From positions 13,325 through 77,324 of IMG/VR virus record IMGVR_UViG_3300033175_000001: a stretch of DNA of 64,000 nucleotides, one strand, 5' to 3'. The notes under the pieces are model-generated. The model did not search any database. It was not told the DNA's origin and saw nothing but the letters and a program-made list of their open reading frames with translations. Below, one piece after another: positions 1-64,000 of the stretch (within the stretch, counting starts at the first letter, position 1; every line of letters begins with the position of its first letter). Source of the stretch: a virus (taxonomy: Duplodnaviria; Caudoviricetes). Position numbers and translations under genes: made by a program.

Positions 1-581
1 CCCGCTGCCAGCTTGCTGCGAATATCTGTTCCTGATATTCCTTTTATTTCGTCAGTAACTACCACTTCTTCCACATTATATCCTACTCCTCGTCCATAAT
101 AAATTCCTTCTATATCCGGCATTATGACTATCGTTCCTCTTATATTCTCCGAAGTCATCCACGCCTTTATTAACTCTGCCCTATCAACGGCAGGGATATC
201 ATCGAACTTGGTATCTCTTACTAAAATAAGAGCTGGCAGATTCTTGCTCTCCAGCACCTTCTTAACTATTGCAGTATGCCCCTGATGCAAAGGGCACCAC
301 CTTCCTATAAAAGCAATGTGCGGTTCCTGGGCATCCACATTTGAAAAGAACTTCAGGTCGTACTTACGAATGTCAAATATCCGAGCAAACCAATAATGGT
401 AATTATAGTATAAAAACGTATTCAGAATATTCCATACTATCGAAGTTCCAATAGCCCACTTCCACTGCCCAGTCAGGAAATAAAAGAATATCGACTGAAT
501 AATAACGACATGCAACCTATAAACTATTCCACTGCCAATCAGCAGCATTGATTTAATAGGCATCAATTTTAGCTTTCTCAT
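1..581 (-). CDS. DUF2061-like membrane domain fused to a HIGH-type (cytidylyltransferase-like) nucleotidyltransferase; truncated by the window edge, absent from the ORF track
   Basis: Manual translation from ATG at 581 (ATGA overlap with the cysC stop): hydrophobic N-terminus with LYYNYHYWFAR (DUF2061-like YYxHERxW), then FIGRWCPLHQGH (HxGH), YYGRGVGY and ISGTDIR; frame open to position 1. Confidence 0.75.
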   Translation of the reverse strand, partial: MRKLKLMPIKSMLLIGSGIVYRLHVVIIQSIFFYFLTGQWKWAIGTSIVWNILNTFLYYNYHYWFARIFDIRKYDLKFFSNVDAQEPHIAFIGRWCPLHQGHTAIVKKVLESKNLPALILVRDTKFDDIPAVDRAELIKAWMTSENIRGTIVIMPDIEGIYYGRGVGYNVEEVVVTDEIKGISGTDIRSKLAA

Positions 582-1066
582 CTGTTTATCCTCTCTGTTA
601 TAAAATCTACAAGCTGAAGAACACTTTCTTCAACTGATTGCTTTTCAGTATCAATTACCAGATCGCACAGAACTGGCTCTTCATACGGGCTTGAAATTCC
701 TGTAAACTCAGGAATCTCCCCTTTAATTGCTTTTGCGTACATCCCCTTTGTATCCCGGTCTATACACTTATCTAAAGAAGACTTTACCCAAACGATGGAA
801 CAGTTTGGAATCTCCTCTTTCGCTCTCCTTCGTTCATCCTCATACGGAGAAATGAATGAAGTCACCACATGATGATTTAACTTTGAAAGCAACTTACATA
901 GCTCCCTCAGCCTCCTCATATTCTCACGGCGATCCTCTTCAGAGAACCCTAAATCCGAACACAACCCTTTTCTCAAGACATCTCCATCTATATTGACAAA
1001 CCCTTCAAGCTCATCTGCCAAAGTAGATTTCCCGGCTCCAGACAAACCTGTCATCCATATAACCAT
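578..1066 (-). CDS. cysC: adenylylsulfate (APS) kinase
   Basis: IWMTGLSGAGKST P-loop, IDGDVLRKGLCSDLGFSEEDRRENMRR, SFISPY, RDTKGMYAKA, FTGISSPYEEP; start moved to ATG 1066 behind GAGGTG. Confidence 0.95.
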   Translation of the reverse strand: MVIWMTGLSGAGKSTLADELEGFVNIDGDVLRKGLCSDLGFSEEDRRENMRRLRELCKLLSKLNHHVVTSFISPYEDERRRAKEEIPNCSIVWVKSSLDKCIDRDTKGMYAKAIKGEIPEFTGISSPYEEPVLCDLVIDTEKQSVEESVLQLVDFITERINR

Positions 1067-1070
1067 TATC

Positions 1071-1802
1071 TCACCTCTGTAGCGGCTTCTTAAAGTACTT
1101 AAACCCTCTATAAATATCTGAACTAATATCAAAATCAACCTTTACCGATTTACGCGACCGCAAGCAAGGCAAAGCATCTCCATCCAATCCGCTACCCCAA
1201 AATTCATGGGCCTTTGAAATAAACCTGTAGCATTTATTCTGAAATGGTTGAGAGCACCAGTACAAACACCCTGCATTTTTAAATAAAATAATTCGAGACT
1301 TATCAGTTAGCCTATTTAAAAAATCAATATCTTCGGTTCTACGCGGGTGTAATGTAACGAAATCATATAATTCCAATGCATTATCAATGCTTTCAATATC
1401 ATCTATTCCTTTTATAACACTTGCTATCAACTTAACTCCGGGAAAGTCCTCTTTCAGCCTCATCGCCAATAAATCATTTGTCACAGTAACTTTATTGCCT
1501 CGAAAAATAAATTCTGCTATTACCGACTTAAATTTTTTGTACCACTCCGGTTCAAAATAATCACTGGTTAGCGTAACAGTAAACGCCACGCCAATACTCG
1601 CCAGCAAATCCACTTGTTTGAATGAATATACCTGAGAGGCAGAAAATATTCTTCCTCCATACAAAGGAGTGAACTCTTCGTGAAATCCAAATACACTCGT
1701 AACAACACCAAAATGATCGTCTGCCAATTCGTGAATTTTTGCCAGATCTTTCATTGGTCTCGAAGTTACGGAATACTCCTTCATCTCAAGTTCAGGTAAC
1801 AT
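1071..1802 (-). CDS. U32-peptidase-like (putative Fe-S) protein
   Basis: VTVTNDLLAMRLKEDFPGVKLIAS and LFKNAGCLYWC...KC resemble the U32 TIM barrel and its Cys cluster; family call by recollection. Confidence 0.45.
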   Translation of the reverse strand: MLPELEMKEYSVTSRPMKDLAKIHELADDHFGVVTSVFGFHEEFTPLYGGRIFSASQVYSFKQVDLLASIGVAFTVTLTSDYFEPEWYKKFKSVIAEFIFRGNKVTVTNDLLAMRLKEDFPGVKLIASVIKGIDDIESIDNALELYDFVTLHPRRTEDIDFLNRLTDKSRIILFKNAGCLYWCSQPFQNKCYRFISKAHEFWGSGLDGDALPCLRSRKSVKVDFDISSDIYRGFKYFKKPLQR

Positions 1803-2569
1803 GCGGGAACCTCCATTACGCTTGGATGGTAGAAGCCATGCCCTGAAACTCCGTCCACCTCAGTAAAGCACTCACCATGGTCAGAACAGATGAATACGTT
1901 TGCAGGCCGAGGTATTACGTCTATAACCTCTAAAATATGGCTATCCACATACTCAAAAGCATCCACCTGACTCTTGATATAATAACTCGGGTAATTACCC
2001 TTCTCATCAGGTTCTGCTTTTAATCGATATGGTCTATGAGTGCTGGCTATATTCAAAAATAAAAATACAAGAGATTTCATATCAAGCGTCTTTAATAACT
2101 GTATCTGTCTTTCAAAGCTATTTGGAATAACCGGAGAAAACTCATCCGCATAGTAGAATTCTTTAAAATACATACTCCATAAATCTCTCGATGAATAAAA
2201 TGAGCTATTAAACCAATCAACTCCGCCAACCCCAATAGTACGATATCCTTGTGCCGCAAAACTCCCAGGCACGCTGGTATCTGTTTCCTGTAATGAGAAC
2301 TCAGCATTACGAGTATTGTTCCCGTACCTAAATAAACCATGCGAATGCTTAAATGGAGGATCAGCTTTAAACGAAGATGGAAATTTACCGCCAGTAAACA
2401 TTGATACATGAGCGGGCAACGTATAAGTTCCATGAGCACAGACTTTCTCCCAGCCATTTCCTATCCGCTGGTGTTCTGCAAATAACTTCTCAAAATTGGG
2501 TGAATTAGCAATTTGGGTAACATCGTACCGCAAAGAATCGATAGTTATTAAAGCAAAATTTATCACCAC
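1781..2569 (-). CDS. sulfatase / alkaline-phosphatase-superfamily hydrolase or transferase (STM4013-like)
   Basis: ITIDSLRYD, HGTYTLPAHVSMFTG, NIASTHRPY, CSDHGE and GHGFYHP metal-binding motifs. Confidence 0.85.
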   Translation of the reverse strand: MVINFALITIDSLRYDVTQIANSPNFEKLFAEHQRIGNGWEKVCAHGTYTLPAHVSMFTGGKFPSSFKADPPFKHSHGLFRYGNNTRNAEFSLQETDTSVPGSFAAQGYRTIGVGGVDWFNSSFYSSRDLWSMYFKEFYYADEFSPVIPNSFERQIQLLKTLDMKSLVFLFLNIASTHRPYRLKAEPDEKGNYPSYYIKSQVDAFEYVDSHILEVIDVIPRPANVFICSDHGECFTEVDGVSGHGFYHPSVMEVPACYLNLR

Positions 2570-3096
2570 TTAACCTCCGCAAGCTCCTGCTCAGTCGATG
2601 CACTTATTATACTCTCTTCAAGAGAATGCTTCTTTTGCAACAAGCCTACCTGGTAATCTTCCATCTCCACTAAAAGCGCCTGTAATTTTTCCAGGGTCAC
2701 TATAGCTTTTACATACTTACCTTTATAGCTTATGCTTTCTTCAGGATTACGCTGAGCCCAAGCTATTAAATTCTTAACATTCTGAATATCATTCTTATCC
2801 CCTCCCCGACATTCAATAGTAATACCCTCTACTGGATTTGTAAAAGATATTCCATCATCTACTTCAACGGTAACCACCGAAGAAACAAATGCTCCGTCTT
2901 TAAACTCATTCAAAAACCCATACTCAACTTCATTAAGTTTTAATTCGCGTAACACTTCTAAATCGATTCCGGCACAATCATCTAAAACCTTTATTAACTT
3001 GAAGTTATTTAGTATAAACGACGGAATATTTGAACTATCTTCTATGAAGATATTCGAATATTCGCCTGTTTGTTTGTTCAAAGCGTGGACATTCAT
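2563..3096 (-). CDS. tail fibre assembly-like protein (DUF4376-like C-terminus)
   Basis: C-terminal LEESIISASTEQELAEVKW pattern typical of DUF4376/Tfa proteins; lies downstream of the fibre gene; GGAGG RBS. Confidence 0.6.
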   Translation of the reverse strand: MNVHALNKQTGEYSNIFIEDSSNIPSFILNNFKLIKVLDDCAGIDLEVLRELKLNEVEYGFLNEFKDGAFVSSVVTVEVDDGISFTNPVEGITIECRGGDKNDIQNVKNLIAWAQRNPEESISYKGKYVKAIVTLEKLQALLVEMEDYQVGLLQKKHSLEESIISASTEQELAEVKW

Positions 3097-3691
3097 CTTC
3101 TACCTCCAAATCACCTGAAAAATTGTTTACGTTCCCCCATACTGGAGCATCACTACACCCGCACCTACAAATATTTCCATTCGGCTTAACGAATATATGC
3201 CAATCGGCGCAGTCTAAATCTCTGCCCTCTTCGGCTGCCCTTCCTGCGTTTAACATATATGGAAATGTAAACGTCCTACCTGAAAATAGCTCAAGCACTT
3301 CAGCATCAATATCTTCATGAAACCTATCTCTTGCAATGAATACAGCCAGTTTAGGCGAAGATACAGCTGCCAAAGATTGCATCGCCGCAACTGCTTTGCC
3401 GTTAGTCTGAACAATAACCTTCTCTAAAGAAGAAGCTATTGCTATAGTTACAAAATCAATGAAACTGGGATGAATCGAAGGTTCCCCGCCTGAAATTATT
3501 ACTTCTGTAAAACCTTCCTGTAAAAATAACTGAATTACTGATAAAAAGGTTTCCTGCGTCATAAATACTGAACTTTGAGATGCTGCAGGAGCAGATAAAT
3601 TGCAGCACTCACACTGCATATTGCAGTCTTCGGTTAATTGAACGTAGACTTGCTTACTTCTCAGAACCCTACGTTGACTTACTTCTCTCAT
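3035..3691 (-). CDS. radical SAM protein with short SPASM/twitch-like C-terminus
   Basis: CNMQCECC (CxxxCxxC), ISGGEP, QTNG, GRA...C...IFVKPNGNICRCGC. Confidence 0.9.
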   Translation of the reverse strand: MREVSQRRVLRSKQVYVQLTEDCNMQCECCNLSAPAASQSSVFMTQETFLSVIQLFLQEGFTEVIISGGEPSIHPSFIDFVTIAIASSLEKVIVQTNGKAVAAMQSLAAVSSPKLAVFIARDRFHEDIDAEVLELFSGRTFTFPYMLNAGRAAEEGRDLDCADWHIFVKPNGNICRCGCSDAPVWGNVNNFSGDLEVEDECPRFEQTNRRIFEYLHRR

Positions 3692-3700
3692 TTCGCCCTC

Positions 3701-4345
3701 CTAATACTGAACTCTATCTGGACGGAGTTTAACGCCAGACTCTATCTTCGCTCTCAACGATGGTGACTTGCAACCTGTAAATACTAAAAGCCGTGGGTCT
3801 ACCGTAAAAATATTACCTATTGAGGGTGCGTCTAAGCAACCGCAGCCCCGCACATCACCGTCAGGTTTAATATAAATATTAGGTGAAATGCAAGCGTACG
3901 CATTGCCGAAATCTTTTCCCCTGCCAGTCCTCCCTACAAAATGAGAAGTTAATAAATGCCCCTCATAAGCCTTATATACCTCGTCGCTTACGCACTCATG
4001 GTACCTATCATAACTTACCATTGCCCGCAACTTTCCTTCTGAAGAGTCCGCCAACTTCTTTAATTTTAAAGCTACTTCGGTTATTTTACCGTTTATCGCT
4101 ATAAGAATATACTTAAAATCCCTCTGTAATATTAACTCCGTCCATTCCAGAAAATTCTCATGCATTGTAGGCTCCCCGCCAGTTAAAACTACCCTGTCTG
4201 GATTTATACTTTCGAGGACATCCAAACATTTTACATAAGTTTTAAAATCCATAGGACGTTCGTACCCTACCTCCCCTTCGACTGTTGAATTCTGCGAACA
4301 AAAGGCACAGTGCATATTACATTGTGTTAATAATTGAATGTGCAT
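3701..4345 (-). CDS. radical SAM protein with short SPASM/twitch-like C-terminus (paralogue)
   Basis: CNMHCAFC, LTGGEP, AING, GRG...C...IYIKPDGDVRGCGC. Confidence 0.9.
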   Translation of the reverse strand: MHIQLLTQCNMHCAFCSQNSTVEGEVGYERPMDFKTYVKCLDVLESINPDRVVLTGGEPTMHENFLEWTELILQRDFKYILIAINGKITEVALKLKKLADSSEGKLRAMVSYDRYHECVSDEVYKAYEGHLLTSHFVGRTGRGKDFGNAYACISPNIYIKPDGDVRGCGCLDAPSIGNIFTVDPRLLVFTGCKSPSLRAKIESGVKLRPDRVQY

Positions 4346-4546
4346 CTAAAATACCTTCGCCCTTCCAGCTTTTAAATCCTCCATTATCTGCCTTGCCTCC
4401 TTCTCCGTATTACCGTCTGGTTCAAATGCCTCTTCGGAAATAATGAACTGATCCAGAATAAACTGAGGAATATTATTCCTGTCTTCTACAATAATGGCAT
4501 TCCTTCTTCCTGTAGTTTTATGGGTTACATAAATAGTGTCCATCAA
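4346..4546 (-). CDS. small hypothetical protein, homologous to the N-terminus of 2563..3096
   Basis: IYVTHKTTGRRNAIIVEDRNNIPQFILDQF aligns by eye with VHALNKQTGEYSNIFIEDSSNIPSFILNNF. Confidence 0.7.
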   Translation of the reverse strand: MMDTIYVTHKTTGRRNAIIVEDRNNIPQFILDQFIISEEAFEPDGNTEKEARQIMEDLKAGRAKVF

Positions 4547-5151
4547 GCCTCCAATCTACGCTTAGCTGAAATATAATAATCTTCCACAAGCTCAAACCCG
4601 CAATACGAACATCCTGCCTTCTTAAATGCCAGTAACGAAGAGCCTGAACCTACATGAGTATCAAGTATATTAAACTCCCTCCTCGCACAGATAGATAATA
4701 CCCACTCATATAATGCCTCCGGTTTCTGCATTGGGTGAATGAAATCTCTACCTATAAAATCTTCGCCCCATTTCTGCCTCACATTTGGATCATTTGGATC
4801 AAAAACTCTTACGCAACCTCTAAAAGAAGTCCACGCCATCTCAGCATTATGAAACTTAGAATTAAAATTCTTCCTCCAAATAAGCCACGCTCCAGTTGGC
4901 TGGAGATAATCTGTAAAATAATTGCCTCCCCAAATAACCTGATTCTGACTTACTCTAAACAACTCATCAAAATACTCTTTGCTCGGACGAGGTTGCTTAA
5001 AACATTCAAGATTCAATCCAGTAAAAATCTTTTCCTCTCTGGATAAGTCTCTATCCTCCCCCCACGGCGGATCAACTATTGCCAGATCGAAGAATTTATC
5101 TGGAAATTCTTTCATGCCTTCAATACAATCTATATTCCTAAAAGTGTGCAT
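4543..5151 (-). CDS. DNA amino-methyltransferase (N6-A/N4-C, beta class)
   Basis: DCIEGM, DLAIVDPPWG, HPMQKPEALY, ILDTHVGSGSS; true start is the ATG at 5151 overlapping the fibre TAA. Confidence 0.9.
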   Translation of the reverse strand: MHTFRNIDCIEGMKEFPDKFFDLAIVDPPWGEDRDLSREEKIFTGLNLECFKQPRPSKEYFDELFRVSQNQVIWGGNYFTDYLQPTGAWLIWRKNFNSKFHNAEMAWTSFRGCVRVFDPNDPNVRQKWGEDFIGRDFIHPMQKPEALYEWVLSICARREFNILDTHVGSGSSLLAFKKAGCSYCGFELVEDYYISAKRRLEA

Positions 5152-8100
5152 TACCAGTATATCCTTATTACGCCGTTTCCGCCTGCGCCACCAGCAGCTC
5201 CGTTGACCCAGCCAGAAGTAGCCTTGCAGCCTCCTGCACCGGCTCCGCCGCCTCCATTTGCACCTACTCCACCTACCGCTCCAGGACTGCCCGCAGACGC
5301 AGAACCCGCACCTCCGATTGCGACAGAAGCATCCCAAGGACTTGCGCCTCCATTGCCTCCATTACCTCCATTGCCTCCATATATCCCTCGCTTGCCTCCC
5401 TTACCTCCATTTACTCCTCCACCATCTGCGCCATCCGCCGAGTCTTGGACTCCCGCTAACCCTTCCTGGCCTCTCAACCCTCCCACATAAGTTCCGCCTC
5501 CAGGAGTATCGTTCGGCACTGGATTTCCATTTGAACCGGCTCCAGGCATGCCTACACCACCAAAAAATGCATTGCCTCCTCCAGAGGGTTCTGTTGTGTA
5601 GCCAGCAGTTTCGGCAGCAGATGGCGCTGCTTGAGCTCCACCACCTCCTCCTCCGCCATAATTATAATCAGTGTAGTAGTCTGCGTCATACTTGCCAGCA
5701 CCTCCACCAGCACCTCCACCAGCACCTCCTGTAGGCACAGAAGTAGTATCTTCCACCACATACGTCTTACCGCCAGCATACGAACGACAAGTTCTTGGGT
5801 ACGAAGGTGCATATACGCCTGTGGAAGTACCTCCTGCGCCAATTACAATATTTATTAACGTACCTATTCCAATACCAAAACTCGGTATTCTTAAATATTT
5901 GACTCCTGCGCCGCCTCCAGCTCCACCACCTCCTGTGCAGTTAGTAGAAGTACTTTGCCCTGGACCTCCAGATCCCCCGGCTCCTCCGCCTCCAATAAGC
6001 AAGAACCCAAAGTGCCTACCAACTTCTGTAAAAGTAAAGGATCCAGACGCAAACATATCATGATGCCCATTCTGCCCTTCTGGGCATGTGAAGTCCACCC
6101 CGTTACAGGCAGCCGTATAAGTTAACCCAGAGCCTGCCCTTATCTTAAAGCTCGCTCCGGTAGCCCCTTTAATCGTAATATAATAATCCCATACGCCTCC
6201 TGGAGTCGTAGTATTATTTACAACATTCCAATTTTTCACTTCTAAGGGAAAAGTAACATTGCGCGGGCCATCAACTTCTCCTATTAAAACTATTGTTCCA
6301 TTAGCTGCCTCTTCTGGAGACAACACAACATCTCCAGTAGATACATCAATATCTACTGAACCCAAAAATGAGTTAACGTAAGTCTTTACCGCCCGCTCGG
6401 TTGGAATATTATCATCACTATTATCTCCAAGTGAACCATCTGTGGATACTTTTGGCCCAAAAACAACCTCATCCTCCGAACCAGACACCTTAACTAACCT
6501 CTCCCCTTCGCCAACGTAAGAAGAGGGTGTATCGCTTAACCCAGTAAAATTACCTGGAGCAGCATCTCCAAATTCAAGCCCAGACTCATCCCCTTTCACC
6601 TTAACAATCTTCCCGCCCTGAGCTGAATAAGTATCAGGAGTATCCAAAAGACCGGCAAAAGTATCCTCTTCCTCGATATCCAAAGCAAGGATATTGAAAA
6701 GCTCTTCAATATACGCAGGAAGAGTATCCCATGGATTTGGAGCGTCATCATCTGTTACATAAATATTCCCCAAATACTTCTTCATCATTTTAATAGAAGT
6801 CGCATCAAGGGAAGCCTGGCCATAGACCAGCCCTGCGAATCTCTCTAAATTATAATCTCTCGGAGTCCCTGCCCAGGTATCTCCAAAAAGAGTATGCTCG
6901 GTTGGATAACTGGCTCCCTCTGCCGTTACATAAATATCACAGCACTCTCCATCGAGATAAGCCTGTGGAAGCTGTGTGCCAGGATTCCCTATTATTGGAA
7001 ATAACCCTTTTGAATGCCCGTATGCTTTTATCTCCTGAAAATCGGCAACCCGGTTACCGTCATTCGGCATCTCATCTAAAAATATACCGTCAATACCTGG
7101 ATACAATGAAAGCCAGGTATCCATCTCAGCTTTAATATCCACGACGGACTTCTCGCCAACGCCCGAATACCCCGTTGCGATGTACCCAAGAGTCTTTCCC
7201 TTTGCACCCTGAAGAAGCGTAATTGCCACGGTATAATTCCCGTCGGTAACTGTACCCGGCCCACTCGCAGGATTTAATATTGCCATTACAGGAACTTTTG
7301 GATACTTCCTCATGGCTTTTATCAGCTCACCGTAAGGAGTTGTGGTGGTATCCCAGGTATCGTTAACCCGAAGATCATTCGGATAAATATACATCGGGAT
7401 AAGCATCCCTGTATTCTTATTCAAATCCTTATTAAGAAAATCTACTTCATTTGCTTTATCATGGAATTCAAGCCCAGACTCATCACTCTTTACACGAACT
7501 TCCTGTAAACCCTTTCCAGAATAAGACGCAGGCGCATCCGTAAGCTCAGTAAACGCTGCTGCCATATCCCCAAATTCGAGCCCGTCTTCCCCAGGCTTAA
7601 CCATTACTGCTTTTCCAGCCTGCCCTGTATAATCTGATGGGGTATCTTCCATATCCAGAAAATCATTGTCCCTGAACTCCAGCCCATCTTCGGCAGCCTT
7701 TACATTTACTTTCTTTCCTCCCTGCCCAGAATAGGATGATGGGACGTCTTCAAGGTCTGTAAATACATCAGTCTCAGGGTCGCCAAACTCCAAGCCATCC
7801 TCGGTTGCTTTTACCTTTACTACCTTATTTGCATGCCCTGTATAAGAAGCAGGAACATCCTGAAGTTCTGTAAAATGATCAGGAACATCTGCAAATTCAA
7901 TTCCGGTTTCATCCATCTTGACAACCACCATCTTGCCCGCCTCTCCGGTATAGGAAGAAGGTGCATCTACAAGATTAAGGAACCCAAAAACATCCAGAAA
8001 ATCCCTCAGCGACCGTGTTGAATTATTGTACCTCGGAACAAACTTATCCGATATTTTATCGATGGGCATTTTAAAATTGAAGTTTGCAAACCCCCAGTCA

Positions 8101-9563
8101 TCCAAAGAATACCCTGAAGGAAGTTTTATCCGCCCTGTGACGGCATCTATCCCTATATAAGTACCATATTCCCAACTCGTCCAGACACCATCATCTGAAA
8201 AATCCACAGGAATAATGTCCAGCTCCCCTCGTTCATCCGGAGCCAATCCGCCGATAATGTTATCGTCCGCAGGCACACGAAGCACAGGCATTGAAGCCCC
8301 TGCTCCGTTGAGAATATCAATAACGTCATTTGATTTATACAACCCGGGAGTAGGCTTAAAATATAACTGGAAATACGCCTCTTCCATTGACCCGCTTATA
8401 TTTGAATAGATAAACGGCTGGTTCACATAAGACCCATCTGCCACATAAATATGATAATGATATGCGGCTCCCGGAGTAAAAATATCTATTTCATGTTCAA
8501 CATGGAACCATCCATCAACAGATAAATCTCCAAAGGATACCAGTCGATTAAGAATCTCAGTATCCGTATCATCATGAATTATTACCCTCAACTGGGCAAA
8601 TCCTGATCCAACAGTATGACATTTAAACCGTGACCATTTATGCGTAGTCGAATTCAATCCCACCGGAAAAGTAAACGGCATCTTATCCGCCGCCAACTCG
8701 GATAACGAAGTCTTTAGCCCCACAGAGAGGTCGGCACCCGTAACTCTAAAAGCCGCTTTCCTGCTCGTTGCATATTCCTGGTCAATATCGAACCGTGAAA
8801 GGATTGACCCATCCTCTTTACAAAAGAAAGTATATGTGTCCACCAACGGTTCAGAAATAAGTTTCCCTCTACGCGAATCCATCTGATGAATACTGCTAAA
8901 ACCACCTCGGAACTTAAATACCCGGCTTATTATACCAGATATTGAATTTAACTTATCCTGAACTGACTGAGACAGCCAGCTTTCGATAATAGACTTCTCC
9001 TCTATAGATATGTTCCCAAAATTAAAATACGATACCGGAGACCTTGACCCGACATCCACAGAAATAATATTTCCAGAAACGACCATGAAACTACCCACAC
9101 ATAGCTCCGTATCCAGCGTAGGCACACTCTGATCCACAAAAAGCTCAAGCGCATCAATGGTCTCCCAATAATATGTTTCTGAAACGAATACCTTCTGCCT
9201 TTGTGAACCGTAATCACTCTCCGCATATTTATATTTTACGTAGTACGTCCCATCGCCTGCAGAAATATCAGGAGTATAGTTCGGAATAACTGCTCGGTAC
9301 ACCGGCCTGAGTATTCCCTTCTCATCAAATACAAATCCTTTAACTTCCGGAATAGAAATCTGAGTACCTGACACCAGGGCAAGATTCGATACGCCATAAA
9401 ATAAACTTGGTACATTCTTTACCAGGTCATTTATTAAATCTCCGAGCTTACCATCCAGGTAATCCATATCCTGAATATAATCTTCCGGAAACTGTTGATC
9501 TTTATCTTTTAACGGAATAAGTCCATTAAGTTTCAGAGTGGTTCGTTGCCTATTCTGTGGCAT
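5151..9563 (-). CDS. tail fibre / receptor-binding protein with ~35-aa repeats, a spherulin-4 (GH135) domain and a Gly-rich tip
   Basis: 1470 aa directly after the baseplate genes; repeats F-x-x-L-x-D-x-P-x-x-Y-x-G...GLEF; LIPMYIYP, ILNPASGPG, LGYIATGY, GIDGIFLDEM; Gly-rich end closing NGVIRIYW. Confidence 0.9.
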   Translation of the reverse strand: MPQNRQRTTLKLNGLIPLKDKDQQFPEDYIQDMDYLDGKLGDLINDLVKNVPSLFYGVSNLALVSGTQISIPEVKGFVFDEKGILRPVYRAVIPNYTPDISAGDGTYYVKYKYAESDYGSQRQKVFVSETYYWETIDALELFVDQSVPTLDTELCVGSFMVVSGNIISVDVGSRSPVSYFNFGNISIEEKSIIESWLSQSVQDKLNSISGIISRVFKFRGGFSSIHQMDSRRGKLISEPLVDTYTFFCKEDGSILSRFDIDQEYATSRKAAFRVTGADLSVGLKTSLSELAADKMPFTFPVGLNSTTHKWSRFKCHTVGSGFAQLRVIIHDDTDTEILNRLVSFGDLSVDGWFHVEHEIDIFTPGAAYHYHIYVADGSYVNQPFIYSNISGSMEEAYFQLYFKPTPGLYKSNDVIDILNGAGASMPVLRVPADDNIIGGLAPDERGELDIIPVDFSDDGVWTSWEYGTYIGIDAVTGRIKLPSGYSLDDWGFANFNFKMPIDKISDKFVPRYNNSTRSLRDFLDVFGFLNLVDAPSSYTGEAGKMVVVKMDETGIEFADVPDHFTELQDVPASYTGHANKVVKVKATEDGLEFGDPETDVFTDLEDVPSSYSGQGGKKVNVKAAEDGLEFRDNDFLDMEDTPSDYTGQAGKAVMVKPGEDGLEFGDMAAAFTELTDAPASYSGKGLQEVRVKSDESGLEFHDKANEVDFLNKDLNKNTGMLIPMYIYPNDLRVNDTWDTTTTPYGELIKAMRKYPKVPVMAILNPASGPGTVTDGNYTVAITLLQGAKGKTLGYIATGYSGVGEKSVVDIKAEMDTWLSLYPGIDGIFLDEMPNDGNRVADFQEIKAYGHSKGLFPIIGNPGTQLPQAYLDGECCDIYVTAEGASYPTEHTLFGDTWAGTPRDYNLERFAGLVYGQASLDATSIKMMKKYLGNIYVTDDDAPNPWDTLPAYIEELFNILALDIEEEDTFAGLLDTPDTYSAQGGKIVKVKGDESGLEFGDAAPGNFTGLSDTPSSYVGEGERLVKVSGSEDEVVFGPKVSTDGSLGDNSDDNIPTERAVKTYVNSFLGSVDIDVSTGDVVLSPEEAANGTIVLIGEVDGPRNVTFPLEVKNWNVVNNTTTPGGVWDYYITIKGATGASFKIRAGSGLTYTAACNGVDFTCPEGQNGHHDMFASGSFTFTEVGRHFGFLLIGGGGAGGSGGPGQSTSTNCTGGGGAGGGAGVKYLRIPSFGIGIGTLINIVIGAGGTSTGVYAPSYPRTCRSYAGGKTYVVEDTTSVPTGGAGGGAGGGAGKYDADYYTDYNYGGGGGGGAQAAPSAAETAGYTTEPSGGGNAFFGGVGMPGAGSNGNPVPNDTPGGGTYVGGLRGQEGLAGVQDSADGADGGGVNGGKGGKRGIYGGNGGNGGNGGASPWDASVAIGGAGSASAGSPGAVGGVGANGGGGAGAGGCKATSGWVNGAAGGAGGNGVIRIYW
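6460..7985 (-). repeat. seven degenerate ~35-aa coding repeats in the fibre (five at ~7460-7985, two at ~6460-6665) flanking the GH135 domain
   Basis: e.g. FTELQDVPASYTGHANKVVKVKATEDGLEFGD, FTDLEDVPSSYSGQGGKKVNVKAAEDGLEFRD, FTELTDAPASYSGKGLQEVRVKSDESGLEFHD, FAGLLDTPDTYSAQGGKIVKVKGDESGLEFGD. Confidence 0.9.
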
Positions 9564-9574
9564 GTCACAACCTC

Positions 9575-10222
9575 CTAATAAATTTGCCTATATTCATACC
9601 AGCCCGCTCCAGATAAATCTCCTATAAAATACCTGAAGAACGCCGCACCTGCATATTCAATAATCCGGGTAATCTTTCTTATCACCATTGGACTTAACCC
9701 TGCAAGTTTAAGGTTTATATATATCTCCCCTCTTTGCTGAAGGTTCCTATCAGGAGAGTTCTTTGAACGCCATGTCATTCCCCCACCCTCTAAAAGCTCC
9801 TTTGATCCCCACTTCATAAAATCGTAAGGAGGTGGAATTGGGTTATTCTTACTTTCCCAAATATCATACGCCTCAAATGGAGGTATGATCTGCGGTCTTA
9901 CTCCCGTAACTTCTTCTATCAAATCAAGTATTGATCCTTCCTGCCCCTTCACTTTATGCCTTGAAGTTGCTGTCCAAATCTTCTTACGCTTGATTATACT
10001 TTCTTCTCCATATTCCGCTCTGCCATGGATAGCAAAAGACACAAAAGGAAGAAACTCATCTGGACACTTATCCTCATCCCAGAAATCCTTCATCCCGAGA
10101 ACAGCATTCCTCAAATCCTCATCGATACCGTCCATTATTACGGCAAGTTCAGCCCACCCTGCATCCCCGGAATTCTGGATAGAATCTGGAAATTCACTGA
10201 AGAATGGATCGTAAATTCCCAT
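9575..10222 (-). CDS. baseplate wedge protein (P2 gpI-like)
   Basis: WDEDKCPDEFLPFV motif, HKVKGQ, position between baseplate J and fibre. Confidence 0.7.
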   Translation of the reverse strand: MGIYDPFFSEFPDSIQNSGDAGWAELAVIMDGIDEDLRNAVLGMKDFWDEDKCPDEFLPFVSFAIHGRAEYGEESIIKRKKIWTATSRHKVKGQEGSILDLIEEVTGVRPQIIPPFEAYDIWESKNNPIPPPYDFMKWGSKELLEGGGMTWRSKNSPDRNLQQRGEIYINLKLAGLSPMVIRKITRIIEYAGAAFFRYFIGDLSGAGWYEYRQIY

Positions 10223-11859
10223 TATTCAACCTCACAGAAACATGAAGTATGCAATGCGACTCCTGATGAAGACGATGGAGCAAATAACACTCCAGCAGAA
10301 ACACTGCTTCCTACAGCTATGCCATCATTTACAATACGTTCAGGTTTATCCGCTTCCATAAATGATAAAGTACCCGCTGAAGAAATCTTATTCAAATCAA
10401 TGGCCTGTATATTTGCAGGAGCCACTACGATAATCTCATCAATCCCGTCCACCTGATCCGTCAAAGAATAGAATTCATTTGAGAATATATCCTTACTCCA
10501 CGCCCGCACTTCCGACTCATTTATCATGTTTTTTATTATTCGGCAAACTACATCATCACTTGAATCGAACGAAAAACTCCACAGAGAATTTATATAATCC
10601 ACAGTATTAGCAATTCCCTCTGAAAGAAGCGCCTCTTTAAGCTCTGCAGTACACTCACCTACAACCAACCTGGCCGCCAACTGAGCATAAGGCAGCACCT
10701 CAGCATAAGTATATCCTTCCTCTGGAAGAATCTCTATAATGACATCCACCGGCTGATAGTCCGCCGTATCTACCTGAACAAATATTGAAGAAAGGAGCGT
10801 CTTGCCCTTTAGATAATCAGTCAGATTACTCTTTAATGACTCGCTCGCAGCCCCGCCACCATTTGGCACGATCTGGACTCTTACAGAAAGAAGACCGTAA
10901 TAATTCGGCTGAACAAAAGCCCTCGCAACTCCCGGATACTTCATTGACATTGCCCAAAAGTCATCTGACGAAACACACCTATCCTGAGCGGCTACAAGCA
11001 GCGGAGCAAGTGTCTTTATTCTATCGATACTTTCTTCCCCTGCCCCTCCGGAAGTTCTCGCAGGGTTTGTTACTTCCTTAACATAAGCATCCTGACCAGT
11101 ATATACTGAAATCTTGCCAGCAGATAAATTCCCTCTCGTTCCGCCTCCATACCATGCAGTCAATATGGCTTCAAAGCCAGCAGGGAATTTCTGCCCATAG
11201 ACACCATTCCCACCTCGGACCTTTACAGTCTTATCATACAGATATAATACTCTAAAGTGCCTATCGAGATTACCACTATCAAAGAAATGCTCAACCTCTT
11301 CCCAAATTTCTCCATTTATAGTCATGGACGCAGATCCAATGACCATACTCTCCCTCGGAACTATGACCTCTTCAAACTCACTTCCTACCAAAACTGCCGG
11401 AAGAGTGTCTGAATACTGCGCCCCTTCCATTACCGGGATATTCTCAACCAAAGAATTGAAAGTGTGATCTGCCAATGCTGAAAACCTTACCGGATTCCCA
11501 CCAACAGCAACCTGAGTTTGAAATACCAAATCTGCTTTAGATATTGTATGCGGTAAAGTTACCGACGGTAAAAGCGTTACCTGAATTTCCCCTGTGGCAC
11601 ATGAGGGTGTCGAAGGAGTATAATCAAGATACCTTGCAAAATCATACACCGCCTGCTTGGTATACATTGAGTGAAACATATTATTATTAGCTCTGGCATC
11701 AATATAACTTGCCAATATATCCGCCCTGGCTGCTAAAAGAACCTTCACCCATTCCGGCTTATCCGCAAATAACTCATGCGAATTTATGGCGTTCATCCAC
11801 TCCATGAACGTCAAAGTCTTATAATTAAATGGCTGTAATTTTATATCGCTATCAGACAT
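10222..11859 (-). CDS. baseplate J / T4 gp6-like wedge protein
   Basis: FARYLDYTP, V.FGNG..G-like RGGNGVYG, GGAGEESIDRIK, QDRCVSSDDF. Confidence 0.9.
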   Translation of the reverse strand: MSDSDIKLQPFNYKTLTFMEWMNAINSHELFADKPEWVKVLLAARADILASYIDARANNNMFHSMYTKQAVYDFARYLDYTPSTPSCATGEIQVTLLPSVTLPHTISKADLVFQTQVAVGGNPVRFSALADHTFNSLVENIPVMEGAQYSDTLPAVLVGSEFEEVIVPRESMVIGSASMTINGEIWEEVEHFFDSGNLDRHFRVLYLYDKTVKVRGGNGVYGQKFPAGFEAILTAWYGGGTRGNLSAGKISVYTGQDAYVKEVTNPARTSGGAGEESIDRIKTLAPLLVAAQDRCVSSDDFWAMSMKYPGVARAFVQPNYYGLLSVRVQIVPNGGGAASESLKSNLTDYLKGKTLLSSIFVQVDTADYQPVDVIIEILPEEGYTYAEVLPYAQLAARLVVGECTAELKEALLSEGIANTVDYINSLWSFSFDSSDDVVCRIIKNMINESEVRAWSKDIFSNEFYSLTDQVDGIDEIIVVAPANIQAIDLNKISSAGTLSFMEADKPERIVNDGIAVGSSVSAGVLFAPSSSSGVALHTSCFCEVE

Positions 11860-11860
11860 A

Positions 11861-12262
11861 TCATCCTCCCACGCTCGGGATATTCACTACCACATTATTT
11901 AACGCCTCAACTGAGGGATTCTGCATGGGGACGAATACCACCAAAATTTGAACACTATTGCCCTGACGTTTTATCGCTACCATATCTGACCCTACGATAG
12001 CTCGCAGTTCTGTAGGGCATGACATATTATATTCTCCAACAGATTGCACAATCTGGGATTTATAAATAATATCCTCAAGCTCGCTATTTGCTTCATTCTC
12101 AAATTTATTAAGGAGCCCTCCCGAATTTCTCGAAAAAAGCCCCTCACCAATTTTAGTCTGCAAATAATTAAATAAGTCCCTTTTTATCTTCAATGATATC
12201 GACAAGTCATCATTATTGAAGAAATTATCCAGGGAATTTAATTGTTCAATTTCAGAAGCCAT
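11861..12262 (-). CDS. baseplate wedge gp25/gpW-like protein
   Basis: Size, position and LQTKIGEGLFSRNSGG pattern. Confidence 0.65.
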   Translation of the reverse strand: MASEIEQLNSLDNFFNNDDLSISLKIKRDLFNYLQTKIGEGLFSRNSGGLLNKFENEANSELEDIIYKSQIVQSVGEYNMSCPTELRAIVGSDMVAIKRQGNSVQILVVFVPMQNPSVEALNNVVVNIPSVGG

Positions 12263-12270
12263 ATATTCTC

Positions 12271-12483
12271 CTACGGTGATGTCAAACTTCCGGGAGGTAT
12301 TGGTAAAGGCCCTCCAGGAGTCCCCGACCCTGTAACTCCAGTAATACCGGCAATCCGGGCATCTACATAAGCATCAATCGCAGCAGCAAGCTCAGACGCC
12401 TTCTTTGATGCAGACTCAGTTTGCCCGATATTTGAAAGTATTGAAACCAACTGACTCTCAAGTAATGATTTCTTTGAACTCAT
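12271..12483 (-). CDS. small baseplate-associated protein (possible spike tip)
   Basis: 70 aa between spike and gp25-like genes; GVTGSGTPGGP tail. Confidence 0.45.
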   Translation of the reverse strand: MSSKKSLLESQLVSILSNIGQTESASKKASELAAAIDAYVDARIAGITGVTGSGTPGGPLPIPPGSLTSP

Positions 12484-12490
12484 CGCTACC

Positions 12491-13216
12491 TCAATTATTC
12501 TTATTTACAATACTCAGTAAATTACCTGGCACCGCATACTCACTTTTCTTCGCTGAAATATTAGCTTTCTTTCCAGCTATGGCTGACTTATCCGCCGCTC
12601 TATTTGTTGGCGTAGGAGGCAATGCTGGACTTGTTGGCCCCATAGGAGCCGTATGCTTATGCTTCATTAAATCATCGTCCAGCTTTTCCAGCCTCTCATA
12701 AATATCTTTTATATATGAATCCAAAATATAGTCAATCAAAGATTTGAGCTTCTCTCCCAAAACCATCTTTTCTATTGCTGCCGCTGACCCTGCTGGTGAC
12801 TTACTCTCTATCGTAAACCCTCCTAAAGCGTCATCACACATTAGGCTACTTCCAAAAGTTGCCGCCTGCATTAAGATATACTTATTCTGTATAGGCATTG
12901 TTTCAATCATATCTGACTGTATTTCAGAAAGATATTTGGGCTGATTCACGTCCGCATCTTTAAAAAATAAAATTACATTATCGTCCATCTTAGGCTGAAG
13001 AAATGACCGTGGATTCCCTACCGGCATTGCCCATATATACGATAAAGGGTCTTTCGCCAAAAGCTCCTGACATTCCAGCGCAACTTTGCCCTCCGACATC
13101 ACATCTGCCACCACTTTTACTTTAGCAGAGTAAGTCCGATAATATTTTAACTGATCCTTTATCTTATCAACAAGGACATCTAAAAATAGCCCGAATTCAG
13201 ACTCGTCTACCATCAT
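12491..13216 (-). CDS. baseplate central spike (gpV/gp5-like)
   Basis: OB-fold-like N-terminus (QPKMDDNVILFFKDADVNQP) and C-terminal KHKHTAPMGPTSP motif. Confidence 0.75.
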   Translation of the reverse strand: MMVDESEFGLFLDVLVDKIKDQLKYYRTYSAKVKVVADVMSEGKVALECQELLAKDPLSYIWAMPVGNPRSFLQPKMDDNVILFFKDADVNQPKYLSEIQSDMIETMPIQNKYILMQAATFGSSLMCDDALGGFTIESKSPAGSAAAIEKMVLGEKLKSLIDYILDSYIKDIYERLEKLDDDLMKHKHTAPMGPTSPALPPTPTNRAADKSAIAGKKANISAKKSEYAVPGNLLSIVNKNN

Positions 13217-14565
13217 CTCTTCAAAACCCCTTTTGTTTTAAGTCCATCTGGTCCAAATGAATGCGTCACCTGGGCCACCCTCCAATACAACATTCCAGTA
13301 GTATGCGGCACAAATCTGGAAGTTCCTCCAGAAACAACATCCCTTCCTATCGATAACTGAGAAGATTTATACCTTGAATATACATCCCCTCCAAGATCGA
13401 CAGGCATATTCGGCTCAAGAAAAGGATCACCTCTTACAAGCTCAAAATCACACTTAAACCCTCCTGCGCCCAAACCCGATCTATCCTGTGAATCAGGTGC
13501 TACAGGAGTTCCAAACCTCTGCACGGTCTTCTTTGTAAAAAAAGCTGCGTGCATTGCTGGAATAGGCATTGAGAACGCCATCCTATAAAAGTCATCCATA
13601 TTTGAGTTAGGATGTTCCCTTATCCATTTATCAACTTTACTTTGATCCAGCTCCCAGTTTGCCGGATCATGCTCATCCACAACTCCTACAACAGCCGAAT
13701 CTACTGTTTCCATCTCTCCGGTATCAGTACGCCGTAACACCCCTCCTTTATTGCCTCTTGAAGATGCTTCCCCGCTAAATTTCAACGAAGCAACATTTTT
13801 CAGTCCGTCCCGCCAATCCATTTTATAGACTGGCATTATATTCCTATCCGGCTGTAAAGCTCCTATAAGCAAATCGCCATCTGAAGAATCATCTACAAAA
13901 AAGAAAGTGAGCCTGTTTATTGCTGCTACAGGGCGAACATCAAAAGTACATCCCCAATCATTCGCCAGCTTATATAAAAATTCGAGGTCAGTCATATTGA
14001 CCTGCCTCAAACCTGTTTCAACCTGAGCCATGGTCTCAAATAAAACCGTACCGGGAGCAAATGAAGTTGCCAAGTACGGAGCCATAATCATTTGAATTAT
14101 AGCCATTCTCGGCATAGGTAAAAAATTCCTCGTCTTCTTCTCATACCTCAATTTATCCGTCGTATCCCTGGCGGGTATTTCAAGTTCTATTACGCCCTCT
14201 TCACTAAAACTTACGGTTGGCCTCTGAATAACTCCGATAAAGCATAACTTTGCCGTAGGTTCGATTGAAATACTCTTTGCCGAAGAAGCATAGCCCAGTT
14301 TTATGTAACACGGTACTCCTGCATGAATACCTCTATCCATGAGCCCAAAATTATCTACAACCTTAATCTGAGCAGTATTAGGTTTCCTACCTTCGAGTCT
14401 TACCTCTACTGACGTAAAAAATCTTCTTGCCGTCACATCATCAGAAAAAATACCCAATTTCTGAAGAGAATCCCCCACCAAAGAAGGCGCACCTGATCTT
14501 GACCCTATCCAAACCTGGCAGTAGGGCAACCATGTTCCTTCAGTAAATGAAGACCAAAACGCCAT
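13213..14565 (-). CDS. baseplate hub / late control gene D-like protein
   Basis: RQVNMTDLEFLYKLANDWG, GDPFLEP, WRVAQVTHSFGPDGLKT. Confidence 0.8.
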   Translation of the reverse strand: MAFWSSFTEGTWLPYCQVWIGSRSGAPSLVGDSLQKLGIFSDDVTARRFFTSVEVRLEGRKPNTAQIKVVDNFGLMDRGIHAGVPCYIKLGYASSAKSISIEPTAKLCFIGVIQRPTVSFSEEGVIELEIPARDTTDKLRYEKKTRNFLPMPRMAIIQMIMAPYLATSFAPGTVLFETMAQVETGLRQVNMTDLEFLYKLANDWGCTFDVRPVAAINRLTFFFVDDSSDGDLLIGALQPDRNIMPVYKMDWRDGLKNVASLKFSGEASSRGNKGGVLRRTDTGEMETVDSAVVGVVDEHDPANWELDQSKVDKWIREHPNSNMDDFYRMAFSMPIPAMHAAFFTKKTVQRFGTPVAPDSQDRSGLGAGGFKCDFELVRGDPFLEPNMPVDLGGDVYSRYKSSQLSIGRDVVSGGTSRFVPHTTGMLYWRVAQVTHSFGPDGLKTKGVLKR

Positions 14566-14837
14566 TATAACCTCGGTGGTATAGATACATTCGTAAAAGC
14601 CCGCTCATTGAAATCCTCAACAAGCATCCTTTCAATATTCTGCTCCCTCAATCGGTATGACATAATCTCCGATCTCGGTCCCCATATAGAAACAGCAAAA
14701 TCATCCAACTCCCTCTCCTTCTCTTTCGCCTGGTTAACCGTCGAAGTATAAACTTCCGCCGGCCTGCAGCCATGGAGAGCCTTCTTTTCGCCATTACTAT
14801 TTACAAATACTACTTCCTTTAACTGCCTGTACCTCAT
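14565..14837 (-). CDS. tail protein X / LysM-like baseplate protein
   Basis: 90 aa, conserved position before the hub gene. Confidence 0.4.
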   Translation of the reverse strand: MRYRQLKEVVFVNSNGEKKALHGCRPAEVYTSTVNQAKEKERELDDFAVSIWGPRSEIMSYRLREQNIERMLVEDFNERAFTNVSIPPRL

Positions 14838-15427
14838 TAGTATGGCCTCTCTTCTAAAAACGACATTACTACGTTATAAACGGCTTCTGCCATCCCAACA
14901 TACATCATTACCATTCGCGCAATCTTCTCTGCCTTATAAAGAATTGAATCCTCATCCAGAATCAAGCTCATGGTTATGTCAGTAACAGTCGGATACCCCA
15001 TTTGTGTAAATGCCTTATGGCTGAAATCACACTTCTGCACAAAATATATCAACGGAATCATGTTCCCTGTACCGTACCAGAACATTACCTGTGGATTTGC
15101 ATTACTCACGTTATTAAAAAGCATGGTAAGCAAACTTTCAGCAGGAGTCCTCAGATTCTCGAACAATTTAAGTATAGGTACATTCCCCCACATCCAGTTT
15201 CTATTTGCCAATTTTATCTCAAAGTTTATCTCCTGAGCGCCCATATTGCTGAACTGTATAGGTTCAAACTCATTCCCGGGAGATTTTGTTTTTGCGTAAT
15301 TTATCGGCTTTATTGAATCCACCTGAAGAGGAACATTCGGCAAAGTTATCACGGTATAATTACCAAGATCAACCATGAACCAAGGCACCCTAAACTTCCC
15401 GAGCGGATTTTTCTTCATAAAAGGCAT
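14837..15427 (-). CDS. tail tube initiator (gpU/CIS-tube-like)
   Basis: PIQFSNMGAQEINFEI and PTVTDITMSL patterns; position after the tape measure gene. Confidence 0.6.
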   Translation of the reverse strand: MPFMKKNPLGKFRVPWFMVDLGNYTVITLPNVPLQVDSIKPINYAKTKSPGNEFEPIQFSNMGAQEINFEIKLANRNWMWGNVPILKLFENLRTPAESLLTMLFNNVSNANPQVMFWYGTGNMIPLIYFVQKCDFSHKAFTQMGYPTVTDITMSLILDEDSILYKAEKIARMVMMYVGMAEAVYNVVMSFLEERPY

Positions 15428-15434
15428 AGATACC

Positions 15435-15740
15435 TCACTTCGCTGGACTCATAACTACTGGCTCTCTCCCACTCCTACGAAAAAGAACTTTAATGTTCTC
15501 TTCCATCCTATCGATACGATCCTTCAAAAAAGAAATATCCTTTTGCATTAATGCCATCTTATCCACCATTACTTCCGTGGTCACCTGCCGGATAACTTCT
15601 TTATCCACTTTGTTCGACTTCAAATCAGATACCGCCACTTCAAGGCGTGTATAGCCAGCTATCATACCTCCAACTGTAATCAGAAGGGCTATCAGACTGA
15701 AGATATTTTTTACTACCCAACTATCCTGCTTTTGAGTCAT
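15435..15740 (-). CDS. membrane protein with coiled coil (possible holin-like)
   Basis: One N-terminal hydrophobic helix (IFSLIALLITVGGMIAGY) followed by a charged coiled coil. Confidence 0.45.
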   Translation of the reverse strand: MTQKQDSWVVKNIFSLIALLITVGGMIAGYTRLEVAVSDLKSNKVDKEVIRQVTTEVMVDKMALMQKDISFLKDRIDRMEENIKVLFRRSGREPVVMSPAK

Positions 15741-15749
15741 ACTTCCTCC

Positions 15750-18398
15750 TTATGTTGCCGAAAATGACCAGTTCCTCACCATATCCGGTAAAGAAGTTCT
15801 CAATCTATCTGCTACGGCTCTGCCTACAGCATCAGGATCAGTTGCCCCTCTTGCATCTACATTTACAGATAAAGTCAAGGACTGCGCCACATTCGTTCCG
15901 CCATTAGGGATAATGTGCCCTGCCATACTCGGAATAAAGGATTCCGGCCCGTTCTCCCCAACTGTGTACGCTTTACCTGCATACACCGGCCCGCCTGCAG
16001 CTCTACGAGGCCCAGTTGGACCCTCAGTAGTAACTCGTCCATTAACCCTTATTTCTGAAGGCTGTCTATTCTCCCCAAAAAGGAAATCCCACACCCTACC
16101 AAGCGCACTCTTAATTGCGTTGTATGCTTTTTTAAAAGGTTCAACAATGAAGTTAAATACCCTTGACCCAAACCGTCTTATTGTTTCTATTGTAGAACTT
16201 ACAGAACTTACTATGCCGCTAAAAGCTCTGCCAACAGTTTCGCCGACTCTCCTAAAAGGCGATGAGATAAAATCCCATATCCTCGAAGCCAGGGAACCTA
16301 TACCGTCAATAAGACTTGAAAACGTCCCTTTTATTTTGTTCCAGATTCCTTTGACGAACCCCAAAAGCTTCTCTCCAAGTTTCGTTAAACCTTCCCAGAA
16401 CATTGCTGCAAGCCCAGAAATAAACTGCCATATTGAAGTAAATATACCTACTATTCCTTCCCAAATCTTTCCAAAACCTTCAAGAACCCTATCCCAGTTC
16501 CCTGTAAAAATGCCGGCAACAACATCCCACAATCCTCCGAGGATATCTTTTATACCCTGGATAATTCCCCTGAAATAATCCTCTATCAAATTCCACAGAT
16601 CCCCGAGGCCAATCATACTGAATAGTTTACTCCCAAGCCCAGAAAATATGTCCATGATACCGTCTACTATTTTCGTAAGCCCAGAAAGTACCTTTTCAAA
16701 CCCGCCTTTTATACGGTTCCAATCAAGTGTAAAGATGCCGGCTATTATATCCCACAGCCCGCTAAAATATTCCTTAACTCCGTCGAATATGCTCAACAGC
16801 CCATTCTTGATTGACGTTCCCCATGTTCCAAGCCCATCAAGAAAACCAGCAAATGCGTCCCACGCCCTCTTCACCGCTGCGACAATATCATCCCAATATT
16901 TTACCAGAACTACAATTACAGCTATAAGCGCCACGATAGCGAGAATTACCAAACCGACCGGATTTAAAAGCATAGTTATATTGAATGCGATACCGGCAGC
17001 CGTAGCCAGCTTTAACGCAAATGTAAGCCCTACAAAAATCGCAGTCAGGGCTATCAATAACCCACGCACGATCTTCTCTTTTGTTGAAAGCGTATCCCAA
17101 CCCCTTATAAGAGAAATTATCTGTGCAACTAAAAGGAGAATCCCAACCTTTCCGAGAGCACCCAGAACTCCCTGTAAAGTAATCGAACTTAATATAGCCT
17201 TACCTATTGCCCACACCAGCTTACCACCGATAATTGCTACAAAAGCCAAAAGAATATCCGAGGCATCCACACCAAGAAACTGCAGAAATTTATTTATTGC
17301 TGCATAAAAATCCTCGATCTTTACTTTCAACCAACCGAATACAAGTGAAATATAAAGAGATAGCCTTTCAGAAAAAGTTGCCAGAGCCCGCATCCTTGCA
17401 CCCACGGCATCCACCCTATCCGTCATTGCATTGACCGCCCCGGTCATTTTCGCCTGAACTGATACCATCCAGTTTCCAACTGCCTGGAAAATAGCCCTTA
17501 CCGGAGTAAGCAATGCCCAGACTATATCAAGGAACTGCCCCAGAACAAGCCCAACTACCTTTGCAAAGAATTTTAACTTATCCCCGTTCTGTTCGAGCCA
17601 GGTCTTAAAGTCCTCCATTATCTTCTTGAACTTTCCGTAGAAACCGGCAGAATTTTGAATATCTGCCATGGCAGTTACAAACTGATCTGCCATATCCTCA
17701 ATATTTGATCTTATACCCTGTAATGTTCTGGCAGTTAAAGCCATACCGTTCTGAAATCTTGGCTGAACTGCAATGTTCTGCAATATCTGATTTCTCCATG
17801 CGGCAGTAGATGGAGACAGCCCATCCAGCCCTTTCTTCAGGTCATTAACATTCATATTAAGCCTGCGGGCCAATAAAGTTACTCCCATCATTCCATTACT
17901 TGCAGATCGAAATGCTAAAAGAACTTCCTTAAAATCCTGTGCCGAAGTTACAGTATTTCCAAGAATAGTCATAAGGTTTGTGGCTTGCCCTGACATATTC
18001 TGAAAAGACATCGCCAAAGGATCAACTCCCATCGACCTCATAGCTACTACGCCATCAATAACTCCCTGGACATCAAAAGGCGTCTCTGCAGCGAACTGCA
18101 CAGCCTTTTGATACTCGTCCATTGCCAATTTAGCAGCTGGAACGCCTGTTCTTCCTGATAATTCGGTAAATGCGGAGGTTAGTCGCGCTATCTGTATTTC
18201 AGCAGTCTCACCAGCAGTAACAACACTGCCAAGAGCACTACCGATGCGCTGGCCTATTAAAATACCGGCACCGATCATGCCCAGGGCTCTGCCTGCACTG
18301 GCTAAACGCTCAAGCGACCGTTCAAGTGATGATATACTTCCAAGAGCATCCTGAGTCTGAGCGACAAAGTTAACTCCTACTGTTGTGGTATCGGCCAA
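15750..18398 (-). CDS. tape measure protein
   Basis: 882 aa; FAAETPFDVQGV tape-measure domain, hydrophobic middle, W/F-spaced 11-aa-type repeats. Confidence 0.95.
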   Translation of the reverse strand: MADTTTVGVNFVAQTQDALGSISSLERSLERLASAGRALGMIGAGILIGQRIGSALGSVVTAGETAEIQIARLTSAFTELSGRTGVPAAKLAMDEYQKAVQFAAETPFDVQGVIDGVVAMRSMGVDPLAMSFQNMSGQATNLMTILGNTVTSAQDFKEVLLAFRSASNGMMGVTLLARRLNMNVNDLKKGLDGLSPSTAAWRNQILQNIAVQPRFQNGMALTARTLQGIRSNIEDMADQFVTAMADIQNSAGFYGKFKKIMEDFKTWLEQNGDKLKFFAKVVGLVLGQFLDIVWALLTPVRAIFQAVGNWMVSVQAKMTGAVNAMTDRVDAVGARMRALATFSERLSLYISLVFGWLKVKIEDFYAAINKFLQFLGVDASDILLAFVAIIGGKLVWAIGKAILSSITLQGVLGALGKVGILLLVAQIISLIRGWDTLSTKEKIVRGLLIALTAIFVGLTFALKLATAAGIAFNITMLLNPVGLVILAIVALIAVIVVLVKYWDDIVAAVKRAWDAFAGFLDGLGTWGTSIKNGLLSIFDGVKEYFSGLWDIIAGIFTLDWNRIKGGFEKVLSGLTKIVDGIMDIFSGLGSKLFSMIGLGDLWNLIEDYFRGIIQGIKDILGGLWDVVAGIFTGNWDRVLEGFGKIWEGIVGIFTSIWQFISGLAAMFWEGLTKLGEKLLGFVKGIWNKIKGTFSSLIDGIGSLASRIWDFISSPFRRVGETVGRAFSGIVSSVSSTIETIRRFGSRVFNFIVEPFKKAYNAIKSALGRVWDFLFGENRQPSEIRVNGRVTTEGPTGPRRAAGGPVYAGKAYTVGENGPESFIPSMAGHIIPNGGTNVAQSLTLSVNVDARGATDPDAVGRAVADRLRTSLPDMVRNWSFSAT

Positions 18399-18412
18399 AC
18401 GAGAACCTCCAA

Positions 18413-18727
18413 TTAAGAACCTGGAACCTGAGAACCGGAACTACCTGCCTTATTCCGCTTTTTCTCAGCCCAGTAAATTGCAATCTCAATATACTTTTCT
18501 CGTTGCCAAGGTGCTAACTTCATCAATTCAGCATGAGAGATTCCACCTCTCCACGCTTCAAATAATACTGAATTTTCCCATAAAACCTGCTCCAACGGAT
18601 ACTCAAACAACTTAGCAGATGCAAGTAACGGTCTTTCGTCCCAACTGACAAACGGATAAACAACTCCATCACCCTCCTCAGCGTACTCTAAATAGATCGT
18701 CTGCCGAGGAGTGAGCCGAAAAAATTT
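18413..18727 (-). CDS. tail assembly chaperone C-terminal extension (GT-type, reached by -1 frameshift)
   Basis: The -1 frame is open from the slippery site at 18719-18727 through the annotated 18413..18610 ORF. Confidence 0.7.
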   Translation of the reverse strand, partial: KFFRLTPRQTIYLEYAEEGDGVVYPFVSWDERPLLASAKLFEYPLEQVLWENSVLFEAWRGGISHAELMKLAPWQREKYIEIAIYWAEKKRNKAGSSGSQVPGS

Positions 18728-19644
18728 GTGAAATCAAACACCGTCCTATACTCATATCCGCAATGCGAACACGTTGTTTTATGCTGGCTATAGTCGTACC
18801 CCATAGAATTGAGCTTATTAAGAACTTCCAGATAATCGTTGAAATTAAACGAAAGGAGTCCAATCCCATGCTTTGATTTCAACAACTGAAGTTCGCTGCC
18901 CTTTATCCCATTGATACTGGTAAGGCAATGAAACAGCACACGCTTTTCCCCGCCCTGTGTCGTACTCGTTCCAGCTTTAAGGATATAATCCCCAATTTCA
19001 GGTATCCTGAAAGAAAATTCCGTATATCTTTCGCCTTCAACTACAACGCCATCATCGAAGTGAAAATGCAATACTGGCTCAGATAAATCCCTGACCTCAA
19101 CAAAAGGAATCTCCCTTATATCTTCCATTTCAAGAGAGGATAATTCATCTGCGCTCGCAGTAAGGTCGAACCCATCCGAACCATCAGGCCCACCGGATTC
19201 CCCTATAGGATTTTCAAACTTCGTAAACTGTTTGCATTGAGGGCATTTATAAACAGTCGGTACAAGGGAAGTACCTTTCGTCTTAATGAGAATTTCCATC
19301 ATTAAGAAAAAGGTATCCTGAAAGAACAGCTTTGAAGTCTTCTGCTTCCACCCAGGAAACTCCTCCCCTGTATCGACATCAAAAATCTTAGTTAGTCCCT
19401 TCGCAACCATTCTGCCAAACATCTTATAAGGATTCACTTCCTCATGAAAAGATGTAAGGATATCAGAACTCATTTTCTCAATCTCGTAGCCCCTATACCA
19501 CCTCTTAGTATTGTAATCAAACATACCAAGTGGAAGCTCTGCAGGACCCTCCACGATCTTGTAATTTACTGCCGGCCTGGATAACTCAGGCGACATATCC
19601 TGATCATCGAGGCCGACATCTATGCTATCGCTATCTTTCTTCAT
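18688..19644 (-). CDS. tail assembly chaperone / baseplate hub assembly protein (gp26-like, Zn ribbons)
   Basis: Between tube and tape measure genes; CPQC and CSHCG, ends FDFTNFF. Confidence 0.75.
   Translation of the reverse strand: MKKDSDSIDVGLDDQDMSPELSRPAVNYKIVEGPAELPLGMFDYNTKRWYRGYEIEKMSSDILTSFHEEVNPYKMFGRMVAKGLTKIFDVDTGEEFPGWKQKTSKLFFQDTFFLMMEILIKTKGTSLVPTVYKCPQCKQFTKFENPIGESGGPDGSDGFDLTASADELSSLEMEDIREIPFVEVRDLSEPVLHFHFDDGVVVEGERYTEFSFRIPEIGDYILKAGTSTTQGGEKRVLFHCLTSINGIKGSELQLLKSKHGIGLLSFNFNDYLEVLNKLNSMGYDYSQHKTTCSHCGYEYRTVFDFTNFFGSLLGRRSI
18719..18727 (-). promoter_or_regulatory. programmed -1 ribosomal frameshift slippery site A AAT TTT TTC
   Basis: Minus strand reads ACA AAT TTT TTC GGC; the -1 frame CAC AAA TTT TTT CGG continues without a stop into the downstream ORF. 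Confidence 0.7.
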
Positions 19645-19654
19645 GGTTTACCCC

Positions 19655-20125
19655 TTAACTCGTATATATTTGCCCAGCAGAGGCAATCGAATGCTGAATA
19701 TCGTAAGGAAGGAAAGTCATCTCCATAACACCGACCTTCGGAGAAGCATAGTCCTGATCCTCACCCTTAAACGCTGAAAATTCGCAGTCAACATAAGTCC
19801 ACCGCATAATTTCAGTCTTACGGTCTCTTTCAAGCCAGACCACCGTAATAGTTCTGTTATCTCCTTCCCGAGCAGTCCACCAATCAGAAAAATACTTATG
19901 TGTACCTCCCTCAGCGGTGGATGATTTAAGAAGACGATACTTCATAGTGACCGCAGGAATTTTCCTACGCCCATCAGCAATCGAAGCTATCCTATCATCT
20001 TCAGGAACCTCGATCTGCCCTTCTTCACCGAGAGTAAATCCAGTGCAGGCTATTATGTCGGATATCCTGCGGCCTTCAATCTCAACAGCGAAATTTATAA
20101 GTAAAGCATTAACTCGACTTGGCAT
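19655..20125 (-). CDS. tail tube protein (T4 gp19-like)
   Basis: 156 aa after the sheath; YFSDWW...RTITVVWLERD...MRWTYVDC. Confidence 0.85.
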   Translation of the reverse strand: MPSRVNALLINFAVEIEGRRISDIIACTGFTLGEEGQIEVPEDDRIASIADGRRKIPAVTMKYRLLKSSTAEGGTHKYFSDWWTAREGDNRTITVVWLERDRKTEIMRWTYVDCEFSAFKGEDQDYASPKVGVMEMTFLPYDIQHSIASAGQIYTS

Positions 20126-20136
20126 CTTATTCCTCC

Positions 20137-22263
20137 TTATGCAGCCGCACTTTTAATTTGCAGCGATATTCCGACACCTATCTCAATCGACTCAGCAGGC
20201 GGCGGAGGAGTAAAATAAAGATGCACATTTACATTACCCGCTAAAACGTCTTCCTTAGTGTTGTTGGAAGCATCACAGATAATGGTCACAACATCTTCAA
20301 ACTTCCCGCCAGTCATGCGAAGAAACGCAGACTTCTTTCCTGTTCGCGCGCTGGTGCCGTTATAATCAACCAGCATATAACTTCTCACAGCATTAAACAG
20401 CTTAGTAAGAAGAGCTTCCCCAGTTTCCTCGTTCTCAATTTCCTGAAAAGACTGCTGGAAAGTCACCTTGTAATAAAGACGCATGAATATCTGATTGTAC
20501 CATTTATACGCTTTATTCGTGGAGCCCATCCTGCCATTTCTCAGGCAAATACCAGAACCAGGAACGAACTGAATAAGGTTAATACCAAGATCAGCCAGTT
20601 TTGTTCTTTTTACATCATCAAGTACCTGATCTCCCCAGATTCCAAGCACACCACGCAGACTTTCCTGAACGCCTGCAGGAACCCTCTGGTAACCATGTTT
20701 TGAAATCCAGTAAATCACAGAACCCATGATGAAACCAACATTGGGAACATAAATAGTAGGCTCTACACCGACCCCGATAGGATCAGAAATCTCAAGCCAA
20801 CCATTATTATTCATGCGGTACGAATCATTGCTGACAACATACTGCTGCCCAGTAATGAGAAGCTCCGCATAAGTCTGATTCCCCTGGAGGTTTGAATACC
20901 AGATACAGTCACCCCGACCTTTACAGTACGCCTCACCGTAATCATTCACGGTTTTGGTAATACTTTCAGGATTACAGAGATGGCGAATATCCTTAACATC
21001 AAATTCCGCCAAAAGGGTATTCCAATCAGAATTCCCCGGAAGAGTACCATCAACTCCGCCCTGGTCAAGAGCGACCGGTAAAGCCACCTCCACAGGAAGA
21101 AGATTGAAGTGATCCACAGTAACCGGTGCGCTTTGATCCTCACCAAGCAACTGCATTGACCCGGAATACTGATTATTCAGGACACGTTCAACATAAGTCG
21201 AAACGAGAGGACTCATAGAAAGGAAAGTCCAATTCTCCTGAAGCTCAATAACTCCTACCGAATTCTTCCTGTAAATTGCCAGGTCGAAATTCAGCGTTTT
21301 CACAGAGGAAGACTCTTCGCCTGGAACTGCTGTTTCAGGAGTTCCAAGAACATCCGTCAACCCGGCAAACAGGTCTGTATCCGAAATTGATACTGTTGAA
21401 GTGAGTCCAGTAGTAGCTGAAAGAACCTTAATAAAGCCGTTCCCTACAGCATCGAAGGACACAACTCCCGCCGCTCCGACATCAGCCTGAATCTCATCGA
21501 TTATCTGCTGAATAGTTTCAGAACCTGCAGCCGTCACCGATACAGGTATTGCCACGCCGTCAATCGTGATTGTAGCTGTATAAGTCCCCGCAGCCAGGCC
21601 AGCAAGAGAGGCCGCAGTCTTCGCCACAGAAAACCCCCATCTCTGAAAACCAGCCTGGGGAGTAACTGCAAAACTCTTTGTAAGGGCTGATACAGTAAGC
21701 GAATTTTCTGACTCGTCTTTACTGATAATTTCCTTGGTCTCAAACTCAGCACCATTATTTATAATGATGTGGTCCCCAACCTCAAAATTTACCGCTCCGT
21801 TGACGTACAGCTTAACTGCCCCGATATCCGCAGCCGCAACCAGCGTATCCTCAACACGATTACTGTGAAGAACCGTATAGAGAACTTTCTTTCCATGTGA
21901 CCCTTTATCAAGGGCTCCCAGAAAAGCCGCCGACAGCTTCAGAGAATCTACAGAGTCGCCGTTTTGAAGCATAGCGTAAGCTGCAGACGCATCTGCCGGT
22001 ACATACCTTCGACAGAAAAGCGTACCATCTACCCCCTGAAGATTCTGAAAGAAACCTTCAGCCTCATATTTACCGTAAAAACCTTTGACGTACCCGCCAA
22101 AAATCTTTGCCCACTCAGGAGCACTCGTTACTTCCTTAACTTCAGCCGGGCCACGCTCAGAGAGGAAAACCATCCCCGCTGTATTTATCGCAGCATCTCC
22201 AGCCACAGCCGGAACAAGCGCCGGTAAATCTTTTCCATGAACACCCAATTTTCTTGAGGCCAT
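20137..22263 (-). CDS. contractile tail sheath protein
   Basis: ERGP, FFQN.G...LFCRR, VPNVGFIMG, VPAG, GINLIQF, C-terminal PPPPAESI. Confidence 0.95.
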   Translation of the reverse strand: MASRKLGVHGKDLPALVPAVAGDAAINTAGMVFLSERGPAEVKEVTSAPEWAKIFGGYVKGFYGKYEAEGFFQNLQGVDGTLFCRRYVPADASAAYAMLQNGDSVDSLKLSAAFLGALDKGSHGKKVLYTVLHSNRVEDTLVAAADIGAVKLYVNGAVNFEVGDHIIINNGAEFETKEIISKDESENSLTVSALTKSFAVTPQAGFQRWGFSVAKTAASLAGLAAGTYTATITIDGVAIPVSVTAAGSETIQQIIDEIQADVGAAGVVSFDAVGNGFIKVLSATTGLTSTVSISDTDLFAGLTDVLGTPETAVPGEESSSVKTLNFDLAIYRKNSVGVIELQENWTFLSMSPLVSTYVERVLNNQYSGSMQLLGEDQSAPVTVDHFNLLPVEVALPVALDQGGVDGTLPGNSDWNTLLAEFDVKDIRHLCNPESITKTVNDYGEAYCKGRGDCIWYSNLQGNQTYAELLITGQQYVVSNDSYRMNNNGWLEISDPIGVGVEPTIYVPNVGFIMGSVIYWISKHGYQRVPAGVQESLRGVLGIWGDQVLDDVKRTKLADLGINLIQFVPGSGICLRNGRMGSTNKAYKWYNQIFMRLYYKVTFQQSFQEIENEETGEALLTKLFNAVRSYMLVDYNGTSARTGKKSAFLRMTGGKFEDVVTIICDASNNTKEDVLAGNVNVHLYFTPPPPAESIEIGVGISLQIKSAAA

Positions 22264-22553
22264 TATTTAACCTCCTTAAACTCATTTATTCGCCGCTTAA
22301 ATGCCGCGTCACCACATTCATCCAGACGAAGCTCCTGAACACCAAAAGGCTGCCAGGTTACCGTTCTACCCTTGAAGCCTATGGAAATCGGAGAACCGCC
22401 CAAATTCCTAAATTTCTTTACGCCAGCTTTCGCTGAACTTTTAACATCCTTCTTTTTAGGAGAGAAGAATGTATTACTCGGCTTCCCTACGTCAGCCTTT
22501 TTAACATCCAGTTGCTCGTCCATATTCAACTCCTTATAAAGTATAAACACCAA
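22263..22553 (-). CDS. hypothetical protein (tail region)
   Basis: Tightly packed ORF overlapping its neighbours. Confidence 0.6.
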   Translation of the reverse strand: MVFILYKELNMDEQLDVKKADVGKPSNTFFSPKKKDVKSSAKAGVKKFRNLGGSPISIGFKGRTVTWQPFGVQELRLDECGDAAFKRRINEFKEVK

Positions 22554-23748
22554 AATTCAAGTTATAAACTGGGATATCCACATAAGAAATTTGAGCACTC
22601 AGAACATCAATTATATTCACGCTATAAAAATGAACTGAATACGGGATATCTCCTTCCAGATCCCCGGGATCATACTTAGGCGTATCCTCATACATTAAAT
22701 CATGCTTTATCCCATTTATCAACAACACTCCCGTATCGCTGAATAAATGCTGTATATAATTATTGATACTTACCATCAATTCCGGTAAAGAACATTGCAC
22801 TTCAATCTGTACCGGCAACTTTAAATCCCTGCGAGGCTGAATTAACCTGAATCGTTTTGTGTCTACCCTATAAGAATCACGTACAGTGTCAACCTGCGCC
22901 ATCATATCTGTTACCGGAATAAATCCTGCAATGTAAATCCCAGGTATAACTATCGGGGCAAATTTTCCAGCAATCAAAGCCGGAACCACTAAAGAGATAG
23001 TGGCAGCAGTCGTAAAATCATTCAGTAACGCCTTACCACCAAAATATGACTCGTCCTCAAACTGCACTACTCCATTGCTTACTTCCCCTGAAACGATATG
23101 CTTTTCGGAAATATCTCCTTCCGATATCTGAATAACAGAGTACCGGGACACATTTGCCCAATCCGGTAATTCTAATGATTCACTGCCTGCCGTCAAAGCT
23201 GTTAACGGATTGCCCAACGGATTAGAAATTTTACAGTCTAATTCTTTCTGTATAGCCAAAAGACTATCTATTACAAACTCGTCATTACACACAATAAAAT
23301 GATCAAGCCACCAAACCTCATAATCATCATCAAGTATCGTAAACCTGATAGTATCGAATGAGGCTGCACCAGGCAACTCAATATTCACTGATTCGAGTGT
23401 CTGTTTCCCAAAAACCGGAATAAACCATTCACCTATGGACGTAAAAACTCCGGCAACCGTATCTCCTATCGCCACCTTCATCTTAAACTCAGAAAATTGA
23501 TTCCTTGAATAAGATGATTTTGACCGATATTTAGAAACAGCTATCCGAAGATTTTCAAACTCTGATATATCAATAGGGGAAGCGTACTGCTTTTCGAAAT
23601 AATGCCCTGCCGCACCTTCAACGCTTATTTTTAAACTCTGATTACCAGATAAAATATGCGATGAAAATTTATTTGATTCCAATGCGATAGATGCATCACT
23701 CGCTACCCACCCTGATATATCTGAAAAATCATCAAATATCAATTCCAT
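22534..23748 (-). CDS. neck/tail completion protein with N-terminal accessory domain
   Basis: 404 aa just upstream of the sheath; function inferred from position only. Confidence 0.5.
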   Translation of the reverse strand: MELIFDDFSDISGWVASDASIALESNKFSSHILSGNQSLKISVEGAAGHYFEKQYASPIDISEFENLRIAVSKYRSKSSYSRNQFSEFKMKVAIGDTVAGVFTSIGEWFIPVFGKQTLESVNIELPGAASFDTIRFTILDDDYEVWWLDHFIVCNDEFVIDSLLAIQKELDCKISNPLGNPLTALTAGSESLELPDWANVSRYSVIQISEGDISEKHIVSGEVSNGVVQFEDESYFGGKALLNDFTTAATISLVVPALIAGKFAPIVIPGIYIAGFIPVTDMMAQVDTVRDSYRVDTKRFRLIQPRRDLKLPVQIEVQCSLPELMVSINNYIQHLFSDTGVLLINGIKHDLMYEDTPKYDPGDLEGDIPYSVHFYSVNIIDVLSAQISYVDIPVYNLNFGVYTL

Positions 23749-24266
23749 AAAGCTCTGAATCTATTCCTCAATATTTTAGCCACTTTAAAATGGCTATCCT
23801 TTGGTTTAAACGTCCTTACTGCCGCCTCTATAGGATTCCTTGCCGGAACAACGGTTTCGCCTCTGTTAAATCCACTTGCCTGAATAACTGCTAATTTCAT
23901 TACAGTCAATCCGCCATGGTGCGATCTCAGTGACGGCTGAACCCTGATTCCTTTATCAGTCTCCACCATTTCAATATTTGAAATATATGATGTCGGACTG
24001 TCAAGACCCTCCCCATACATAGGCACAGAAGGATATTTTAACCCCATCTTGCGTTTCTGATTGATGGTAGTTGCTCTCAATGGAATAAGCCCAAGATTAT
24101 TCTTACGCAGCTCTTTTCTTAAATGAGCCAAAAAATCCTGGGCAATTACCTTCTCAACTTCAGGCTTTGTTATCTTTAACACATTGCGAACTCTCGGCCC
24201 AATAAGAGTTAAAGGTACTCCTGAAAAGTTTACCGATAATTTTGGATTTATATCTACTCCACTCAT
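23739..24266 (-). CDS. tail completion / virion morphogenesis protein
   Basis: PLRATTINQK, IQASG...VPARNP pattern of HK97 gp10/Mu gpG-like proteins. Confidence 0.6.
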   Translation of the reverse strand: MSGVDINPKLSVNFSGVPLTLIGPRVRNVLKITKPEVEKVIAQDFLAHLRKELRKNNLGLIPLRATTINQKRKMGLKYPSVPMYGEGLDSPTSYISNIEMVETDKGIRVQPSLRSHHGGLTVMKLAVIQASGFNRGETVVPARNPIEAAVRTFKPKDSHFKVAKILRNRFRALWN

Positions 24267-24694
24267 TACATTACCACCAAACCAATCGCCAGATAAACGT
24301 ACTCATTATTCACCTGACCAACGCCCCGTACTTCCTTAATTTTAAACTCCTGAGTCCTGCGATAATCTGTATCCACAATAAATCTTGAATTCATTCTATC
24401 AAAAGTCTCAGGCAAATTCGATGTCGCCAAAGTCATAAGGGCATCTACTCTTTCCTGAATACCCACACGCTTTAACATCTCTTCCGACGGAGAAAATACA
24501 ATCGACCCGCCATTTATACTTTCAGGCTCGGAAACCCTTTCAATCTTTTTCGTCCCTCCAAGTCTGTCCCTCACTATTTCAGAAACAGGCGGTGCGAGGT
24601 GCATAATCTTTGCTCCGAGCAATTCCTCACTTTCAGAGAGAAGCCCCTTATAGTCCTCAAGCAATTCGCTTAATGTAGCTTCTCCAAAACTCAC
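24266..24694 (-). CDS. head closure protein
   Basis: Position in the neck cluster, size, beta-rich C-terminus. Confidence 0.5.
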   Translation of the reverse strand: MSFGEATLSELLEDYKGLLSESEELLGAKIMHLAPPVSEIVRDRLGGTKKIERVSEPESINGGSIVFSPSEEMLKRVGIQERVDALMTLATSNLPETFDRMNSRFIVDTDYRRTQEFKIKEVRGVGQVNNEYVYLAIGLVVM

Positions 24695-25392
24695 TTTCGC
24701 CTCTCCTCATCGAAACATTCAGAACGATCATAGATCATACTGCTGACATTAACATTAAGAAATCCATCTGCGGAGTCGTCATCAACTTCCTGTGTACCCT
24801 TTCTCGTAAGCGAACTCATTATCTTATCGTAATAATCTTCCAGCTTCTGCGCCACTTCCAAATAATGTGTATATAACGCATCTTTTGAAAGTGCTGCCCC
24901 TCCAGGTATCTCCAACCGAACATACCGGGCATAGTCATAAGCTAATACATAGCATGTATCTATCCTTACCAGAATAGTGATGATCGGCCAAATATTTTCT
25001 GGAACTTCAGACAGATTACGAATTTTATTGAATCGTAAAGCTGCCAGACGAATCTTCTCGATAAGTTCTTCATCCCTAAAAGCCGGGTCTGTTTCATTGG
25101 TATCCTTCAACTCCTGCCGGATATACTGAAGACGATCTTGGGCAACTTCCGCTAAAACCGGAACATCGCTCTCAAGAATAGTCGCCCCTACTCCGTCAAG
25201 TATTGCCAACTTGAACCAGCTAAAAGGATCAACAGCAAGAGTGGACGAAACGTAGTCCACTCCCGCCTTGATCTCAACTGTATCGATTAAAGTTCCGTCA
25301 TCATCAGGAGACTCACATTCATAAATCTCTACAGATTTATAATCGTAGCCCTCTAAAGATTCCAGATCAATGTAAACTCGTATCTTCGCCAT
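24691..25392 (-). CDS. head-tail adaptor/connector
   Basis: YIRQELKDTNETDPAFRDEEL helical adaptor pattern. Confidence 0.65.
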   Translation of the reverse strand: MAKIRVYIDLESLEGYDYKSVEIYECESPDDDGTLIDTVEIKAGVDYVSSTLAVDPFSWFKLAILDGVGATILESDVPVLAEVAQDRLQYIRQELKDTNETDPAFRDEELIEKIRLAALRFNKIRNLSEVPENIWPIITILVRIDTCYVLAYDYARYVRLEIPGGAALSKDALYTHYLEVAQKLEDYYDKIMSSLTRKGTQEVDDDSADGFLNVNVSSMIYDRSECFDEERRK

Positions 25393-25397
25393 GCAAC

Positions 25398-25622
25398 CTA
25401 CTTTTTGAGCTTCATGCCGTTACTAAAAGACTTTACCCGCCTTATAGCATCCATAAATTCCAGCGGCTCGACACTCAACTTCTTATTGATAAGGTCAATC
25501 TGAAGTTTATCAGCCTTTCCCTCATCGCCGTCGAACTGCCAGTATTTATTATCGTAAGCATTCATCTCAAAACCGTTAAGATAAAAGATTGCCGCTTCAG
25601 CGATCTCTTTTGTTCTTATCAT
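25398..25622 (-). CDS. hypothetical protein (DUF5659-like)
   Basis: TKEIAEAAIFYLNGF start; 74 aa. Confidence 0.5.
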   Translation of the reverse strand: MIRTKEIAEAAIFYLNGFEMNAYDNKYWQFDGDEGKADKLQIDLINKKLSVEPLEFMDAIRRVKSFSNGMKLKK

Positions 25623-25626
25623 GCAT

Positions 25627-25899
25627 TTAACCTAAATCCCCTCTCGCTTTCAGCGCATCTCGAACAGCTTTGGGAACTTTATGCTTGCCGACCTTCAGAT
25701 CATACCAGGCGCCACCAAACTTAAACGCTCCGACATAAACCTTTATCTCGACAGTTACCAGGCCGTCCTTATCCGCCTTAATATCGATTGGTTCTGATTT
25801 CTTCGATGCAGTTGTATCAACAGAAGCCTTCTCCTCTTTTACAGGGGCAGCTTCCTGCTCTGTTCCAACTTTTTCTTCTTCTTTCTTACCGAACATCAT
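25627..25899 (-). CDS. hypothetical virion-region protein
   Basis: RBS AGGAGGAG; commonly seen downstream of capsid genes. Confidence 0.6.
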   Translation of the reverse strand: MMFGKKEEEKVGTEQEAAPVKEEKASVDTTASKKSEPIDIKADKDGLVTVEIKVYVGAFKFGGAWYDLKVGKHKVPKAVRDALKARGDLG

Positions 25900-25906
25900 T
25901 CTCCTC

Positions 25907-26191
25907 CTATGAAGTAGGTACAGTTACAGTAACAGCTACCGCAACCGGAGTAGCGTTCAGTGCCTTGATAACAGTAGTGTCCTTATCGGTAAAGATTATC
26001 TGATAATCTGCCGTATAAGTCACATCCACTTTATCACTCGCCCGTATGATTTTAACCGCACGGGCACCCAGGTTATCTTCCGCATGATTAACCGTAAGCT
26101 CATCATTCTGAGCCCAGGATGAAATGGCAGCCTTATGCACTGCCATTGTTTTGGAAGTAACCCCGTCATTATAAGTAGCAGTTATAGCCAT
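25907..26191 (-). CDS. putative head decoration protein
   Basis: 94 aa, beta-rich, immediately downstream of the capsid gene. Confidence 0.45.
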   Translation of the reverse strand: MAITATYNDGVTSKTMAVHKAAISSWAQNDELTVNHAEDNLGARAVKIIRASDKVDVTYTADYQIIFTDKDTTVIKALNATPVAVAVTVTVPTS

Positions 26192-26207
26192 GGTTTACCT
26201 CCTATCC

Positions 26208-27134
26208 TTATACCGTATCAATCTCGACGATGTAATCCTGAATGATTCCAACGCCAAAAATTGAATACCAGCCGATTGATACCATACGACCGAAATCTTC
26301 CACTCCATCGTTAACCAGACCAAAAGGAACGGTCTCGGCAAAACCTACGGGCTCTCCACCCCACATAACAGCTCTGAAAACATCCGCTGAACTGGCACCT
26401 GCTCCAGCAAGAATAGGCATCTGAGTGGTTTCAAGGAAAACAACATTCTCGTATCTTCCTACTTCACCGTTGAACAGAAGACCAGGCTGTGCATACTGAG
26501 CAGCATTGATCCAGGCAGAGTCATCCCTCAGCGCACGAATCTGGTGAGGGTGAGCCGCACAAACGTAGAACTGATCCCCGCCACGAACAACCAGCGGAGC
26601 GTTCATAGTCTTCAGCGTTTCGATTGCATTCTTAATCGCATACGCTGACATTGCACCATTCACGTTCGCAAGACCGGCACCTTCGCCATCAGCAGGCTTC
26701 CCTGCACCGCCAGAAGCTGTCATGAACTGCTTATTTGCAGTCGCAAGAAAAGCGTCCCGGCAAATTCCGTCCACAGTAAGGCCATAATCCCTTCCGAGAA
26801 GAGCAGACGCATCCGCCATCATATCTCTGAAAGAAGCCTCCAGCGCACGTTTTGACATCTGCACAGCATTACCATACTCATCCACGCTGATGGATATAAT
26901 GCTGTCAGAATATTTCTGTTTGGGAATGGGGTCAGTCTCAGAAGCGAGTTTTCCCCCGGGGGCGAGATTTGCGATCTTTAAGAACTGAATCGTTTCGCCA
27001 GGTTCGGCTCCAAGCTGAGCTTTAAACGAGCAAAACCCACGAAAATACATCATCGGCATTGCTTCAAATAATGCATCCCTTGAGTATACTGTGAGTATCT
27101 CATTAGGGATATCACTTACCAACATAGCTGACAT
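26208..27134 (-). CDS. major capsid protein (N4-gp56 family)
   Basis: QLGAEPGETIQF, DEYGNAV, LGRDYGLTVD, HPHQIRALRDD..W...YA.P..LFNGEVGRYENVVFLET. Confidence 0.95.
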   Translation of the reverse strand: MSAMLVSDIPNEILTVYSRDALFEAMPMMYFRGFCSFKAQLGAEPGETIQFLKIANLAPGGKLASETDPIPKQKYSDSIISISVDEYGNAVQMSKRALEASFRDMMADASALLGRDYGLTVDGICRDAFLATANKQFMTASGGAGKPADGEGAGLANVNGAMSAYAIKNAIETLKTMNAPLVVRGGDQFYVCAAHPHQIRALRDDSAWINAAQYAQPGLLFNGEVGRYENVVFLETTQMPILAGAGASSADVFRAVMWGGEPVGFAETVPFGLVNDGVEDFGRMVSIGWYSIFGVGIIQDYIVEIDTV

Positions 27135-27176
27135 ATCCTAACTCCTTTGAAAATAAATTGAATTTATTAACAAAGG

Positions 27177-27962
27177 CTAAACACCGAACTTGTTCAGTAA
27201 ATCCTCTTTGTACTTAGCGTAGGCTTCAGGGGTCATCTTTCTGATCTCATCCGCCGTAAGCTCTTTTTCATTTTTAGGAAGGGATTGTTTTATTTGATTC
27301 GGAGTTTCTTGGGATATGTTAGTTTTAACTGACTCGTTCTTTGACTTATTCTGTATTTCCTCGGCTACCTGCCCTCGAATAAAATTGAAGCGATCAACTG
27401 CTTTCTTAAAAGATTCATCAAGTTCTTCAACAGTATTACCTGTTACAAGTTCAGGAATTACTTTACCGTTGGCCTTTGTAATCAGCCTTTCCCGATAAAT
27501 TTCCAGATCCTTTTGACGAAGCTTCTCTTCAGTTTCCCTTTTCAATACATCGAAGGCGGTGTTTAACTGTTCAAGCTCGCGATTAGCCTTTTGTATTGCC
27601 TCATCACGACGTTCATCGTCAGACATCTCTGCACGACGAATCTCTTCTTCTTTTTTCTTACGATCATCCTCAATCTTCTTAAACTGACTGAGCGATGAAT
27701 TTGCTTCTTTAAGGTCCGACTTCAGCTTATCGATTGTATCATAAAGCTTCTGCTTTTCCTTCTGGGAAGATTCTTTCTCAGCTGCCTTAACAGCAGTATT
27801 GATTTTATCTTCCAATTCCTTTACTGATAAAACGACCTTATCTGTACCGGAAGTTACCTCTACTGAACCTTCTACCGCTCCTTCTGCAGGAACATCTGCC
27901 GGAGAATCAATAACAGTTTCTTCAACAACTGAATCCACTCCGTTTTGTGCTTGTTCTGTCAT
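27177..27962 (-). CDS. capsid scaffolding protein
   Basis: Acidic N-terminus, long coiled coil, C-terminal KMTPEAYAKYK, upstream of the capsid gene. Confidence 0.85.
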   Translation of the reverse strand: MTEQAQNGVDSVVEETVIDSPADVPAEGAVEGSVEVTSGTDKVVLSVKELEDKINTAVKAAEKESSQKEKQKLYDTIDKLKSDLKEANSSLSQFKKIEDDRKKKEEEIRRAEMSDDERRDEAIQKANRELEQLNTAFDVLKRETEEKLRQKDLEIYRERLITKANGKVIPELVTGNTVEELDESFKKAVDRFNFIRGQVAEEIQNKSKNESVKTNISQETPNQIKQSLPKNEKELTADEIRKMTPEAYAKYKEDLLNKFGV

Positions 27963-27991
27963 ATTCGCTATCTCCTCTAATTTATAGTAAA

Positions 27992-28363
27992 TTAGCTCAT
28001 ATTAACAACCTTGCGAATATTATCAAGCAAATTTTTATTAAACTCCTTGACAAACGCCCTGGTTTCCTCGGATTTAGGCGATAAATACTTCTTTTTTGCA
28101 TAAAAAATCACGCAAAAATCGCACCTTCCGAAATTGCATCCATCGCATGGGTCTTTCTTACCTTTTACAAAGGTTTTTGCCCTGAGAGTATTCCTATCCC
28201 TCCAAATTTGAGCGAGCCTCTCAGGAGAGTTTTCATACTCCATTACCTTCTTTCCACGGCAGATATTACATTCGCCTTTATTTGCAGTAAACTTAACTTC
28301 CTCTTCATTCTTACCACAAATAACACAAACCTTCCTGCCTTTGCTGTCTACGTTCTTAGCCAT
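27992..28363 (-). CDS. Cys-rich zinc-finger protein
   Basis: CVICG, CNIC, CDGC, CDFC. Confidence 0.65.
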   Translation of the reverse strand: MAKNVDSKGRKVCVICGKNEEEVKFTANKGECNICRGKKVMEYENSPERLAQIWRDRNTLRAKTFVKGKKDPCDGCNFGRCDFCVIFYAKKKYLSPKSEETRAFVKEFNKNLLDNIRKVVNMS

Positions 28364-28371
28364 CTATGCTC

Positions 28372-28992
28372 CTATGAATCGGTACTTTCTGCTGAAGCCT
28401 CAACCGGCTCAGGCACTACCTGTTTTTTAATTACATCTCCGAAAAGCCTGGAAATAGCTCCTCGACCCTTTACCTTAATTTCAACTGACTCTTCCCTCGA
28501 CATAATATTTTTAAGTCTATCCACCATATCAAAATATTGCATAATTTCTGCTGAAACTTCACGGTCAACGCCTCCTTCCATTTTTTCAATGAGGAGACTT
28601 CTCTGTATCCTATCACTCTCAATCTGAAGCAGTTTGACCATAACATTAACTATATCCTTGGAAGACTGTAACGACCCGCCCATTAAATTAAATCTGCATT
28701 CAGAACCGACCTCAAAAAGAGAACACGACTTATTGAATAAACAGGCATTGCACGAAGTAAAATATACTCCGGCATCGTCAAGATCATCAATGGCGACCTG
28801 CTGCTTAATAGCATGCAAGTCTCTCAAATCCCTGGCATTTAAAAGATACTTATCATTCTTAACAGCTTCGAGAAGTTTATTTGCTCCAAGCTGAAATAAA
28901 GCCTTAGTATATTTATACTCAGCCTGTTGAGCATCTTTATCTTTTAATGCCCTTTTTATTACCGTAGGATTTGACTTTGCAAGAGAACTCAT
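28372..28992 (-). CDS. hypothetical protein with Cys cluster
   Basis: CNAC...C...C followed by helices; function not recognised. Confidence 0.6.
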   Translation of the reverse strand: MSSLAKSNPTVIKRALKDKDAQQAEYKYTKALFQLGANKLLEAVKNDKYLLNARDLRDLHAIKQQVAIDDLDDAGVYFTSCNACLFNKSCSLFEVGSECRFNLMGGSLQSSKDIVNVMVKLLQIESDRIQRSLLIEKMEGGVDREVSAEIMQYFDMVDRLKNIMSREESVEIKVKGRGAISRLFGDVIKKQVVPEPVEASAESTDS

Positions 28993-28999
28993 TCACACC

Positions 29000-29275
29000 T
29001 CACACGACCTTGAAATTAAAGATCGTTAAACTCAACTCTTTATCATTCACAACTTCATTCTTCATCCCTGGACGAACAGTTAAATCTTTCCCCATCTGTG
29101 CCATACTTGCTCTGGCCCTGACAATAATCTTAACCGCCTGATTCACTGCTGCAGCCCCGATAGCGGACACCTCTACATCTCTGCCTTCTTCTATTAGTTT
29201 GAATAAAGAAAGAGAGCAGTTATGCACATTTGAATTTCCTTTTACTTTGAAGTTTACTTTGTTGTTCGTATCCAT
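29000..29275 (-). CDS. spoVS: SpoVS (stage V sporulation protein S, Alba fold) homologue
   Basis: FKVKGNSNV, VSAIGAAAVNQAVKIIVRAR, DLTVRPG match the SpoVS signature AIGAGA(L/V)NQAVKA.AIAR. Confidence 0.85.
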   Translation of the reverse strand: MDTNNKVNFKVKGNSNVHNCSLSLFKLIEEGRDVEVSAIGAAAVNQAVKIIVRARASMAQMGKDLTVRPGMKNEVVNDKELSLTIFNFKVV

Positions 29276-29622
29276 CTTTTTAACTCATCCCTTATTAGAT
29301 CAATATTTTCTTCTGCATCGTAAATGACAAGAATATCCATGTCACTCTTCTTAGCGGCTTTAACAATCCTTTGAATCCGGAATCCGAACCTATCCAAAGC
29401 TGCCTCAGTTGGATTACGCACAGTTCTAAACTCTGTAACCCATTTATATACTGAAACGCCCAACTGCTTTAAATCTTCGATATCTTCCGGAGTCACATTT
29501 ACTATTATGGGCATCGCTAAAACAGACTCGCCAATTACTACTGACCCGTCTGAATGATTAAGATACGCTTTCAATATCTCTTTCTCGATACCTTTCGAGT
29601 AAGCTAAATATACTACGTTCAT
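29254..29622 (-). CDS. hypothetical protein
   Basis: ATG at 29622 with GGAGG RBS. Confidence 0.6.
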   Translation of the reverse strand: MNVVYLAYSKGIEKEILKAYLNHSDGSVVIGESVLAMPIIVNVTPEDIEDLKQLGVSVYKWVTEFRTVRNPTEAALDRFGFRIQRIVKAAKKSDMDILVIYDAEENIDLIRDELKRWIRTTK

Positions 29623-30154
29623 GACATCCTCCGATAACACTCTCAGCTATTCTTCGCTCAAATTCTTCGCTATGAGTACCCTGCACAAACATCACAGCCA
29701 AAACTGCTGGAATAACGGCATCTGTAAAATGGTACTCACTCGATTTTGGCAGAATAAGATTATGCTTCTTAAAAAACTCCTGGGCAAATTTTTTCGCGTC
29801 ACCTTTATTTGCCCTGCCATTATTTAATACAGCATATCTTAAAGATGATATAGGCACCTCATAAAAAGAGATGCCCGCATCAACCATCATCCTCTTAATC
29901 TGCCCGGTTAATTCAGCCTGCATGACATTAAAAAATCCTTTGCCACCATAGCCGTAACCTTCAATAACAACAAAGTCTGCATTAAAAGCTACAATAGCCT
30001 CTTCAACCGCCCGAGCCAAATTAAACACAAAAAACTCATTCAGCTCTACAACTGTAATCTCTTTTACTTCTGAGCCAACAACATTATATTTATCGTCCAA
30101 GACCAGTCCGCAGAATCCGGTCTTTTCTCCAATATCCAGCCCTACCAAATTCAT
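29558..30154 (-). CDS. RuvC-like Holliday junction resolvase
   Basis: LVGLDIGEKTG, VVIEGYGY, GRANK, HFTDA. Confidence 0.85.
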   Translation of the reverse strand: MNLVGLDIGEKTGFCGLVLDDKYNVVGSEVKEITVVELNEFFVFNLARAVEEAIVAFNADFVVIEGYGYGGKGFFNVMQAELTGQIKRMMVDAGISFYEVPISSLRYAVLNNGRANKGDAKKFAQEFFKKHNLILPKSSEYHFTDAVIPAVLAVMFVQGTHSEEFERRIAESVIGGCHERSIFSLLERYRERDIESVS

Positions 30155-30160
30155 AAAGAT

Positions 30161-30189
30161 AACATAGTAAAAATAGCCCACGAAGTCAA
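30161..30189 (-). promoter_or_regulatory. sigma70-type promoter TTGACT-17-TATGTT, 6 nt before the ATG (leaderless candidate)
   Basis: -35 at 30184-30189, -10 at 30161-30166, ATG at 30154, no Shine-Dalgarno. Confidence 0.6.
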
Positions 30190-30190
30190 G

Positions 30191-30793
30191 CTATTTCTTA
30201 TCCTTCTTCTTCGGATCAAGCTCCTTGCCCTGGATAGCTTTAATCCGATCTGATTGGGCTGATTTCTTTTCATCAATGCCCGTCGCTCGCTCTCCCATTC
30301 CAAAGCTATCATTCTTTCTGCGGCTGATTTCTCTGGAAATAGAGGCTGAATACTTCATAAAATTATCAAGCCTCGACTGTAATAAACTCCTCTCCGTCTC
30401 AAGCTCATGTAAAGCCAGCTCTGCATCAACAACATTGTTATCGATATCCACCCATGCCTGAGCATCTGGTATCGAACTATCGCTACGAAACTGAAGATAG
30501 AGCCTCTTGCGATAAGTGTTGATGACAATTTTCGCATGATCTACCTGCACCTCAACTCCCGCTAAAAGGGACCTGATATAAGCTACTTCCGCATCATACA
30601 TCACCAAAAACTTTCCGACCTCATCAGATGATAATATAGTTACGTCATCAGGAAATGGAAGTACCTTCTTCGGCCTGTCAATATCTGGTATCTTATAATT
30701 AGATTCCAGCTTCCCTACAATCTTATCCCGTACACTTGTGTCTAAAACCTGTTCCCTAAGCGGTAAGCTCGGTGGCGCAGCTTTCTTTCCCAT
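30191..30793 (-). CDS. coiled-coil protein (possible recombination mediator)
   Basis: Long amphipathic helices; UvsY-like by impression only. Confidence 0.5.
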   Translation of the reverse strand: MGKKAAPPSLPLREQVLDTSVRDKIVGKLESNYKIPDIDRPKKVLPFPDDVTILSSDEVGKFLVMYDAEVAYIRSLLAGVEVQVDHAKIVINTYRKRLYLQFRSDSSIPDAQAWVDIDNNVVDAELALHELETERSLLQSRLDNFMKYSASISREISRRKNDSFGMGERATGIDEKKSAQSDRIKAIQGKELDPKKKDKK

Positions 30794-30923
30794 ACTCTAA
30801 CTCCTGCAATAAATTTTCTACATATTCTAAAGCGAGCCTCTCTGCCCGCCTTAATTTCACACGTTCTCTTGCCTCATCAGCCTCATCATTTAAAGGATTA
30901 CTTCTTATTTTTTCAAAAGGCAT
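30756..30923 (-). CDS. small hypothetical protein (55 aa, not in ORF track)
   Basis: MPFEKIRSNPLNDEADEARERVKLRRAERLALEYVENLLQELEYGKESCATELTA; TAATG overlap with the VWA stop. Confidence 0.5.
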   Translation of the reverse strand: MPFEKIRSNPLNDEADEARERVKLRRAERLALEYVENLLQELEYGKESCATELTA

Positions 30924-32407
30924 TATACTACCTTCCTAAACTCTGGTTTATAAGAAGCCAGGTCAGACACTTTATCCAGGTCTACTACCTGAAAAGTCTC
31001 CGCCAACTTCTCTATATTTGAATGGCCTGAATTAGTATGTATATCCTCCAGGCAGATAAAATGGAACTTCATTCCTCTTCGCTTTAACTCAAGAAATTCC
31101 CCTGTCTCATAAATATCCGCCGTACCATCAGTAATGACGATCATATCGCTTTTATCCATGCCGTCAATTTCCTTAAATATGTCATCAGCAGCAACGTGCA
31201 TCGCCAAATCAATATTCGTTCCTCCCGAAGGATACTCATTAAGAATGTGTGTAAGGAAGTTGCCCCACTGAGAACGATCAAATAGTTTATAGGCATCCCT
31301 TACATTGGAATTAAACCATCTGAAATAAAACGTACTCGCATCAGCGATGGCCTTCTTCCCGAGAGCTATCGCTACTGCTTTTATAAAAGCTATTCGATTG
31401 ATATTAAGAGAAGGATAATAATCATCTGTTGACCCTGAGCTATCCAAAAGAGCGTACAATAACTGCTTCTGTTCTTTCCGTTCCTTATGCTGAAAAACAC
31501 GGAGATCCCGGTTCATTATCTTTCTATCCATAATATCGTCTAAAGCCATGTCCATCTTAACTGCCCTGTTTACGTCCTTCATCCTTTTCATTCGAGAAAT
31601 GGTGATATTGGACGCTACATTATCAGACTCCACCAGCTTACCCTTGCGGGCATGATTGAACGTAAACTCGATATTCCTGGCAATCTCGAACATCTCAAGA
31701 TACTGCTGAGACCAAAGCTTATCAACCAGGTCAGAAATCTGAAGTTTATTCCCGATAGACTCCTTATAAAGAACCTCTACCGCTGAGCCCCCACGAGTGT
31801 ATCCCTGACCTATAGCCTTCTGCTGATGAAAACTCGCATCCTGCTGATCGAACATGTGAGACATCATGAAACTGAAACCTTTAAAGAACTGAGAGGTCAT
31901 TGCCATCTGGCCGGCATCTGCAGGCACTTCTATCTGACCTGCTGAAGTCTGACCCTGAATATTATTAACTCCTCCAGACTGAGTATTAGCCAGCTCTGCC
32001 ATATCTCCCTTAACATCTCTCGGAGTAGAAGCATGCCCAACCATCGCATCAAGAATTTTAACCATTAACTCAAACTTCTCTTCCAACCTTAGAAAAGGGT
32101 CATTCTTCAACGCCCGGGCAAACCCTGAATCTGCAAAATCTATCAGATCAAGCCTCATCGTAAAAAGCTCGGCTTCATACTGCCTCATATTCTTTATTGA
32201 ATTTTTAAGGTAAGCCCTCGTAACTTCGTTCACCAAATCCTGAACAGTCACAAGAAACTTCCACATGATGTCATAGCCCTGTGCCACTATAAACATCAAA
32301 TCCTGGTAAAAATCACCTCCGATCTTACTTGCATTGGGATACTTACTCAGCGTATCCTCTACGATCTGCTTATAAAAAGGAGGAAGTTCTATTTTCAAAA
32401 ACCTCAT
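30923..32407 (-). CDS. VWA-domain protein (ViaA-like)
   Basis: MIDAS LLDSSGS, SGGTNID, IVITDG. Confidence 0.9.
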   Translation of the reverse strand: MRFLKIELPPFYKQIVEDTLSKYPNASKIGGDFYQDLMFIVAQGYDIMWKFLVTVQDLVNEVTRAYLKNSIKNMRQYEAELFTMRLDLIDFADSGFARALKNDPFLRLEEKFELMVKILDAMVGHASTPRDVKGDMAELANTQSGGVNNIQGQTSAGQIEVPADAGQMAMTSQFFKGFSFMMSHMFDQQDASFHQQKAIGQGYTRGGSAVEVLYKESIGNKLQISDLVDKLWSQQYLEMFEIARNIEFTFNHARKGKLVESDNVASNITISRMKRMKDVNRAVKMDMALDDIMDRKIMNRDLRVFQHKERKEQKQLLYALLDSSGSTDDYYPSLNINRIAFIKAVAIALGKKAIADASTFYFRWFNSNVRDAYKLFDRSQWGNFLTHILNEYPSGGTNIDLAMHVAADDIFKEIDGMDKSDMIVITDGTADIYETGEFLELKRRGMKFHFICLEDIHTNSGHSNIEKLAETFQVVDLDKVSDLASYKPEFRKVV

Positions 32408-32416
32408 GGCTGCCTC

Positions 32417-33589
32417 CTAAAATAAATCCTCATCTTTAATCTGCATTTCGCCCTTAAACTTATCTACCTTCATTTTAAGAGCCTCTATAAGAGGGATGAG
32501 TATTTCAGCGGATGAATCGTTCTGCAGCTCGCCGATCATCTTATCGCACTTTTTCGACAGCCCAAGAACAACCTTGTACTTCTTAGAAACATCAGTCTCA
32601 GACTTATTCGCATCAAACAGCGACTCCATCTTCTGAATAACTTCCGACTGAGCAAGAGACTGCTTCACCTTCAGAAAGATAGTATCAAAATAACCTATAC
32701 CCTTTACATCGCCGCCTTCAACGAGCCCGAACTTTATAGTCTCTATATCATCAATAGTTACATCCGCAACTCCGCCACGCAGAAACACCGATGCCTTAAT
32801 TATCTTCAGCATCTTATTCTTTTTCCTGGGCGACATTTTTACATTCGCCTGCGCTTCGTACTCTGAAATGATCCTGTCATAAATAAGAAGCATCCCGTTT
32901 GAAAAATTAGGTTTAAACTCATCGAAGGCTTTAATTACCGCCTGAACATCATCAAACGCAATAACTGGTTGGGTATTCTCCGTCACATCTGAAAGGTAAT
33001 CACGGTACATGTCCATTCTCTTATGAACATCCGCCAGCTCCTTAACATCCGATTTGAAAATAATCCTGTCATACACCGCCCGGAGTTCCTTCTCTGATTC
33101 CCTCTCCTGATTCGTGGTCATTATAGCTGTGATAAGCGGACATTCTACTTTCTGGAACGGTCTGGTAAAAGTCCTTTCATTCAAAGGCTCAAGAGTAGCA
33201 ACCAGAGTTTCCTCACTGGCGTTAAAAAACTCATCCAGAAAACCGAAATGCGCTGTTATCAGCGAACCGGTAATGTTATGAACTACCCTACCCTGCTTAA
33301 ACTCATCGAGAAGCTGAGGGCCGAATACATAAGAATCATCCTGCATCCTTGTAAACTGATTCTTGTAAACCTCTGCTCCTTCGATACCGTTAAAGACCTT
33401 CAAAGCCAGCATTGACTTAGCTGTTCCAGGAACGCCTTTCAGAAGTACATGCTCCTGCATCAAAATAGCGTACCTGATCTGATTGACTTCCCATTCCCTT
33501 TCGTAAAATATCCCGTTAATCTCTTCAAAAAACTGATTGTACTCATCAACGGGAATCTGCTGTGACACGTTCTTTGACTGCTTTGCCAT
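32417..33589 (-). CDS. MoxR-family AAA+ ATPase (RavA-like)
   Basis: GVPGTAKS Walker A, FLDEFFNAS, LNERTF, AVYDRI. Confidence 0.92.
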   Translation of the reverse strand: MAKQSKNVSQQIPVDEYNQFFEEINGIFYEREWEVNQIRYAILMQEHVLLKGVPGTAKSMLALKVFNGIEGAEVYKNQFTRMQDDSYVFGPQLLDEFKQGRVVHNITGSLITAHFGFLDEFFNASEETLVATLEPLNERTFTRPFQKVECPLITAIMTTNQERESEKELRAVYDRIIFKSDVKELADVHKRMDMYRDYLSDVTENTQPVIAFDDVQAVIKAFDEFKPNFSNGMLLIYDRIISEYEAQANVKMSPRKKNKMLKIIKASVFLRGGVADVTIDDIETIKFGLVEGGDVKGIGYFDTIFLKVKQSLAQSEVIQKMESLFDANKSETDVSKKYKVVLGLSKKCDKMIGELQNDSSAEILIPLIEALKMKVDKFKGEMQIKDEDLF

Positions 33590-33590
33590 T

Positions 33591-33728
33591 TCATTTCTCC
33601 TCTTTGATTTTATTGATACGCCCGCAATGCGGACACTTAAAGCTCACAGTTCCTTTAGTTTCCGTTATATCGGAAACTTCTATTACCCTATTACAAAACT
33701 GACACTCCGTATGGATAGTCCTATTCAT
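33591..33728 (-). CDS. Com-like zinc-ribbon protein (45 aa, not in ORF track)
   Basis: MNRTIHTECQFCNRVIEVSDITETKGTVSFKCPHCGRINKIKEEK; GGAG RBS. Confidence 0.65.
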   Translation of the reverse strand: MNRTIHTECQFCNRVIEVSDITETKGTVSFKCPHCGRINKIKEEK

Positions 33729-33966
33729 TTAATAACTCCTCAACATATAATAAAGCCTGCTGCTCATCCAACTTTGGTATATCCACAGATGCTTCAAAAC
33801 ACGTCCGATTTTTCTCGTCTGTTATTACTCTAAAAATAACCTGCTGAAAATTAACTCTGCCACCTGCATCTTTTACTTTCCTCTCCAAAATATTAAACAA
33901 ATCTTTCCTCGCCCATGGAGTATCCTTAAATACTCCTCCATAGATTTGCTTTACTGAAAATATCAA
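33721..33966 (-). CDS. hypothetical protein
   Basis: Packed ORF with overlapping stop and start codons. Confidence 0.55.
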   Translation of the reverse strand: MIFSVKQIYGGVFKDTPWARKDLFNILERKVKDAGGRVNFQQVIFRVITDEKNRTCFEASVDIPKLDEQQALLYVEELLNE

Positions 33967-34871
33967 ATCTTAATCCTCGCCTTAATTGCGGCTTCGATTA
34001 TTTCCTTAGTGCAGGCAGCATCCCCAACATCATTTATATCTTCAGGAAGATTTACCCCTGACAGCCTGACCTTATCCTTCAGCTTATCGACAATATCATA
34101 CCTTAATTTAAGGCCAGCCTTATCATTATCTGGAATCGCAATAACATGATACGCATTATCTATAAGCCATTCAGCCTGGTAGTCAAACAATACACTTCCA
34201 TTAAGCGCCACCGACTTAAATCCCCACTGCCACATCTTCATGCAATCAACAGGACCCTCTACCAGATAAATGACATTCCTTTCCGTATGTTTTATCAGAT
34301 GCGCTCCAAAGATAAGTTTATCCCTGTTTACTCCCTCCGGCATAAGGCGATACCTATTAGGCCAGTTATCACTCCTCTCTGCCCACCCTGAAAGCTCTCC
34401 TTCAGAATCCAAACAAGGAAAAAATAATATGTCATGCCTTACATTATAGCCAATATTAAATGCCTTGATAGCCTTCTTTGTAATTCCCCGATCCTTCAAC
34501 TTCATATACGCATCGTAAGGATTTGCTGAAAGCCAACTCAGCCACGAAGTTCTGATTTCAACAGGAACCGGTTCCGCTTTCGGAGCCATCCTCTTACGTT
34601 TTTTCTTCTTTATCTCTGGCAACTCTGAAACCCATCCCGGAATATCAAAACCGAGTTTCAAATATAAACTTGCCAAACCCTTACCACTAAACCCGCACGA
34701 CCAACAGTTATAAAACTGACTCTGAATATTAAAGCTCCAACTCGGGTTGCGATCATCGTGATTCGGATTCGGGCAACAAGCTGTAAGTTCATCCCCATTC
34801 AACTTTGCCTTCTGCAACTTCAACTCATTTATAACTCGTTCTACGTCTATTAAAGAATCGCTCATACTCAT
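33963..34871 (-). CDS. DNA primase (CHC2 Zn finger + TOPRIM)
   Basis: CCPNPNHDDRNPS...CWSCG, LVEGPVD, IPDNDKAG, NDVGD. Confidence 0.92.
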   Translation of the reverse strand: MSMSDSLIDVERVINELKLQKAKLNGDELTACCPNPNHDDRNPSWSFNIQSQFYNCWSCGFSGKGLASLYLKLGFDIPGWVSELPEIKKKKRKRMAPKAEPVPVEIRTSWLSWLSANPYDAYMKLKDRGITKKAIKAFNIGYNVRHDILFFPCLDSEGELSGWAERSDNWPNRYRLMPEGVNRDKLIFGAHLIKHTERNVIYLVEGPVDCMKMWQWGFKSVALNGSVLFDYQAEWLIDNAYHVIAIPDNDKAGLKLRYDIVDKLKDKVRLSGVNLPEDINDVGDAACTKEIIEAAIKARIKI

Positions 34872-35371
34872 ACTCCTAAAATATTTTCTATTCGACTTAA
34901 CTGCTTTATCTGCTTTTCTGAAAGCCATCCTCCACGATTCTTAGCCTGATTGAGAAGAGCCGCTCCGGTGTCCCCGTAAATAAACTTTTCATCCCAACCT
35001 GTAAGCCTGCCCTTTCCGGCATCCATAACAACCATTATCCGCCGCTCAACATCAGACATGGGAGTTGTTACACCAGGCTCAGCTAAAGAGCCTTCACCTT
35101 CATGCTCATCATCCCTTAAAAGCTGCTCTACATATAAAACACTTAAATCGACGTTTCTCATAAGATCGTCGATCCTCTCTCTATCAATAGCTGATACTTC
35201 GCCATGTGAAAGAAGTTTTTTCAACAACTTCGACATGTACTCATCTTCTGCTAAAGAGAGATATTCCGTGAGGAAAGCCTTACGTTTATTATCAACGTCA
35301 GACTCCCTGACAAAAATATTCGTGAATCGATCTTCACCTTTTTTAACCTGTTTTCGTACCATGACTACCAC
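34868..35371 (-). CDS. hypothetical protein
   Basis: ORF between helicase and primase. Confidence 0.6.
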   Translation of the reverse strand: MVVMVRKQVKKGEDRFTNIFVRESDVDNKRKAFLTEYLSLAEDEYMSKLLKKLLSHGEVSAIDRERIDDLMRNVDLSVLYVEQLLRDDEHEGEGSLAEPGVTTPMSDVERRIMVVMDAGKGRLTGWDEKFIYGDTGAALLNQAKNRGGWLSEKQIKQLSRIENILGV

Positions 35372-36742
35372 CTAAAATGGAATTTCTTCGTCCTCATCAA
35401 TAACTGCTTTATCAATGCCGACATTGTAATCTTTACCTTCAGTTAAAGACTCATCCTCGTCCCCAGAGAGTTCATAAGCCGATGCTGAACGCTCATCTGA
35501 TACACCTATGGATTCACGCAGCGTCATCGAATTAAAATCCAGCGTAGCCTGAAACTTTATAGGCTCCCCTTCTCTTAATTTCGTCAGCTTCACCCAAATC
35601 CTGTTTGTATAAGCTTCAGCAATGTAATCGTATATCCTGCCAAGCGAAACGATATTATCCGCATTCTGCGCCATACCTCCTGAATACGCTATATCATCAA
35701 CTGATTCATCACCCTTACTACCAGGCTTCGCTGATTTTTTCCAAGCCTGGGTAGTGGCTATAACCGGCACTTGATAGTTCTCTGCCGTTATTTTTAAACC
35801 TCTCGATATATGGTTCAACTGTTCCCACTGAGCCTTTCTCGAATTTGGATCATCATCAACCATAAGATAAATCCCGTCTATAAATACTATATCAGGCTCA
35901 TACTCTTCAATCTTTGCCTGGAGAAACAATTCCCCAAAAGAAACGCCGCCTATAATAATACACTCCGGCATACCCTTTATTAAGTCCATCCGTTGCTTAA
36001 ATGCCTCGATCTCCTTATCATCCTGGAACTGCCCACTACGAATCTTCTCAAACGCAGTTTTAGCTAAAATACTATCAAGCCTCCTGGCGACCTGGAACTG
36101 CCCCATCTCAACAGTTGCTATGAGAGGGCGATACCCTGCTTCCATGGCAGCTTTAGCCATGTGAAGTAAAGTCCATGTTTTATAGCTGCCTAAATACGCC
36201 TGAATAATATTAAATTCTCCTCCGTGCCAGCCATAAGTTGCCTGATCAAGTCGCGGCAATCCCGAAGGTATTCCGTCTACGCCCGGATTATCAATTCTGT
36301 ACTGATACCGCTCAATACGTTGCTCTACCGTCTTTGCGATATTCATATCTTTTGTTACAAACGTACTATCAACCTTTTTTACTTCAGAGCGTAAATATGC
36401 AATGCCGTCGTCAATTTTATCTGCGGCAAAAAACTCATCTGCCTTATCCATCGCACTCGCCACAATTCGATATCGTTTATGCTGTGCGATCTCATCCATA
36501 TAAAAAGCCAAAGGCTCTGGAACATCTATCTGTTCCTTTACCCCGAACTGCTTTTCAAAAGTCTTTCGGGACGGAAATGACTTATACTGCTTTTTATGTT
36601 TAACTACGAAAGACCAATAATCCGGACTGGTCATAAAATATGATATATCAATTCCCCTGTCACTCAACTGCTTAAATGCTGCATCCCTGCTCTTTGCATC
36701 CCCTTCCAAAACTTTAAGCATTAAAAATTTCTCTGGATTCAT
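35372..36742 (-). CDS. dnaB: DnaB-like replicative helicase
   Basis: AYLGSYKT Walker A, TVEM, VFIDGIYL, ISRGLKITA, IATTQ, KLTKLREG. Confidence 0.93.
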   Translation of the reverse strand: MNPEKFLMLKVLEGDAKSRDAAFKQLSDRGIDISYFMTSPDYWSFVVKHKKQYKSFPSRKTFEKQFGVKEQIDVPEPLAFYMDEIAQHKRYRIVASAMDKADEFFAADKIDDGIAYLRSEVKKVDSTFVTKDMNIAKTVEQRIERYQYRIDNPGVDGIPSGLPRLDQATYGWHGGEFNIIQAYLGSYKTWTLLHMAKAAMEAGYRPLIATVEMGQFQVARRLDSILAKTAFEKIRSGQFQDDKEIEAFKQRMDLIKGMPECIIIGGVSFGELFLQAKIEEYEPDIVFIDGIYLMVDDDPNSRKAQWEQLNHISRGLKITAENYQVPVIATTQAWKKSAKPGSKGDESVDDIAYSGGMAQNADNIVSLGRIYDYIAEAYTNRIWVKLTKLREGEPIKFQATLDFNSMTLRESIGVSDERSASAYELSGDEDESLTEGKDYNVGIDKAVIDEDEEIPF

Positions 36743-36745
36743 ACT

Positions 36746-37174
36746 TTAACCTTTCCTCCTCGCCAAATAAGGAAAATCATGAAATATAGAATTATGATCA
36801 AAACGATTTACCGCAAGCCAACCCAAAACCTTACCAACATTTGAATCGTCAGTTAATATAATGGTACGGTTAAATACCAGGTACTTTCTCAATCGATCAA
36901 TAGAACATTCAAGAATCTTAACCATATTCAAATCGTAAAAATCCCGAATATCTTCCTCTATCTTCCTACGATTCAATTTAAAGAGCTTAGGCTCCCTCCA
37001 AACCACAACATTAAAATTCTGCCATAGTTTTTCAAGGAGCCATATTCTCTCAACCTTTACTTCTTTTGAATCGTGCAAAGAATTAAAATCAACGACGATA
37101 GATGGATACTCAACTGAGGAAATATCTACCTCCTCATGTGACCCATTATCCTCAGTCCATAATGATCTTGGCAC
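36746..37174 (-). CDS. hypothetical protein
   Basis: ORF track; RBS present. Confidence 0.6.
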   Translation of the reverse strand: MPRSLWTEDNGSHEEVDISSVEYPSIVVDFNSLHDSKEVKVERIWLLEKLWQNFNVVVWREPKLFKLNRRKIEEDIRDFYDLNMVKILECSIDRLRKYLVFNRTIILTDDSNVGKVLGWLAVNRFDHNSIFHDFPYLARRKG

Positions 37175-37661
37175 GCTCTCCCTCCTCTACTTTCGGATAC
37201 AGCGCAGAGCTTTTATTCTCCTCAACAATCTTATCGTAATCCTTTTGTGTTATGAGTCCTGTATCCACAGCCTTTTGGACATCCTTAACATCCACTTCAA
37301 GGTTAGTCTCCAGAACAAAATACTTATCCAAACTTTCCAGGACTTTCTGCGGAATATTTGAATTCTTTGGACGGATGGTATAATAAACCTTACCGACCTC
37401 AACATTCTTCTTCTTACACACTTTTTCCAGCTCCTCGATATTGACCTTTCTACGAGCTGTTTTCCTGACCTCAAGAATCCTGCCATTACTCGAATGGACT
37501 GTAATACCCCGACTATCATATTCATCAATCAGCCGAATACGATGGCCGTCCATCAACTTCTTTGATTCGCTTTCGATAACTGCAAGCTCACAGTAATCTT
37601 CTACGACCTCATCGAAAGAAAGTTCATTTTCCACGACCTGACCTTTATCGAATGTTCTCAT
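37152..37661 (-). CDS. hypothetical protein
   Basis: ATG at 37661 with AGGAGG RBS. Confidence 0.65.
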   Translation of the reverse strand: MRTFDKGQVVENELSFDEVVEDYCELAVIESESKKLMDGHRIRLIDEYDSRGITVHSSNGRILEVRKTARRKVNIEELEKVCKKKNVEVGKVYYTIRPKNSNIPQKVLESLDKYFVLETNLEVDVKDVQKAVDTGLITQKDYDKIVEENKSSALYPKVEEGERAKIIMD

Positions 37662-37897
37662 TGAACACCTCCTATTATAATACGACTTCCACAAAATGGA
37701 AAATTCGTTTTACGCTCATTAAATAAGCAAACTGATTTACCGAATAATATTTTATACATTTCCCGGGAAGTTCACAAATAACCTCTTTATCAGTCCTCCC
37801 GATAATCTTCCAGACCTCCACCTCACCTGAAACGGCGCTTTAAACGTCGTCCCCGGATTGAGTTGGCATTCAATTATAGGATCACATGAAAATCCCA

Positions 37898-38401
37898 TTA
37901 CAACCTCGCTACAGGATCAAGGTATTCCATTAAACCAAGCTTTTCTAAAATCCACGCTTCTTTTTTGCCCAGACCAAGAGGATTACCCTCTAAATCAAAT
38001 AAATCATATTGATTCAAAGTTAAATCCAAACTCCTTGCCTTATTCCTGCAGATAATATTAAACTCCTTAGAACCTGTCAAAAACAATAGCCCCGCTCCCC
38101 ATTCTTTTGAACTAAAAAATCTTATATTCACAGGAAAACCGTCCAAATCAAAATCAAGATTTCTTGAACCCATTGCCCATGGATTCCCTCCAAATTTACC
38201 AACATGCCAATGCCACCAACAAACATCCTGGTCAAAAGCTACGATATCAATATCCCCGACAGTTTCTGCTCCTCTTCTAAAACTGCCAGCTATTTCAAAC
38301 TTCAGCCCTAAAGATTTAGGCTCTTCCAAAAAGGAAGAGACCCTTTTTAGGGCCTCCTCTCTACCAAATCTTATATTATCATTTTTTATCGATTTCTTCA
38401 T
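37898..38401 (-). CDS. minimal DNA polymerase X (palm + C-terminal domain only)
   Basis: IAGSFRRGAETVGDIDIV, GAGLLFLTGSKEFN, LTLNQYDLF, E..I...LGLMEYLDP..R. Confidence 0.88.
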   Translation of the reverse strand: MKKSIKNDNIRFGREEALKRVSSFLEEPKSLGLKFEIAGSFRRGAETVGDIDIVAFDQDVCWWHWHVGKFGGNPWAMGSRNLDFDLDGFPVNIRFFSSKEWGAGLLFLTGSKEFNIICRNKARSLDLTLNQYDLFDLEGNPLGLGKKEAWILEKLGLMEYLDPVARL

Positions 38402-38622
38402 TTTGAAAATATCTCCTCTACCATTTTTTCGGCTTTCATATAGGATTCGTAATCCTGCCCGGAAAATCCATTTTCCAACATTATCTCATCCCTTATACTT
38501 TCCATAAATCCATCTATCAAATTCTGGATTTCCTTTGTATATCCCGGATGGATATACTCTACAGCCGTTTTTGCTTCTTTTAACTTTTTAACTGCCTCAA
38601 TCAATTTTTCCTTCTGGTTCAT
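38398..38622 (-). CDS. hypothetical early protein
   Basis: First ORF after the promoter; AGGAGCC RBS. Confidence 0.65.
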   Translation of the reverse strand: MNQKEKLIEAVKKLKEAKTAVEYIHPGYTKEIQNLIDGFMESIRDEIMLENGFSGQDYESYMKAEKMVEEIFSK

Positions 38623-38668
38623 TTCTTGGCTCCTTAACTTTTTTTTACTTTTTTTTCTCTGTAAATTA

Positions 38669-38697
38669 AAAGTATAAAAAGATTTAAAAAAAGTCAA
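38669..38697 (-). promoter_or_regulatory. sigma70-type promoter TTGACT-17-TACTTT with T-rich UP region
   Basis: -35 at 38692-38697, -10 at 38669-38674; near-copy at 59620-59648. Confidence 0.75.
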
Positions 38698-38741
38698 GTA
38701 AAAAATTTTTTTCTTGCGGTTTTTTTAAAAAAAATGCCGGT

Positions 38742-39089
38742 TTATTCAATGTCGATTTCTGGAAGCTCGTCCTCCTGCACCTTTAATATATTCTCTCCAG
38801 CCTCATAACCTACTTCCAAAAATATAATTAAAGAGTCGTACACCTTCAGCGCATTTAACAACGTAACCAAGTGATCCAACAATTTAATATGGTTATCGTA
38901 CACAGCAGGACTGTTAAATTCTTGCGTAAATAATTTTCCCAAACCATACAGAGGGCTATGTTTTACCCCATTCGTAAACTCAAGACACGACTCAAGCTCT
39001 GCTAAAATAGAATTTCGCTCCTTATATAACTTATCGAGTTTATCCTCAATATTCTCTCCTAAATCCGCCAGCCTCTCTATTCCTGCCAT
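38742..39089 (-). CDS. hypothetical protein
   Basis: ATG at 39089 with GAGGG RBS. Confidence 0.55.
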   Translation of the reverse strand: MAGIERLADLGENIEDKLDKLYKERNSILAELESCLEFTNGVKHSPLYGLGKLFTQEFNSPAVYDNHIKLLDHLVTLLNALKVYDSLIIFLEVGYEAGENILKVQEDELPEIDIE

Positions 39090-39096
39090 TTCGCCC

Positions 39097-40206
39097 TCAC
39101 ATATTATTGTATTCAGTTCGCAACTCTGCTCTTCGTGATACCGCATCTGCCCTCGCTGCTTTAGCGTCCCTCAAACGTGATTGCAGGTTCTGGATTTCAA
39201 GTCTATCTTCTAAAGGCAACGCACCCTGCCGACCGGCCCTGATATTTAAAATCTGTTCGGTAAGCGTTCGTACCTTCTCGTCCATAGTGGCTACAATAGC
39301 CTGCTGCTCACGCCACATATCATACACTTCCCTCTTACGCTGTTCCATTTCAGGATCAATTTCACTCGGGTCTCGCCGTGCAGCTTGGTAAGGAATCGGC
39401 ACAACCTTACATCTACAATACGGGTGAGAATTTGGAACTTCGCCTACTCGAAAAATACCTTCTCTATGAACCAAAGGCAACTCTCGATATGGAACAAAGA
39501 TAGAAGTAGCAAACATTCTGCAAATCGGGCAGGTCTTCTTATCTCCGACAGCCATCCACTTAACGTACCCTATGCCTGCTTCCTCTGCCACATACTCTGT
39601 AATTTTACGCTGCGACCTTCCTACTTCTGAAGCAATAAGTCTGTCAGTTGACCTGGATAAAGAAAATGAATTATACCTCCCTCCATCTTCATAGTACCCT
39701 CTTCGAGTACCTTTAAGAGTATCTAAAATTTCTTTCGCTTTCTTCTTTTGGGTAGCCTCATCGCCTACTTTACGAATACGGTTAATCCCTCTCGTCAAAT
39801 CTCTCTCAAATCTATTTACTATCCTGGTAAGCCTTTGCTTCCTGGTCATGCCGAGAAAACTTTCCCGATTATACTTAGAAACAAATTTATCTTCAAGAGC
39901 CCTCGCCTGCGCCGGTGTAAATTTAATTCCTCGTTTAGCCAGCATTTCAGCATGATCCTTTATGGTCTTTTTAACCATGGATCGAATATTATCATCAAGG
40001 ACAGAATTTATATTATCCCTATAAGAACGAACAGCCGAAGTAACTACCTCCCTGATCTTCTTATTCTTGGAGGCAGTAGTTCGGCTATTTGCAATCGCTA
40101 CAATACTCTGGACATCTGGAAAATTCCGAATTTCCTGTTTCCTTTTATTCAGAGCCCTTATAACAATCTGATAATTAAAGTCCCTCTGCTTTTTGGTTAT
40201 TGCCAT
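39097..40206 (-). CDS. minor head morphogenesis protein (SPP1 gp7 / Mu gpF-like)
   Basis: YVKWMAVGDKKTCPIC and PNSHPYCRCKVVP. Confidence 0.9.
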   Translation of the reverse strand: MAITKKQRDFNYQIVIRALNKRKQEIRNFPDVQSIVAIANSRTTASKNKKIREVVTSAVRSYRDNINSVLDDNIRSMVKKTIKDHAEMLAKRGIKFTPAQARALEDKFVSKYNRESFLGMTRKQRLTRIVNRFERDLTRGINRIRKVGDEATQKKKAKEILDTLKGTRRGYYEDGGRYNSFSLSRSTDRLIASEVGRSQRKITEYVAEEAGIGYVKWMAVGDKKTCPICRMFATSIFVPYRELPLVHREGIFRVGEVPNSHPYCRCKVVPIPYQAARRDPSEIDPEMEQRKREVYDMWREQQAIVATMDEKVRTLTEQILNIRAGRQGALPLEDRLEIQNLQSRLRDAKAARADAVSRRAELRTEYNNM

Positions 40207-40209
40207 TCA

Positions 40210-42096
40210 TTACTTCCCCGGAGGGCTAAAAGTCCTCTTCTTCGCTATAGGCTGAGTCTGCTTTGTAGGAACTCCCTGAACCAATCCGGCCTCACCCTGC
40301 TCTGAAGCCTTATATGCCCGATACTCTTCCATCTCAAGATCAACCGGCTTCTCTGCAACCCTCTCAGACTCCTCATCAGCCGGCAATTCTTCCGGTAACT
40401 CCTCTCCCATTAAAACGCCAGAACCTTCTTCTGCAGCAAAACCTTCTCCGACCATTTCCCTCATGTTATCAGCAGTAAACTCTCCCATGGACTCCACTTC
40501 AAACATTTTATCTTCTTCAATCTCTTTGAATTTAGCGTCTATATCCTTAATACCTCGACGACGCATTGCTCCTTTTTTCGACTCAATGCCCATCTCCATC
40601 TCCATCTGAAGTTCCTGAAGTTCCTGCATTGAATCCCTCGGAAGATATTCAGCCCACTTTATTTCAACTTTATAGTAAGGATTAAATGAAAGCTCCTGAT
40701 ACAATTTATAGACCATATCATCTTCCTGCGCCATTAAATCATCTTCCTGAGTATCAGTACTCTCCGCAACCTCCACCTCTTGAGTAATCCTTATTTCTTC
40801 GAGCTGATCCCGCACATTAACATACCTGTCAACTCTATCCTGAAGATTAAGATTGAGATTAGTGTCAAGCATCTTCAAAGCATATTCGTATATCTGAACA
40901 AACCCGGCCTCATAACTTAAACGTTTCCTCCTGGTTAATCCTATCAATGGTAAATACTGTACCTGCAATGCTATACCAGTAGCATTTGAAATATTCTGAA
41001 AAAGCCCACTCGATGCTTCCGGTATACCACTCGTCAGATAAGCAAAATCCTGAAGCTGTTCCATCAGATCCTTTACAGCCGGAAAATTCTGCTGCCCGCC
41101 AAGCTGATCCACCTTTGCGTCCTTTGGAAACCCACTCCAAATCTTATTCGGTCCCCTGCGAAGATTCCCTATTTTTGCTCCGAAAATCAATGTTATAGGA
41201 CTACCATGATATTTCACAGAATCAAGATATTGCGAAGCCGCCTCATTAAGATTCAGGTTAAGATCAACAATGTCTACCAGATCACTTCTCCCATAAGTTT
41301 CCAGAGGAACTACCTGATTCCTAAAATGCACGACCGGAATAAAGCCCAAATCATTATCCGCCTCTTCTATAAGCTCCTGTTCAATATTATCAGCCGATAT
41401 AGACTCTACCGTTTTGAACTTAAAAAGCTGCTTAAATAGTTTCTCCGGCTTCCACGAAGAATCTTCATTCTCATCATCTTTCAGATACTCAACAAAAAGC
41501 TCTCGCTTTTCCTCCGTCCATACCTCTTTAAAAAGAACGTCCCTGACCGTACCATCCGGCCATGTGTACTCTCCTTCCCACACTATAACTGCTTGCTGAA
41601 GAACAGTCCTGTTCCTTTCAGACTTTCTGTACCGCACAAAGGTCTTTTCTGAATCCAATAACTGAAACCGCGGACTCTGTATATCCTCATCCCAGATAAC
41701 TTTCACAAAAGAATCCCCACATACACTTGCGTTCGTAACTACTTCAAGAGCAAATAATTCAATACCTGATTTCTTGTTGATATAAGCTATCACCGGAGCC
41801 ATCAGCTTTGAATACGCATCTGGAGCATAGACAGTAAAAGGTTTGCCGACAAGAAAATCAGCACTCCTATCTACAAAAGCCTTTGCCAGATTTATCTTTA
41901 CATCCTTTGGATTCTTCATCCTCGGATCAATATGAATCATATCATTCCGATAAGACTCCCAAAATTTTCTATAAAGAGTTATTCTATAAAACTCCCGGAT
42001 AAAATCTGGGTCATCTTTGAACAACTCCAAATCAACATCCATCTTATTCAAATAAAGACTTACCTTATCATATAAATCCAAATAAAAATTTCCCAT
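40210..42096 (-). CDS. portal protein (SPP1-like)
   Basis: NLAKAFVDRSADFLVGKP, FIPVVHFRN...YGRSDL, ATGIALQVQY. Confidence 0.93.
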   Translation of the reverse strand: MGNFYLDLYDKVSLYLNKMDVDLELFKDDPDFIREFYRITLYRKFWESYRNDMIHIDPRMKNPKDVKINLAKAFVDRSADFLVGKPFTVYAPDAYSKLMAPVIAYINKKSGIELFALEVVTNASVCGDSFVKVIWDEDIQSPRFQLLDSEKTFVRYRKSERNRTVLQQAVIVWEGEYTWPDGTVRDVLFKEVWTEEKRELFVEYLKDDENEDSSWKPEKLFKQLFKFKTVESISADNIEQELIEEADNDLGFIPVVHFRNQVVPLETYGRSDLVDIVDLNLNLNEAASQYLDSVKYHGSPITLIFGAKIGNLRRGPNKIWSGFPKDAKVDQLGGQQNFPAVKDLMEQLQDFAYLTSGIPEASSGLFQNISNATGIALQVQYLPLIGLTRRKRLSYEAGFVQIYEYALKMLDTNLNLNLQDRVDRYVNVRDQLEEIRITQEVEVAESTDTQEDDLMAQEDDMVYKLYQELSFNPYYKVEIKWAEYLPRDSMQELQELQMEMEMGIESKKGAMRRRGIKDIDAKFKEIEEDKMFEVESMGEFTADNMREMVGEGFAAEEGSGVLMGEELPEELPADEESERVAEKPVDLEMEEYRAYKASEQGEAGLVQGVPTKQTQPIAKKRTFSPPGK

Positions 42097-42107
42097 GGCC
42101 GCCTCCG

Positions 42108-42602
42108 TTAAACAAAATACACTCCGTAAATGAATCCCTTATGAATACATTTACTTGCAAAATCCATAATCTCACTATGCTCCCAAAAAGAAACACGTTC
42201 CGTAAACACGTTCCCGAACTGCGGCCCCTGAGATATAGGTTTCAAAGGTAAACACATAAGCAAACGTCCCTTCAAAGAATTTATTATCCGCATTGCTTCG
42301 TCTTTCTTCATTTTATCAAATACATTAAATCCTAAATACAAATCATAAGGCTCACACCAAAAATCAAATTTTCTTGCGTCACCCAACATTATATTACGAT
42401 AAACCGGAAGACCAAAAATGGCTCTCTTATAAGCCTTCTCTATGCTACGCTCATCTATATCCACCGCATCAATAACAACACTGGGCAAAAGCTCTTTTAT
42501 GAACTCGCCCAGTGCTCCCCAACCACAACCTATATCCAAGATAATCCGGGGCTGATCACCCTTTAAAAAATCAGCAGTAGACTTTAAATACTTCCTATCC
42601 AT
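42108..42602 (-). CDS. class I SAM-dependent methyltransferase
   Basis: ILDIGCGWG, DAVDID, GDAR; C-terminal H/ERVSFW. Confidence 0.88.
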   Translation of the reverse strand: MDRKYLKSTADFLKGDQPRIILDIGCGWGALGEFIKELLPSVVIDAVDIDERSIEKAYKRAIFGLPVYRNIMLGDARKFDFWCEPYDLYLGFNVFDKMKKDEAMRIINSLKGRLLMCLPLKPISQGPQFGNVFTERVSFWEHSEIMDFASKCIHKGFIYGVYFV

Positions 42603-43365
42603 GCGCTTCAGCTTCTAATCGACAAATTGCCAGAAGCCTTTCAGCGGCACTTGGACCAAGAACCTTTGAAACAATTTTAGCTTCATCTCCGTAAAAAGAG
42701 AAGTTGAACCTGAAAATATTCATTGCCTCTCTTTTTAACGTAGCCATCTCTTCCTGAGACTTTGCCTTCTTTATAAGCTCTTCCTGTTTCCTGACCGCAT
42801 CGGACGCTGCCTCGCTACCCACAAAAACCTGTGACCGATCAACAGAATTTCCATTTGAATCTTTCAGGATTTCAAACTGCTCATTGAACTCCTCATTAGC
42901 AAGAAGCTGAGGATCATTTATTTCATTCAATAACTTGCTCATTTCCACATCATCGAGCATTAAAGAATCCTGCGCTTCATCAAGAGCTCCCATCTTAACA
43001 AGATCACGAAGAACTGCAGCAGCCAGCTCTGCATCTTCTTCTCCGCGCGCCCTGTTATGCCGGAGAGTAGCAATCTTCATCTGCTCATCCGTCATCTCAA
43101 CAAGGACACACGGAATTTCAGTGAACCCTACCGACTGAGCAGCTCGCCATCTATGCTCACCATCAACTATAACCATATCCTGCTTTCTTACCAGAGCTGG
43201 AGTAGTAAATCCATCCTCTTCAATAGACCTGCACAAAAGCTCAAACTCATGTTCAGACTGCCTATTCGGATTATAAGCATTCGGCTTAATATCGTTAACA
43301 TTGATGTATACAACATCAAGATTCTCTAAAACCACATTGTTCTTTGCTATTTCTTTCTTAGCCAT
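42595..43365 (-). CDS. ParB/Srx N-terminal domain protein (IbrB-like)
   Basis: PNAYNPN, SIEEDGFTTP, IVDGEHRWRA, TLRHNRARG. Confidence 0.9.
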   Translation of the reverse strand: MAKKEIAKNNVVLENLDVVYINVNDIKPNAYNPNRQSEHEFELLCRSIEEDGFTTPALVRKQDMVIVDGEHRWRAAQSVGFTEIPCVLVEMTDEQMKIATLRHNRARGEEDAELAAAVLRDLVKMGALDEAQDSLMLDDVEMSKLLNEINDPQLLANEEFNEQFEILKDSNGNSVDRSQVFVGSEAASDAVRKQEELIKKAKSQEEMATLKREAMNIFRFNFSFYGDEAKIVSKVLGPSAAERLLAICRLEAEAHG

Positions 43366-44263
43366 TTATTACTTCCTCCTTCTGAGATTCCTCTGTAGCA
43401 AAATGGGCTTCATACTTCTTACAAAGCTCAACCAACTTAACTGCAGGTTGAAGGCCCAGGACTTCCTTAACAATTTTTGCCTCATCCCCTGTATAAGAAA
43501 CTGCTATACGGTAGATATCCTTTTTTATCTCAAAAAGAATTTTCGATTTTTCCGACTCGTTATCAACCAATGCCGCCTTCTGCTCGGCCAGTTTTACCGC
43601 CTCAACGACCTTCTGTGTAGAAGCCTCCATCCTCTGTGGATCAACCTGCTTTGCCTCTACTGATACTGTAGACTCTTTGCTCTTTGAGGAAATCCACGAT
43701 TCGCTGTAATCCTCGCCTGCCAGACCCTCTGGAACAGGTATATCATCCAGAAGAATTCTCATCTCTTCCTCTTCCATCATCAATGAATCCTGCGCCCAAT
43801 CCAGAGCGCCAAGTTCACGCAAGTCACGAAGCACTTCGGCTGAAAGAGCGATATCCTCGGAACCTCTTGCTCGGTTATGCCTCAGAGTAGATATCCGCAT
43901 CTGCTCCATAGTCATATCTACAAAAACAACAGGCACCTTATCGTAACCGAGATGCCTTGCCGCACGCCAACGGTGTTCTCCGTCTACGATAACCCGCTCA
44001 TTCCTGATTGCAACGATAGGCTGAGTAAATCCATCCTCAGTCATCGATTTAACCAGAAGCTCAAAGTCCCTCGGGTCCTGTCGATTAGGGTTATATGAAT
44101 TTGGTTTTAATTCAGCCACATCCACATAAACCACTTCCAATCTTTCGAGGGCTTTCGCCGTCTTCTCAACTGCTCTTCGTCCACGCTCCCTTATCTCCGG
44201 CTGAGGTCGCTGCCCGTCCGGGATAGGATTCCGTGTGCTTTGTTTTTCTACATCTACTGCCAT
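43358..44263 (-). CDS. ParB/Srx N-terminal domain protein (IbrB-like paralogue)
   Basis: PNSYNPN, SMTEDGFTQP, IVDGEHRWRA, STLRHNRARG. Confidence 0.9.
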   Translation of the reverse strand: MAVDVEKQSTRNPIPDGQRPQPEIRERGRRAVEKTAKALERLEVVYVDVAELKPNSYNPNRQDPRDFELLVKSMTEDGFTQPIVAIRNERVIVDGEHRWRAARHLGYDKVPVVFVDMTMEQMRISTLRHNRARGSEDIALSAEVLRDLRELGALDWAQDSLMMEEEEMRILLDDIPVPEGLAGEDYSESWISSKSKESTVSVEAKQVDPQRMEASTQKVVEAVKLAEQKAALVDNESEKSKILFEIKKDIYRIAVSYTGDEAKIVKEVLGLQPAVKLVELCKKYEAHFATEESQKEEVING

Positions 44264-44276
44264 ATTTCCGGCCTCC

Positions 44277-44966
44277 TCATAAATTATTTATAGTACAGTG
44301 CGCCCCGTATTTAGACCGCCTATAAATTGTTGCTCTTGAACCAAACAGAGAATTTATCCTCTCTTTGTAATCCTGATATGAAGGCATTTCATCAGATAAA
44401 AAATGCAATTCAAAAGTAGAGAAACGAGATTTCTTTAATATATCTACTCCCTCATCTGAGAAAAATAAACACTCCTCTCCTCCCTCGGCATCACATTTTA
44501 AAACAGCATTTCCGCCTTCAAATATATTTATGTATTTAGCGTGAAAATCTTTTATTCCCATTAAAGAAGCCAGTACATTCGATTCCTTACGAGCAAACGA
44601 CTCTTTACCAACTGTAGAATATAACGAAGACCCGTTACTATGAACATTGAACGTACCAGGCTCAAAACCAATTCCAATATTATATGATGAAACACCAGTT
44701 AAAAATTTTGTATTCTCCAAAAACATCTGATGAGTTGATTTTACAGGTTCAAAAGCAAACACCTTTGCGCCTGGATATAGCTTCTTAAATAACCTTGTAA
44801 ATACCCCTATATTTGCTCCTACATCAAAACAAACTGTATTATCGAACTCTCTGCCTTTAATCCTGTAAGAATCGTCATCAAATAATTCTTCGATGGTCAA
44901 CTTCAAATCCATTTTATTATCAGTAATAAATTTACCCATTGAATTATGCTCATAAATATCTATCAC
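44277..44966 (-). CDS. FkbM-family methyltransferase
   Basis: FDVGANIGVF, VFAFEP, LKCDAEGGE. Confidence 0.9.
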   Translation of the reverse strand: MIDIYEHNSMGKFITDNKMDLKLTIEELFDDDSYRIKGREFDNTVCFDVGANIGVFTRLFKKLYPGAKVFAFEPVKSTHQMFLENTKFLTGVSSYNIGIGFEPGTFNVHSNGSSLYSTVGKESFARKESNVLASLMGIKDFHAKYINIFEGGNAVLKCDAEGGEECLFFSDEGVDILKKSRFSTFELHFLSDEMPSYQDYKERINSLFGSRATIYRRSKYGAHCTINNL

Positions 44967-44970
44967 GCTA

Positions 44971-45696
44971 TCACCTCAATGCATATCTAAATAATTGACC
45001 GAGAACACCCGGATCATCCAAAAGTTGCTCTTTTGAAAATCCTGCATACTTGGTGTCCCTTAGATAGCTATTGAATATAGCAGCAGCGTAAGTTTCAGAA
45101 TTTACCCACGGAGAAATATCTCCTTTCCCTGAAAAAATAACGCTCATATCCGCTCCCGTAAAAGGCTGCATCTGCTTATAACTAAAATGTCGATACTTCC
45201 TGCCTTTTAACGCTTTTCGAGAAGCATGAAAGTTAAAGGCAAACTTATGCATCTGCTTACCTTCCCTTTCACGATTCAACGCTTCAGCTATATTCTTTAG
45301 CCAACTTGTAATTATGTGTCCTCTGGCACGACTACCAAAAATACCGTTAGCTATCTTACCCTGCTCCCAACCATAGCCAAAAAATTCAAAATCATCGAAC
45401 ACGTCGAATAAAGGCTGCACACTACGGAAAACAACAGTATCTATATCCATCCATATACCGCCGTTGTAAAAAAGAAGTACAACTCGAATAAAATCACTCA
45501 CCGTCGCTATATCCGGCAAACTCCATACATCGTCCCGAATTTCCACAGGAATAAACTGATTCAAATTACTTCTATTTACGATATGCACTGGATGGCCTGC
45601 GGAATGCTTCTTAATTGTATCAAGGCAAAGATCAATATACTCAGGAGTACCGTAATCTTTTAAAGGTTCCCAAAATAGCCATATTGCGTCATTCAT
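44971..45696 (-). CDS. DXD glycosyltransferase (capsular polysaccharide synthesis / GT32-like)
   Basis: IWLFW, IDLCLDTIKKH, SDFIRVVLLFYNGGIWMDID. Confidence 0.88.
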   Translation of the reverse strand: MNDAIWLFWEPLKDYGTPEYIDLCLDTIKKHSAGHPVHIVNRSNLNQFIPVEIRDDVWSLPDIATVSDFIRVVLLFYNGGIWMDIDTVVFRSVQPLFDVFDDFEFFGYGWEQGKIANGIFGSRARGHIITSWLKNIAEALNREREGKQMHKFAFNFHASRKALKGRKYRHFSYKQMQPFTGADMSVIFSGKGDISPWVNSETYAAAIFNSYLRDTKYAGFSKEQLLDDPGVLGQLFRYALR

Positions 45697-46320
45697 TTAG
45701 TCTGCCCCCATTGAAAACGTCCGGCTATTTCGAGGTCTGCCAAAACAATTCTTCGCAGTACCGAGCGTTGAATCCATATCAATATTATGATCAACCAAAT
45801 TCGGAACACATATTGCATAATCCTGCTTCACTTCTTTCAGATACTTACCTAAAAGAGAATCGTGCCCCTCCTTCTCGTCATAATAAGTATCCTCATAGTC
45901 GCTCGCCCATGAAAGCCACTTACGGGCAAAATCATACCTAAATGCTGCCGCCTGATCCCACAGGTAGGTAGCACCTTTTTCGATCTGCCACCTTCTATCA
46001 TCTTCAGGAAAATCCATAGGGCGGAAATACTGAAACAATTTGAAACCCAATAACTCCGCCTCTTCTATACGCTTTAAAGCCTTTGAATAAAAATCATTAC
46101 AAAGTATTATATCGTCCTGAAACATTACGATCCATCTCGCGCCGGATTCAAAACCCTGCCTGAGAGCTTTAACATGGCTCCATACAGTTCCCTTCATATA
46201 AGGATCGTAAAATTCATTTAGACCAGGAACAGCTTCAAAAACATTCCTGGCATCAAAGCCCTGCTCTTTCCTTTTCTGGCAAGTAACGACCACCCAGTAA
46301 ACATCATGTTCCGATATCAT
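45697..46320 (-). CDS. GT-A-fold glycosyltransferase (GT25-like)
   Basis: SHVKAL, MFQDDIIL, HDSLLG, VPNLVDH. Confidence 0.7.
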   Translation of the reverse strand: MISEHDVYWVVVTCQKRKEQGFDARNVFEAVPGLNEFYDPYMKGTVWSHVKALRQGFESGARWIVMFQDDIILCNDFYSKALKRIEEAELLGFKLFQYFRPMDFPEDDRRWQIEKGATYLWDQAAAFRYDFARKWLSWASDYEDTYYDEKEGHDSLLGKYLKEVKQDYAICVPNLVDHNIDMDSTLGTAKNCFGRPRNSRTFSMGAD

Positions 46321-47555
46321 ACTGCAGCCTCCGTCATCTTTGCCCTGTTCTCAGGAGTATACCACCAATAAGTCCCGGGAAAAGCTACAAGTATAGGCTT
46401 CTCGGCCTTAAAAACACCACCAGTAGGTTTAAAAGTACTGGGTTCAACATAATCCAGCCCCAGGTAAGAATTAAACGGATCGCCGTCCCATGCTTTATGA
46501 GTTAAATCTTTCCAAGACCCAAGTAAACCACAAGGCATACAACTGGCAACGTCCGGAAAAGGAGTAGTCGAATGCTTTGCATGCCTTCTGAGAACATTCG
46601 CCCTGACACGCTTCGCCCTATCAGCTACCCATAAAGGTGCCTCCTCTATACACGTCCTCTGAAAACATTCTTCCCAGGTCTCATTTAAACGCCGCTGCGG
46701 AGTACAAGTCTGAAGACCAAATTTAGCTGCAGTTCTTATCCCCGGAATCCTCTCAGCAACACGGTCAAACCAATGAGGCCATGCTCGCATTGCGATAGAT
46801 AATTGCTGGATAGCAGCACCATTAAGAGTAACAGGTGCAATACGCATGCCATGAGCAGGCACACCCATTTTAAACATGACATCATACGCTTCATTATAAT
46901 CCCAACCGTTATCTCGAATTGACTTCCACACATCCCCATCACGCCAATCATATATCGGCCAGGTATTACGAACTTCTCTTGTGCGCTTATCATCCGAATT
47001 ATATTTTGATGTAATAAAGTCTCCCTGCATCGATGCAAGACTCATTGCCCGTTTTGGAGACTCCTGAACCCTGATACCGATAACATCAAACATATCTACG
47101 CCATCCCGTGTGGGTAAATCCGGTAATTGATCCAAGGTACAAAGGTCATATAAATCTTTCGTCCGAGTTATCTGTTCTGCGTAAGGAGGCGGTTTCCTCA
47201 CCCACTTATCCTCCGGGATATCTGGGTCAAATGCCCACCAATAAGGCTGTTCCCTATTGAACGGATTGGTGTTCGGATTATTCATATAACACCAGTGGAA
47301 ATCAACTTCGCTGGTTCTGTTTGCAACCCGTTCAGCGTATTCATAAGTCCCTGGGTACATAATCTCTTCATCATTCATTATTGTAGTAACCGGAAGCCTA
47401 CCCATTTTCTTTGCAACCATGACAGCAAGCTCCAGACACACCGCTGAATCCTTGCCTCCAGAAAATGATACAACTACATCTCCCTGTTCAAAACAATACT
47501 GAAGTCTTGTCAGAGCCCTCTCGAAAACATTCTGCCCTAAATATAATCTTGCCAT
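46317..47555 (-). CDS. PAPS-reductase-family PP-loop protein (IbrA-like, DUF3440-type)
   Basis: VSFSGGKDS, DEE..Y..T, IGIRVQESPKR, PIYDWRDGDVW, YDVMFKMG.....MRI. Confidence 0.88.
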   Translation of the reverse strand: MARLYLGQNVFERALTRLQYCFEQGDVVVSFSGGKDSAVCLELAVMVAKKMGRLPVTTIMNDEEIMYPGTYEYAERVANRTSEVDFHWCYMNNPNTNPFNREQPYWWAFDPDIPEDKWVRKPPPYAEQITRTKDLYDLCTLDQLPDLPTRDGVDMFDVIGIRVQESPKRAMSLASMQGDFITSKYNSDDKRTREVRNTWPIYDWRDGDVWKSIRDNGWDYNEAYDVMFKMGVPAHGMRIAPVTLNGAAIQQLSIAMRAWPHWFDRVAERIPGIRTAAKFGLQTCTPQRRLNETWEECFQRTCIEEAPLWVADRAKRVRANVLRRHAKHSTTPFPDVASCMPCGLLGSWKDLTHKAWDGDPFNSYLGLDYVEPSTFKPTGGVFKAEKPILVAFPGTYWWYTPENRAKMTEAAV

Positions 47556-47557
47556 AT

Positions 47558-48253
47558 CTACCTCAGCTTTGTTATAGAATAACCTTTCTTATCAAACATC
47601 TTTGAAATGTTAGCTATCTTTCTTTTATTAAATTCAAGCCCAAAACATTGGACGCCGCTGTCAATAAACGGAGGCCAAAAAGACGCCTCTCCTACAAACA
47701 TATCCAACAGCTTCTTTGGACGGATATTTCGATTTAAAAAATTCGGAATATATAATCCCTTCTCACTATGCTTGCCATTAGGATCATCATCCCATTCAGG
47801 GGCCTCTACCCCATCTACAAAAGTTCCTACCCACAAGCAGTATTCAATACCGCTTCCATAAGTAGGAAAAAACATATTGAACTGTTTCGCCCCATATTTA
47901 TCGAGCCTGGGCTTTAATTGCTCCATACCTTTTATACCCATCTCAATAGCAACATACTTGGAAGAATAATTCTTGCAGGCGAAAGCAATACCCTCTAAAA
48001 GATTCTCAAACCCATTCTTCGGAAGCTTATCCATACCTACCCATTCCCGGAACTGATTCGCTATCCTTGTATCCCATGGCGGGTCAGTATAAATAAGATC
48101 TGCTCGTTCTTCCCCCATTAAAACTTCAAGCGCCTTTGGACTAAACGGAGCACAAATATACCTATGCTTCAGTTCTCCTGCTTCGTACATCTCACCCGGC
48201 TGAATAGGAAACTTCTCCCAGGCATCTCCGTACATTTGATCTGCTTCCATCAC
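47558..48253 (-). CDS. atypical amino-methyltransferase-fold protein (DPPW)
   Basis: ADLIYTDPPW and a degenerate SAM motif LLDMFVGEAS, FGLEFN. Confidence 0.7.
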   Translation of the reverse strand: MMEADQMYGDAWEKFPIQPGEMYEAGELKHRYICAPFSPKALEVLMGEERADLIYTDPPWDTRIANQFREWVGMDKLPKNGFENLLEGIAFACKNYSSKYVAIEMGIKGMEQLKPRLDKYGAKQFNMFFPTYGSGIEYCLWVGTFVDGVEAPEWDDDPNGKHSEKGLYIPNFLNRNIRPKKLLDMFVGEASFWPPFIDSGVQCFGLEFNKRKIANISKMFDKKGYSITKLR

Positions 48254-48780
48254 TTAACCTCCGAAACTGGAAAAATATAATCTACAAAACAAATAGCTAC
48301 CAGCACCGTACCGTGCTGCTTCTTTGGAATAATAGTTTCGACTATAAGCTCTTCATCTTTAAGAAAGAACTCATCTGAATAGCCGTTAAAATAAATCTCC
48401 TGCAGAGCTTCCCTCAATTCAAGGGACGCCTCTTCTTTTAACTTTGGACCGTTATATTCACAAACGATCCCGCCATACTTCTCTTCAGTCTCTTTATTAT
48501 AAAGCCAACCATAAATAATGCCGGCTGTACCTACTTCCCCTTTACCACAAGTACACACACCCATAATTGCTTCCATAACCGAACCATGTGTCAACTTTTT
48601 AGGTTTGGGAATTTCCTTAGCCTCACCCGGAAGTATTGAGGAATACTGCATAATATTACACATCTCAATATCAGCATCCTTTAAAGCCATGTGATAAGAC
48701 CCGGCGTGTATAGTTATATCACTCTCCCCTTTACCGGTCGTTACAAAAAAATTTCGGGGAACTCTTTGCCCTACTATCAT
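48250..48780 (-). CDS. pdaD: pyruvoyl-dependent arginine decarboxylase
   Basis: VPRNFFVTTGKGES, SYHMALKDADIEMCNIMQYSSILP (Ser-Ser self-cleavage site), GIVCEY, VLVAICF. Confidence 0.92.
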   Translation of the reverse strand: MIVGQRVPRNFFVTTGKGESDITIHAGSYHMALKDADIEMCNIMQYSSILPGEAKEIPKPKKLTHGSVMEAIMGVCTCGKGEVGTAGIIYGWLYNKETEEKYGGIVCEYNGPKLKEEASLELREALQEIYFNGYSDEFFLKDEELIVETIIPKKQHGTVLVAICFVDYIFPVSEVK

Positions 48781-49502
48781 TAACTGACCCTCCTCGCTAA
48801 AAATACTATTATACCATCATAACCCCTTGAATAATCGCAATCCATGGAGAAAGACTTAACCATTTTAAAATCACTATCGAGAAAACCAATAATTTCCATC
48901 ATATCAACTGGAAACGCTGAGTACTTAACTTTTCCAACTTTATAAAACTCGGCGTTCCTCAAAGCTGCCATTACTATGTACTTATCCGCTGCGGACTTAA
49001 TATTGGAAAAAAGCTGAGAATAATCTACATAATTATCCGTTATACTTTCGATACAAAAACACGACGATACCAAATCCGCCTTTGTAGGAATTCCGCCCAA
49101 TACATTTAGCTGCTTAAATTCAATATCTAAATCAAGCATCCGCCACTCGATAAATTCTTTTGTTGTACCCTCGATATCAGCTACATAATTTAAAAAATCA
49201 TTCCAATCAAATCGTGAAGGTGAACACTTGAACCACTTAGCCACCTCCATCAGATTACTCTTACTAAAATCTGAAAATAACACCCTTCCGGCCTTATTAC
49301 TTGCACTCATGAGTTGATAAATAGTAGGGCCTCCGCCAACTTCAAAAATACTTAAGCCATCATCAATATCTTTATAAATCTCGTGGAATGATTCTAAAAG
49401 AAATTTATTCTCCTCGTCGCAACTCGAATAATATTCATTCAAATATCTTCTTGAAGAAAAATCCGTAAAATCAACACGCTTATCCTCTAAAACAATCATC
49501 AC
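48780..49502 (-). CDS. NNMT/PNMT/TEMT-family small-molecule N-methyltransferase
   Basis: EVGGGPTIYQLMSA, SDFSKSNL.EV.KW...FDW, DLVSSCFCIES, FYKVG..KYSAFP closely follow the NNMT/PNMT pattern. Confidence 0.9.
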   Translation of the reverse strand: MMIVLEDKRVDFTDFSSRRYLNEYYSSCDEENKFLLESFHEIYKDIDDGLSIFEVGGGPTIYQLMSASNKAGRVLFSDFSKSNLMEVAKWFKCSPSRFDWNDFLNYVADIEGTTKEFIEWRMLDLDIEFKQLNVLGGIPTKADLVSSCFCIESITDNYVDYSQLFSNIKSAADKYIVMAALRNAEFYKVGKVKYSAFPVDMMEIIGFLDSDFKMVKSFSMDCDYSRGYDGIIVFLARRVS

Positions 49503-51508
49503 TCCGTCCTATGAAAAGTGGCTTTATTCACCACAAGTTTTCCTTCTCTCGCTGCACGTCGAACATTATCAAAACCACGAATTTCAGAAATATCCATCCT
49601 GTCAATAATATCCTCTACATAATTTATAGAATCATCATTTGGATCAGCATTCAATGAAAAATAATTGGGAGATTCAATCGCAGAACCCATATTAACGGCT
49701 TCTTCAGCAGCATTAAGAGCGAGAAAGAAACTTTGTACGTAGTCATCCTTCGCTCCCTTATAAGTACCATGACGAATAATCATTTTATCATTTTTCCATA
49801 CTTTCTCCGCATCAAGCAACTGCACCATAAATTTATTATACTTGCGCGTCTTTTTCGCTGAAGCATGGGAAGGAATGCGAATATTTTCATGGTTCAAATT
49901 CTTATAAAATAACTGCGCCAACTTATGCTGATTCTGCAAAGAGAAATAAACAGGCTGAACATGCACATCCCTATATGCTAACCTTCTTGAAACCATCTCA
50001 TGTATCGGGTCGCCGACACCGGTTGAGTCTATGCTTAAAACCTGCAAGGTATCGTACCGCTTACACACCCTCACAATATCATCTACCTGAGATTCCCAGT
50101 TATCTCCTTCCCATTCAAACCATGCGGATACCTGCTTATAATACATATCAGCGTCCACAAAAACAGTTGCAGCCTCCTCGCTTTCCTCATCGCCCATAAG
50201 TTCTATATACCTTCTCGGCGAAGTATCCCGACGAACAAGTTTTATGATAGTAAGAACAGTACTGTCATACTTTTTACCAAGGTCAAGGCCGGCAACATAC
50301 ATAAACCTATTATCGGGAGAACTTTCCAACTTCAAAGAAGTTGCCTTCATCTTCCGTTCAAAGTCAGCCGACGTAATTGCCATACCTTTCTGAAGTAGCC
50401 ACTCCAGCTTATACGACATCCTAAAATAATCGGAATCCTCACCGTACCTTGATTTTTCTTTCTGTATCCAACGTGCATACCGTTCATTATATTTACTGAC
50501 GACGGTATAATCAAACTCAAAATGATTTTTAACCTTATTCTTGGATAACTGAGATATTCGTTTATTTCGAGTAATTGCTTCGAGGAACTCACACTGCCTC
50601 ATGTGGGGAGTGCCAAGTTTTATGATAGTTGCAGAAGTAGCTGCCCCCATCGGGTGGATACTTTTAAGTACCTTTTCATCTGAAACATCCTGTGCTTCAT
50701 CAATAATGATTATATGATAAGTCTTTGATTCAACCTTTGCCTGCGGAGCAGCAGAATGGATACGCACATAAGAACCATTAGACATCCACAAGGAATCTAC
50801 TGCTATATCCACTTCTGGATCACTAAGAAAATTAGCAGCCTCTTGACTGCCAACCCTTAATCTGAACCTTTCGGAAATAGTCTTTGCCTGGGGCTCTGTT
50901 GGAGCAAACACCCCGACGAAAACGCCCCTGTCAAATTGAGATAACTGCGGAAAATACTGACTGAGGATAGGTAATATCGCCATGAGTGTAGCCACCACAT
51001 CTGTAACACACTCAGACTTACCTGACTGGCGGGACCACAGCGCAGTTATTTCTTCACCGTCATTTAATAAAACACTCTGAAACACCCGAGCTGCGAATAT
51101 TTTCTGATACGGGAATAACTTGATATTACAAAGCTGTTCAAGAGTAATCAGGAGCTTTTCAACGATCTCATCAGTATTGACTTCGCCCCAATCAATTATC
51201 TTGCCATAAGAACTCTCAAATTGACCTAAATCCTGAGAAAGTTCAACTTCATATTTTTCGAGTATCCCCTGAACGTACTCATGAACATCATAACCTTTTT
51301 CTTTTGTTTTAACTGGCGGAGTAAATTCACCTTCTCCATACTCCGTCTTCATTTTTCGTTTCTTCTTCTTTGATGTCCCCTCATACTGGCCGTCTAATTC
51401 GGCAAACTTTTCCTTTATTCGCTTCGACTGTTTCTTTAGATCGTTCTTTTTATTAAATGTGGCCTTCTTAACTGGTACATTTACCTTATCATCGTTCAAT
51501 TCAATCAT
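49499..51508 (-). CDS. terL: terminase large subunit
   Basis: WSRQSGKS Walker A, IIIIDEAQ, AGLDLGK, DSTGVGDP, DDYVQS. Confidence 0.93.
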   Translation of the reverse strand: MIELNDDKVNVPVKKATFNKKNDLKKQSKRIKEKFAELDGQYEGTSKKKKRKMKTEYGEGEFTPPVKTKEKGYDVHEYVQGILEKYEVELSQDLGQFESSYGKIIDWGEVNTDEIVEKLLITLEQLCNIKLFPYQKIFAARVFQSVLLNDGEEITALWSRQSGKSECVTDVVATLMAILPILSQYFPQLSQFDRGVFVGVFAPTEPQAKTISERFRLRVGSQEAANFLSDPEVDIAVDSLWMSNGSYVRIHSAAPQAKVESKTYHIIIIDEAQDVSDEKVLKSIHPMGAATSATIIKLGTPHMRQCEFLEAITRNKRISQLSKNKVKNHFEFDYTVVSKYNERYARWIQKEKSRYGEDSDYFRMSYKLEWLLQKGMAITSADFERKMKATSLKLESSPDNRFMYVAGLDLGKKYDSTVLTIIKLVRRDTSPRRYIELMGDEESEEAATVFVDADMYYKQVSAWFEWEGDNWESQVDDIVRVCKRYDTLQVLSIDSTGVGDPIHEMVSRRLAYRDVHVQPVYFSLQNQHKLAQLFYKNLNHENIRIPSHASAKKTRKYNKFMVQLLDAEKVWKNDKMIIRHGTYKGAKDDYVQSFFLALNAAEEAVNMGSAIESPNYFSLNADPNDDSINYVEDIIDRMDISEIRGFDNVRRAAREGKLVVNKATFHRTE

Positions 51509-51515
51509 AGATATG

Positions 51516-51544
51516 AAACTATAAAATAAACCCTATTTCGTCAA
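51516..51544 (-). promoter_or_regulatory. sigma70-type promoter TTGACG-17-TAGTTT, 7 nt before the terL ATG (leaderless candidate)
   Basis: -35 at 51539-51544, -10 at 51516-51521, ATG at 51508, no Shine-Dalgarno. Confidence 0.65.
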
Positions 51545-51569
51545 GAACTTAATACCTTAAAACAATACC

Positions 51570-51601
51570 AAAGTAAATAACCGGCTAAAAAAGCCAGCCA
51601 A
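51570..51601 (-). terminator. possible intrinsic terminator
   Basis: Minus strand TGGCTGGCT-TTTTT-AGCCGGTTA hairpin (several G-U pairs) followed by TTTACTTT. Confidence 0.3.
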
Positions 51602-51648
51602 GAAACGAAGATTATCACAGAAAACCACAGTAACCTCATACAAACACC

Positions 51649-52395
51649 TCATTGTGTACGAGAATCTTTATCCTTCAACATCCTGTCAATAAAATCAACA
51701 TCCTTCTCATCTGACTCCCTCTCTTCCCGTGCCTCTATAGATTCGATATGTTTAACCCCGTCCGAAATTGGCTCAAAAAGATACCGCTTATTATCCACAC
51801 AATCGTAATACCTACCGAGAAAGCAGCCAACCATGGAATGATGTTTGCATCCATTACAAGAAGGGGCCTTGAGTATTCCATCCTTCTTAACCCCATTAAA
51901 TCCTTCCTCATCAGTCTTTGGACGATTTTCTATATTTTGGAGAGTCTCCTTCATAGCAGCATACATCCTCTGCTGTTCCGGATCGAGCGCCTTCTGCAGA
52001 TCTTCCTCTGTTATTTCCCCAGACTTCAACTTCTGGGCAAGTTCCTGAGCCTGCAGCTTTACCACCTCAAAATGCTTCTTTTCGGCTTCAGATAAAGGTC
52101 TGCCTATTTTAGCTTCAACTTCCTCCAAAGTCGTATTCGCCATCTCCTCAAGAGACTGTCCATAAGGAACTTCCGGAGGAGTAAAGTTCGCTATATTCTC
52201 AGACTCCTCTAAAACCTCCTGGTCAACTGTATCCACGGTAGAACCCTTGGAGATAAGTTCATCAACTGATTCCTCAACTTCTTTACTCTGCCAAAGTTCA
52301 TACCCGCCACCCATGCAATAAACTTCTGCCTGGTCACCCTTTTTACACTTTCCGCCATCACCGAGAAATGTGCATGTACTACAATCCCGTGCCAT
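51649..52395 (-). CDS. hypothetical protein with Cys clusters at both ends
   Basis: CSTC...C...C and CNGC...C...C flanking an acidic helical core. Confidence 0.65.
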   Translation of the reverse strand: MARDCSTCTFLGDGGKCKKGDQAEVYCMGGGYELWQSKEVEESVDELISKGSTVDTVDQEVLEESENIANFTPPEVPYGQSLEEMANTTLEEVEAKIGRPLSEAEKKHFEVVKLQAQELAQKLKSGEITEEDLQKALDPEQQRMYAAMKETLQNIENRPKTDEEGFNGVKKDGILKAPSCNGCKHHSMVGCFLGRYYDCVDNKRYLFEPISDGVKHIESIEAREERESDEKDVDFIDRMLKDKDSRTQ

Positions 52396-52587
52396 AACTT
52401 ACCTCCAAAATTTATTATCGGCATCCCCACCTCTATGCCGAACACAGTACCAAAAACTTTAACATGCCATCCGGCAAGACTGTGCCCTTTTCAATAAATA
52501 CTAATCATTATAATTTATTCAATATACACTCATTAAAAAGTAAGCACAATCATAGGCAGTTACCTCCATTGTATCAAAAAGTACCGG

Positions 52588-52923
52588 TCAACTTTTTGAA
52601 AAAATACTCTCAAGGATATACTTATGAACATCCTCCGGAGATACTTCATCAAGTATATAACCTCTCAGGTCTAAACCTTTAATAAGAGTCCTAATACGCT
52701 CCTGCTCATCCTCAACAGCATCTAAAATAGCCTCTTCATACTGTTCTGCCATCTTCTCTGCCCGTTCAATAATAATATCGGTAAATACCCTTTCTCGAAA
52801 ACGTTCCAGAGATATTCTTGCCAACTCCAAATTTGATTTATCCTTCACATGCTGCCCGCAAACTGGACACACTTCCTGATCCATCGATTCGACCATTTTT
52901 CGTAGACCTTCAGCTTGATCCAT
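52588..52923 (-). CDS. hypothetical protein with N-terminal DQAxxLR motif and CPVC
   Basis: ATG at 52923 with GGAGGAGG RBS; begins MDQAEGLRKMV. Confidence 0.65.
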   Translation of the reverse strand: MDQAEGLRKMVESMDQEVCPVCGQHVKDKSNLELARISLERFRERVFTDIIIERAEKMAEQYEEAILDAVEDEQERIRTLIKGLDLRGYILDEVSPEDVHKYILESIFSKS

Positions 52924-53260
52924 CTTTCCTCCTCCCAACCTTCCAGCTTTCTATCTCAAACCACTCTCTGAGAAGAAAAGCAACGGCGGCTTCTTTATGC
53001 TCATGCTTTGGTTCAAAACTCCCGAGAACCATCTGAATATGCTTTAAAGCCTTTTCAGCATCTACCCCTTCCCGTGGATTTCCGTTAAGTTCAGATAACC
53101 CGCAGAAAAACCAGTCACTTGCGAGACGACATTCCTTAGTATTACGATTCTTAAATTCATCAGGAATATCTTCCCATTTCGGCATAAACTGGAGTACGCT
53201 TGCTGGAAATGCTAACTCAAGCTGACTTACTTCATGAATAGGAAACATACCTACCCCCAT
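52910..53260 (-). CDS. hypothetical phage protein
   Basis: ORF track; packed with neighbours. Confidence 0.6.
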   Translation of the reverse strand: MGVGMFPIHEVSQLELAFPASVLQFMPKWEDIPDEFKNRNTKECRLASDWFFCGLSELNGNPREGVDAEKALKHIQMVLGSFEPKHEHKEAAVAFLLREWFEIESWKVGRRKDGSS

Positions 53261-53442
53261 TTTGTAGTATCAATCTGCCCGGATTCTACCATCCGGATTG
53301 CTTCCTCAAATAACATTGCATTCCATCTTGAAATATCAGAATACCTGCCTTTGCTTTCTACATTATGTTTTTCCTTTAAATGACGAGCCCATTTGCGATA
53401 AAAAAATTCATTCACTAATACAGCCACTCGAAACTTGCTCAT
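53251..53442 (-). CDS. hypothetical protein
   Basis: ATG at 53442 with GAGGAG RBS. Confidence 0.5.
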   Translation of the reverse strand: MSKFRVAVLVNEFFYRKWARHLKEKHNVESKGRYSDISRWNAMLFEEAIRMVESGQIDTTKWG

Positions 53443-53863
53443 ACTTGCTCCTCTCACCAGAAGCACCTGCTTTAGCCAACATATCAGCGTAATCATTCCA
53501 CTTATTGCCTGAATGCCCTTTAACATGCTTCCAGTCTATAGTTAATTTTTTCATTTTACCTTTCATGAATTTTGCATACGCCTGAGTAAACTCATTACCG
53601 GCCGACCAAAATTCTAAAGGCCAATTATAGCATCCAACATAATCATAAAGAATGCAGATTTCTGTGAACCCGCAGGAATCCGCCCATGAAACAGCTTCCA
53701 ATACTGCTTTCATCTCTCCTGCGACATTACGCTGTGCTAAAAGCTCTTCCGGCCCGGATAACATGCCGCAACTTTCAAAGATAATTTGCTCATCTTTAAC
53801 TGCCACAAAACCCCAACCGATATTGCCGTTCTTTACAGCCCCATCTGTATATAATTCTACCAT
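53408..53863 (-). CDS. rnhA: ribonuclease H (type I)
   Basis: YTDGA, NVAGEMKA, YDYVG, WKHVKGHSGNKWNDYADMLAK. Confidence 0.92.
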   Translation of the reverse strand: MVELYTDGAVKNGNIGWGFVAVKDEQIIFESCGMLSGPEELLAQRNVAGEMKAVLEAVSWADSCGFTEICILYDYVGCYNWPLEFWSAGNEFTQAYAKFMKGKMKKLTIDWKHVKGHSGNKWNDYADMLAKAGASGERSKYEQVSSGCISE

Positions 53864-54039
53864 GTGACGCTGTTCTTAATATTATCCACACTCTGTTTCT
53901 GAGCATCGGAAATATAATCTGTCTCTTTCGCAAAAGATAAAACGCTCGATAGAAAATCCTCTGCAAACTCATACCTCTCATCGAGAAGCATCTCTTCTAT
54001 CTTATCTACATAATCCTGCACATCCTTCGGTCGTGCCAT
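53857..54039 (-). CDS. hypothetical protein
   Basis: GAGGT RBS; 60 aa. Confidence 0.6.
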   Translation of the reverse strand: MARPKDVQDYVDKIEEMLLDERYEFAEDFLSSVLSFAKETDYISDAQKQSVDNIKNSVTW

Positions 54040-54057
54040 ATCTACCTCTCTATGCTG

Positions 54058-54480
54058 TTAAATATACCCCTGTTCTTTCATTGAAAGATAACCCTGGGAA
54101 GAAACTATAACATGGTCAATTAAAGAAACTCCTAAAAGCTTGCCTGCCTCCTTTAATCGCTGTGTAGCCTCTACATCTTCTCTTGAAGACTGTAAAACTC
54201 CGGATGGATGGTTATGAACGGCAATTATGCCGGCTCCTCCAACCATTATAGCAGCACGGAAGACTTCTCTTGGATGAATGAGAGATTCTGATATTGTTCC
54301 TCTTGATACTTCCTGCCAGTGAACAACAATATTTTTATTATTCACTACTAAAATACAGAACCTCTCCTCCACTGCATCATGCAGAAAAGAAAAGAATTCC
54401 CAGACCGATTCCGGTGAAGAAATATTTTTAGCCCTTTTTGCTTTCCCTACGTACCTTACTTCCGCTTCCCTTACCCACAT
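54058..54480 (-). CDS. RadC-like JAB/MPN domain protein
   Basis: EERF, GTISESLIHPREVF, HNHPSG..SRED, LIDHVIV. Confidence 0.93.
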   Translation of the reverse strand: MWVREAEVRYVGKAKRAKNISSPESVWEFFSFLHDAVEERFCILVVNNKNIVVHWQEVSRGTISESLIHPREVFRAAIMVGGAGIIAVHNHPSGVLQSSREDVEATQRLKEAGKLLGVSLIDHVIVSSQGYLSMKEQGYI

Positions 54481-54760
54481 TTAATTCCTCCTTCAAATCG
54501 TTCCATAACAAAGCAATGCAATTCCACGCAGCATGCGCTGAATGCAATTTGCCTGACTCCTTATCATACAGCTCTCCTTTTTCCCTGGCAACAAGGTGCC
54601 TCATCAACGCGGCAAAATACCTTTCTGATTCAACACCCTGCCAGTTATTATCTCCATATTTAGCTGCCCCGAAAGAATAAATCTCAACTATTTTTTCGAT
54701 GGCGTCCCATGGAAGTAAATCCCATCTTAATTTATTCTCGTCCCATTTTATTCCGCTCAT
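54428..54760 (-). CDS. dATP/dGTP diphosphohydrolase domain protein (DUF5664)
   Basis: GIKWDENKLRWDLLP, FGAAKYGDNNW, AALMRHL, HSAHAAWN. Confidence 0.88.
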   Translation of the reverse strand: MSGIKWDENKLRWDLLPWDAIEKIVEIYSFGAAKYGDNNWQGVESERYFAALMRHLVAREKGELYDKESGKLHSAHAAWNCIALLWNDLKEELNVGKGSGSKVRRESKKG

Positions 54761-54908
54761 ACTCAGTATTATCTCCACTCTTTAAATCAATATACGGCTT
54801 ACGCCTCAAAACCCTTTTACTTTTAGGTAAAGTGGATATTGCAGCCGGCTCAAGAACTCTGCCATACTGATCAACGGTGCGCCCTTTATTATCGATCTTA
54901 TATTTCAT
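54734..54908 (-). CDS. small basic hypothetical protein (58 aa, not in ORF track)
   Basis: Manual translation MKYKIDNKGRTVDQYGRVLEPAAISTLPKSKRVLRRKPYIDLKSGDNTEYERNKMGRE fills the gap. Confidence 0.35.
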
Positions 54909-54961
54909 GCTTTACCGCCTTATTACGTTTAGCGGCTTCAAGAGCCTGATTATAGGAACGA

Positions 54962-55297
54962 TCACCCATCTGAAAAAAAATGCTTAATGCTCCGTCTATT
55001 TACTTCACCGTATTTTTCCATAAAAGGTTTTGCCCTCCTAAAATACAGGTCTATAACCTCCGGCGAAATATCTTTCAAGCTACTCTTCATTGCTCCCTCC
55101 TTATAATAATTTAATACTGCAGGATTCCCTTCGACCGCATCTTTAATAAGATCAACTTGGGATTCGATCCTGTATAACTTTTCCTGCAGCCTGCCATTCC
55201 ACGAATTTAACTCCCTCAATTCAGAAAGAATTACAAACCCCACGCTAAGATTCAACGCAAGCACTAACAATAGACTGTTCGATACTTTCTTCTCCAT
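54962..55297 (-). CDS. hypothetical membrane-anchored protein
   Basis: N-terminal hydrophobic helix followed by a coiled coil. Confidence 0.55.
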   Translation of the reverse strand: MEKKVSNSLLLVLALNLSVGFVILSELRELNSWNGRLQEKLYRIESQVDLIKDAVEGNPAVLNYYKEGAMKSSLKDISPEVIDLYFRRAKPFMEKYGEVNRRSIKHFFSDG

Positions 55298-56615
55298 TCT
55301 CCCTCTCCTGTACTTTCTTTAAAAGTAACCTTAACCTTTTCATGTGATAAATACTTTCTTTTATTATGAAATCCTCAAAAGCCCTGGTCTCATCTCCTGC
55401 AGATGAAAGAGCGTGGAACATTTCATGCGTCAGTGTATCCAAAACATCGTCAGACCCTTTTCGTATAGACGATTGGTTAATATAATACTTTCCATCGACG
55501 TACTGCCCGAGAGGAGCACTTTCTGAAGAATTATCCGCAACAATAATATCATCCCTGGAAATCTTATACCCGACATCCTGCAAAAACTGAAGGGCGTCAT
55601 CTATCACGGCTTCAGTATAAAGATCGGATTTAACCTGCTCCCAACCTTTCAGGGTGCTGTTACTCAAAACAGCCTTTATTGTTTTTATCCCTTCATTCTT
55701 CTCCAGAAACTTCATCCAGTTATAAGGGACGACTACAAGATTATAGCCAAGTAAATGCTCCCTGTAAACCGAAGCAACCTGCTCATCCACAACAACCCTA
55801 TCGCCAACAATCTCTTTCCAATCATCCCCACAGGACCCGTAATTCATTTCCAGCTTCGACTCTATAAAACTTTCAGAATCTACTCCAGACACAGCCTCGA
55901 ATACTTTACGTTTAAGTTCAATAGGAAGTTCGAGAATCTGTGATTTAAGCGCCCAGCACACATCCCATCTCGAAGACTTGCGATCCTCTCCTACATCCAG
56001 ATCATCAAAATCATAATCAAATGCAGCAGTAGTACCTTCGTCCTCATAAACCTGTACACCTCTACGGAATACTAAAAGACCTCTACCGATTTTATCAAAA
56101 ACGCTCACATCTTCAGACTTAAAGAGAGGTTCACGATTTATGGCAAAGTGCCTGTCAAAATCCTTCATGAACGCCTTTACATACTTTGATTCTGAAATAA
56201 ATACTCTTGTAACTCCGGGAGAACCCTTAACATCTTCTGTTTCCGTAATACTGAATTCCCCTTCGTCCACTGCATTCGACACCAGCTCCCTAATAGCCTT
56301 TACAGAATCCCAATGAATCTGCCCCATTTCAACAGTTAAACCGGTTTGAAATATCGACCTGCCCTTCTTAACAGAAACTGTTTTAAAACTCTTACCTCTG
56401 AAATTATCCTCAGAAGTTAAAAATGAAATCTTGCTCTTTCCAGAAGTTACCTGGACTTCATGCCCATCACGCAAAAGAGCGGTGATTCCATATTTAGTTC
56501 CTGTACCAAACTGACCTATCATATCATCTTCGCCAGTCTTTGAACTCATTCCCATGACGTAGAACCCTCTGACATCCACCTCGCCAGCATTTTCTATGCA
56601 TAAATAGCGTGCCAT
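55245..56615 (-). CDS. GHKL ATPase fused to a C-terminal zincin (HExxH) domain
   Basis: IENAGE, IGQFGTGTKY, AIRELVSNAVDE, TLTHEMFH. Confidence 0.8.
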   Translation of the reverse strand: MARYLCIENAGEVDVRGFYVMGMSSKTGEDDMIGQFGTGTKYGITALLRDGHEVQVTSGKSKISFLTSEDNFRGKSFKTVSVKKGRSIFQTGLTVEMGQIHWDSVKAIRELVSNAVDEGEFSITETEDVKGSPGVTRVFISESKYVKAFMKDFDRHFAINREPLFKSEDVSVFDKIGRGLLVFRRGVQVYEDEGTTAAFDYDFDDLDVGEDRKSSRWDVCWALKSQILELPIELKRKVFEAVSGVDSESFIESKLEMNYGSCGDDWKEIVGDRVVVDEQVASVYREHLLGYNLVVVPYNWMKFLEKNEGIKTIKAVLSNSTLKGWEQVKSDLYTEAVIDDALQFLQDVGYKISRDDIIVADNSSESAPLGQYVDGKYYINQSSIRKGSDDVLDTLTHEMFHALSSAGDETRAFEDFIIKESIYHMKRLRLLLKKVQERENGEESIEQSIVSACVES

Positions 56616-56616
56616 T

Positions 56617-56808
56617 TCACTTTACCTCTCTGATCGTTCCTTTTTTAAGCTTCACCCAATTTTGAATGTAGCTGATATCCTTACCTATCATCCATTGCCC
56701 AATCGGCGCCGCCCCAACAACTTTTAAATCATCGTCAACAACGATACCAAAAGTAGCATAATGGAGACTTATCCAATACAGATTCAGACTATCTGATTTC
56801 TGTACCAT
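56617..56808 (-). CDS. hypothetical protein
   Basis: ORF track. Confidence 0.55.
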   Translation of the reverse strand: MVQKSDSLNLYWISLHYATFGIVVDDDLKVVGAAPIGQWMIGKDISYIQNWVKLKKGTIREVK

Positions 56809-57062
56809 GATATAAACTTCCTTGCTCCTCCGCGCATCACCTGATTATTGAACTTCCACCTTCCAGTTCCAGGGTAAAAGTCAACTTTAGGCTTACGCTT
56901 ATCCCTAAAAAGAAGAACCGTACCCTCATTCCTCTCCTCGTAAGAAATAAAGCCAGCCTCTTTAGATTCTAAAAGAATACGCATATTCTCTTCAAAACGC
57001 TTCTCACGCCTTTCAGTCCGCAGCTCTTTAAGAGCTTCAAATTCTTCTTTCATATCTCCCAT
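56784..57062 (-). CDS. hypothetical protein
   Basis: ATG at 57062 with GAGG RBS. Confidence 0.6.
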   Translation of the reverse strand: MGDMKEEFEALKELRTERREKRFEENMRILLESKEAGFISYEERNEGTVLLFRDKRKPKVDFYPGTGRWKFNNQVMRGGARKFISWYRNQIV

Positions 57063-57070
57063 AATTAACC

Positions 57071-58009
57071 TCAGAGTGTACAATCTTCAGGGACACGATC
57101 ATCCCTAAATCTTAAAAACATAGAATGCCTCATTGCTCCAGATGGAAAAACCTCAAAACCTCCGATCTCAACAACTTTACCAATATACTTTTCTGGATTA
57201 TCCGTAAACTCCTTACGCCAATCAAAACCAAAAGCGCTGGTCTGTGTCACAAACTCCAACTTACCATTTATAAAAAGCCCGCATTTTATCGATGCTACAT
57301 TCATTCCTTTTGCCAAAAATGTAGGAGCATCAGTTTCAACAAAACCAAGGCACACATAATCCTTAGTCAGATATTTTTTTATTTTAAACATGAACGGAGA
57401 TTCCCCGTGGAGCTTGTATAGCGCATCTGCAAACTTCAAAACCACGCCCTCACCTTTACGATTATAAATCTCCATGAACATATTCCATGCTCGATCTCTA
57501 TTCTCCTCAAAAGACCCATCAAGAATAACAGACTGAACTAAATCAATCTGCGGATGCTCAACACCAAAATACTTTGATTTTGAATAAATTTCTCTCAGGA
57601 TATCAAACCTCTGTTCGGTAGTTTTATGTAAAAGCCAATCTCCATCCCACTGAATCACGTCAAAAGCAATAAATCTGCGATATCCATGTTCTTCAGCCCA
57701 TCGAGTTTCAGCCTCAGTACCATACCCAACTTCCCCAATAAGTATAGAATTATTAGGCATAAATTCATCAAATACTGCAAGCATTTCCTGAAGAGCACCA
57801 TACTTTTTCCAGCCATTATCCCAATAACATCCAGTATCATCCTTTACGACAATCCCAAACCAGCCGTCCAATTTTTCCTGGCACAGCATCCGATTACCCC
57901 AATGCTCGAACTTTTCAAAACCGCCTCTCACAAAATCAAGCCCAGTCATCCCCGGAACATAGTCACCTTCAGGGAAATACCCTCTGATTTTCATATCGTA
58001 CTTTAACAT
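57071..58009 (-). CDS. lig: ATP-dependent DNA ligase
   Basis: QEKLDG (KxDG), IGEV, AFDVI, EGVVLK, KIKK, FLRFRDDR. Confidence 0.93.
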   Translation of the reverse strand: MLKYDMKIRGYFPEGDYVPGMTGLDFVRGGFEKFEHWGNRMLCQEKLDGWFGIVVKDDTGCYWDNGWKKYGALQEMLAVFDEFMPNNSILIGEVGYGTEAETRWAEEHGYRRFIAFDVIQWDGDWLLHKTTEQRFDILREIYSKSKYFGVEHPQIDLVQSVILDGSFEENRDRAWNMFMEIYNRKGEGVVLKFADALYKLHGESPFMFKIKKYLTKDYVCLGFVETDAPTFLAKGMNVASIKCGLFINGKLEFVTQTSAFGFDWRKEFTDNPEKYIGKVVEIGGFEVFPSGAMRHSMFLRFRDDRVPEDCTL

Positions 58010-58018
58010 TTAATCCTC

Positions 58019-58309
58019 CTAAAATGGAACTTCATATCCTTCAGATTCCCACCACCTTACATGAATAGCATAAATGTGATGGTAAATATTATTCAAATTC
58101 TGATACCCTTTTGTAACGCTGACATCAATTATAAGCCGCCTCAACTCCCAATCTTTATAATTATTTATTATTGAATTCGTCCCCTCACCGATATTTTTAT
58201 CCTTCCGGATTCGACGCAATACCTGGTTGATCCTCTCATCAGAAAGAGAAAGCATGAGCATATTAACATCATGCTCCTCCTCTGATATATAAGGTAACTC
58301 AAAGCTCAT
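58019..58309 (-). CDS. hypothetical protein
   Basis: ORF track. Confidence 0.55.
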   Translation of the reverse strand: MSFELPYISEEEHDVNMLMLSLSDERINQVLRRIRKDKNIGEGTNSIINNYKDWELRRLIIDVSVTKGYQNLNNIYHHIYAIHVRWWESEGYEVPF

Positions 58310-59085
58310 GATAACTTAAACTCCGGAGCTTTAGGCATCTTATCAAACATATCCCAAGGTAAAGTTGCCTTTTGATAGTCCCTGCACTTTTCTACGGGGA
58401 CACCAGTCTTACGTGACTGCTTATGCGCCCAACAACCGGAATGAATACATGAAGAGCAATCAATACCGCAAACATTGATAGCCTCTTCTACAAATTCAAG
58501 AGGAGTTTTTACCTCCTCATTCTCCTCATTCTCCAATATCGGAAGGACGAAAACCTGATACATCTCACATTCTTTTTCAGATTGAGCCATATAATACGGC
58601 TTAGCATAGAAATATACTTCTACATCTTCCGTAATGAAACCTTCTCCGTCACAGTAATCGCATCCGCCAGTACGGCACTCTTGACATTCGACACGCTCAG
58701 TAGAACGCTCCATCTTAATTGCTCTCTGCTCAAATCCTTCTCCCCAGCCATCACAGCTCTGACCTATAAGGTAATCGATAAGAGCCTCTTCCTGGTCTCC
58801 ATCAAGCCTGTGTGTGGAATCAACAACCCAACGAAAAATAAACTTATCTCCCTTCGGCTCCATCGCTACCGGAGCATGTATGGCAGTTATTGTAGAAAGA
58901 AGAGCATCCCGATCCCTGCTAAAATCCAGATACTGTGCAAGATCAACGTAGTCCGCTCTGACTGCCTCGTTAATTTCGTCTATATGGTCGGCTGCATATC
59001 CCGGAGTATTCTGCCCGTAAACTCCGCCAAGCCCGCCATTTTCAGACTCAACAACTTGACCTGTAATTCTGACTTCGTATTTCAT
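58306..59085 (-). CDS. hypothetical protein with several CxxC motifs
   Basis: GQSCDGWGEGFEQ, CQEC..CDYC, CSSC..C; AGGAGCC RBS. Confidence 0.65.
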   Translation of the reverse strand: MKYEVRITGQVVESENGGLGGVYGQNTPGYAADHIDEINEAVRADYVDLAQYLDFSRDRDALLSTITAIHAPVAMEPKGDKFIFRWVVDSTHRLDGDQEEALIDYLIGQSCDGWGEGFEQRAIKMERSTERVECQECRTGGCDYCDGEGFITEDVEVYFYAKPYYMAQSEKECEMYQVFVLPILENEENEEVKTPLEFVEEAINVCGIDCSSCIHSGCWAHKQSRKTGVPVEKCRDYQKATLPWDMFDKMPKAPEFKLS

Positions 59086-59112
59086 TTTCTGGCTCCTTTT
59101 ATTTTAATCTTT

Positions 59113-59577
59113 TTATTTTATCCCCCACGCCTGCTTGATCTTCTCAACCTGATCAGCTATAGTGTGGGAATGATTCGCCTTTTCCAGCTCCTCAGTATCG
59201 AATCTCATCATCCACTCCGGCTCAACCTCGGTGTACCACTCCGGCCACCCATATATGGTTTCTACCTGTCCATTCGGGTAGGTGTAATCCTGCCTTAGTG
59301 TACTCCCTCCCCAGGCTATCATCTCGGTATAGCACCCACTCCATCTCGGCTTGGCCCCCTTCTTCAGATTCTCTCTGTGCTCTTCGTATTCTGCCTTATC
59401 CTGGAAGGTAGCTATCCTGAGAGCATTCAACCTATCCTTCTCCCTCTTGAGTTCGTCTATCTTCTTCTGATCCCATGTTCCCAGGTTGAATATCTGGTTA
59501 TCTATCCTGCTCATCTCCTTGGCTAACCTTACCCTTTCCTCTTTCCTTGAATCGTGTTTTACTTTTTCGTTTGTCAT
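59113..59577 (-). CDS. hypothetical early protein
   Basis: First ORF after the promoter; AGGAGCC RBS. Confidence 0.65.
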   Translation of the reverse strand: MTNEKVKHDSRKEERVRLAKEMSRIDNQIFNLGTWDQKKIDELKREKDRLNALRIATFQDKAEYEEHRENLKKGAKPRWSGCYTEMIAWGGSTLRQDYTYPNGQVETIYGWPEWYTEVEPEWMMRFDTEELEKANHSHTIADQVEKIKQAWGIK

Positions 59578-59619
59578 TTTTTCGGCTCCTGTTTTAACTT
59601 TTTTATTTTTCATAATTTC

Positions 59620-59648
59620 AAAGTACAAAATTTTTAAAAAATCGTCAA
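59620..59648 (-). promoter_or_regulatory. sigma70-type promoter TTGACG-17-TACTTT with T-rich UP region
   Basis: -35 at 59643-59648, -10 at 59620-59625; near-copy of 38669-38697. Confidence 0.75.
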
Positions 59649-59675
59649 GTAAAAAACGAAAAAATTTTTAACTTT

Positions 59676-59933
59676 TTAAAATTTTTTTGCCGGACGATAC
59701 ACGCCGTCTTCTCCACGCTCTATTGGACGAAGCCTCATACCTATAGCATGTTCACATTGATCTTTATTATATGGATCAACTCCTGAAACACGCGCCCAAC
59801 AAGAATCCACCTTGCCAGCAATAAAAGGCGGTTCGCACTCGATAGTAATATCCGGTACAAACACACAAAACCTTTTATTGCCGACAATGGAAGAATCCCA
59901 GAATAAGTACCTGTCACCACTCTTTGTACTCAT
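59676..59933 (-). CDS. hypothetical protein
   Basis: Likely ATG at 59933. Confidence 0.5.
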   Translation of the reverse strand: MSTKSGDRYLFWDSSIVGNKRFCVFVPDITIECEPPFIAGKVDSCWARVSGVDPYNKDQCEHAIGMRLRPIERGEDGVYRPAKKF

Positions 59934-60834
59934 CAGAAGCCTCACAAATCCTTCTATACTCACATGCCCGGCATGAACGCTGATCTTTATACTTCGGTGG
60001 GAGGGTCTTTGAATCAATAGCCTTATTAGCCTTAACAAGAAGATCTAAAATCTTAGCGATATTCTTCGGCTCATGGTGAGTGAGGAACTCCCTCCAATTC
60101 TGAGTGGCTTTATCTTCAAATATCCAAATAGTCTTGTGGATTCCTGAAGCCATCATGTAAATATCAGTCTGAGGTATGTAATAATCTGGTGGCGCACTGA
60201 GGTTAGCGTATTGATAAGGGTTCATACTTTTAATCTCAACTATCCACCTCTCATCCTTCCACACCAGAACACCATCCATCTTACCTTTAACCCGAAGATG
60301 TGGGATATTTACTCCAGCCTCCTTATAAAGAATATGCCGGCCATCTCTGCCGCAGGAATCACACTTATCTGGGCGAGGAACCCAATAAGCTCCCTCTTCC
60401 TTTTTGCCGGACTTCTTATAACCATATTCAGCTCCACATGGGCATTTCCACCTTCCGATAAGAACACACTTACCGTCAGTAAATTTTCCAAGCGCAGCCA
60501 TATATCCCTGAATACGATCATGAACGCCGTGACCATTATGCCAAACCCGGTGAGTTAAAGACGGATTGAATTTTAAGTCTCCCTCGAAAGGCGCACCTAA
60601 AAACTCATATACCATCTTCCTGACACAAAAAGCCTTAGCCAGTTGCGACGGGTGAAAACTCGGAACCAGTTTATCTCCATACGACGCTTCCATATCTTCC
60701 TTAGACTTATTAAAAGTCTCGTAGATATAATCATCCAAAACATCCGTAAGGACCATCGCCTTCTTTGCTTCCGGAGCATCCTTGACAAAAATATTATCAA
60801 ACTTTACTCCAGACTTCTTAACCACTTTTGCCAT
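59914..60834 (-). CDS. Cas4-like PD-(D/E)XK exonuclease
   Basis: HPSQLAKAFC.RK, GKMDG, IVEIKSM, YIPQ..IYM, CRACEYRRIC. Confidence 0.88.
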   Translation of the reverse strand: MAKVVKKSGVKFDNIFVKDAPEAKKAMVLTDVLDDYIYETFNKSKEDMEASYGDKLVPSFHPSQLAKAFCVRKMVYEFLGAPFEGDLKFNPSLTHRVWHNGHGVHDRIQGYMAALGKFTDGKCVLIGRWKCPCGAEYGYKKSGKKEEGAYWVPRPDKCDSCGRDGRHILYKEAGVNIPHLRVKGKMDGVLVWKDERWIVEIKSMNPYQYANLSAPPDYYIPQTDIYMMASGIHKTIWIFEDKATQNWREFLTHHEPKNIAKILDLLVKANKAIDSKTLPPKYKDQRSCRACEYRRICEASDEYKEW

Positions 60835-61154
60835 CAGCTCTGCCTCCTGGTCTTTTCTCTGGTAGCAATTACCTGCTGAGCCACTTCGCTCTTACACATA
60901 TCCCAACCGATCTCAGTCATTTCCTCAACTGAAATATCCTGATCTACAGGCCGAATAGTCATACTGCAATCGAACCTGGCAGTCTCAAATTGCCCAGTAG
61001 ATACCGTAGCTCCTACAGATATCCTCACGCTGTCAACTGATAGGCGCTTATCCTTATAAATGATAATGCACCCTGAAATATCCTCAACAGATACCTTCGT
61101 ACTCTCCGCCTTCTTTGGCGTAGGCTTCTTACTCGCTACCTTCTTTGTTGCCAT
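60834..61154 (-). CDS. hypothetical protein
   Basis: ORF track; ATVSTGQFETARFD pattern common in phages. Confidence 0.6.
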   Translation of the reverse strand: MATKKVASKKPTPKKAESTKVSVEDISGCIIIYKDKRLSVDSVRISVGATVSTGQFETARFDCSMTIRPVDQDISVEEMTEIGWDMCKSEVAQQVIATREKTRRQS

Positions 61155-61686
61155 CTTTTTTCTCCTTTGGAAGTAATCTATCTCCAGCTTTATAGACCTC
61201 TCCAGATACCTCTGAAAAATCTATCGCTCCGAGTTCATCTGAATGCTTTTCGCATAAATGCTTAAACCACGCCTCAAAATCTTTCCCGTTACGAAACTCA
61301 AGAAATAGAGGGTAATCTAAAATTGATTTATCGGTATTCAGTAATTCCTGGCGAGCATACTCCATTGCTCCATGGATTCTCTCTATAAGCTCTTCTGGAA
61401 TTACCTTTCGACGCTTAAACTCATGCCCTCGAATAACAGCCCGGACGGCCACAGCTTCTCGGTACATGTAATACTTACGAGGCACCTTCTCACCGTTCCA
61501 ATCAGTTATAGGATTTGCCTCATCCTTAAAAGTAGGCGGCAAAAAGATGCCCCGTCCAACCCAGTCTTCAACTTTTCGAGCAGTCATCCCGACGACTTTA
61601 GCAAAACCGGCTTTGGAGACTATCTCCACCTTCAGCCCGTTATACTCAACCGTTTTGATTCCGTACTCTTTTCGTTTTTTGGACAT
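61129..61686 (-). CDS. winged HTH (MerR-like) DNA-binding protein
   Basis: SKAGFAKVVGMTARKVEDWVGRGIFLPP...RKYY. Confidence 0.6.
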   Translation of the reverse strand: MSKKRKEYGIKTVEYNGLKVEIVSKAGFAKVVGMTARKVEDWVGRGIFLPPTFKDEANPITDWNGEKVPRKYYMYREAVAVRAVIRGHEFKRRKVIPEELIERIHGAMEYARQELLNTDKSILDYPLFLEFRNGKDFEAWFKHLCEKHSDELGAIDFSEVSGEVYKAGDRLLPKEKKDGNKEGSE

Positions 61687-61861
61687 TTCTAATGTTAACC
61701 AGTCTGGCCTGAATTCTTCGCTGCTTTGCTTTCTTCACAAGTTCTTCCTTGTGCTCTTCCCAGTATTTCTTATTATACTCAGAAGAGTTGTTTCGGTATT
61801 TAGTACGGTCGTAATTGTACACATACTCTTTACCGTTCCTAATAACTCTATAAGTCGCCAT
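61646..61861 (-). CDS. small basic hypothetical protein
   Basis: NGKEYVY, YNKKYWEEHKE. Confidence 0.55.
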   Translation of the reverse strand: MATYRVIRNGKEYVYNYDRTKYRNNSSEYNKKYWEEHKEELVKKAKQRRIQARLVNIRNVQKTKRVRNQNG

Positions 61862-62246
61862 TTTCTCCCTCCTTCAATGCTTCAATAATCTCATCTGATG
61901 AAGCATTTATTATCCACCTGACGAATTCAAATTCTGACTCCGGGATCATATACATCCTTTCATCCTGAATTTCAATTTCAAAGGCATAAAACTCTCGGGG
62001 AAGAATTTCTCGTTTAATCTTCTCAATCCATGACTTCTCGAAATAAAGCCCATCTTTATCCGTCCGTTTTAATTCAACTCGTAAACTGTCAAATACGCAA
62101 TCTCCCTTATCAAAAAACAACGCTCCACTCGCAAAAGTAGTCCTGCCTCCAAATCTCTTTGCACAGGCCGCCTCTTGCTTCAGACTTTTATCCTTCGGCG
62201 TCTGATTATTGAGTTTATCAACCCACTTTGGAAGCGTCATCTTCAT
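61848..62246 (-). CDS. PD-(D/E)XK nuclease / archaeal-type Holliday junction resolvase
   Basis: QE...AKRFGGRTTFASGA..DKGD...RVELKRT. Confidence 0.8.
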   Translation of the reverse strand: MKMTLPKWVDKLNNQTPKDKSLKQEAACAKRFGGRTTFASGALFFDKGDCVFDSLRVELKRTDKDGLYFEKSWIEKIKREILPREFYAFEIEIQDERMYMIPESEFEFVRWIINASSDEIIEALKEGENGDL

Positions 62247-63375
62247 CTCCCTTTTCTGCCTCAACTTCTTCAATCATACGATCCTGTGGCATATAATCAA
62301 AAGTAATTTCGGGAAGCCTCTCGCCTATAGCCTTAACAATCTTCATCTCAAGGTCTTTATCCGAATAAATACTTTTCCACAAATTCGTAAATTGATAACT
62401 CTTATCGAGAATAGGGCTTGAATACCATGACCCTGACATCTTAAATACTCCTGTAAGTTTAGCCACATCAATCACAGCACCCAAGGAATCCCAATCTCCT
62501 TTCCTCATACCATTATATGCTTCTAAAAACATCGCCACCTGCCCTTGCCTTCGAGGAGGTGCAGTTTTATTTTTCCGCACATGATAGCCAAATTTCATTC
62601 CGACTACCCTATCCTTGCCATCAAGAATAGTTTCATCCGCCCAAAAATCCACCCAGGTAGAACAGTAATAATACTGCCCCTCTCCACCAGGTAAAGTGTT
62701 CGGATTTCCCATAGCATTTACTTTCTTTCGCCATTGGTTAATTACTATGAGATTTGATATATTCTTTCCTGCCAAAGCAGCATCAGACTGTTGGGCCAGA
62801 ATCTTCTTGAACATACGATTATTCAGATATGCTCCCCTACCCATCTCAGCTTTATCTGCCTGCTCATCCTTCAACTTCTGTGGAATCAAGGCGGCAAGCG
62901 AATCCAGAATAATAAGACCAAACTCACCTGAAGCAATCAACAATTCGACAATATCTATTACCTGCTCCTGCACCTGCTTTCTGACCAGATACACATAATC
63001 CATATCAACCCCGCAAGCCTCTGCCCATGCCGGATCAAACGTAAACTCTGCATCAATGATACATACCCGCTGCTTTCGGCGTGTATATTCAGCCGCAACC
63101 TTTAACGCTAAAAAGGTCTTACCGCTGGAAAACGGGCCTGTTATAAGGTGAATCCTTCCAGTAGCCAATCCACCTCCCAAATCCAAATCCAAGAAAAGAT
63201 TGCCTGTAGAAATACGTGGAAGTGAAAATATTGGTGATACCTTCTTCGGCATAAACAAAGAATGTTCTCCGAAAGTCTTATTGATAATATCCTCCAACTT
63301 ATTTATTGCATCAGAAGTCGGTATATTCGCAATCTCCTTCTCCACCATTTCCACTGCTTCATCTTTTTTCGCCAT
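62218..63375 (-). CDS. recA: RecA/UvsX recombinase
   Basis: RISTGNLFLDLDLGGG, GPFSSGKT, IDAE, ILDSLAAL, VINQWR, VRKNKTAPP. Confidence 0.95.
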   Translation of the reverse strand: MAKKDEAVEMVEKEIANIPTSDAINKLEDIINKTFGEHSLFMPKKVSPIFSLPRISTGNLFLDLDLGGGLATGRIHLITGPFSSGKTFLALKVAAEYTRRKQRVCIIDAEFTFDPAWAEACGVDMDYVYLVRKQVQEQVIDIVELLIASGEFGLIILDSLAALIPQKLKDEQADKAEMGRGAYLNNRMFKKILAQQSDAALAGKNISNLIVINQWRKKVNAMGNPNTLPGGEGQYYYCSTWVDFWADETILDGKDRVVGMKFGYHVRKNKTAPPRRQGQVAMFLEAYNGMRKGDWDSLGAVIDVAKLTGVFKMSGSWYSSPILDKSYQFTNLWKSIYSDKDLEMKIVKAIGERLPEITFDYMPQDRMIEEVEAEKGDEDDASKVG

Positions 63376-63385
63376 TATAAGCCTC

Positions 63386-63850
63386 CTACATTTGTGCTAA
63401 AATTTTATCAACATACTTCACTGCATCCGAATCTTTCGCCACAGTCTTTTTAGGAGAGCCCGTTATGACCTGAAGATTTTTAAGGATATCATCAGCCGCA
63501 TTGCGATCAGACGAATATCCCTTTTTTAATTTTGCAGTCAGTTGCTTACTACATGCTTTATCCGCTTCCTGCAGAGAACCATTCTGGAACAAAGGATTAA
63601 AACTCAACCTTGCTCCATTTCGTCCATAGAGTCCCTTTGCATGAAAGCTCCCACCCTGCTCGTAAACAACCAGATAATACACTTTATCGTGAGAGGCATT
63701 CTGATTTATCAATGCCTCCACCCGACGAACAGTGTCAGCCTGTGCCAATTCCCGTTCCAAAACAAGGCAATCGCCTCTTAAATTTCTAAAACTCATGATG
63801 TATCTCCTTAATGAAGTACCCACCCCTTCCCTATCACTAAACGTGATCAC
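63386..63850 (-). CDS. WGR-domain protein
   Basis: HDKVYYL...LYGRNG...KQLTAKLKKGY. Confidence 0.75.
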   Translation of the reverse strand: MITFSDREGVGTSLRRYIMSFRNLRGDCLVLERELAQADTVRRVEALINQNASHDKVYYLVVYEQGGSFHAKGLYGRNGARLSFNPLFQNGSLQEADKACSKQLTAKLKKGYSSDRNAADDILKNLQVITGSPKKTVAKDSDAVKYVDKILAQM

Positions 63851-63887
63851 ACTGCCGAAACAGTCCTTACTTTATCAGATGGCTATT

Positions 63888-64000
63888 TTAAAACGGAACA
63901 TCGTCGTCATCGTCATCGTCGTCATCATCATTCTTCTCAAGCCGAGACTTCTTACCCTTCTTCGGCCCTGAATAATCCTCTTTAGAAGACAGCGATCCAG
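63888..64000 (-). CDS. ssb: 3' end of a single-stranded DNA-binding protein (partial)
   Basis: Manual translation ...KKSRLEKNDDDDDDDDDDVPF*, the canonical acidic SSB C-terminal tail, upstream of recA. Confidence 0.75.
   Translation of the reverse strand, partial: GSLSSKEDYSGPKKGKKSRLEKNDDDDDDDDDDVPF

Follow-up and report, generated by a model that had tools for sequence, protein, structure and literature searches.

The terL-portal interval of an uncultured sludge phage carries a cassette made up of two units, an IbrA/ParB core (g3, g4, g5, g8 with g9, and g10) and an amine arm (g1 and g2). On the basis of gene families, catalytic motifs, gene neighborhoods, and a predicted IbrA-ParB interface, we tentatively read the cassette as an IbrA/IbrB-type module for DNA modification that acts late, is linked to packaging, and has recruited a two-gene amine-making unit. 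The ORF listing places ten tightly packed genes, all on the minus strand, at positions 42108-49502 of the window (the whole 64,000-nucleotide stretch of DNA analyzed here). Their junctions, the terL and portal ends included, range from 8-nt overlaps to 13-nt gaps, with an overlap of 4 nt between the stop of terL and the start of g1. An earlier note made from the sequence had described ten contiguous genes between terL and portal; the coordinates agree exactly, and the families that it named were confirmed by profile or structure matches (Table 1).

Table 1. Genes of the cassette and its flanks, in window positions.
Gene	Assignment	Position	Strand	Evidence
terL	Large terminase, upstream flank	49499..51508	-	36% identity to annotated terL of Bacillus phage BCD7
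g1	NNMT/PNMT/TEMT-family, GntF-like small-molecule N-methyltransferase	48780..49502	-	NNMT_PNMT_TEMT PF01234, E 2e-30
g2	Pyruvoyl-dependent arginine decarboxylase (PvlArgDC/PdaD)	48250..48780	-	PF01862, 99 bits
g3	Small beta-class N6-adenine/N4-cytosine DNA methyltransferase, DPPW motif	47558..48253	-	Family profile
g4	IbrA-type PP-loop/PAPS-reductase-like enzyme	46317..47555	-	PAPS_reduct; phrog_2302, 3e-55
g5	GT-A fold glycosyltransferase, QDD motif	45697..46320	-	Atlas structural matches; phrog_854, 4e-9
g6	GT32-like glycosyltransferase, DXD	44971..45696	-	Caps_synth / Gly_transf_sug
g7	FkbM-family methyltransferase	44277..44966	-	FkbM match
g8	IbrB-type ParB/Srx-fold protein, DGEHRWRAA motif	43358..44263	-	ParB_N
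g9	Second IbrB-type ParB paralogue, 44-48% identical to g8	42595..43365	-	ParB_N
g10	Small class I SAM methyltransferase	42108..42602	-	Methyltransf_25
portal	Portal, downstream flank	40210..42096	-	95%-identical L006 orthologue has PF05133 SPP1_portal

By their sequence, the cassette genes are real and under selection. Co-occurrence of these genes in related phages, which the earlier note had suggested looking for, was found in at least four other contig lineages that carry orthologues, and in a relative at ~94% nucleotide identity the differences fall mainly at third codon positions. On the terL side, the match to Terminase_6N is weak and the orthologue in contig L001 is 69% identical; on the other side, a MuF-like gene follows the portal at 39097-40206. 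The record is ~80% complete, so further pathway genes may be unseen.

How widespread is the core? Relatives of the g4 IbrA with 42-51% identity were found in 53 other IMG/VR contigs, where the common order is class I methyltransferase, IbrA, a variable slot, and ParB, usually with the terminase next. ParB lies downstream of IbrA in 49 of these 53 loci, a class I methyltransferase lies directly upstream in 35-46 of them, and of the 43 loci whose downstream sequence extends for 4 kb or more, 32 have terL within 1-7 kb on that side. No single type of terminase or portal adjoins these cassettes; the unrelated types Terminase_6N, TerL_ATPase, Terminase_4, Portal_Mu, and Phage_portal all occur. The variable slot is taken by DNA methylases, by GT-A enzymes, or by 2OG oxygenases: a g3-family methyltransferase stands between IbrA and ParB in 23/53 loci, and GT5-like ORFs, weak relatives of g5, in 12/53. 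The cassette of L051 contains a C5 cytosine methylase and those of L031 and L058 contain 2OG-Fe(II) oxygenases; a canonical N6_N4 methylase is also among the cassette genes of other contigs. The IbrA/ParB cassette is a widespread one that probably marks DNA. Amine-making genes were found in none of the 53 other cassettes, all of the same IbrA subfamily, and agmatine therefore cannot be a general co-substrate. The single ten-gene pathway of the earlier note does not hold up against this distribution, in which the core occurs in 53 viral contigs without amine genes and the decarboxylase-NNMT pair occurs in cells without IbrA.

The g4 protein has an SFSGGKDS motif, a Cys-rich C-terminal domain, and three nearly invariant cysteines (C302, C339, and C342). 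No sequence relative of it was found in the PDB. The folds nearest to its AF2 model (pLDDT 81) are FAD synthase/FMN adenylyltransferase (FMNAT), CysH, and CysD, with TtuA ranking lower and TilS at rank 37 or below. Because these are the nearest folds, the TilS-like base adenylation proposed in the earlier note has lost ground. In lysidine and agmatidine formation, TilS and TiaS resemble the proposed chemistry in that ATP-dependent activation of a base is followed by attack of an amine, which for TiaS is agmatine. TiaS is not a PP-loop enzyme. Both enzymes act on tRNA without a ParB partner, whereas g4 is paired with ParB.

Structure prediction supports binding of g4 to the ParB-fold protein g8. 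The modeled complex scored 0.72, compared to 0.00 for the best of three controls; 58 of 80 solved complexes reached this mark, as did 2 of 110 mismatched pairs, counts that are only a rough guide for g4-g8 because our own alignments were used. At least 70% of contacts are shared between the runs, which have a partner pLDDT of at least 64 and dock a g8 peptide (residues 175-194) on the g4 surface formed by residues 203-237. Of the two paralogues, g8 is nearer in sequence to the lone ParB of other cassettes, and it outscores g9 in 49 of 52 comparisons with ParBs of other loci.

The assignment of these proteins to IbrA/IbrB was borne out. Over residues 8-280, g4 is 31% identical to the "IbrA" of Streptococcus phage CHPC1148, and g8 is 35% identical to the "IbrB" of that phage; both predicted docking stretches fall within the alignable regions, and the predicted docking peptide is conserved. 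The known pairs (Escherichia coli ECOR-9 island; K-12 YbdN/YbdM; Streptococcus, Flavobacterium, and actinophages; PHROGs 2302 and 2159) share the adjacency of the two genes and the SGGKDS PP-loop motif. Unlike those pairs, the window has two ParB paralogues, surrounds them with the amine arm and with genes for a DNA methylase, a GT-A enzyme, and methyltransferases, and has them not in the early region but in the terL-portal interval; in g4, the C-terminal third cannot be aligned with classical IbrA, and DUF3440 was not detected. We found no biochemical function for IbrA/IbrB in the literature searched, in which the sole published role is regulatory, as the database names have it. DNA phosphorothioation systems (DndB/DndC and SspD) likewise combine a ParB-superfamily protein with a PAPS-reductase-like PP-loop ATP pyrophosphatase and act on DNA. 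Conserved cysteines of their PP-loop enzyme (PMC11662687) are a further feature in common with g4. However, g4 matches the DndC model weakly (29 bits, far under the 290-bit cut-off), none of the cassette genes was found to encode a cysteine desulfurase, DndD, or DndE, and the partners here are methyl- and glycosyltransferases instead of the sulfur enzymes of Dnd systems.

For g3 itself there is no Pfam match. Both the DPPW motif and, toward the C terminus, DPxxGxG...E are kept in its family (165 representatives), in which 19 of 40 aligned members match PF01555 N6_N4_Mtase, and the family profile finds CcrM, DpnA, and RsrI; in g3, motif IV precedes motif I, the beta-class order. The g5 protein, also without a Pfam match, has an Atlas model that matches viral GT-A/GT25-like clusters (TM 0.75-0.83), and the gene is kept in all cassette variants, with orthologues in L001 and L006. 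Possibly, g10 corresponds to the class I methyltransferase that most other cassettes have directly upstream of IbrA; its hhalign match to that cluster had 95% probability, but an NNMT control reached 91%, so the match indicates fold-level likeness only. The two remaining genes, which the earlier note had counted as parts of the pathway, turned out to be variable cargo: g6 is missing from both L001 and L006, and g7 is 32% identical in L001 and replaced in L006.

What does the amine arm make? In g2, the Ser-Ser self-cleavage site and the catalytic Asn and Glu align with those of Methanocaldococcus jannaschii PvlArgDC (1n2m/2qqd), and more than 1,000 cellular homologues are ~60% identical to it, one of which adjoins a deoxyhypusine synthase gene and an arginase-family gene that we infer to be an agmatinase. 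It is very probably a true arginine decarboxylase, in agreement with the earlier claim that it makes agmatine from arginine. The g1 protein, the product of the fastest-evolving cassette gene (32-45% identity among phage variants), matches human NNMT (E 7e-24) and passes the NCBIfam model of GntF, the guanitoxin N-methyltransferase (63 bits versus a cut-off of 60), in a match that spans residues 8-112 only. Cellular relatives of g1 adjoin decarboxylases of four different folds, Arg/Orn decarboxylases among them; neighbors at 24 cellular NNMT-like loci included OKR_DC_1, Orn_Arg_deC_N, and AdoMet_dc, twice each. PvlArgDC itself adjoins an NNMT-like gene in L083, L086, and L012 and in 13 of 58 non-phage metagenome loci. 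These recurrent pairs support the functional link proposed between the two enzymes, and because they occur in cellular genomes without IbrA, the product of g1 and g2 is most likely N-methylated agmatine. No other gnt genes are present beside g1, whose setting in a phage packaging operon differs from that of GntF and of the cellular pairs. Among viruses, the arm was found in this phage lineage only, in at least four sequence variants, and a tblastn search of 50,697 GenBank phage records gave no PvlArgDC match.

In the mechanism that we propose, g2 would self-cleave to the pyruvoyl enzyme and convert arginine to agmatine, which g1 would then N-methylate with SAM; we regard these steps as likely. 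The g4 protein would act in complex with g8/g9, which would carry it to DNA, and would transfer AMP from ATP to an oxygen that belongs to DNA or is attached to it, by analogy with its fold relatives FMN adenylyltransferase, CysD, and DndC. Before terminase packages the genome, g3, g5, and g10 would finish or decorate the mark, while g6 and g7 may be swappable cargo that varies the sugar and methyl decoration. That DNA is the target of the g4/g8/g9 and g3/g5/g10 machinery seems to us rather probable. More conjecturally, and with less than even confidence, (methyl)agmatine might be used by the g4 machinery, either as a nucleophile whose attack resolves the adenylylated intermediate or in a later addition step; consumed in this way, it would make virion DNA carry a cationic group. 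GntF acts on a guanidino-amine derived from arginine and methylates its primary amine. By analogy, g1 may fully methylate the primary amine of its substrate, which would make the product a poor nucleophile.

Phages PhiW-14 (putrescinyl-T), SP10, ViI, and M6 encode pathways that join amines or polyamines to DNA, in part after replication, and the resulting thymidine hypermodification neutralizes charge and blocks restriction (PMC5889632, PMC8989533). Unlike the window cassette, those pathways start from 5-hmdU (thymidylate-synthase homologue) and proceed through a DNA kinase and pyrophosphorylase-type transferases; Thymidylat_synt and TGT had no match in the 77-kb record. We know of no PP-loop or ParB component in thymidine hypermodification pathways.

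Covalent (methyl)agmatine on DNA, although unproven, is now somewhat more plausible because an independent lineage, L098, also has PvlArgDC beside IbrA-ParB-ParB-terminase. In this unrelated phage contig (67% GC), PvlArgDC comes first, followed by an unknown gene, IbrA with DUF3440, ParB, ParB, HTH protein, and terL. The L098 PvlArgDC is 57% identical to other homologues versus 48% to g2, which stands at rank 113 of 122, indicating independent recruitment. L098 is the single case of separate PvlArgDC and IbrA co-occurrence, and it too adjoins the terminase.

A serious rival, to which we nevertheless give the smaller chance, is that the amine arm forms an auxiliary metabolic module of its own, which shares an operon with the DNA-acting core. 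Free N-methylated agmatine, made late in infection, would then be a non-catabolizable polycation that neutralizes DNA charge at packaging or would disturb host polyamine metabolism. The self-contained decarboxylase-NNMT pairs of many cellular genomes and the absence of the arm from all 53 other IbrA cassettes fit this explanation. Polyamine enzymes are also known in phages, including pyruvoyl-dependent arginine decarboxylases that make agmatine and have an AdoMetDC/SpeD-derived fold (Li et al. 2023; PMC9992855). The PvlArgDC fold of g2 is unrelated to theirs, and an N-methyltransferase accompanies g2. PvlArgDC lies in the packaging operon in both of the phage lineages that carry it, and a need for polycations at packaging time would explain its position in L098 equally well. 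Against a separate module, PvlArgDC was recruited right beside IbrA/ParB independently in two unrelated phages, and in every phage variant NNMT and PdaD directly abut the g3-family methyltransferase (MT3) and IbrA with overlapping stops and starts, as one exchanged block. The PvlArgDC genes of viral contigs L096 and L097 sit elsewhere, with no cassette-profile match within 8 kb, but these may not be phages of the same kind.

It is improbable that a recombination hot spot between terL and portal merely gathered unrelated morons (DNA methylase, IbrAB pair, glycan and polyamine genes) that are inherited together by linkage only. The mid-cassette content does vary, and the nucleotide identity between L006 and the window drops sharply exactly at the terL end. 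However, in L006, where the terL C terminus is 100% identical and the portal 95% identical, the interval is filled by the same functions in diverged form: NNMT, PdaD, MT3, IbrA, GT-A, two ParBs, and the class I methyltransferase are kept at 32-78% identity. In addition, the cassette genes are translationally coupled, and dozens of unrelated phages have the MT3/GT-A/ParB/IbrA order as well.

Is the target DNA or virion proteins, the two options left by the earlier note? DNA is the likelier, and we consider it most unlikely that the role of the glycosyltransferases and methyltransferases is to place methylated glycans on a host surface polymer or on proteins of the capsid or tail, in the manner of actinophage virion glycosylation, with IbrA/ParB unrelated or regulatory: two glycosyltransferase genes, FkbM, and class I methyltransferases do lie inside a structural operon, virion glycosylation by phage-encoded glycosyltransferases has been discussed for mycobacteriophages, and IbrA/IbrB are named "co-activators of prophage gene expression" in databases, but the GT-A genes (GT5-like) of 12 unrelated loci lie inside the IbrA-ParB slot beside DNA methylases, g3 is a DNA-type amino-methyltransferase, and the most glycan-like genes, g6 and g7, are the non-conserved ones.

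Ten ORFs, all on the minus strand like every other gene of the window, fill the interval between the large terminase gene (terL) and the portal gene, and their junctions range from 8-nt overlaps to 13-nt gaps. The earlier note had placed a ten-gene modification cassette at positions 42108-49502; all ten ORFs were found exactly there, and their profile matches agree with the families that it had assigned. We number these genes g1 to g10 from the terL side to the portal side. The source record is linear, 77,324 bp long and estimated to be ~80% complete (the window is its bases 13325-77324). GC skew is uniform, and no tRNA genes were found within the 64-kb window.

Features of the cassette, its surroundings in the window and loci on other contigs (L-numbers)
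Feature	Coordinates	Strand	Assignment or remark
terL (large terminase)	49499-51508	-	36% identity to Bacillus phage BCD7 terL
g1		-	NNMT/PNMT/TEMT; GntF NCBIfam cut-off also passed
g2		-	PvlArgDC (PdaD)
g4		-	PAPS_reduct / phrog_2302
g6		-	Caps_synth/Gly_transf_sug
g7		-	FkbM
g8, g9		-	ParB_N
g10		-	class I methyltransferase
portal	40210-42096	-	SPP1_portal in 95%-identical orthologue
RNase H	53408-53863	-	upstream of terL
RadC-like JAB protein	54058-54480	-	upstream of terL
ATP-dependent DNA ligase domain protein	57071-58009	-	upstream of terL
Cas4/PD-(D/E)XK nuclease	59914-60834	-	upstream of terL
bacterial-type RecA	62218-63375	-	upstream of terL
2OG-Fe(II) oxygenase	L031:10887-11777, L058:11092-11847		IbrA-ParB slot, in place of g3-type methylase
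C5 cytosine DNA methylase	L051:1086-1922		IbrA-ParB slot, in place of g3-type methylase
PvlArgDC, NNMT-like and guanidinoacetate-N-methyltransferase-like trio	L012:2814-4800 (= L105)		cellular contig

Two of the ten genes, g3 and g5, have no Pfam match of their own, and g3 matched no family at E <= 0.01. Proteins of the g3 family are ~225 residues long and carry a DPPW that hardly varies and, in the C-terminal part, DPxxGxG...E; D184, G188, G205 and E207 are conserved, motif IV precedes motif I (FxGxG), and motif II is acidic. In g3 itself, VGEA stands in place of the family GxG. PF01555 (N6_N4_Mtase) was matched by 19 of 40 aligned family members, and a profile of the family recovered CcrM, DpnA and RsrI. 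On the basis of these motifs and matches, g3 (here MT3) is assigned as a compact beta-class DNA amino-methyltransferase, a class membership that rests on the family profile and not on the Pfam score of g3. The g5 gene encodes a glycosyltransferase with a GT-A fold, belonging to GT25-like clusters specific to viruses; a word-based homologue search recovered g5 alone. Comparison of g10 with the class I methyltransferases found upstream of IbrA in other phages gave an hhalign probability of 95%, versus 91% for an NNMT control, which shows a likeness at the level of fold only, with no orthology implied.

We then consider the amine arm, composed of the decarboxylase g2 and the N-methyltransferase g1. 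The g2 protein matched PF01862 with 98.9 bits (cut-off, 22.7) over profile positions 1-161 of 161 and scored below the cut-offs of the NCBIfam equivalogs, which were built on other clades. Aligned with the M. jannaschii enzyme, it retains the Ser-Ser self-cleavage site (QYSSILP opposite RISSIMP), the Asn that is mutated in the N47A structure and the Glu within MEYEG; the residue matching the guanidinium-binding Asp35 was not clearly conserved in the pairwise alignment. More than 1000 cellular homologues from DPANN archaea, Bacteroidota and Spirochaetota are ~60% identical to g2, and in one case an archaeal copy adjoins a deoxyhypusine synthase gene and an arginase-family gene that we infer to encode agmatinase. 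Given the retained catalytic residues, the cellular homologues and these archaeal neighbours, g2 is likely an arginine decarboxylase. The phage pyruvoyl arginine decarboxylases of Li et al. 2023 have the AdoMetDC fold only (PMC9992855). Searches of 50,697 GenBank phage records with g1 and g2 (tblastn) returned no match.

The g1 protein matched PF01234 with 106 bits (cut-off, 25) and human NNMT with 88 bits, and its SAM-binding motif is intact (E-GGGPTIYQ, invariant among relatives). Relatives of g1 occur in 24 GTDB genomes and 58 non-phage metagenome loci. Flanking them in cells are Orn/Lys/Arg decarboxylases of four unrelated folds, with OKR_DC_1, Orn_Arg_deC_N and AdoMet_dc each found twice as neighbours, and PvlArgDC lies directly upstream of an NNMT-like gene in L083, L086, L012 and 13 metagenome loci. 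That non-homologous decarboxylases replace one another beside it argues strongly, from gene neighbourhood, that a methyltransferase of the g1 family would act on the decarboxylation product. The nearest named enzyme to g1 is GntF, which methylates the primary amine of an arginine-derived guanidino-amine. The trio on the cellular contig L012 suggests that agmatine is methylated there on both the amine and the guanidino group; no counterpart of its guanidinoacetate-N-methyltransferase-like gene was detected at the other decarboxylase-NNMT loci. Among viruses, an NNMT motif scan of IMG/VR found the gene only in the phage lineage of the window. In the NNMT tree, the copies of the window and of L001, a related phage, form one group that is weakly drawn to a Spirochaetota clade, and the copy of another relative, L006, sits elsewhere on a long branch; this topology is compatible with one common origin of the phage NNMTs.

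The second part of the cassette is a core made up of the IbrA-like protein g4 and its ParB partners. The g4 protein matched PF01507 (PAPS_reduct) with 50.6 bits and phrog_2302 at 3e-55; its PP-loop motif, SFSGGKDS, is invariant and contains SGGxDS, and its C-terminal domain holds three nearly invariant cysteines. It is 31% identical to the annotated IbrA of phage CHPC1148 over residues 8-280; the C-terminal third (~130 residues) did not align with that protein, and DUF3440 was not detected in g4 at E <= 0.01. A PDB sequence search with the IbrA profile gave no match. The closest folds to the AlphaFold model of g4 (pLDDT 81) were eukaryotic FAD synthase/FMN adenylyltransferase, CysH and CysD, with TtuA and TilS ranked lower. 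Members of the FMN adenylyltransferase/CysH/CysD clade transfer AMP to, or handle AMP esters of, phosphate and sulfate oxyanions, and DndC is a member of that clade that acts on DNA. On the basis of these fold neighbours and the AMP chemistry of the clade, adenylylation of an oxygen on or attached to DNA is a better analogy than base activation of the TilS type, and by this analogy IbrA would adenylylate such an oxygen. The interpretation in the earlier note is partly supported: it is upheld in its gene inventory and weakened in its analogy to TilS. A role for g4 as a true PAPS reductase connected with the window's left-end APS-kinase cassette was rejected, since g4 scores far below the cut-offs for CysH and its partners are DNA enzymes. 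That second accessory cassette lies at window positions 1-5151, behind the tail-fibre gene, and nothing was found in support of a link between its PAPS-making genes and g4.

The two ParB proteins, g8 and g9, share 44-48% identity as paralogues, carry a DGEHRWRAA motif and reach ParB_N scores of 45.6 and 55.6 bits; the single ParB of other cassettes is slightly closer to g8 than to g9. The IbrB of CHPC1148 is 35% identical to g8, C-terminal peptide included. The ParB_N domain, the adjacency to IbrA and the similarity to an annotated IbrB mark these proteins as IbrB-type. Modeling of the g4-g8 complex supports binding, with a score of 0.72 versus 0.00 for the best of three controls. Of 80 solved complexes, 58 scored this high, as did 2 of 110 mismatched pairs; these counts are only a rough guide here given the custom alignments used. 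At least 70% of contacts agreed between runs, and partner pLDDT was at least 64. The predicted interface joins g8 residues 175-194 (...LAGEDYSESW) to g4 residues 1-13, 173-178 and 203-237; this g8 peptide is conserved, and in Streptococcus phage CHPC1148 it forms the end of the IbrB, a protein of 170 residues.

How widespread is the core? Hundreds of phages and prophages have annotated IbrA/IbrB pairs, and g4 was matched by 224 GenBank phage records. An alignment search with IbrA recovered 53 more IMG/VR contigs (42-51% identity), the neighbours of which were profiled with purpose-built HMMs and clustering. ParB lay downstream of IbrA in 49 of the 53 loci, a methyltransferase of the g3 family stood between the two in 23, and a class I methyltransferase lay immediately upstream of IbrA in 35 to 46. 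The IbrA-ParB slot held weak g5 relatives in 12 loci and class I methyltransferases in some others; further occupants are listed in the table. A conserved ORF of ~128 aa that overlaps the end of IbrA and precedes MT3 was observed at L019:6040-6423 and in 11 other loci; it has no Pfam match and could encode a small adaptor or simply be an artefact of an alternative frame. Where enough sequence was available, terL was located 1-7 kb downstream in 32 of 43 loci, and the terminases and portals near the cassettes come from a number of unrelated families. Three kinds of DNA methylase recur in the cassette, and it keeps its position before packaging genes of differing types; mainly for these reasons, DNA is the probable target and late infection the probable time. 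Neither PvlArgDC nor NNMT was found in any of the 53 loci, and a single lysine-2,3-aminomutase-like protein was all that 150 flanking ORFs contained in the way of amine-related enzymes. As a module, the amine arm is autonomous in cells and separate from the widespread core.

The combination of PdaD, NNMT and IbrA/IbrB near terL, which the earlier note had read as parts of one pathway, recurs in other contigs. The same cassette was found in L001/L013/L100/L101 (terL 69% identical), in L006/L149, in L099 and in a further relative of ~94% nucleotide identity in contigs from anaerobic-digester RNA libraries. Single-protein IMG/VR scans with NNMT and g3 found nothing beyond L001, and blastn of the cassette against GenBank phages gave no match. 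Constant among the variants are NNMT, PdaD, MT3, IbrA, the GT-A protein, two ParBs and the small class I methyltransferase. Among the variants compared, g6 is present in the window only; g7 has a 32%-identical counterpart in L001 and is replaced in L006 by paralogues of g5 and g10. At the protein level, L006 and the window are very similar at the terL C-terminus (100% identical), portal (95%), g9 and g10 (92-93%). Divergence is much greater in the block that starts right behind terL and includes g8 (identities: NNMT 32%, GT-A 32%, IbrA 58%, MT3 71%, g8 71% and PdaD 78%), where the order of NNMT and PdaD is also reversed. Nucleotide identity is 95% as far as the terL stop codon and 66-74% from precisely that point on. 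This identity pattern, together with the shared gene set, indicates that the block was swapped by recombination on a near-identical backbone with its functions kept. L001, L006 and the window have terL and portal proteins that are 69-95% identical, yet their G+C contents are far apart (32%, 38% and 42%, respectively). Of 10 differences listed within IbrA for the ~94% relative, 9 are at third codon positions, indicating purifying selection.

All runs containing the stretch came from sludge, wastewater or digester samples. Contigs of two anaerobic-digester metatranscriptome libraries cover the whole region at ~93-94% identity, coverage that we do not take as expression since such libraries can contain DNA. 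An apparent deletion variant in run X5, a single low-depth DNA contig that appears to join 43546 to 49263 through 21 unrelated letters and would lack most of the cassette, was not counted, as its flanks are short and no joint was listed.

Is the amine used by the core, or does it merely share the operon and act as a free methylated agmatine, for example as a polycation? In every variant the decarboxylase-NNMT pair abuts MT3-IbrA with overlapping stops and starts, and it lies within the exchanged block of the L006-type recombination, an arrangement that tells against a free role. The same holds for L098, an unrelated phage contig of 67% GC and one of three further contigs (L096, L097 and L098) found in an IMG/VR profile scan for PvlArgDC. 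Its gene order is PvlArgDC, a 469-aa gene, IbrA, ParB, ParB, an HTH protein and terL; the terminase differs from that of the window, and the IbrA is classical, with a weak DUF3440 match (E 8e-5, 22.9 bits; cut-off, 25). The L098 PvlArgDC is 57% identical to other homologues versus 48% to that of the window (rank 113 of 122), so the decarboxylase joined an IbrA/ParB cassette at least twice. This pairing is, on the other hand, a single extra case, and L096 and L097 carry PvlArgDC with none of the cassette profiles nearby. The 53 cassettes work without an amine arm, just as the cellular decarboxylase-NNMT module works without IbrA. Both PvlArgDC cases lie in packaging operons, where a supply of polycation might be useful in itself, and an amine carrying many N-methyl groups would be a poor nucleophile. 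Weighing these points, we favor, tentatively, the possibility that the cassette uses the amine covalently, and we regard a free role as somewhat unlikely. The most specific form of covalent use would place (N-methyl)agmatine on the bases of virion DNA or, as a phosphoramidate, on its phosphate backbone, where it would be set post-replicatively by an IbrA-ParB adenylylating machine and then methylated or glycosylated; this full scheme we consider unlikely.

The 469-aa protein between PvlArgDC and IbrA (L098:8680-10089) has no Pfam or PDB match. Atlas leads at no more than 0.89 pointed to viral clusters of GT-like proteins, comparison with g5 by hhalign yielded a probability of 2%, and the single-sequence AF2 model (pLDDT 39.5) was unusable. 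It is a candidate for linking the amine to the IbrA machine.

IbrA/IbrB pairs are the nearest named relatives of the cassette, which differs from known pairs in its duplicated ParB, its site between terL and portal, and its decarboxylase and N-methyltransferase arm. Literature searches turned up no functional study on IbrA/IbrB, on a PAPS reductase with ParB or on agmatine with hypermodified DNA, nor any paper assigning IbrA/IbrB a biochemical function. Compared with DNA phosphorothioation, g4 scored 28.7 bits against the DndC family TIGR03183 (cut-off, 290.4), and the desulfurase, DndD and DndE were not seen among the cassette genes; scores against the CysH and CysD equivalogs were likewise far below the cut-offs. 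Judged by its gene content, the cassette appears unlike the thymidine-hypermodification and 7-deazaguanine (DpdA/TGT) systems: the 77-kb record contains no match to PF00303 (thymidylate-synthase-like), an absence that holds for the ~80% of the genome represented, and none to PF01702. The strongest new points are that core and amine module are separate, that the block has been exchanged in mosaic fashion within a near-identical backbone, that an IbrA-ParB interface is predicted and that PvlArgDC was paired with IbrA/ParB a second time, independently.

The lineage is unusually informative in that its cassette probably supplies a distinctive small molecule of its own, an arginine-derived methylated amine; equally informative are the unrelated second phage with the same decarboxylase family beside IbrA/ParB and the recurrence of the cassette beside the terminase across many phage types. 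The hypothesis so defined, an agmatine-derived adduct or counter-ion, is testable by mass spectrometry and comes with a minimal gene set. Were the amine attached to DNA, this would add a new class of cationic hypermodification, with a bearing on packaging physics and on how phages evade restriction and CRISPR, and would provide the widespread IbrA/IbrB family with its first known chemistry. Were it free instead, no earlier phage pathway to a methylated polyamine analogue would be known, and a so far undescribed metabolism of N-methylagmatine would be suggested for DPANN, CPR and other cells.

A 167-aa ORF (window 37898-38401), immediately downstream of the genes for head morphogenesis, matched DNA polymerase beta in the palm and thumb only (PF14792, PF14791) and is, by these profiles, a small Pol-beta-like nucleotidyltransferase.
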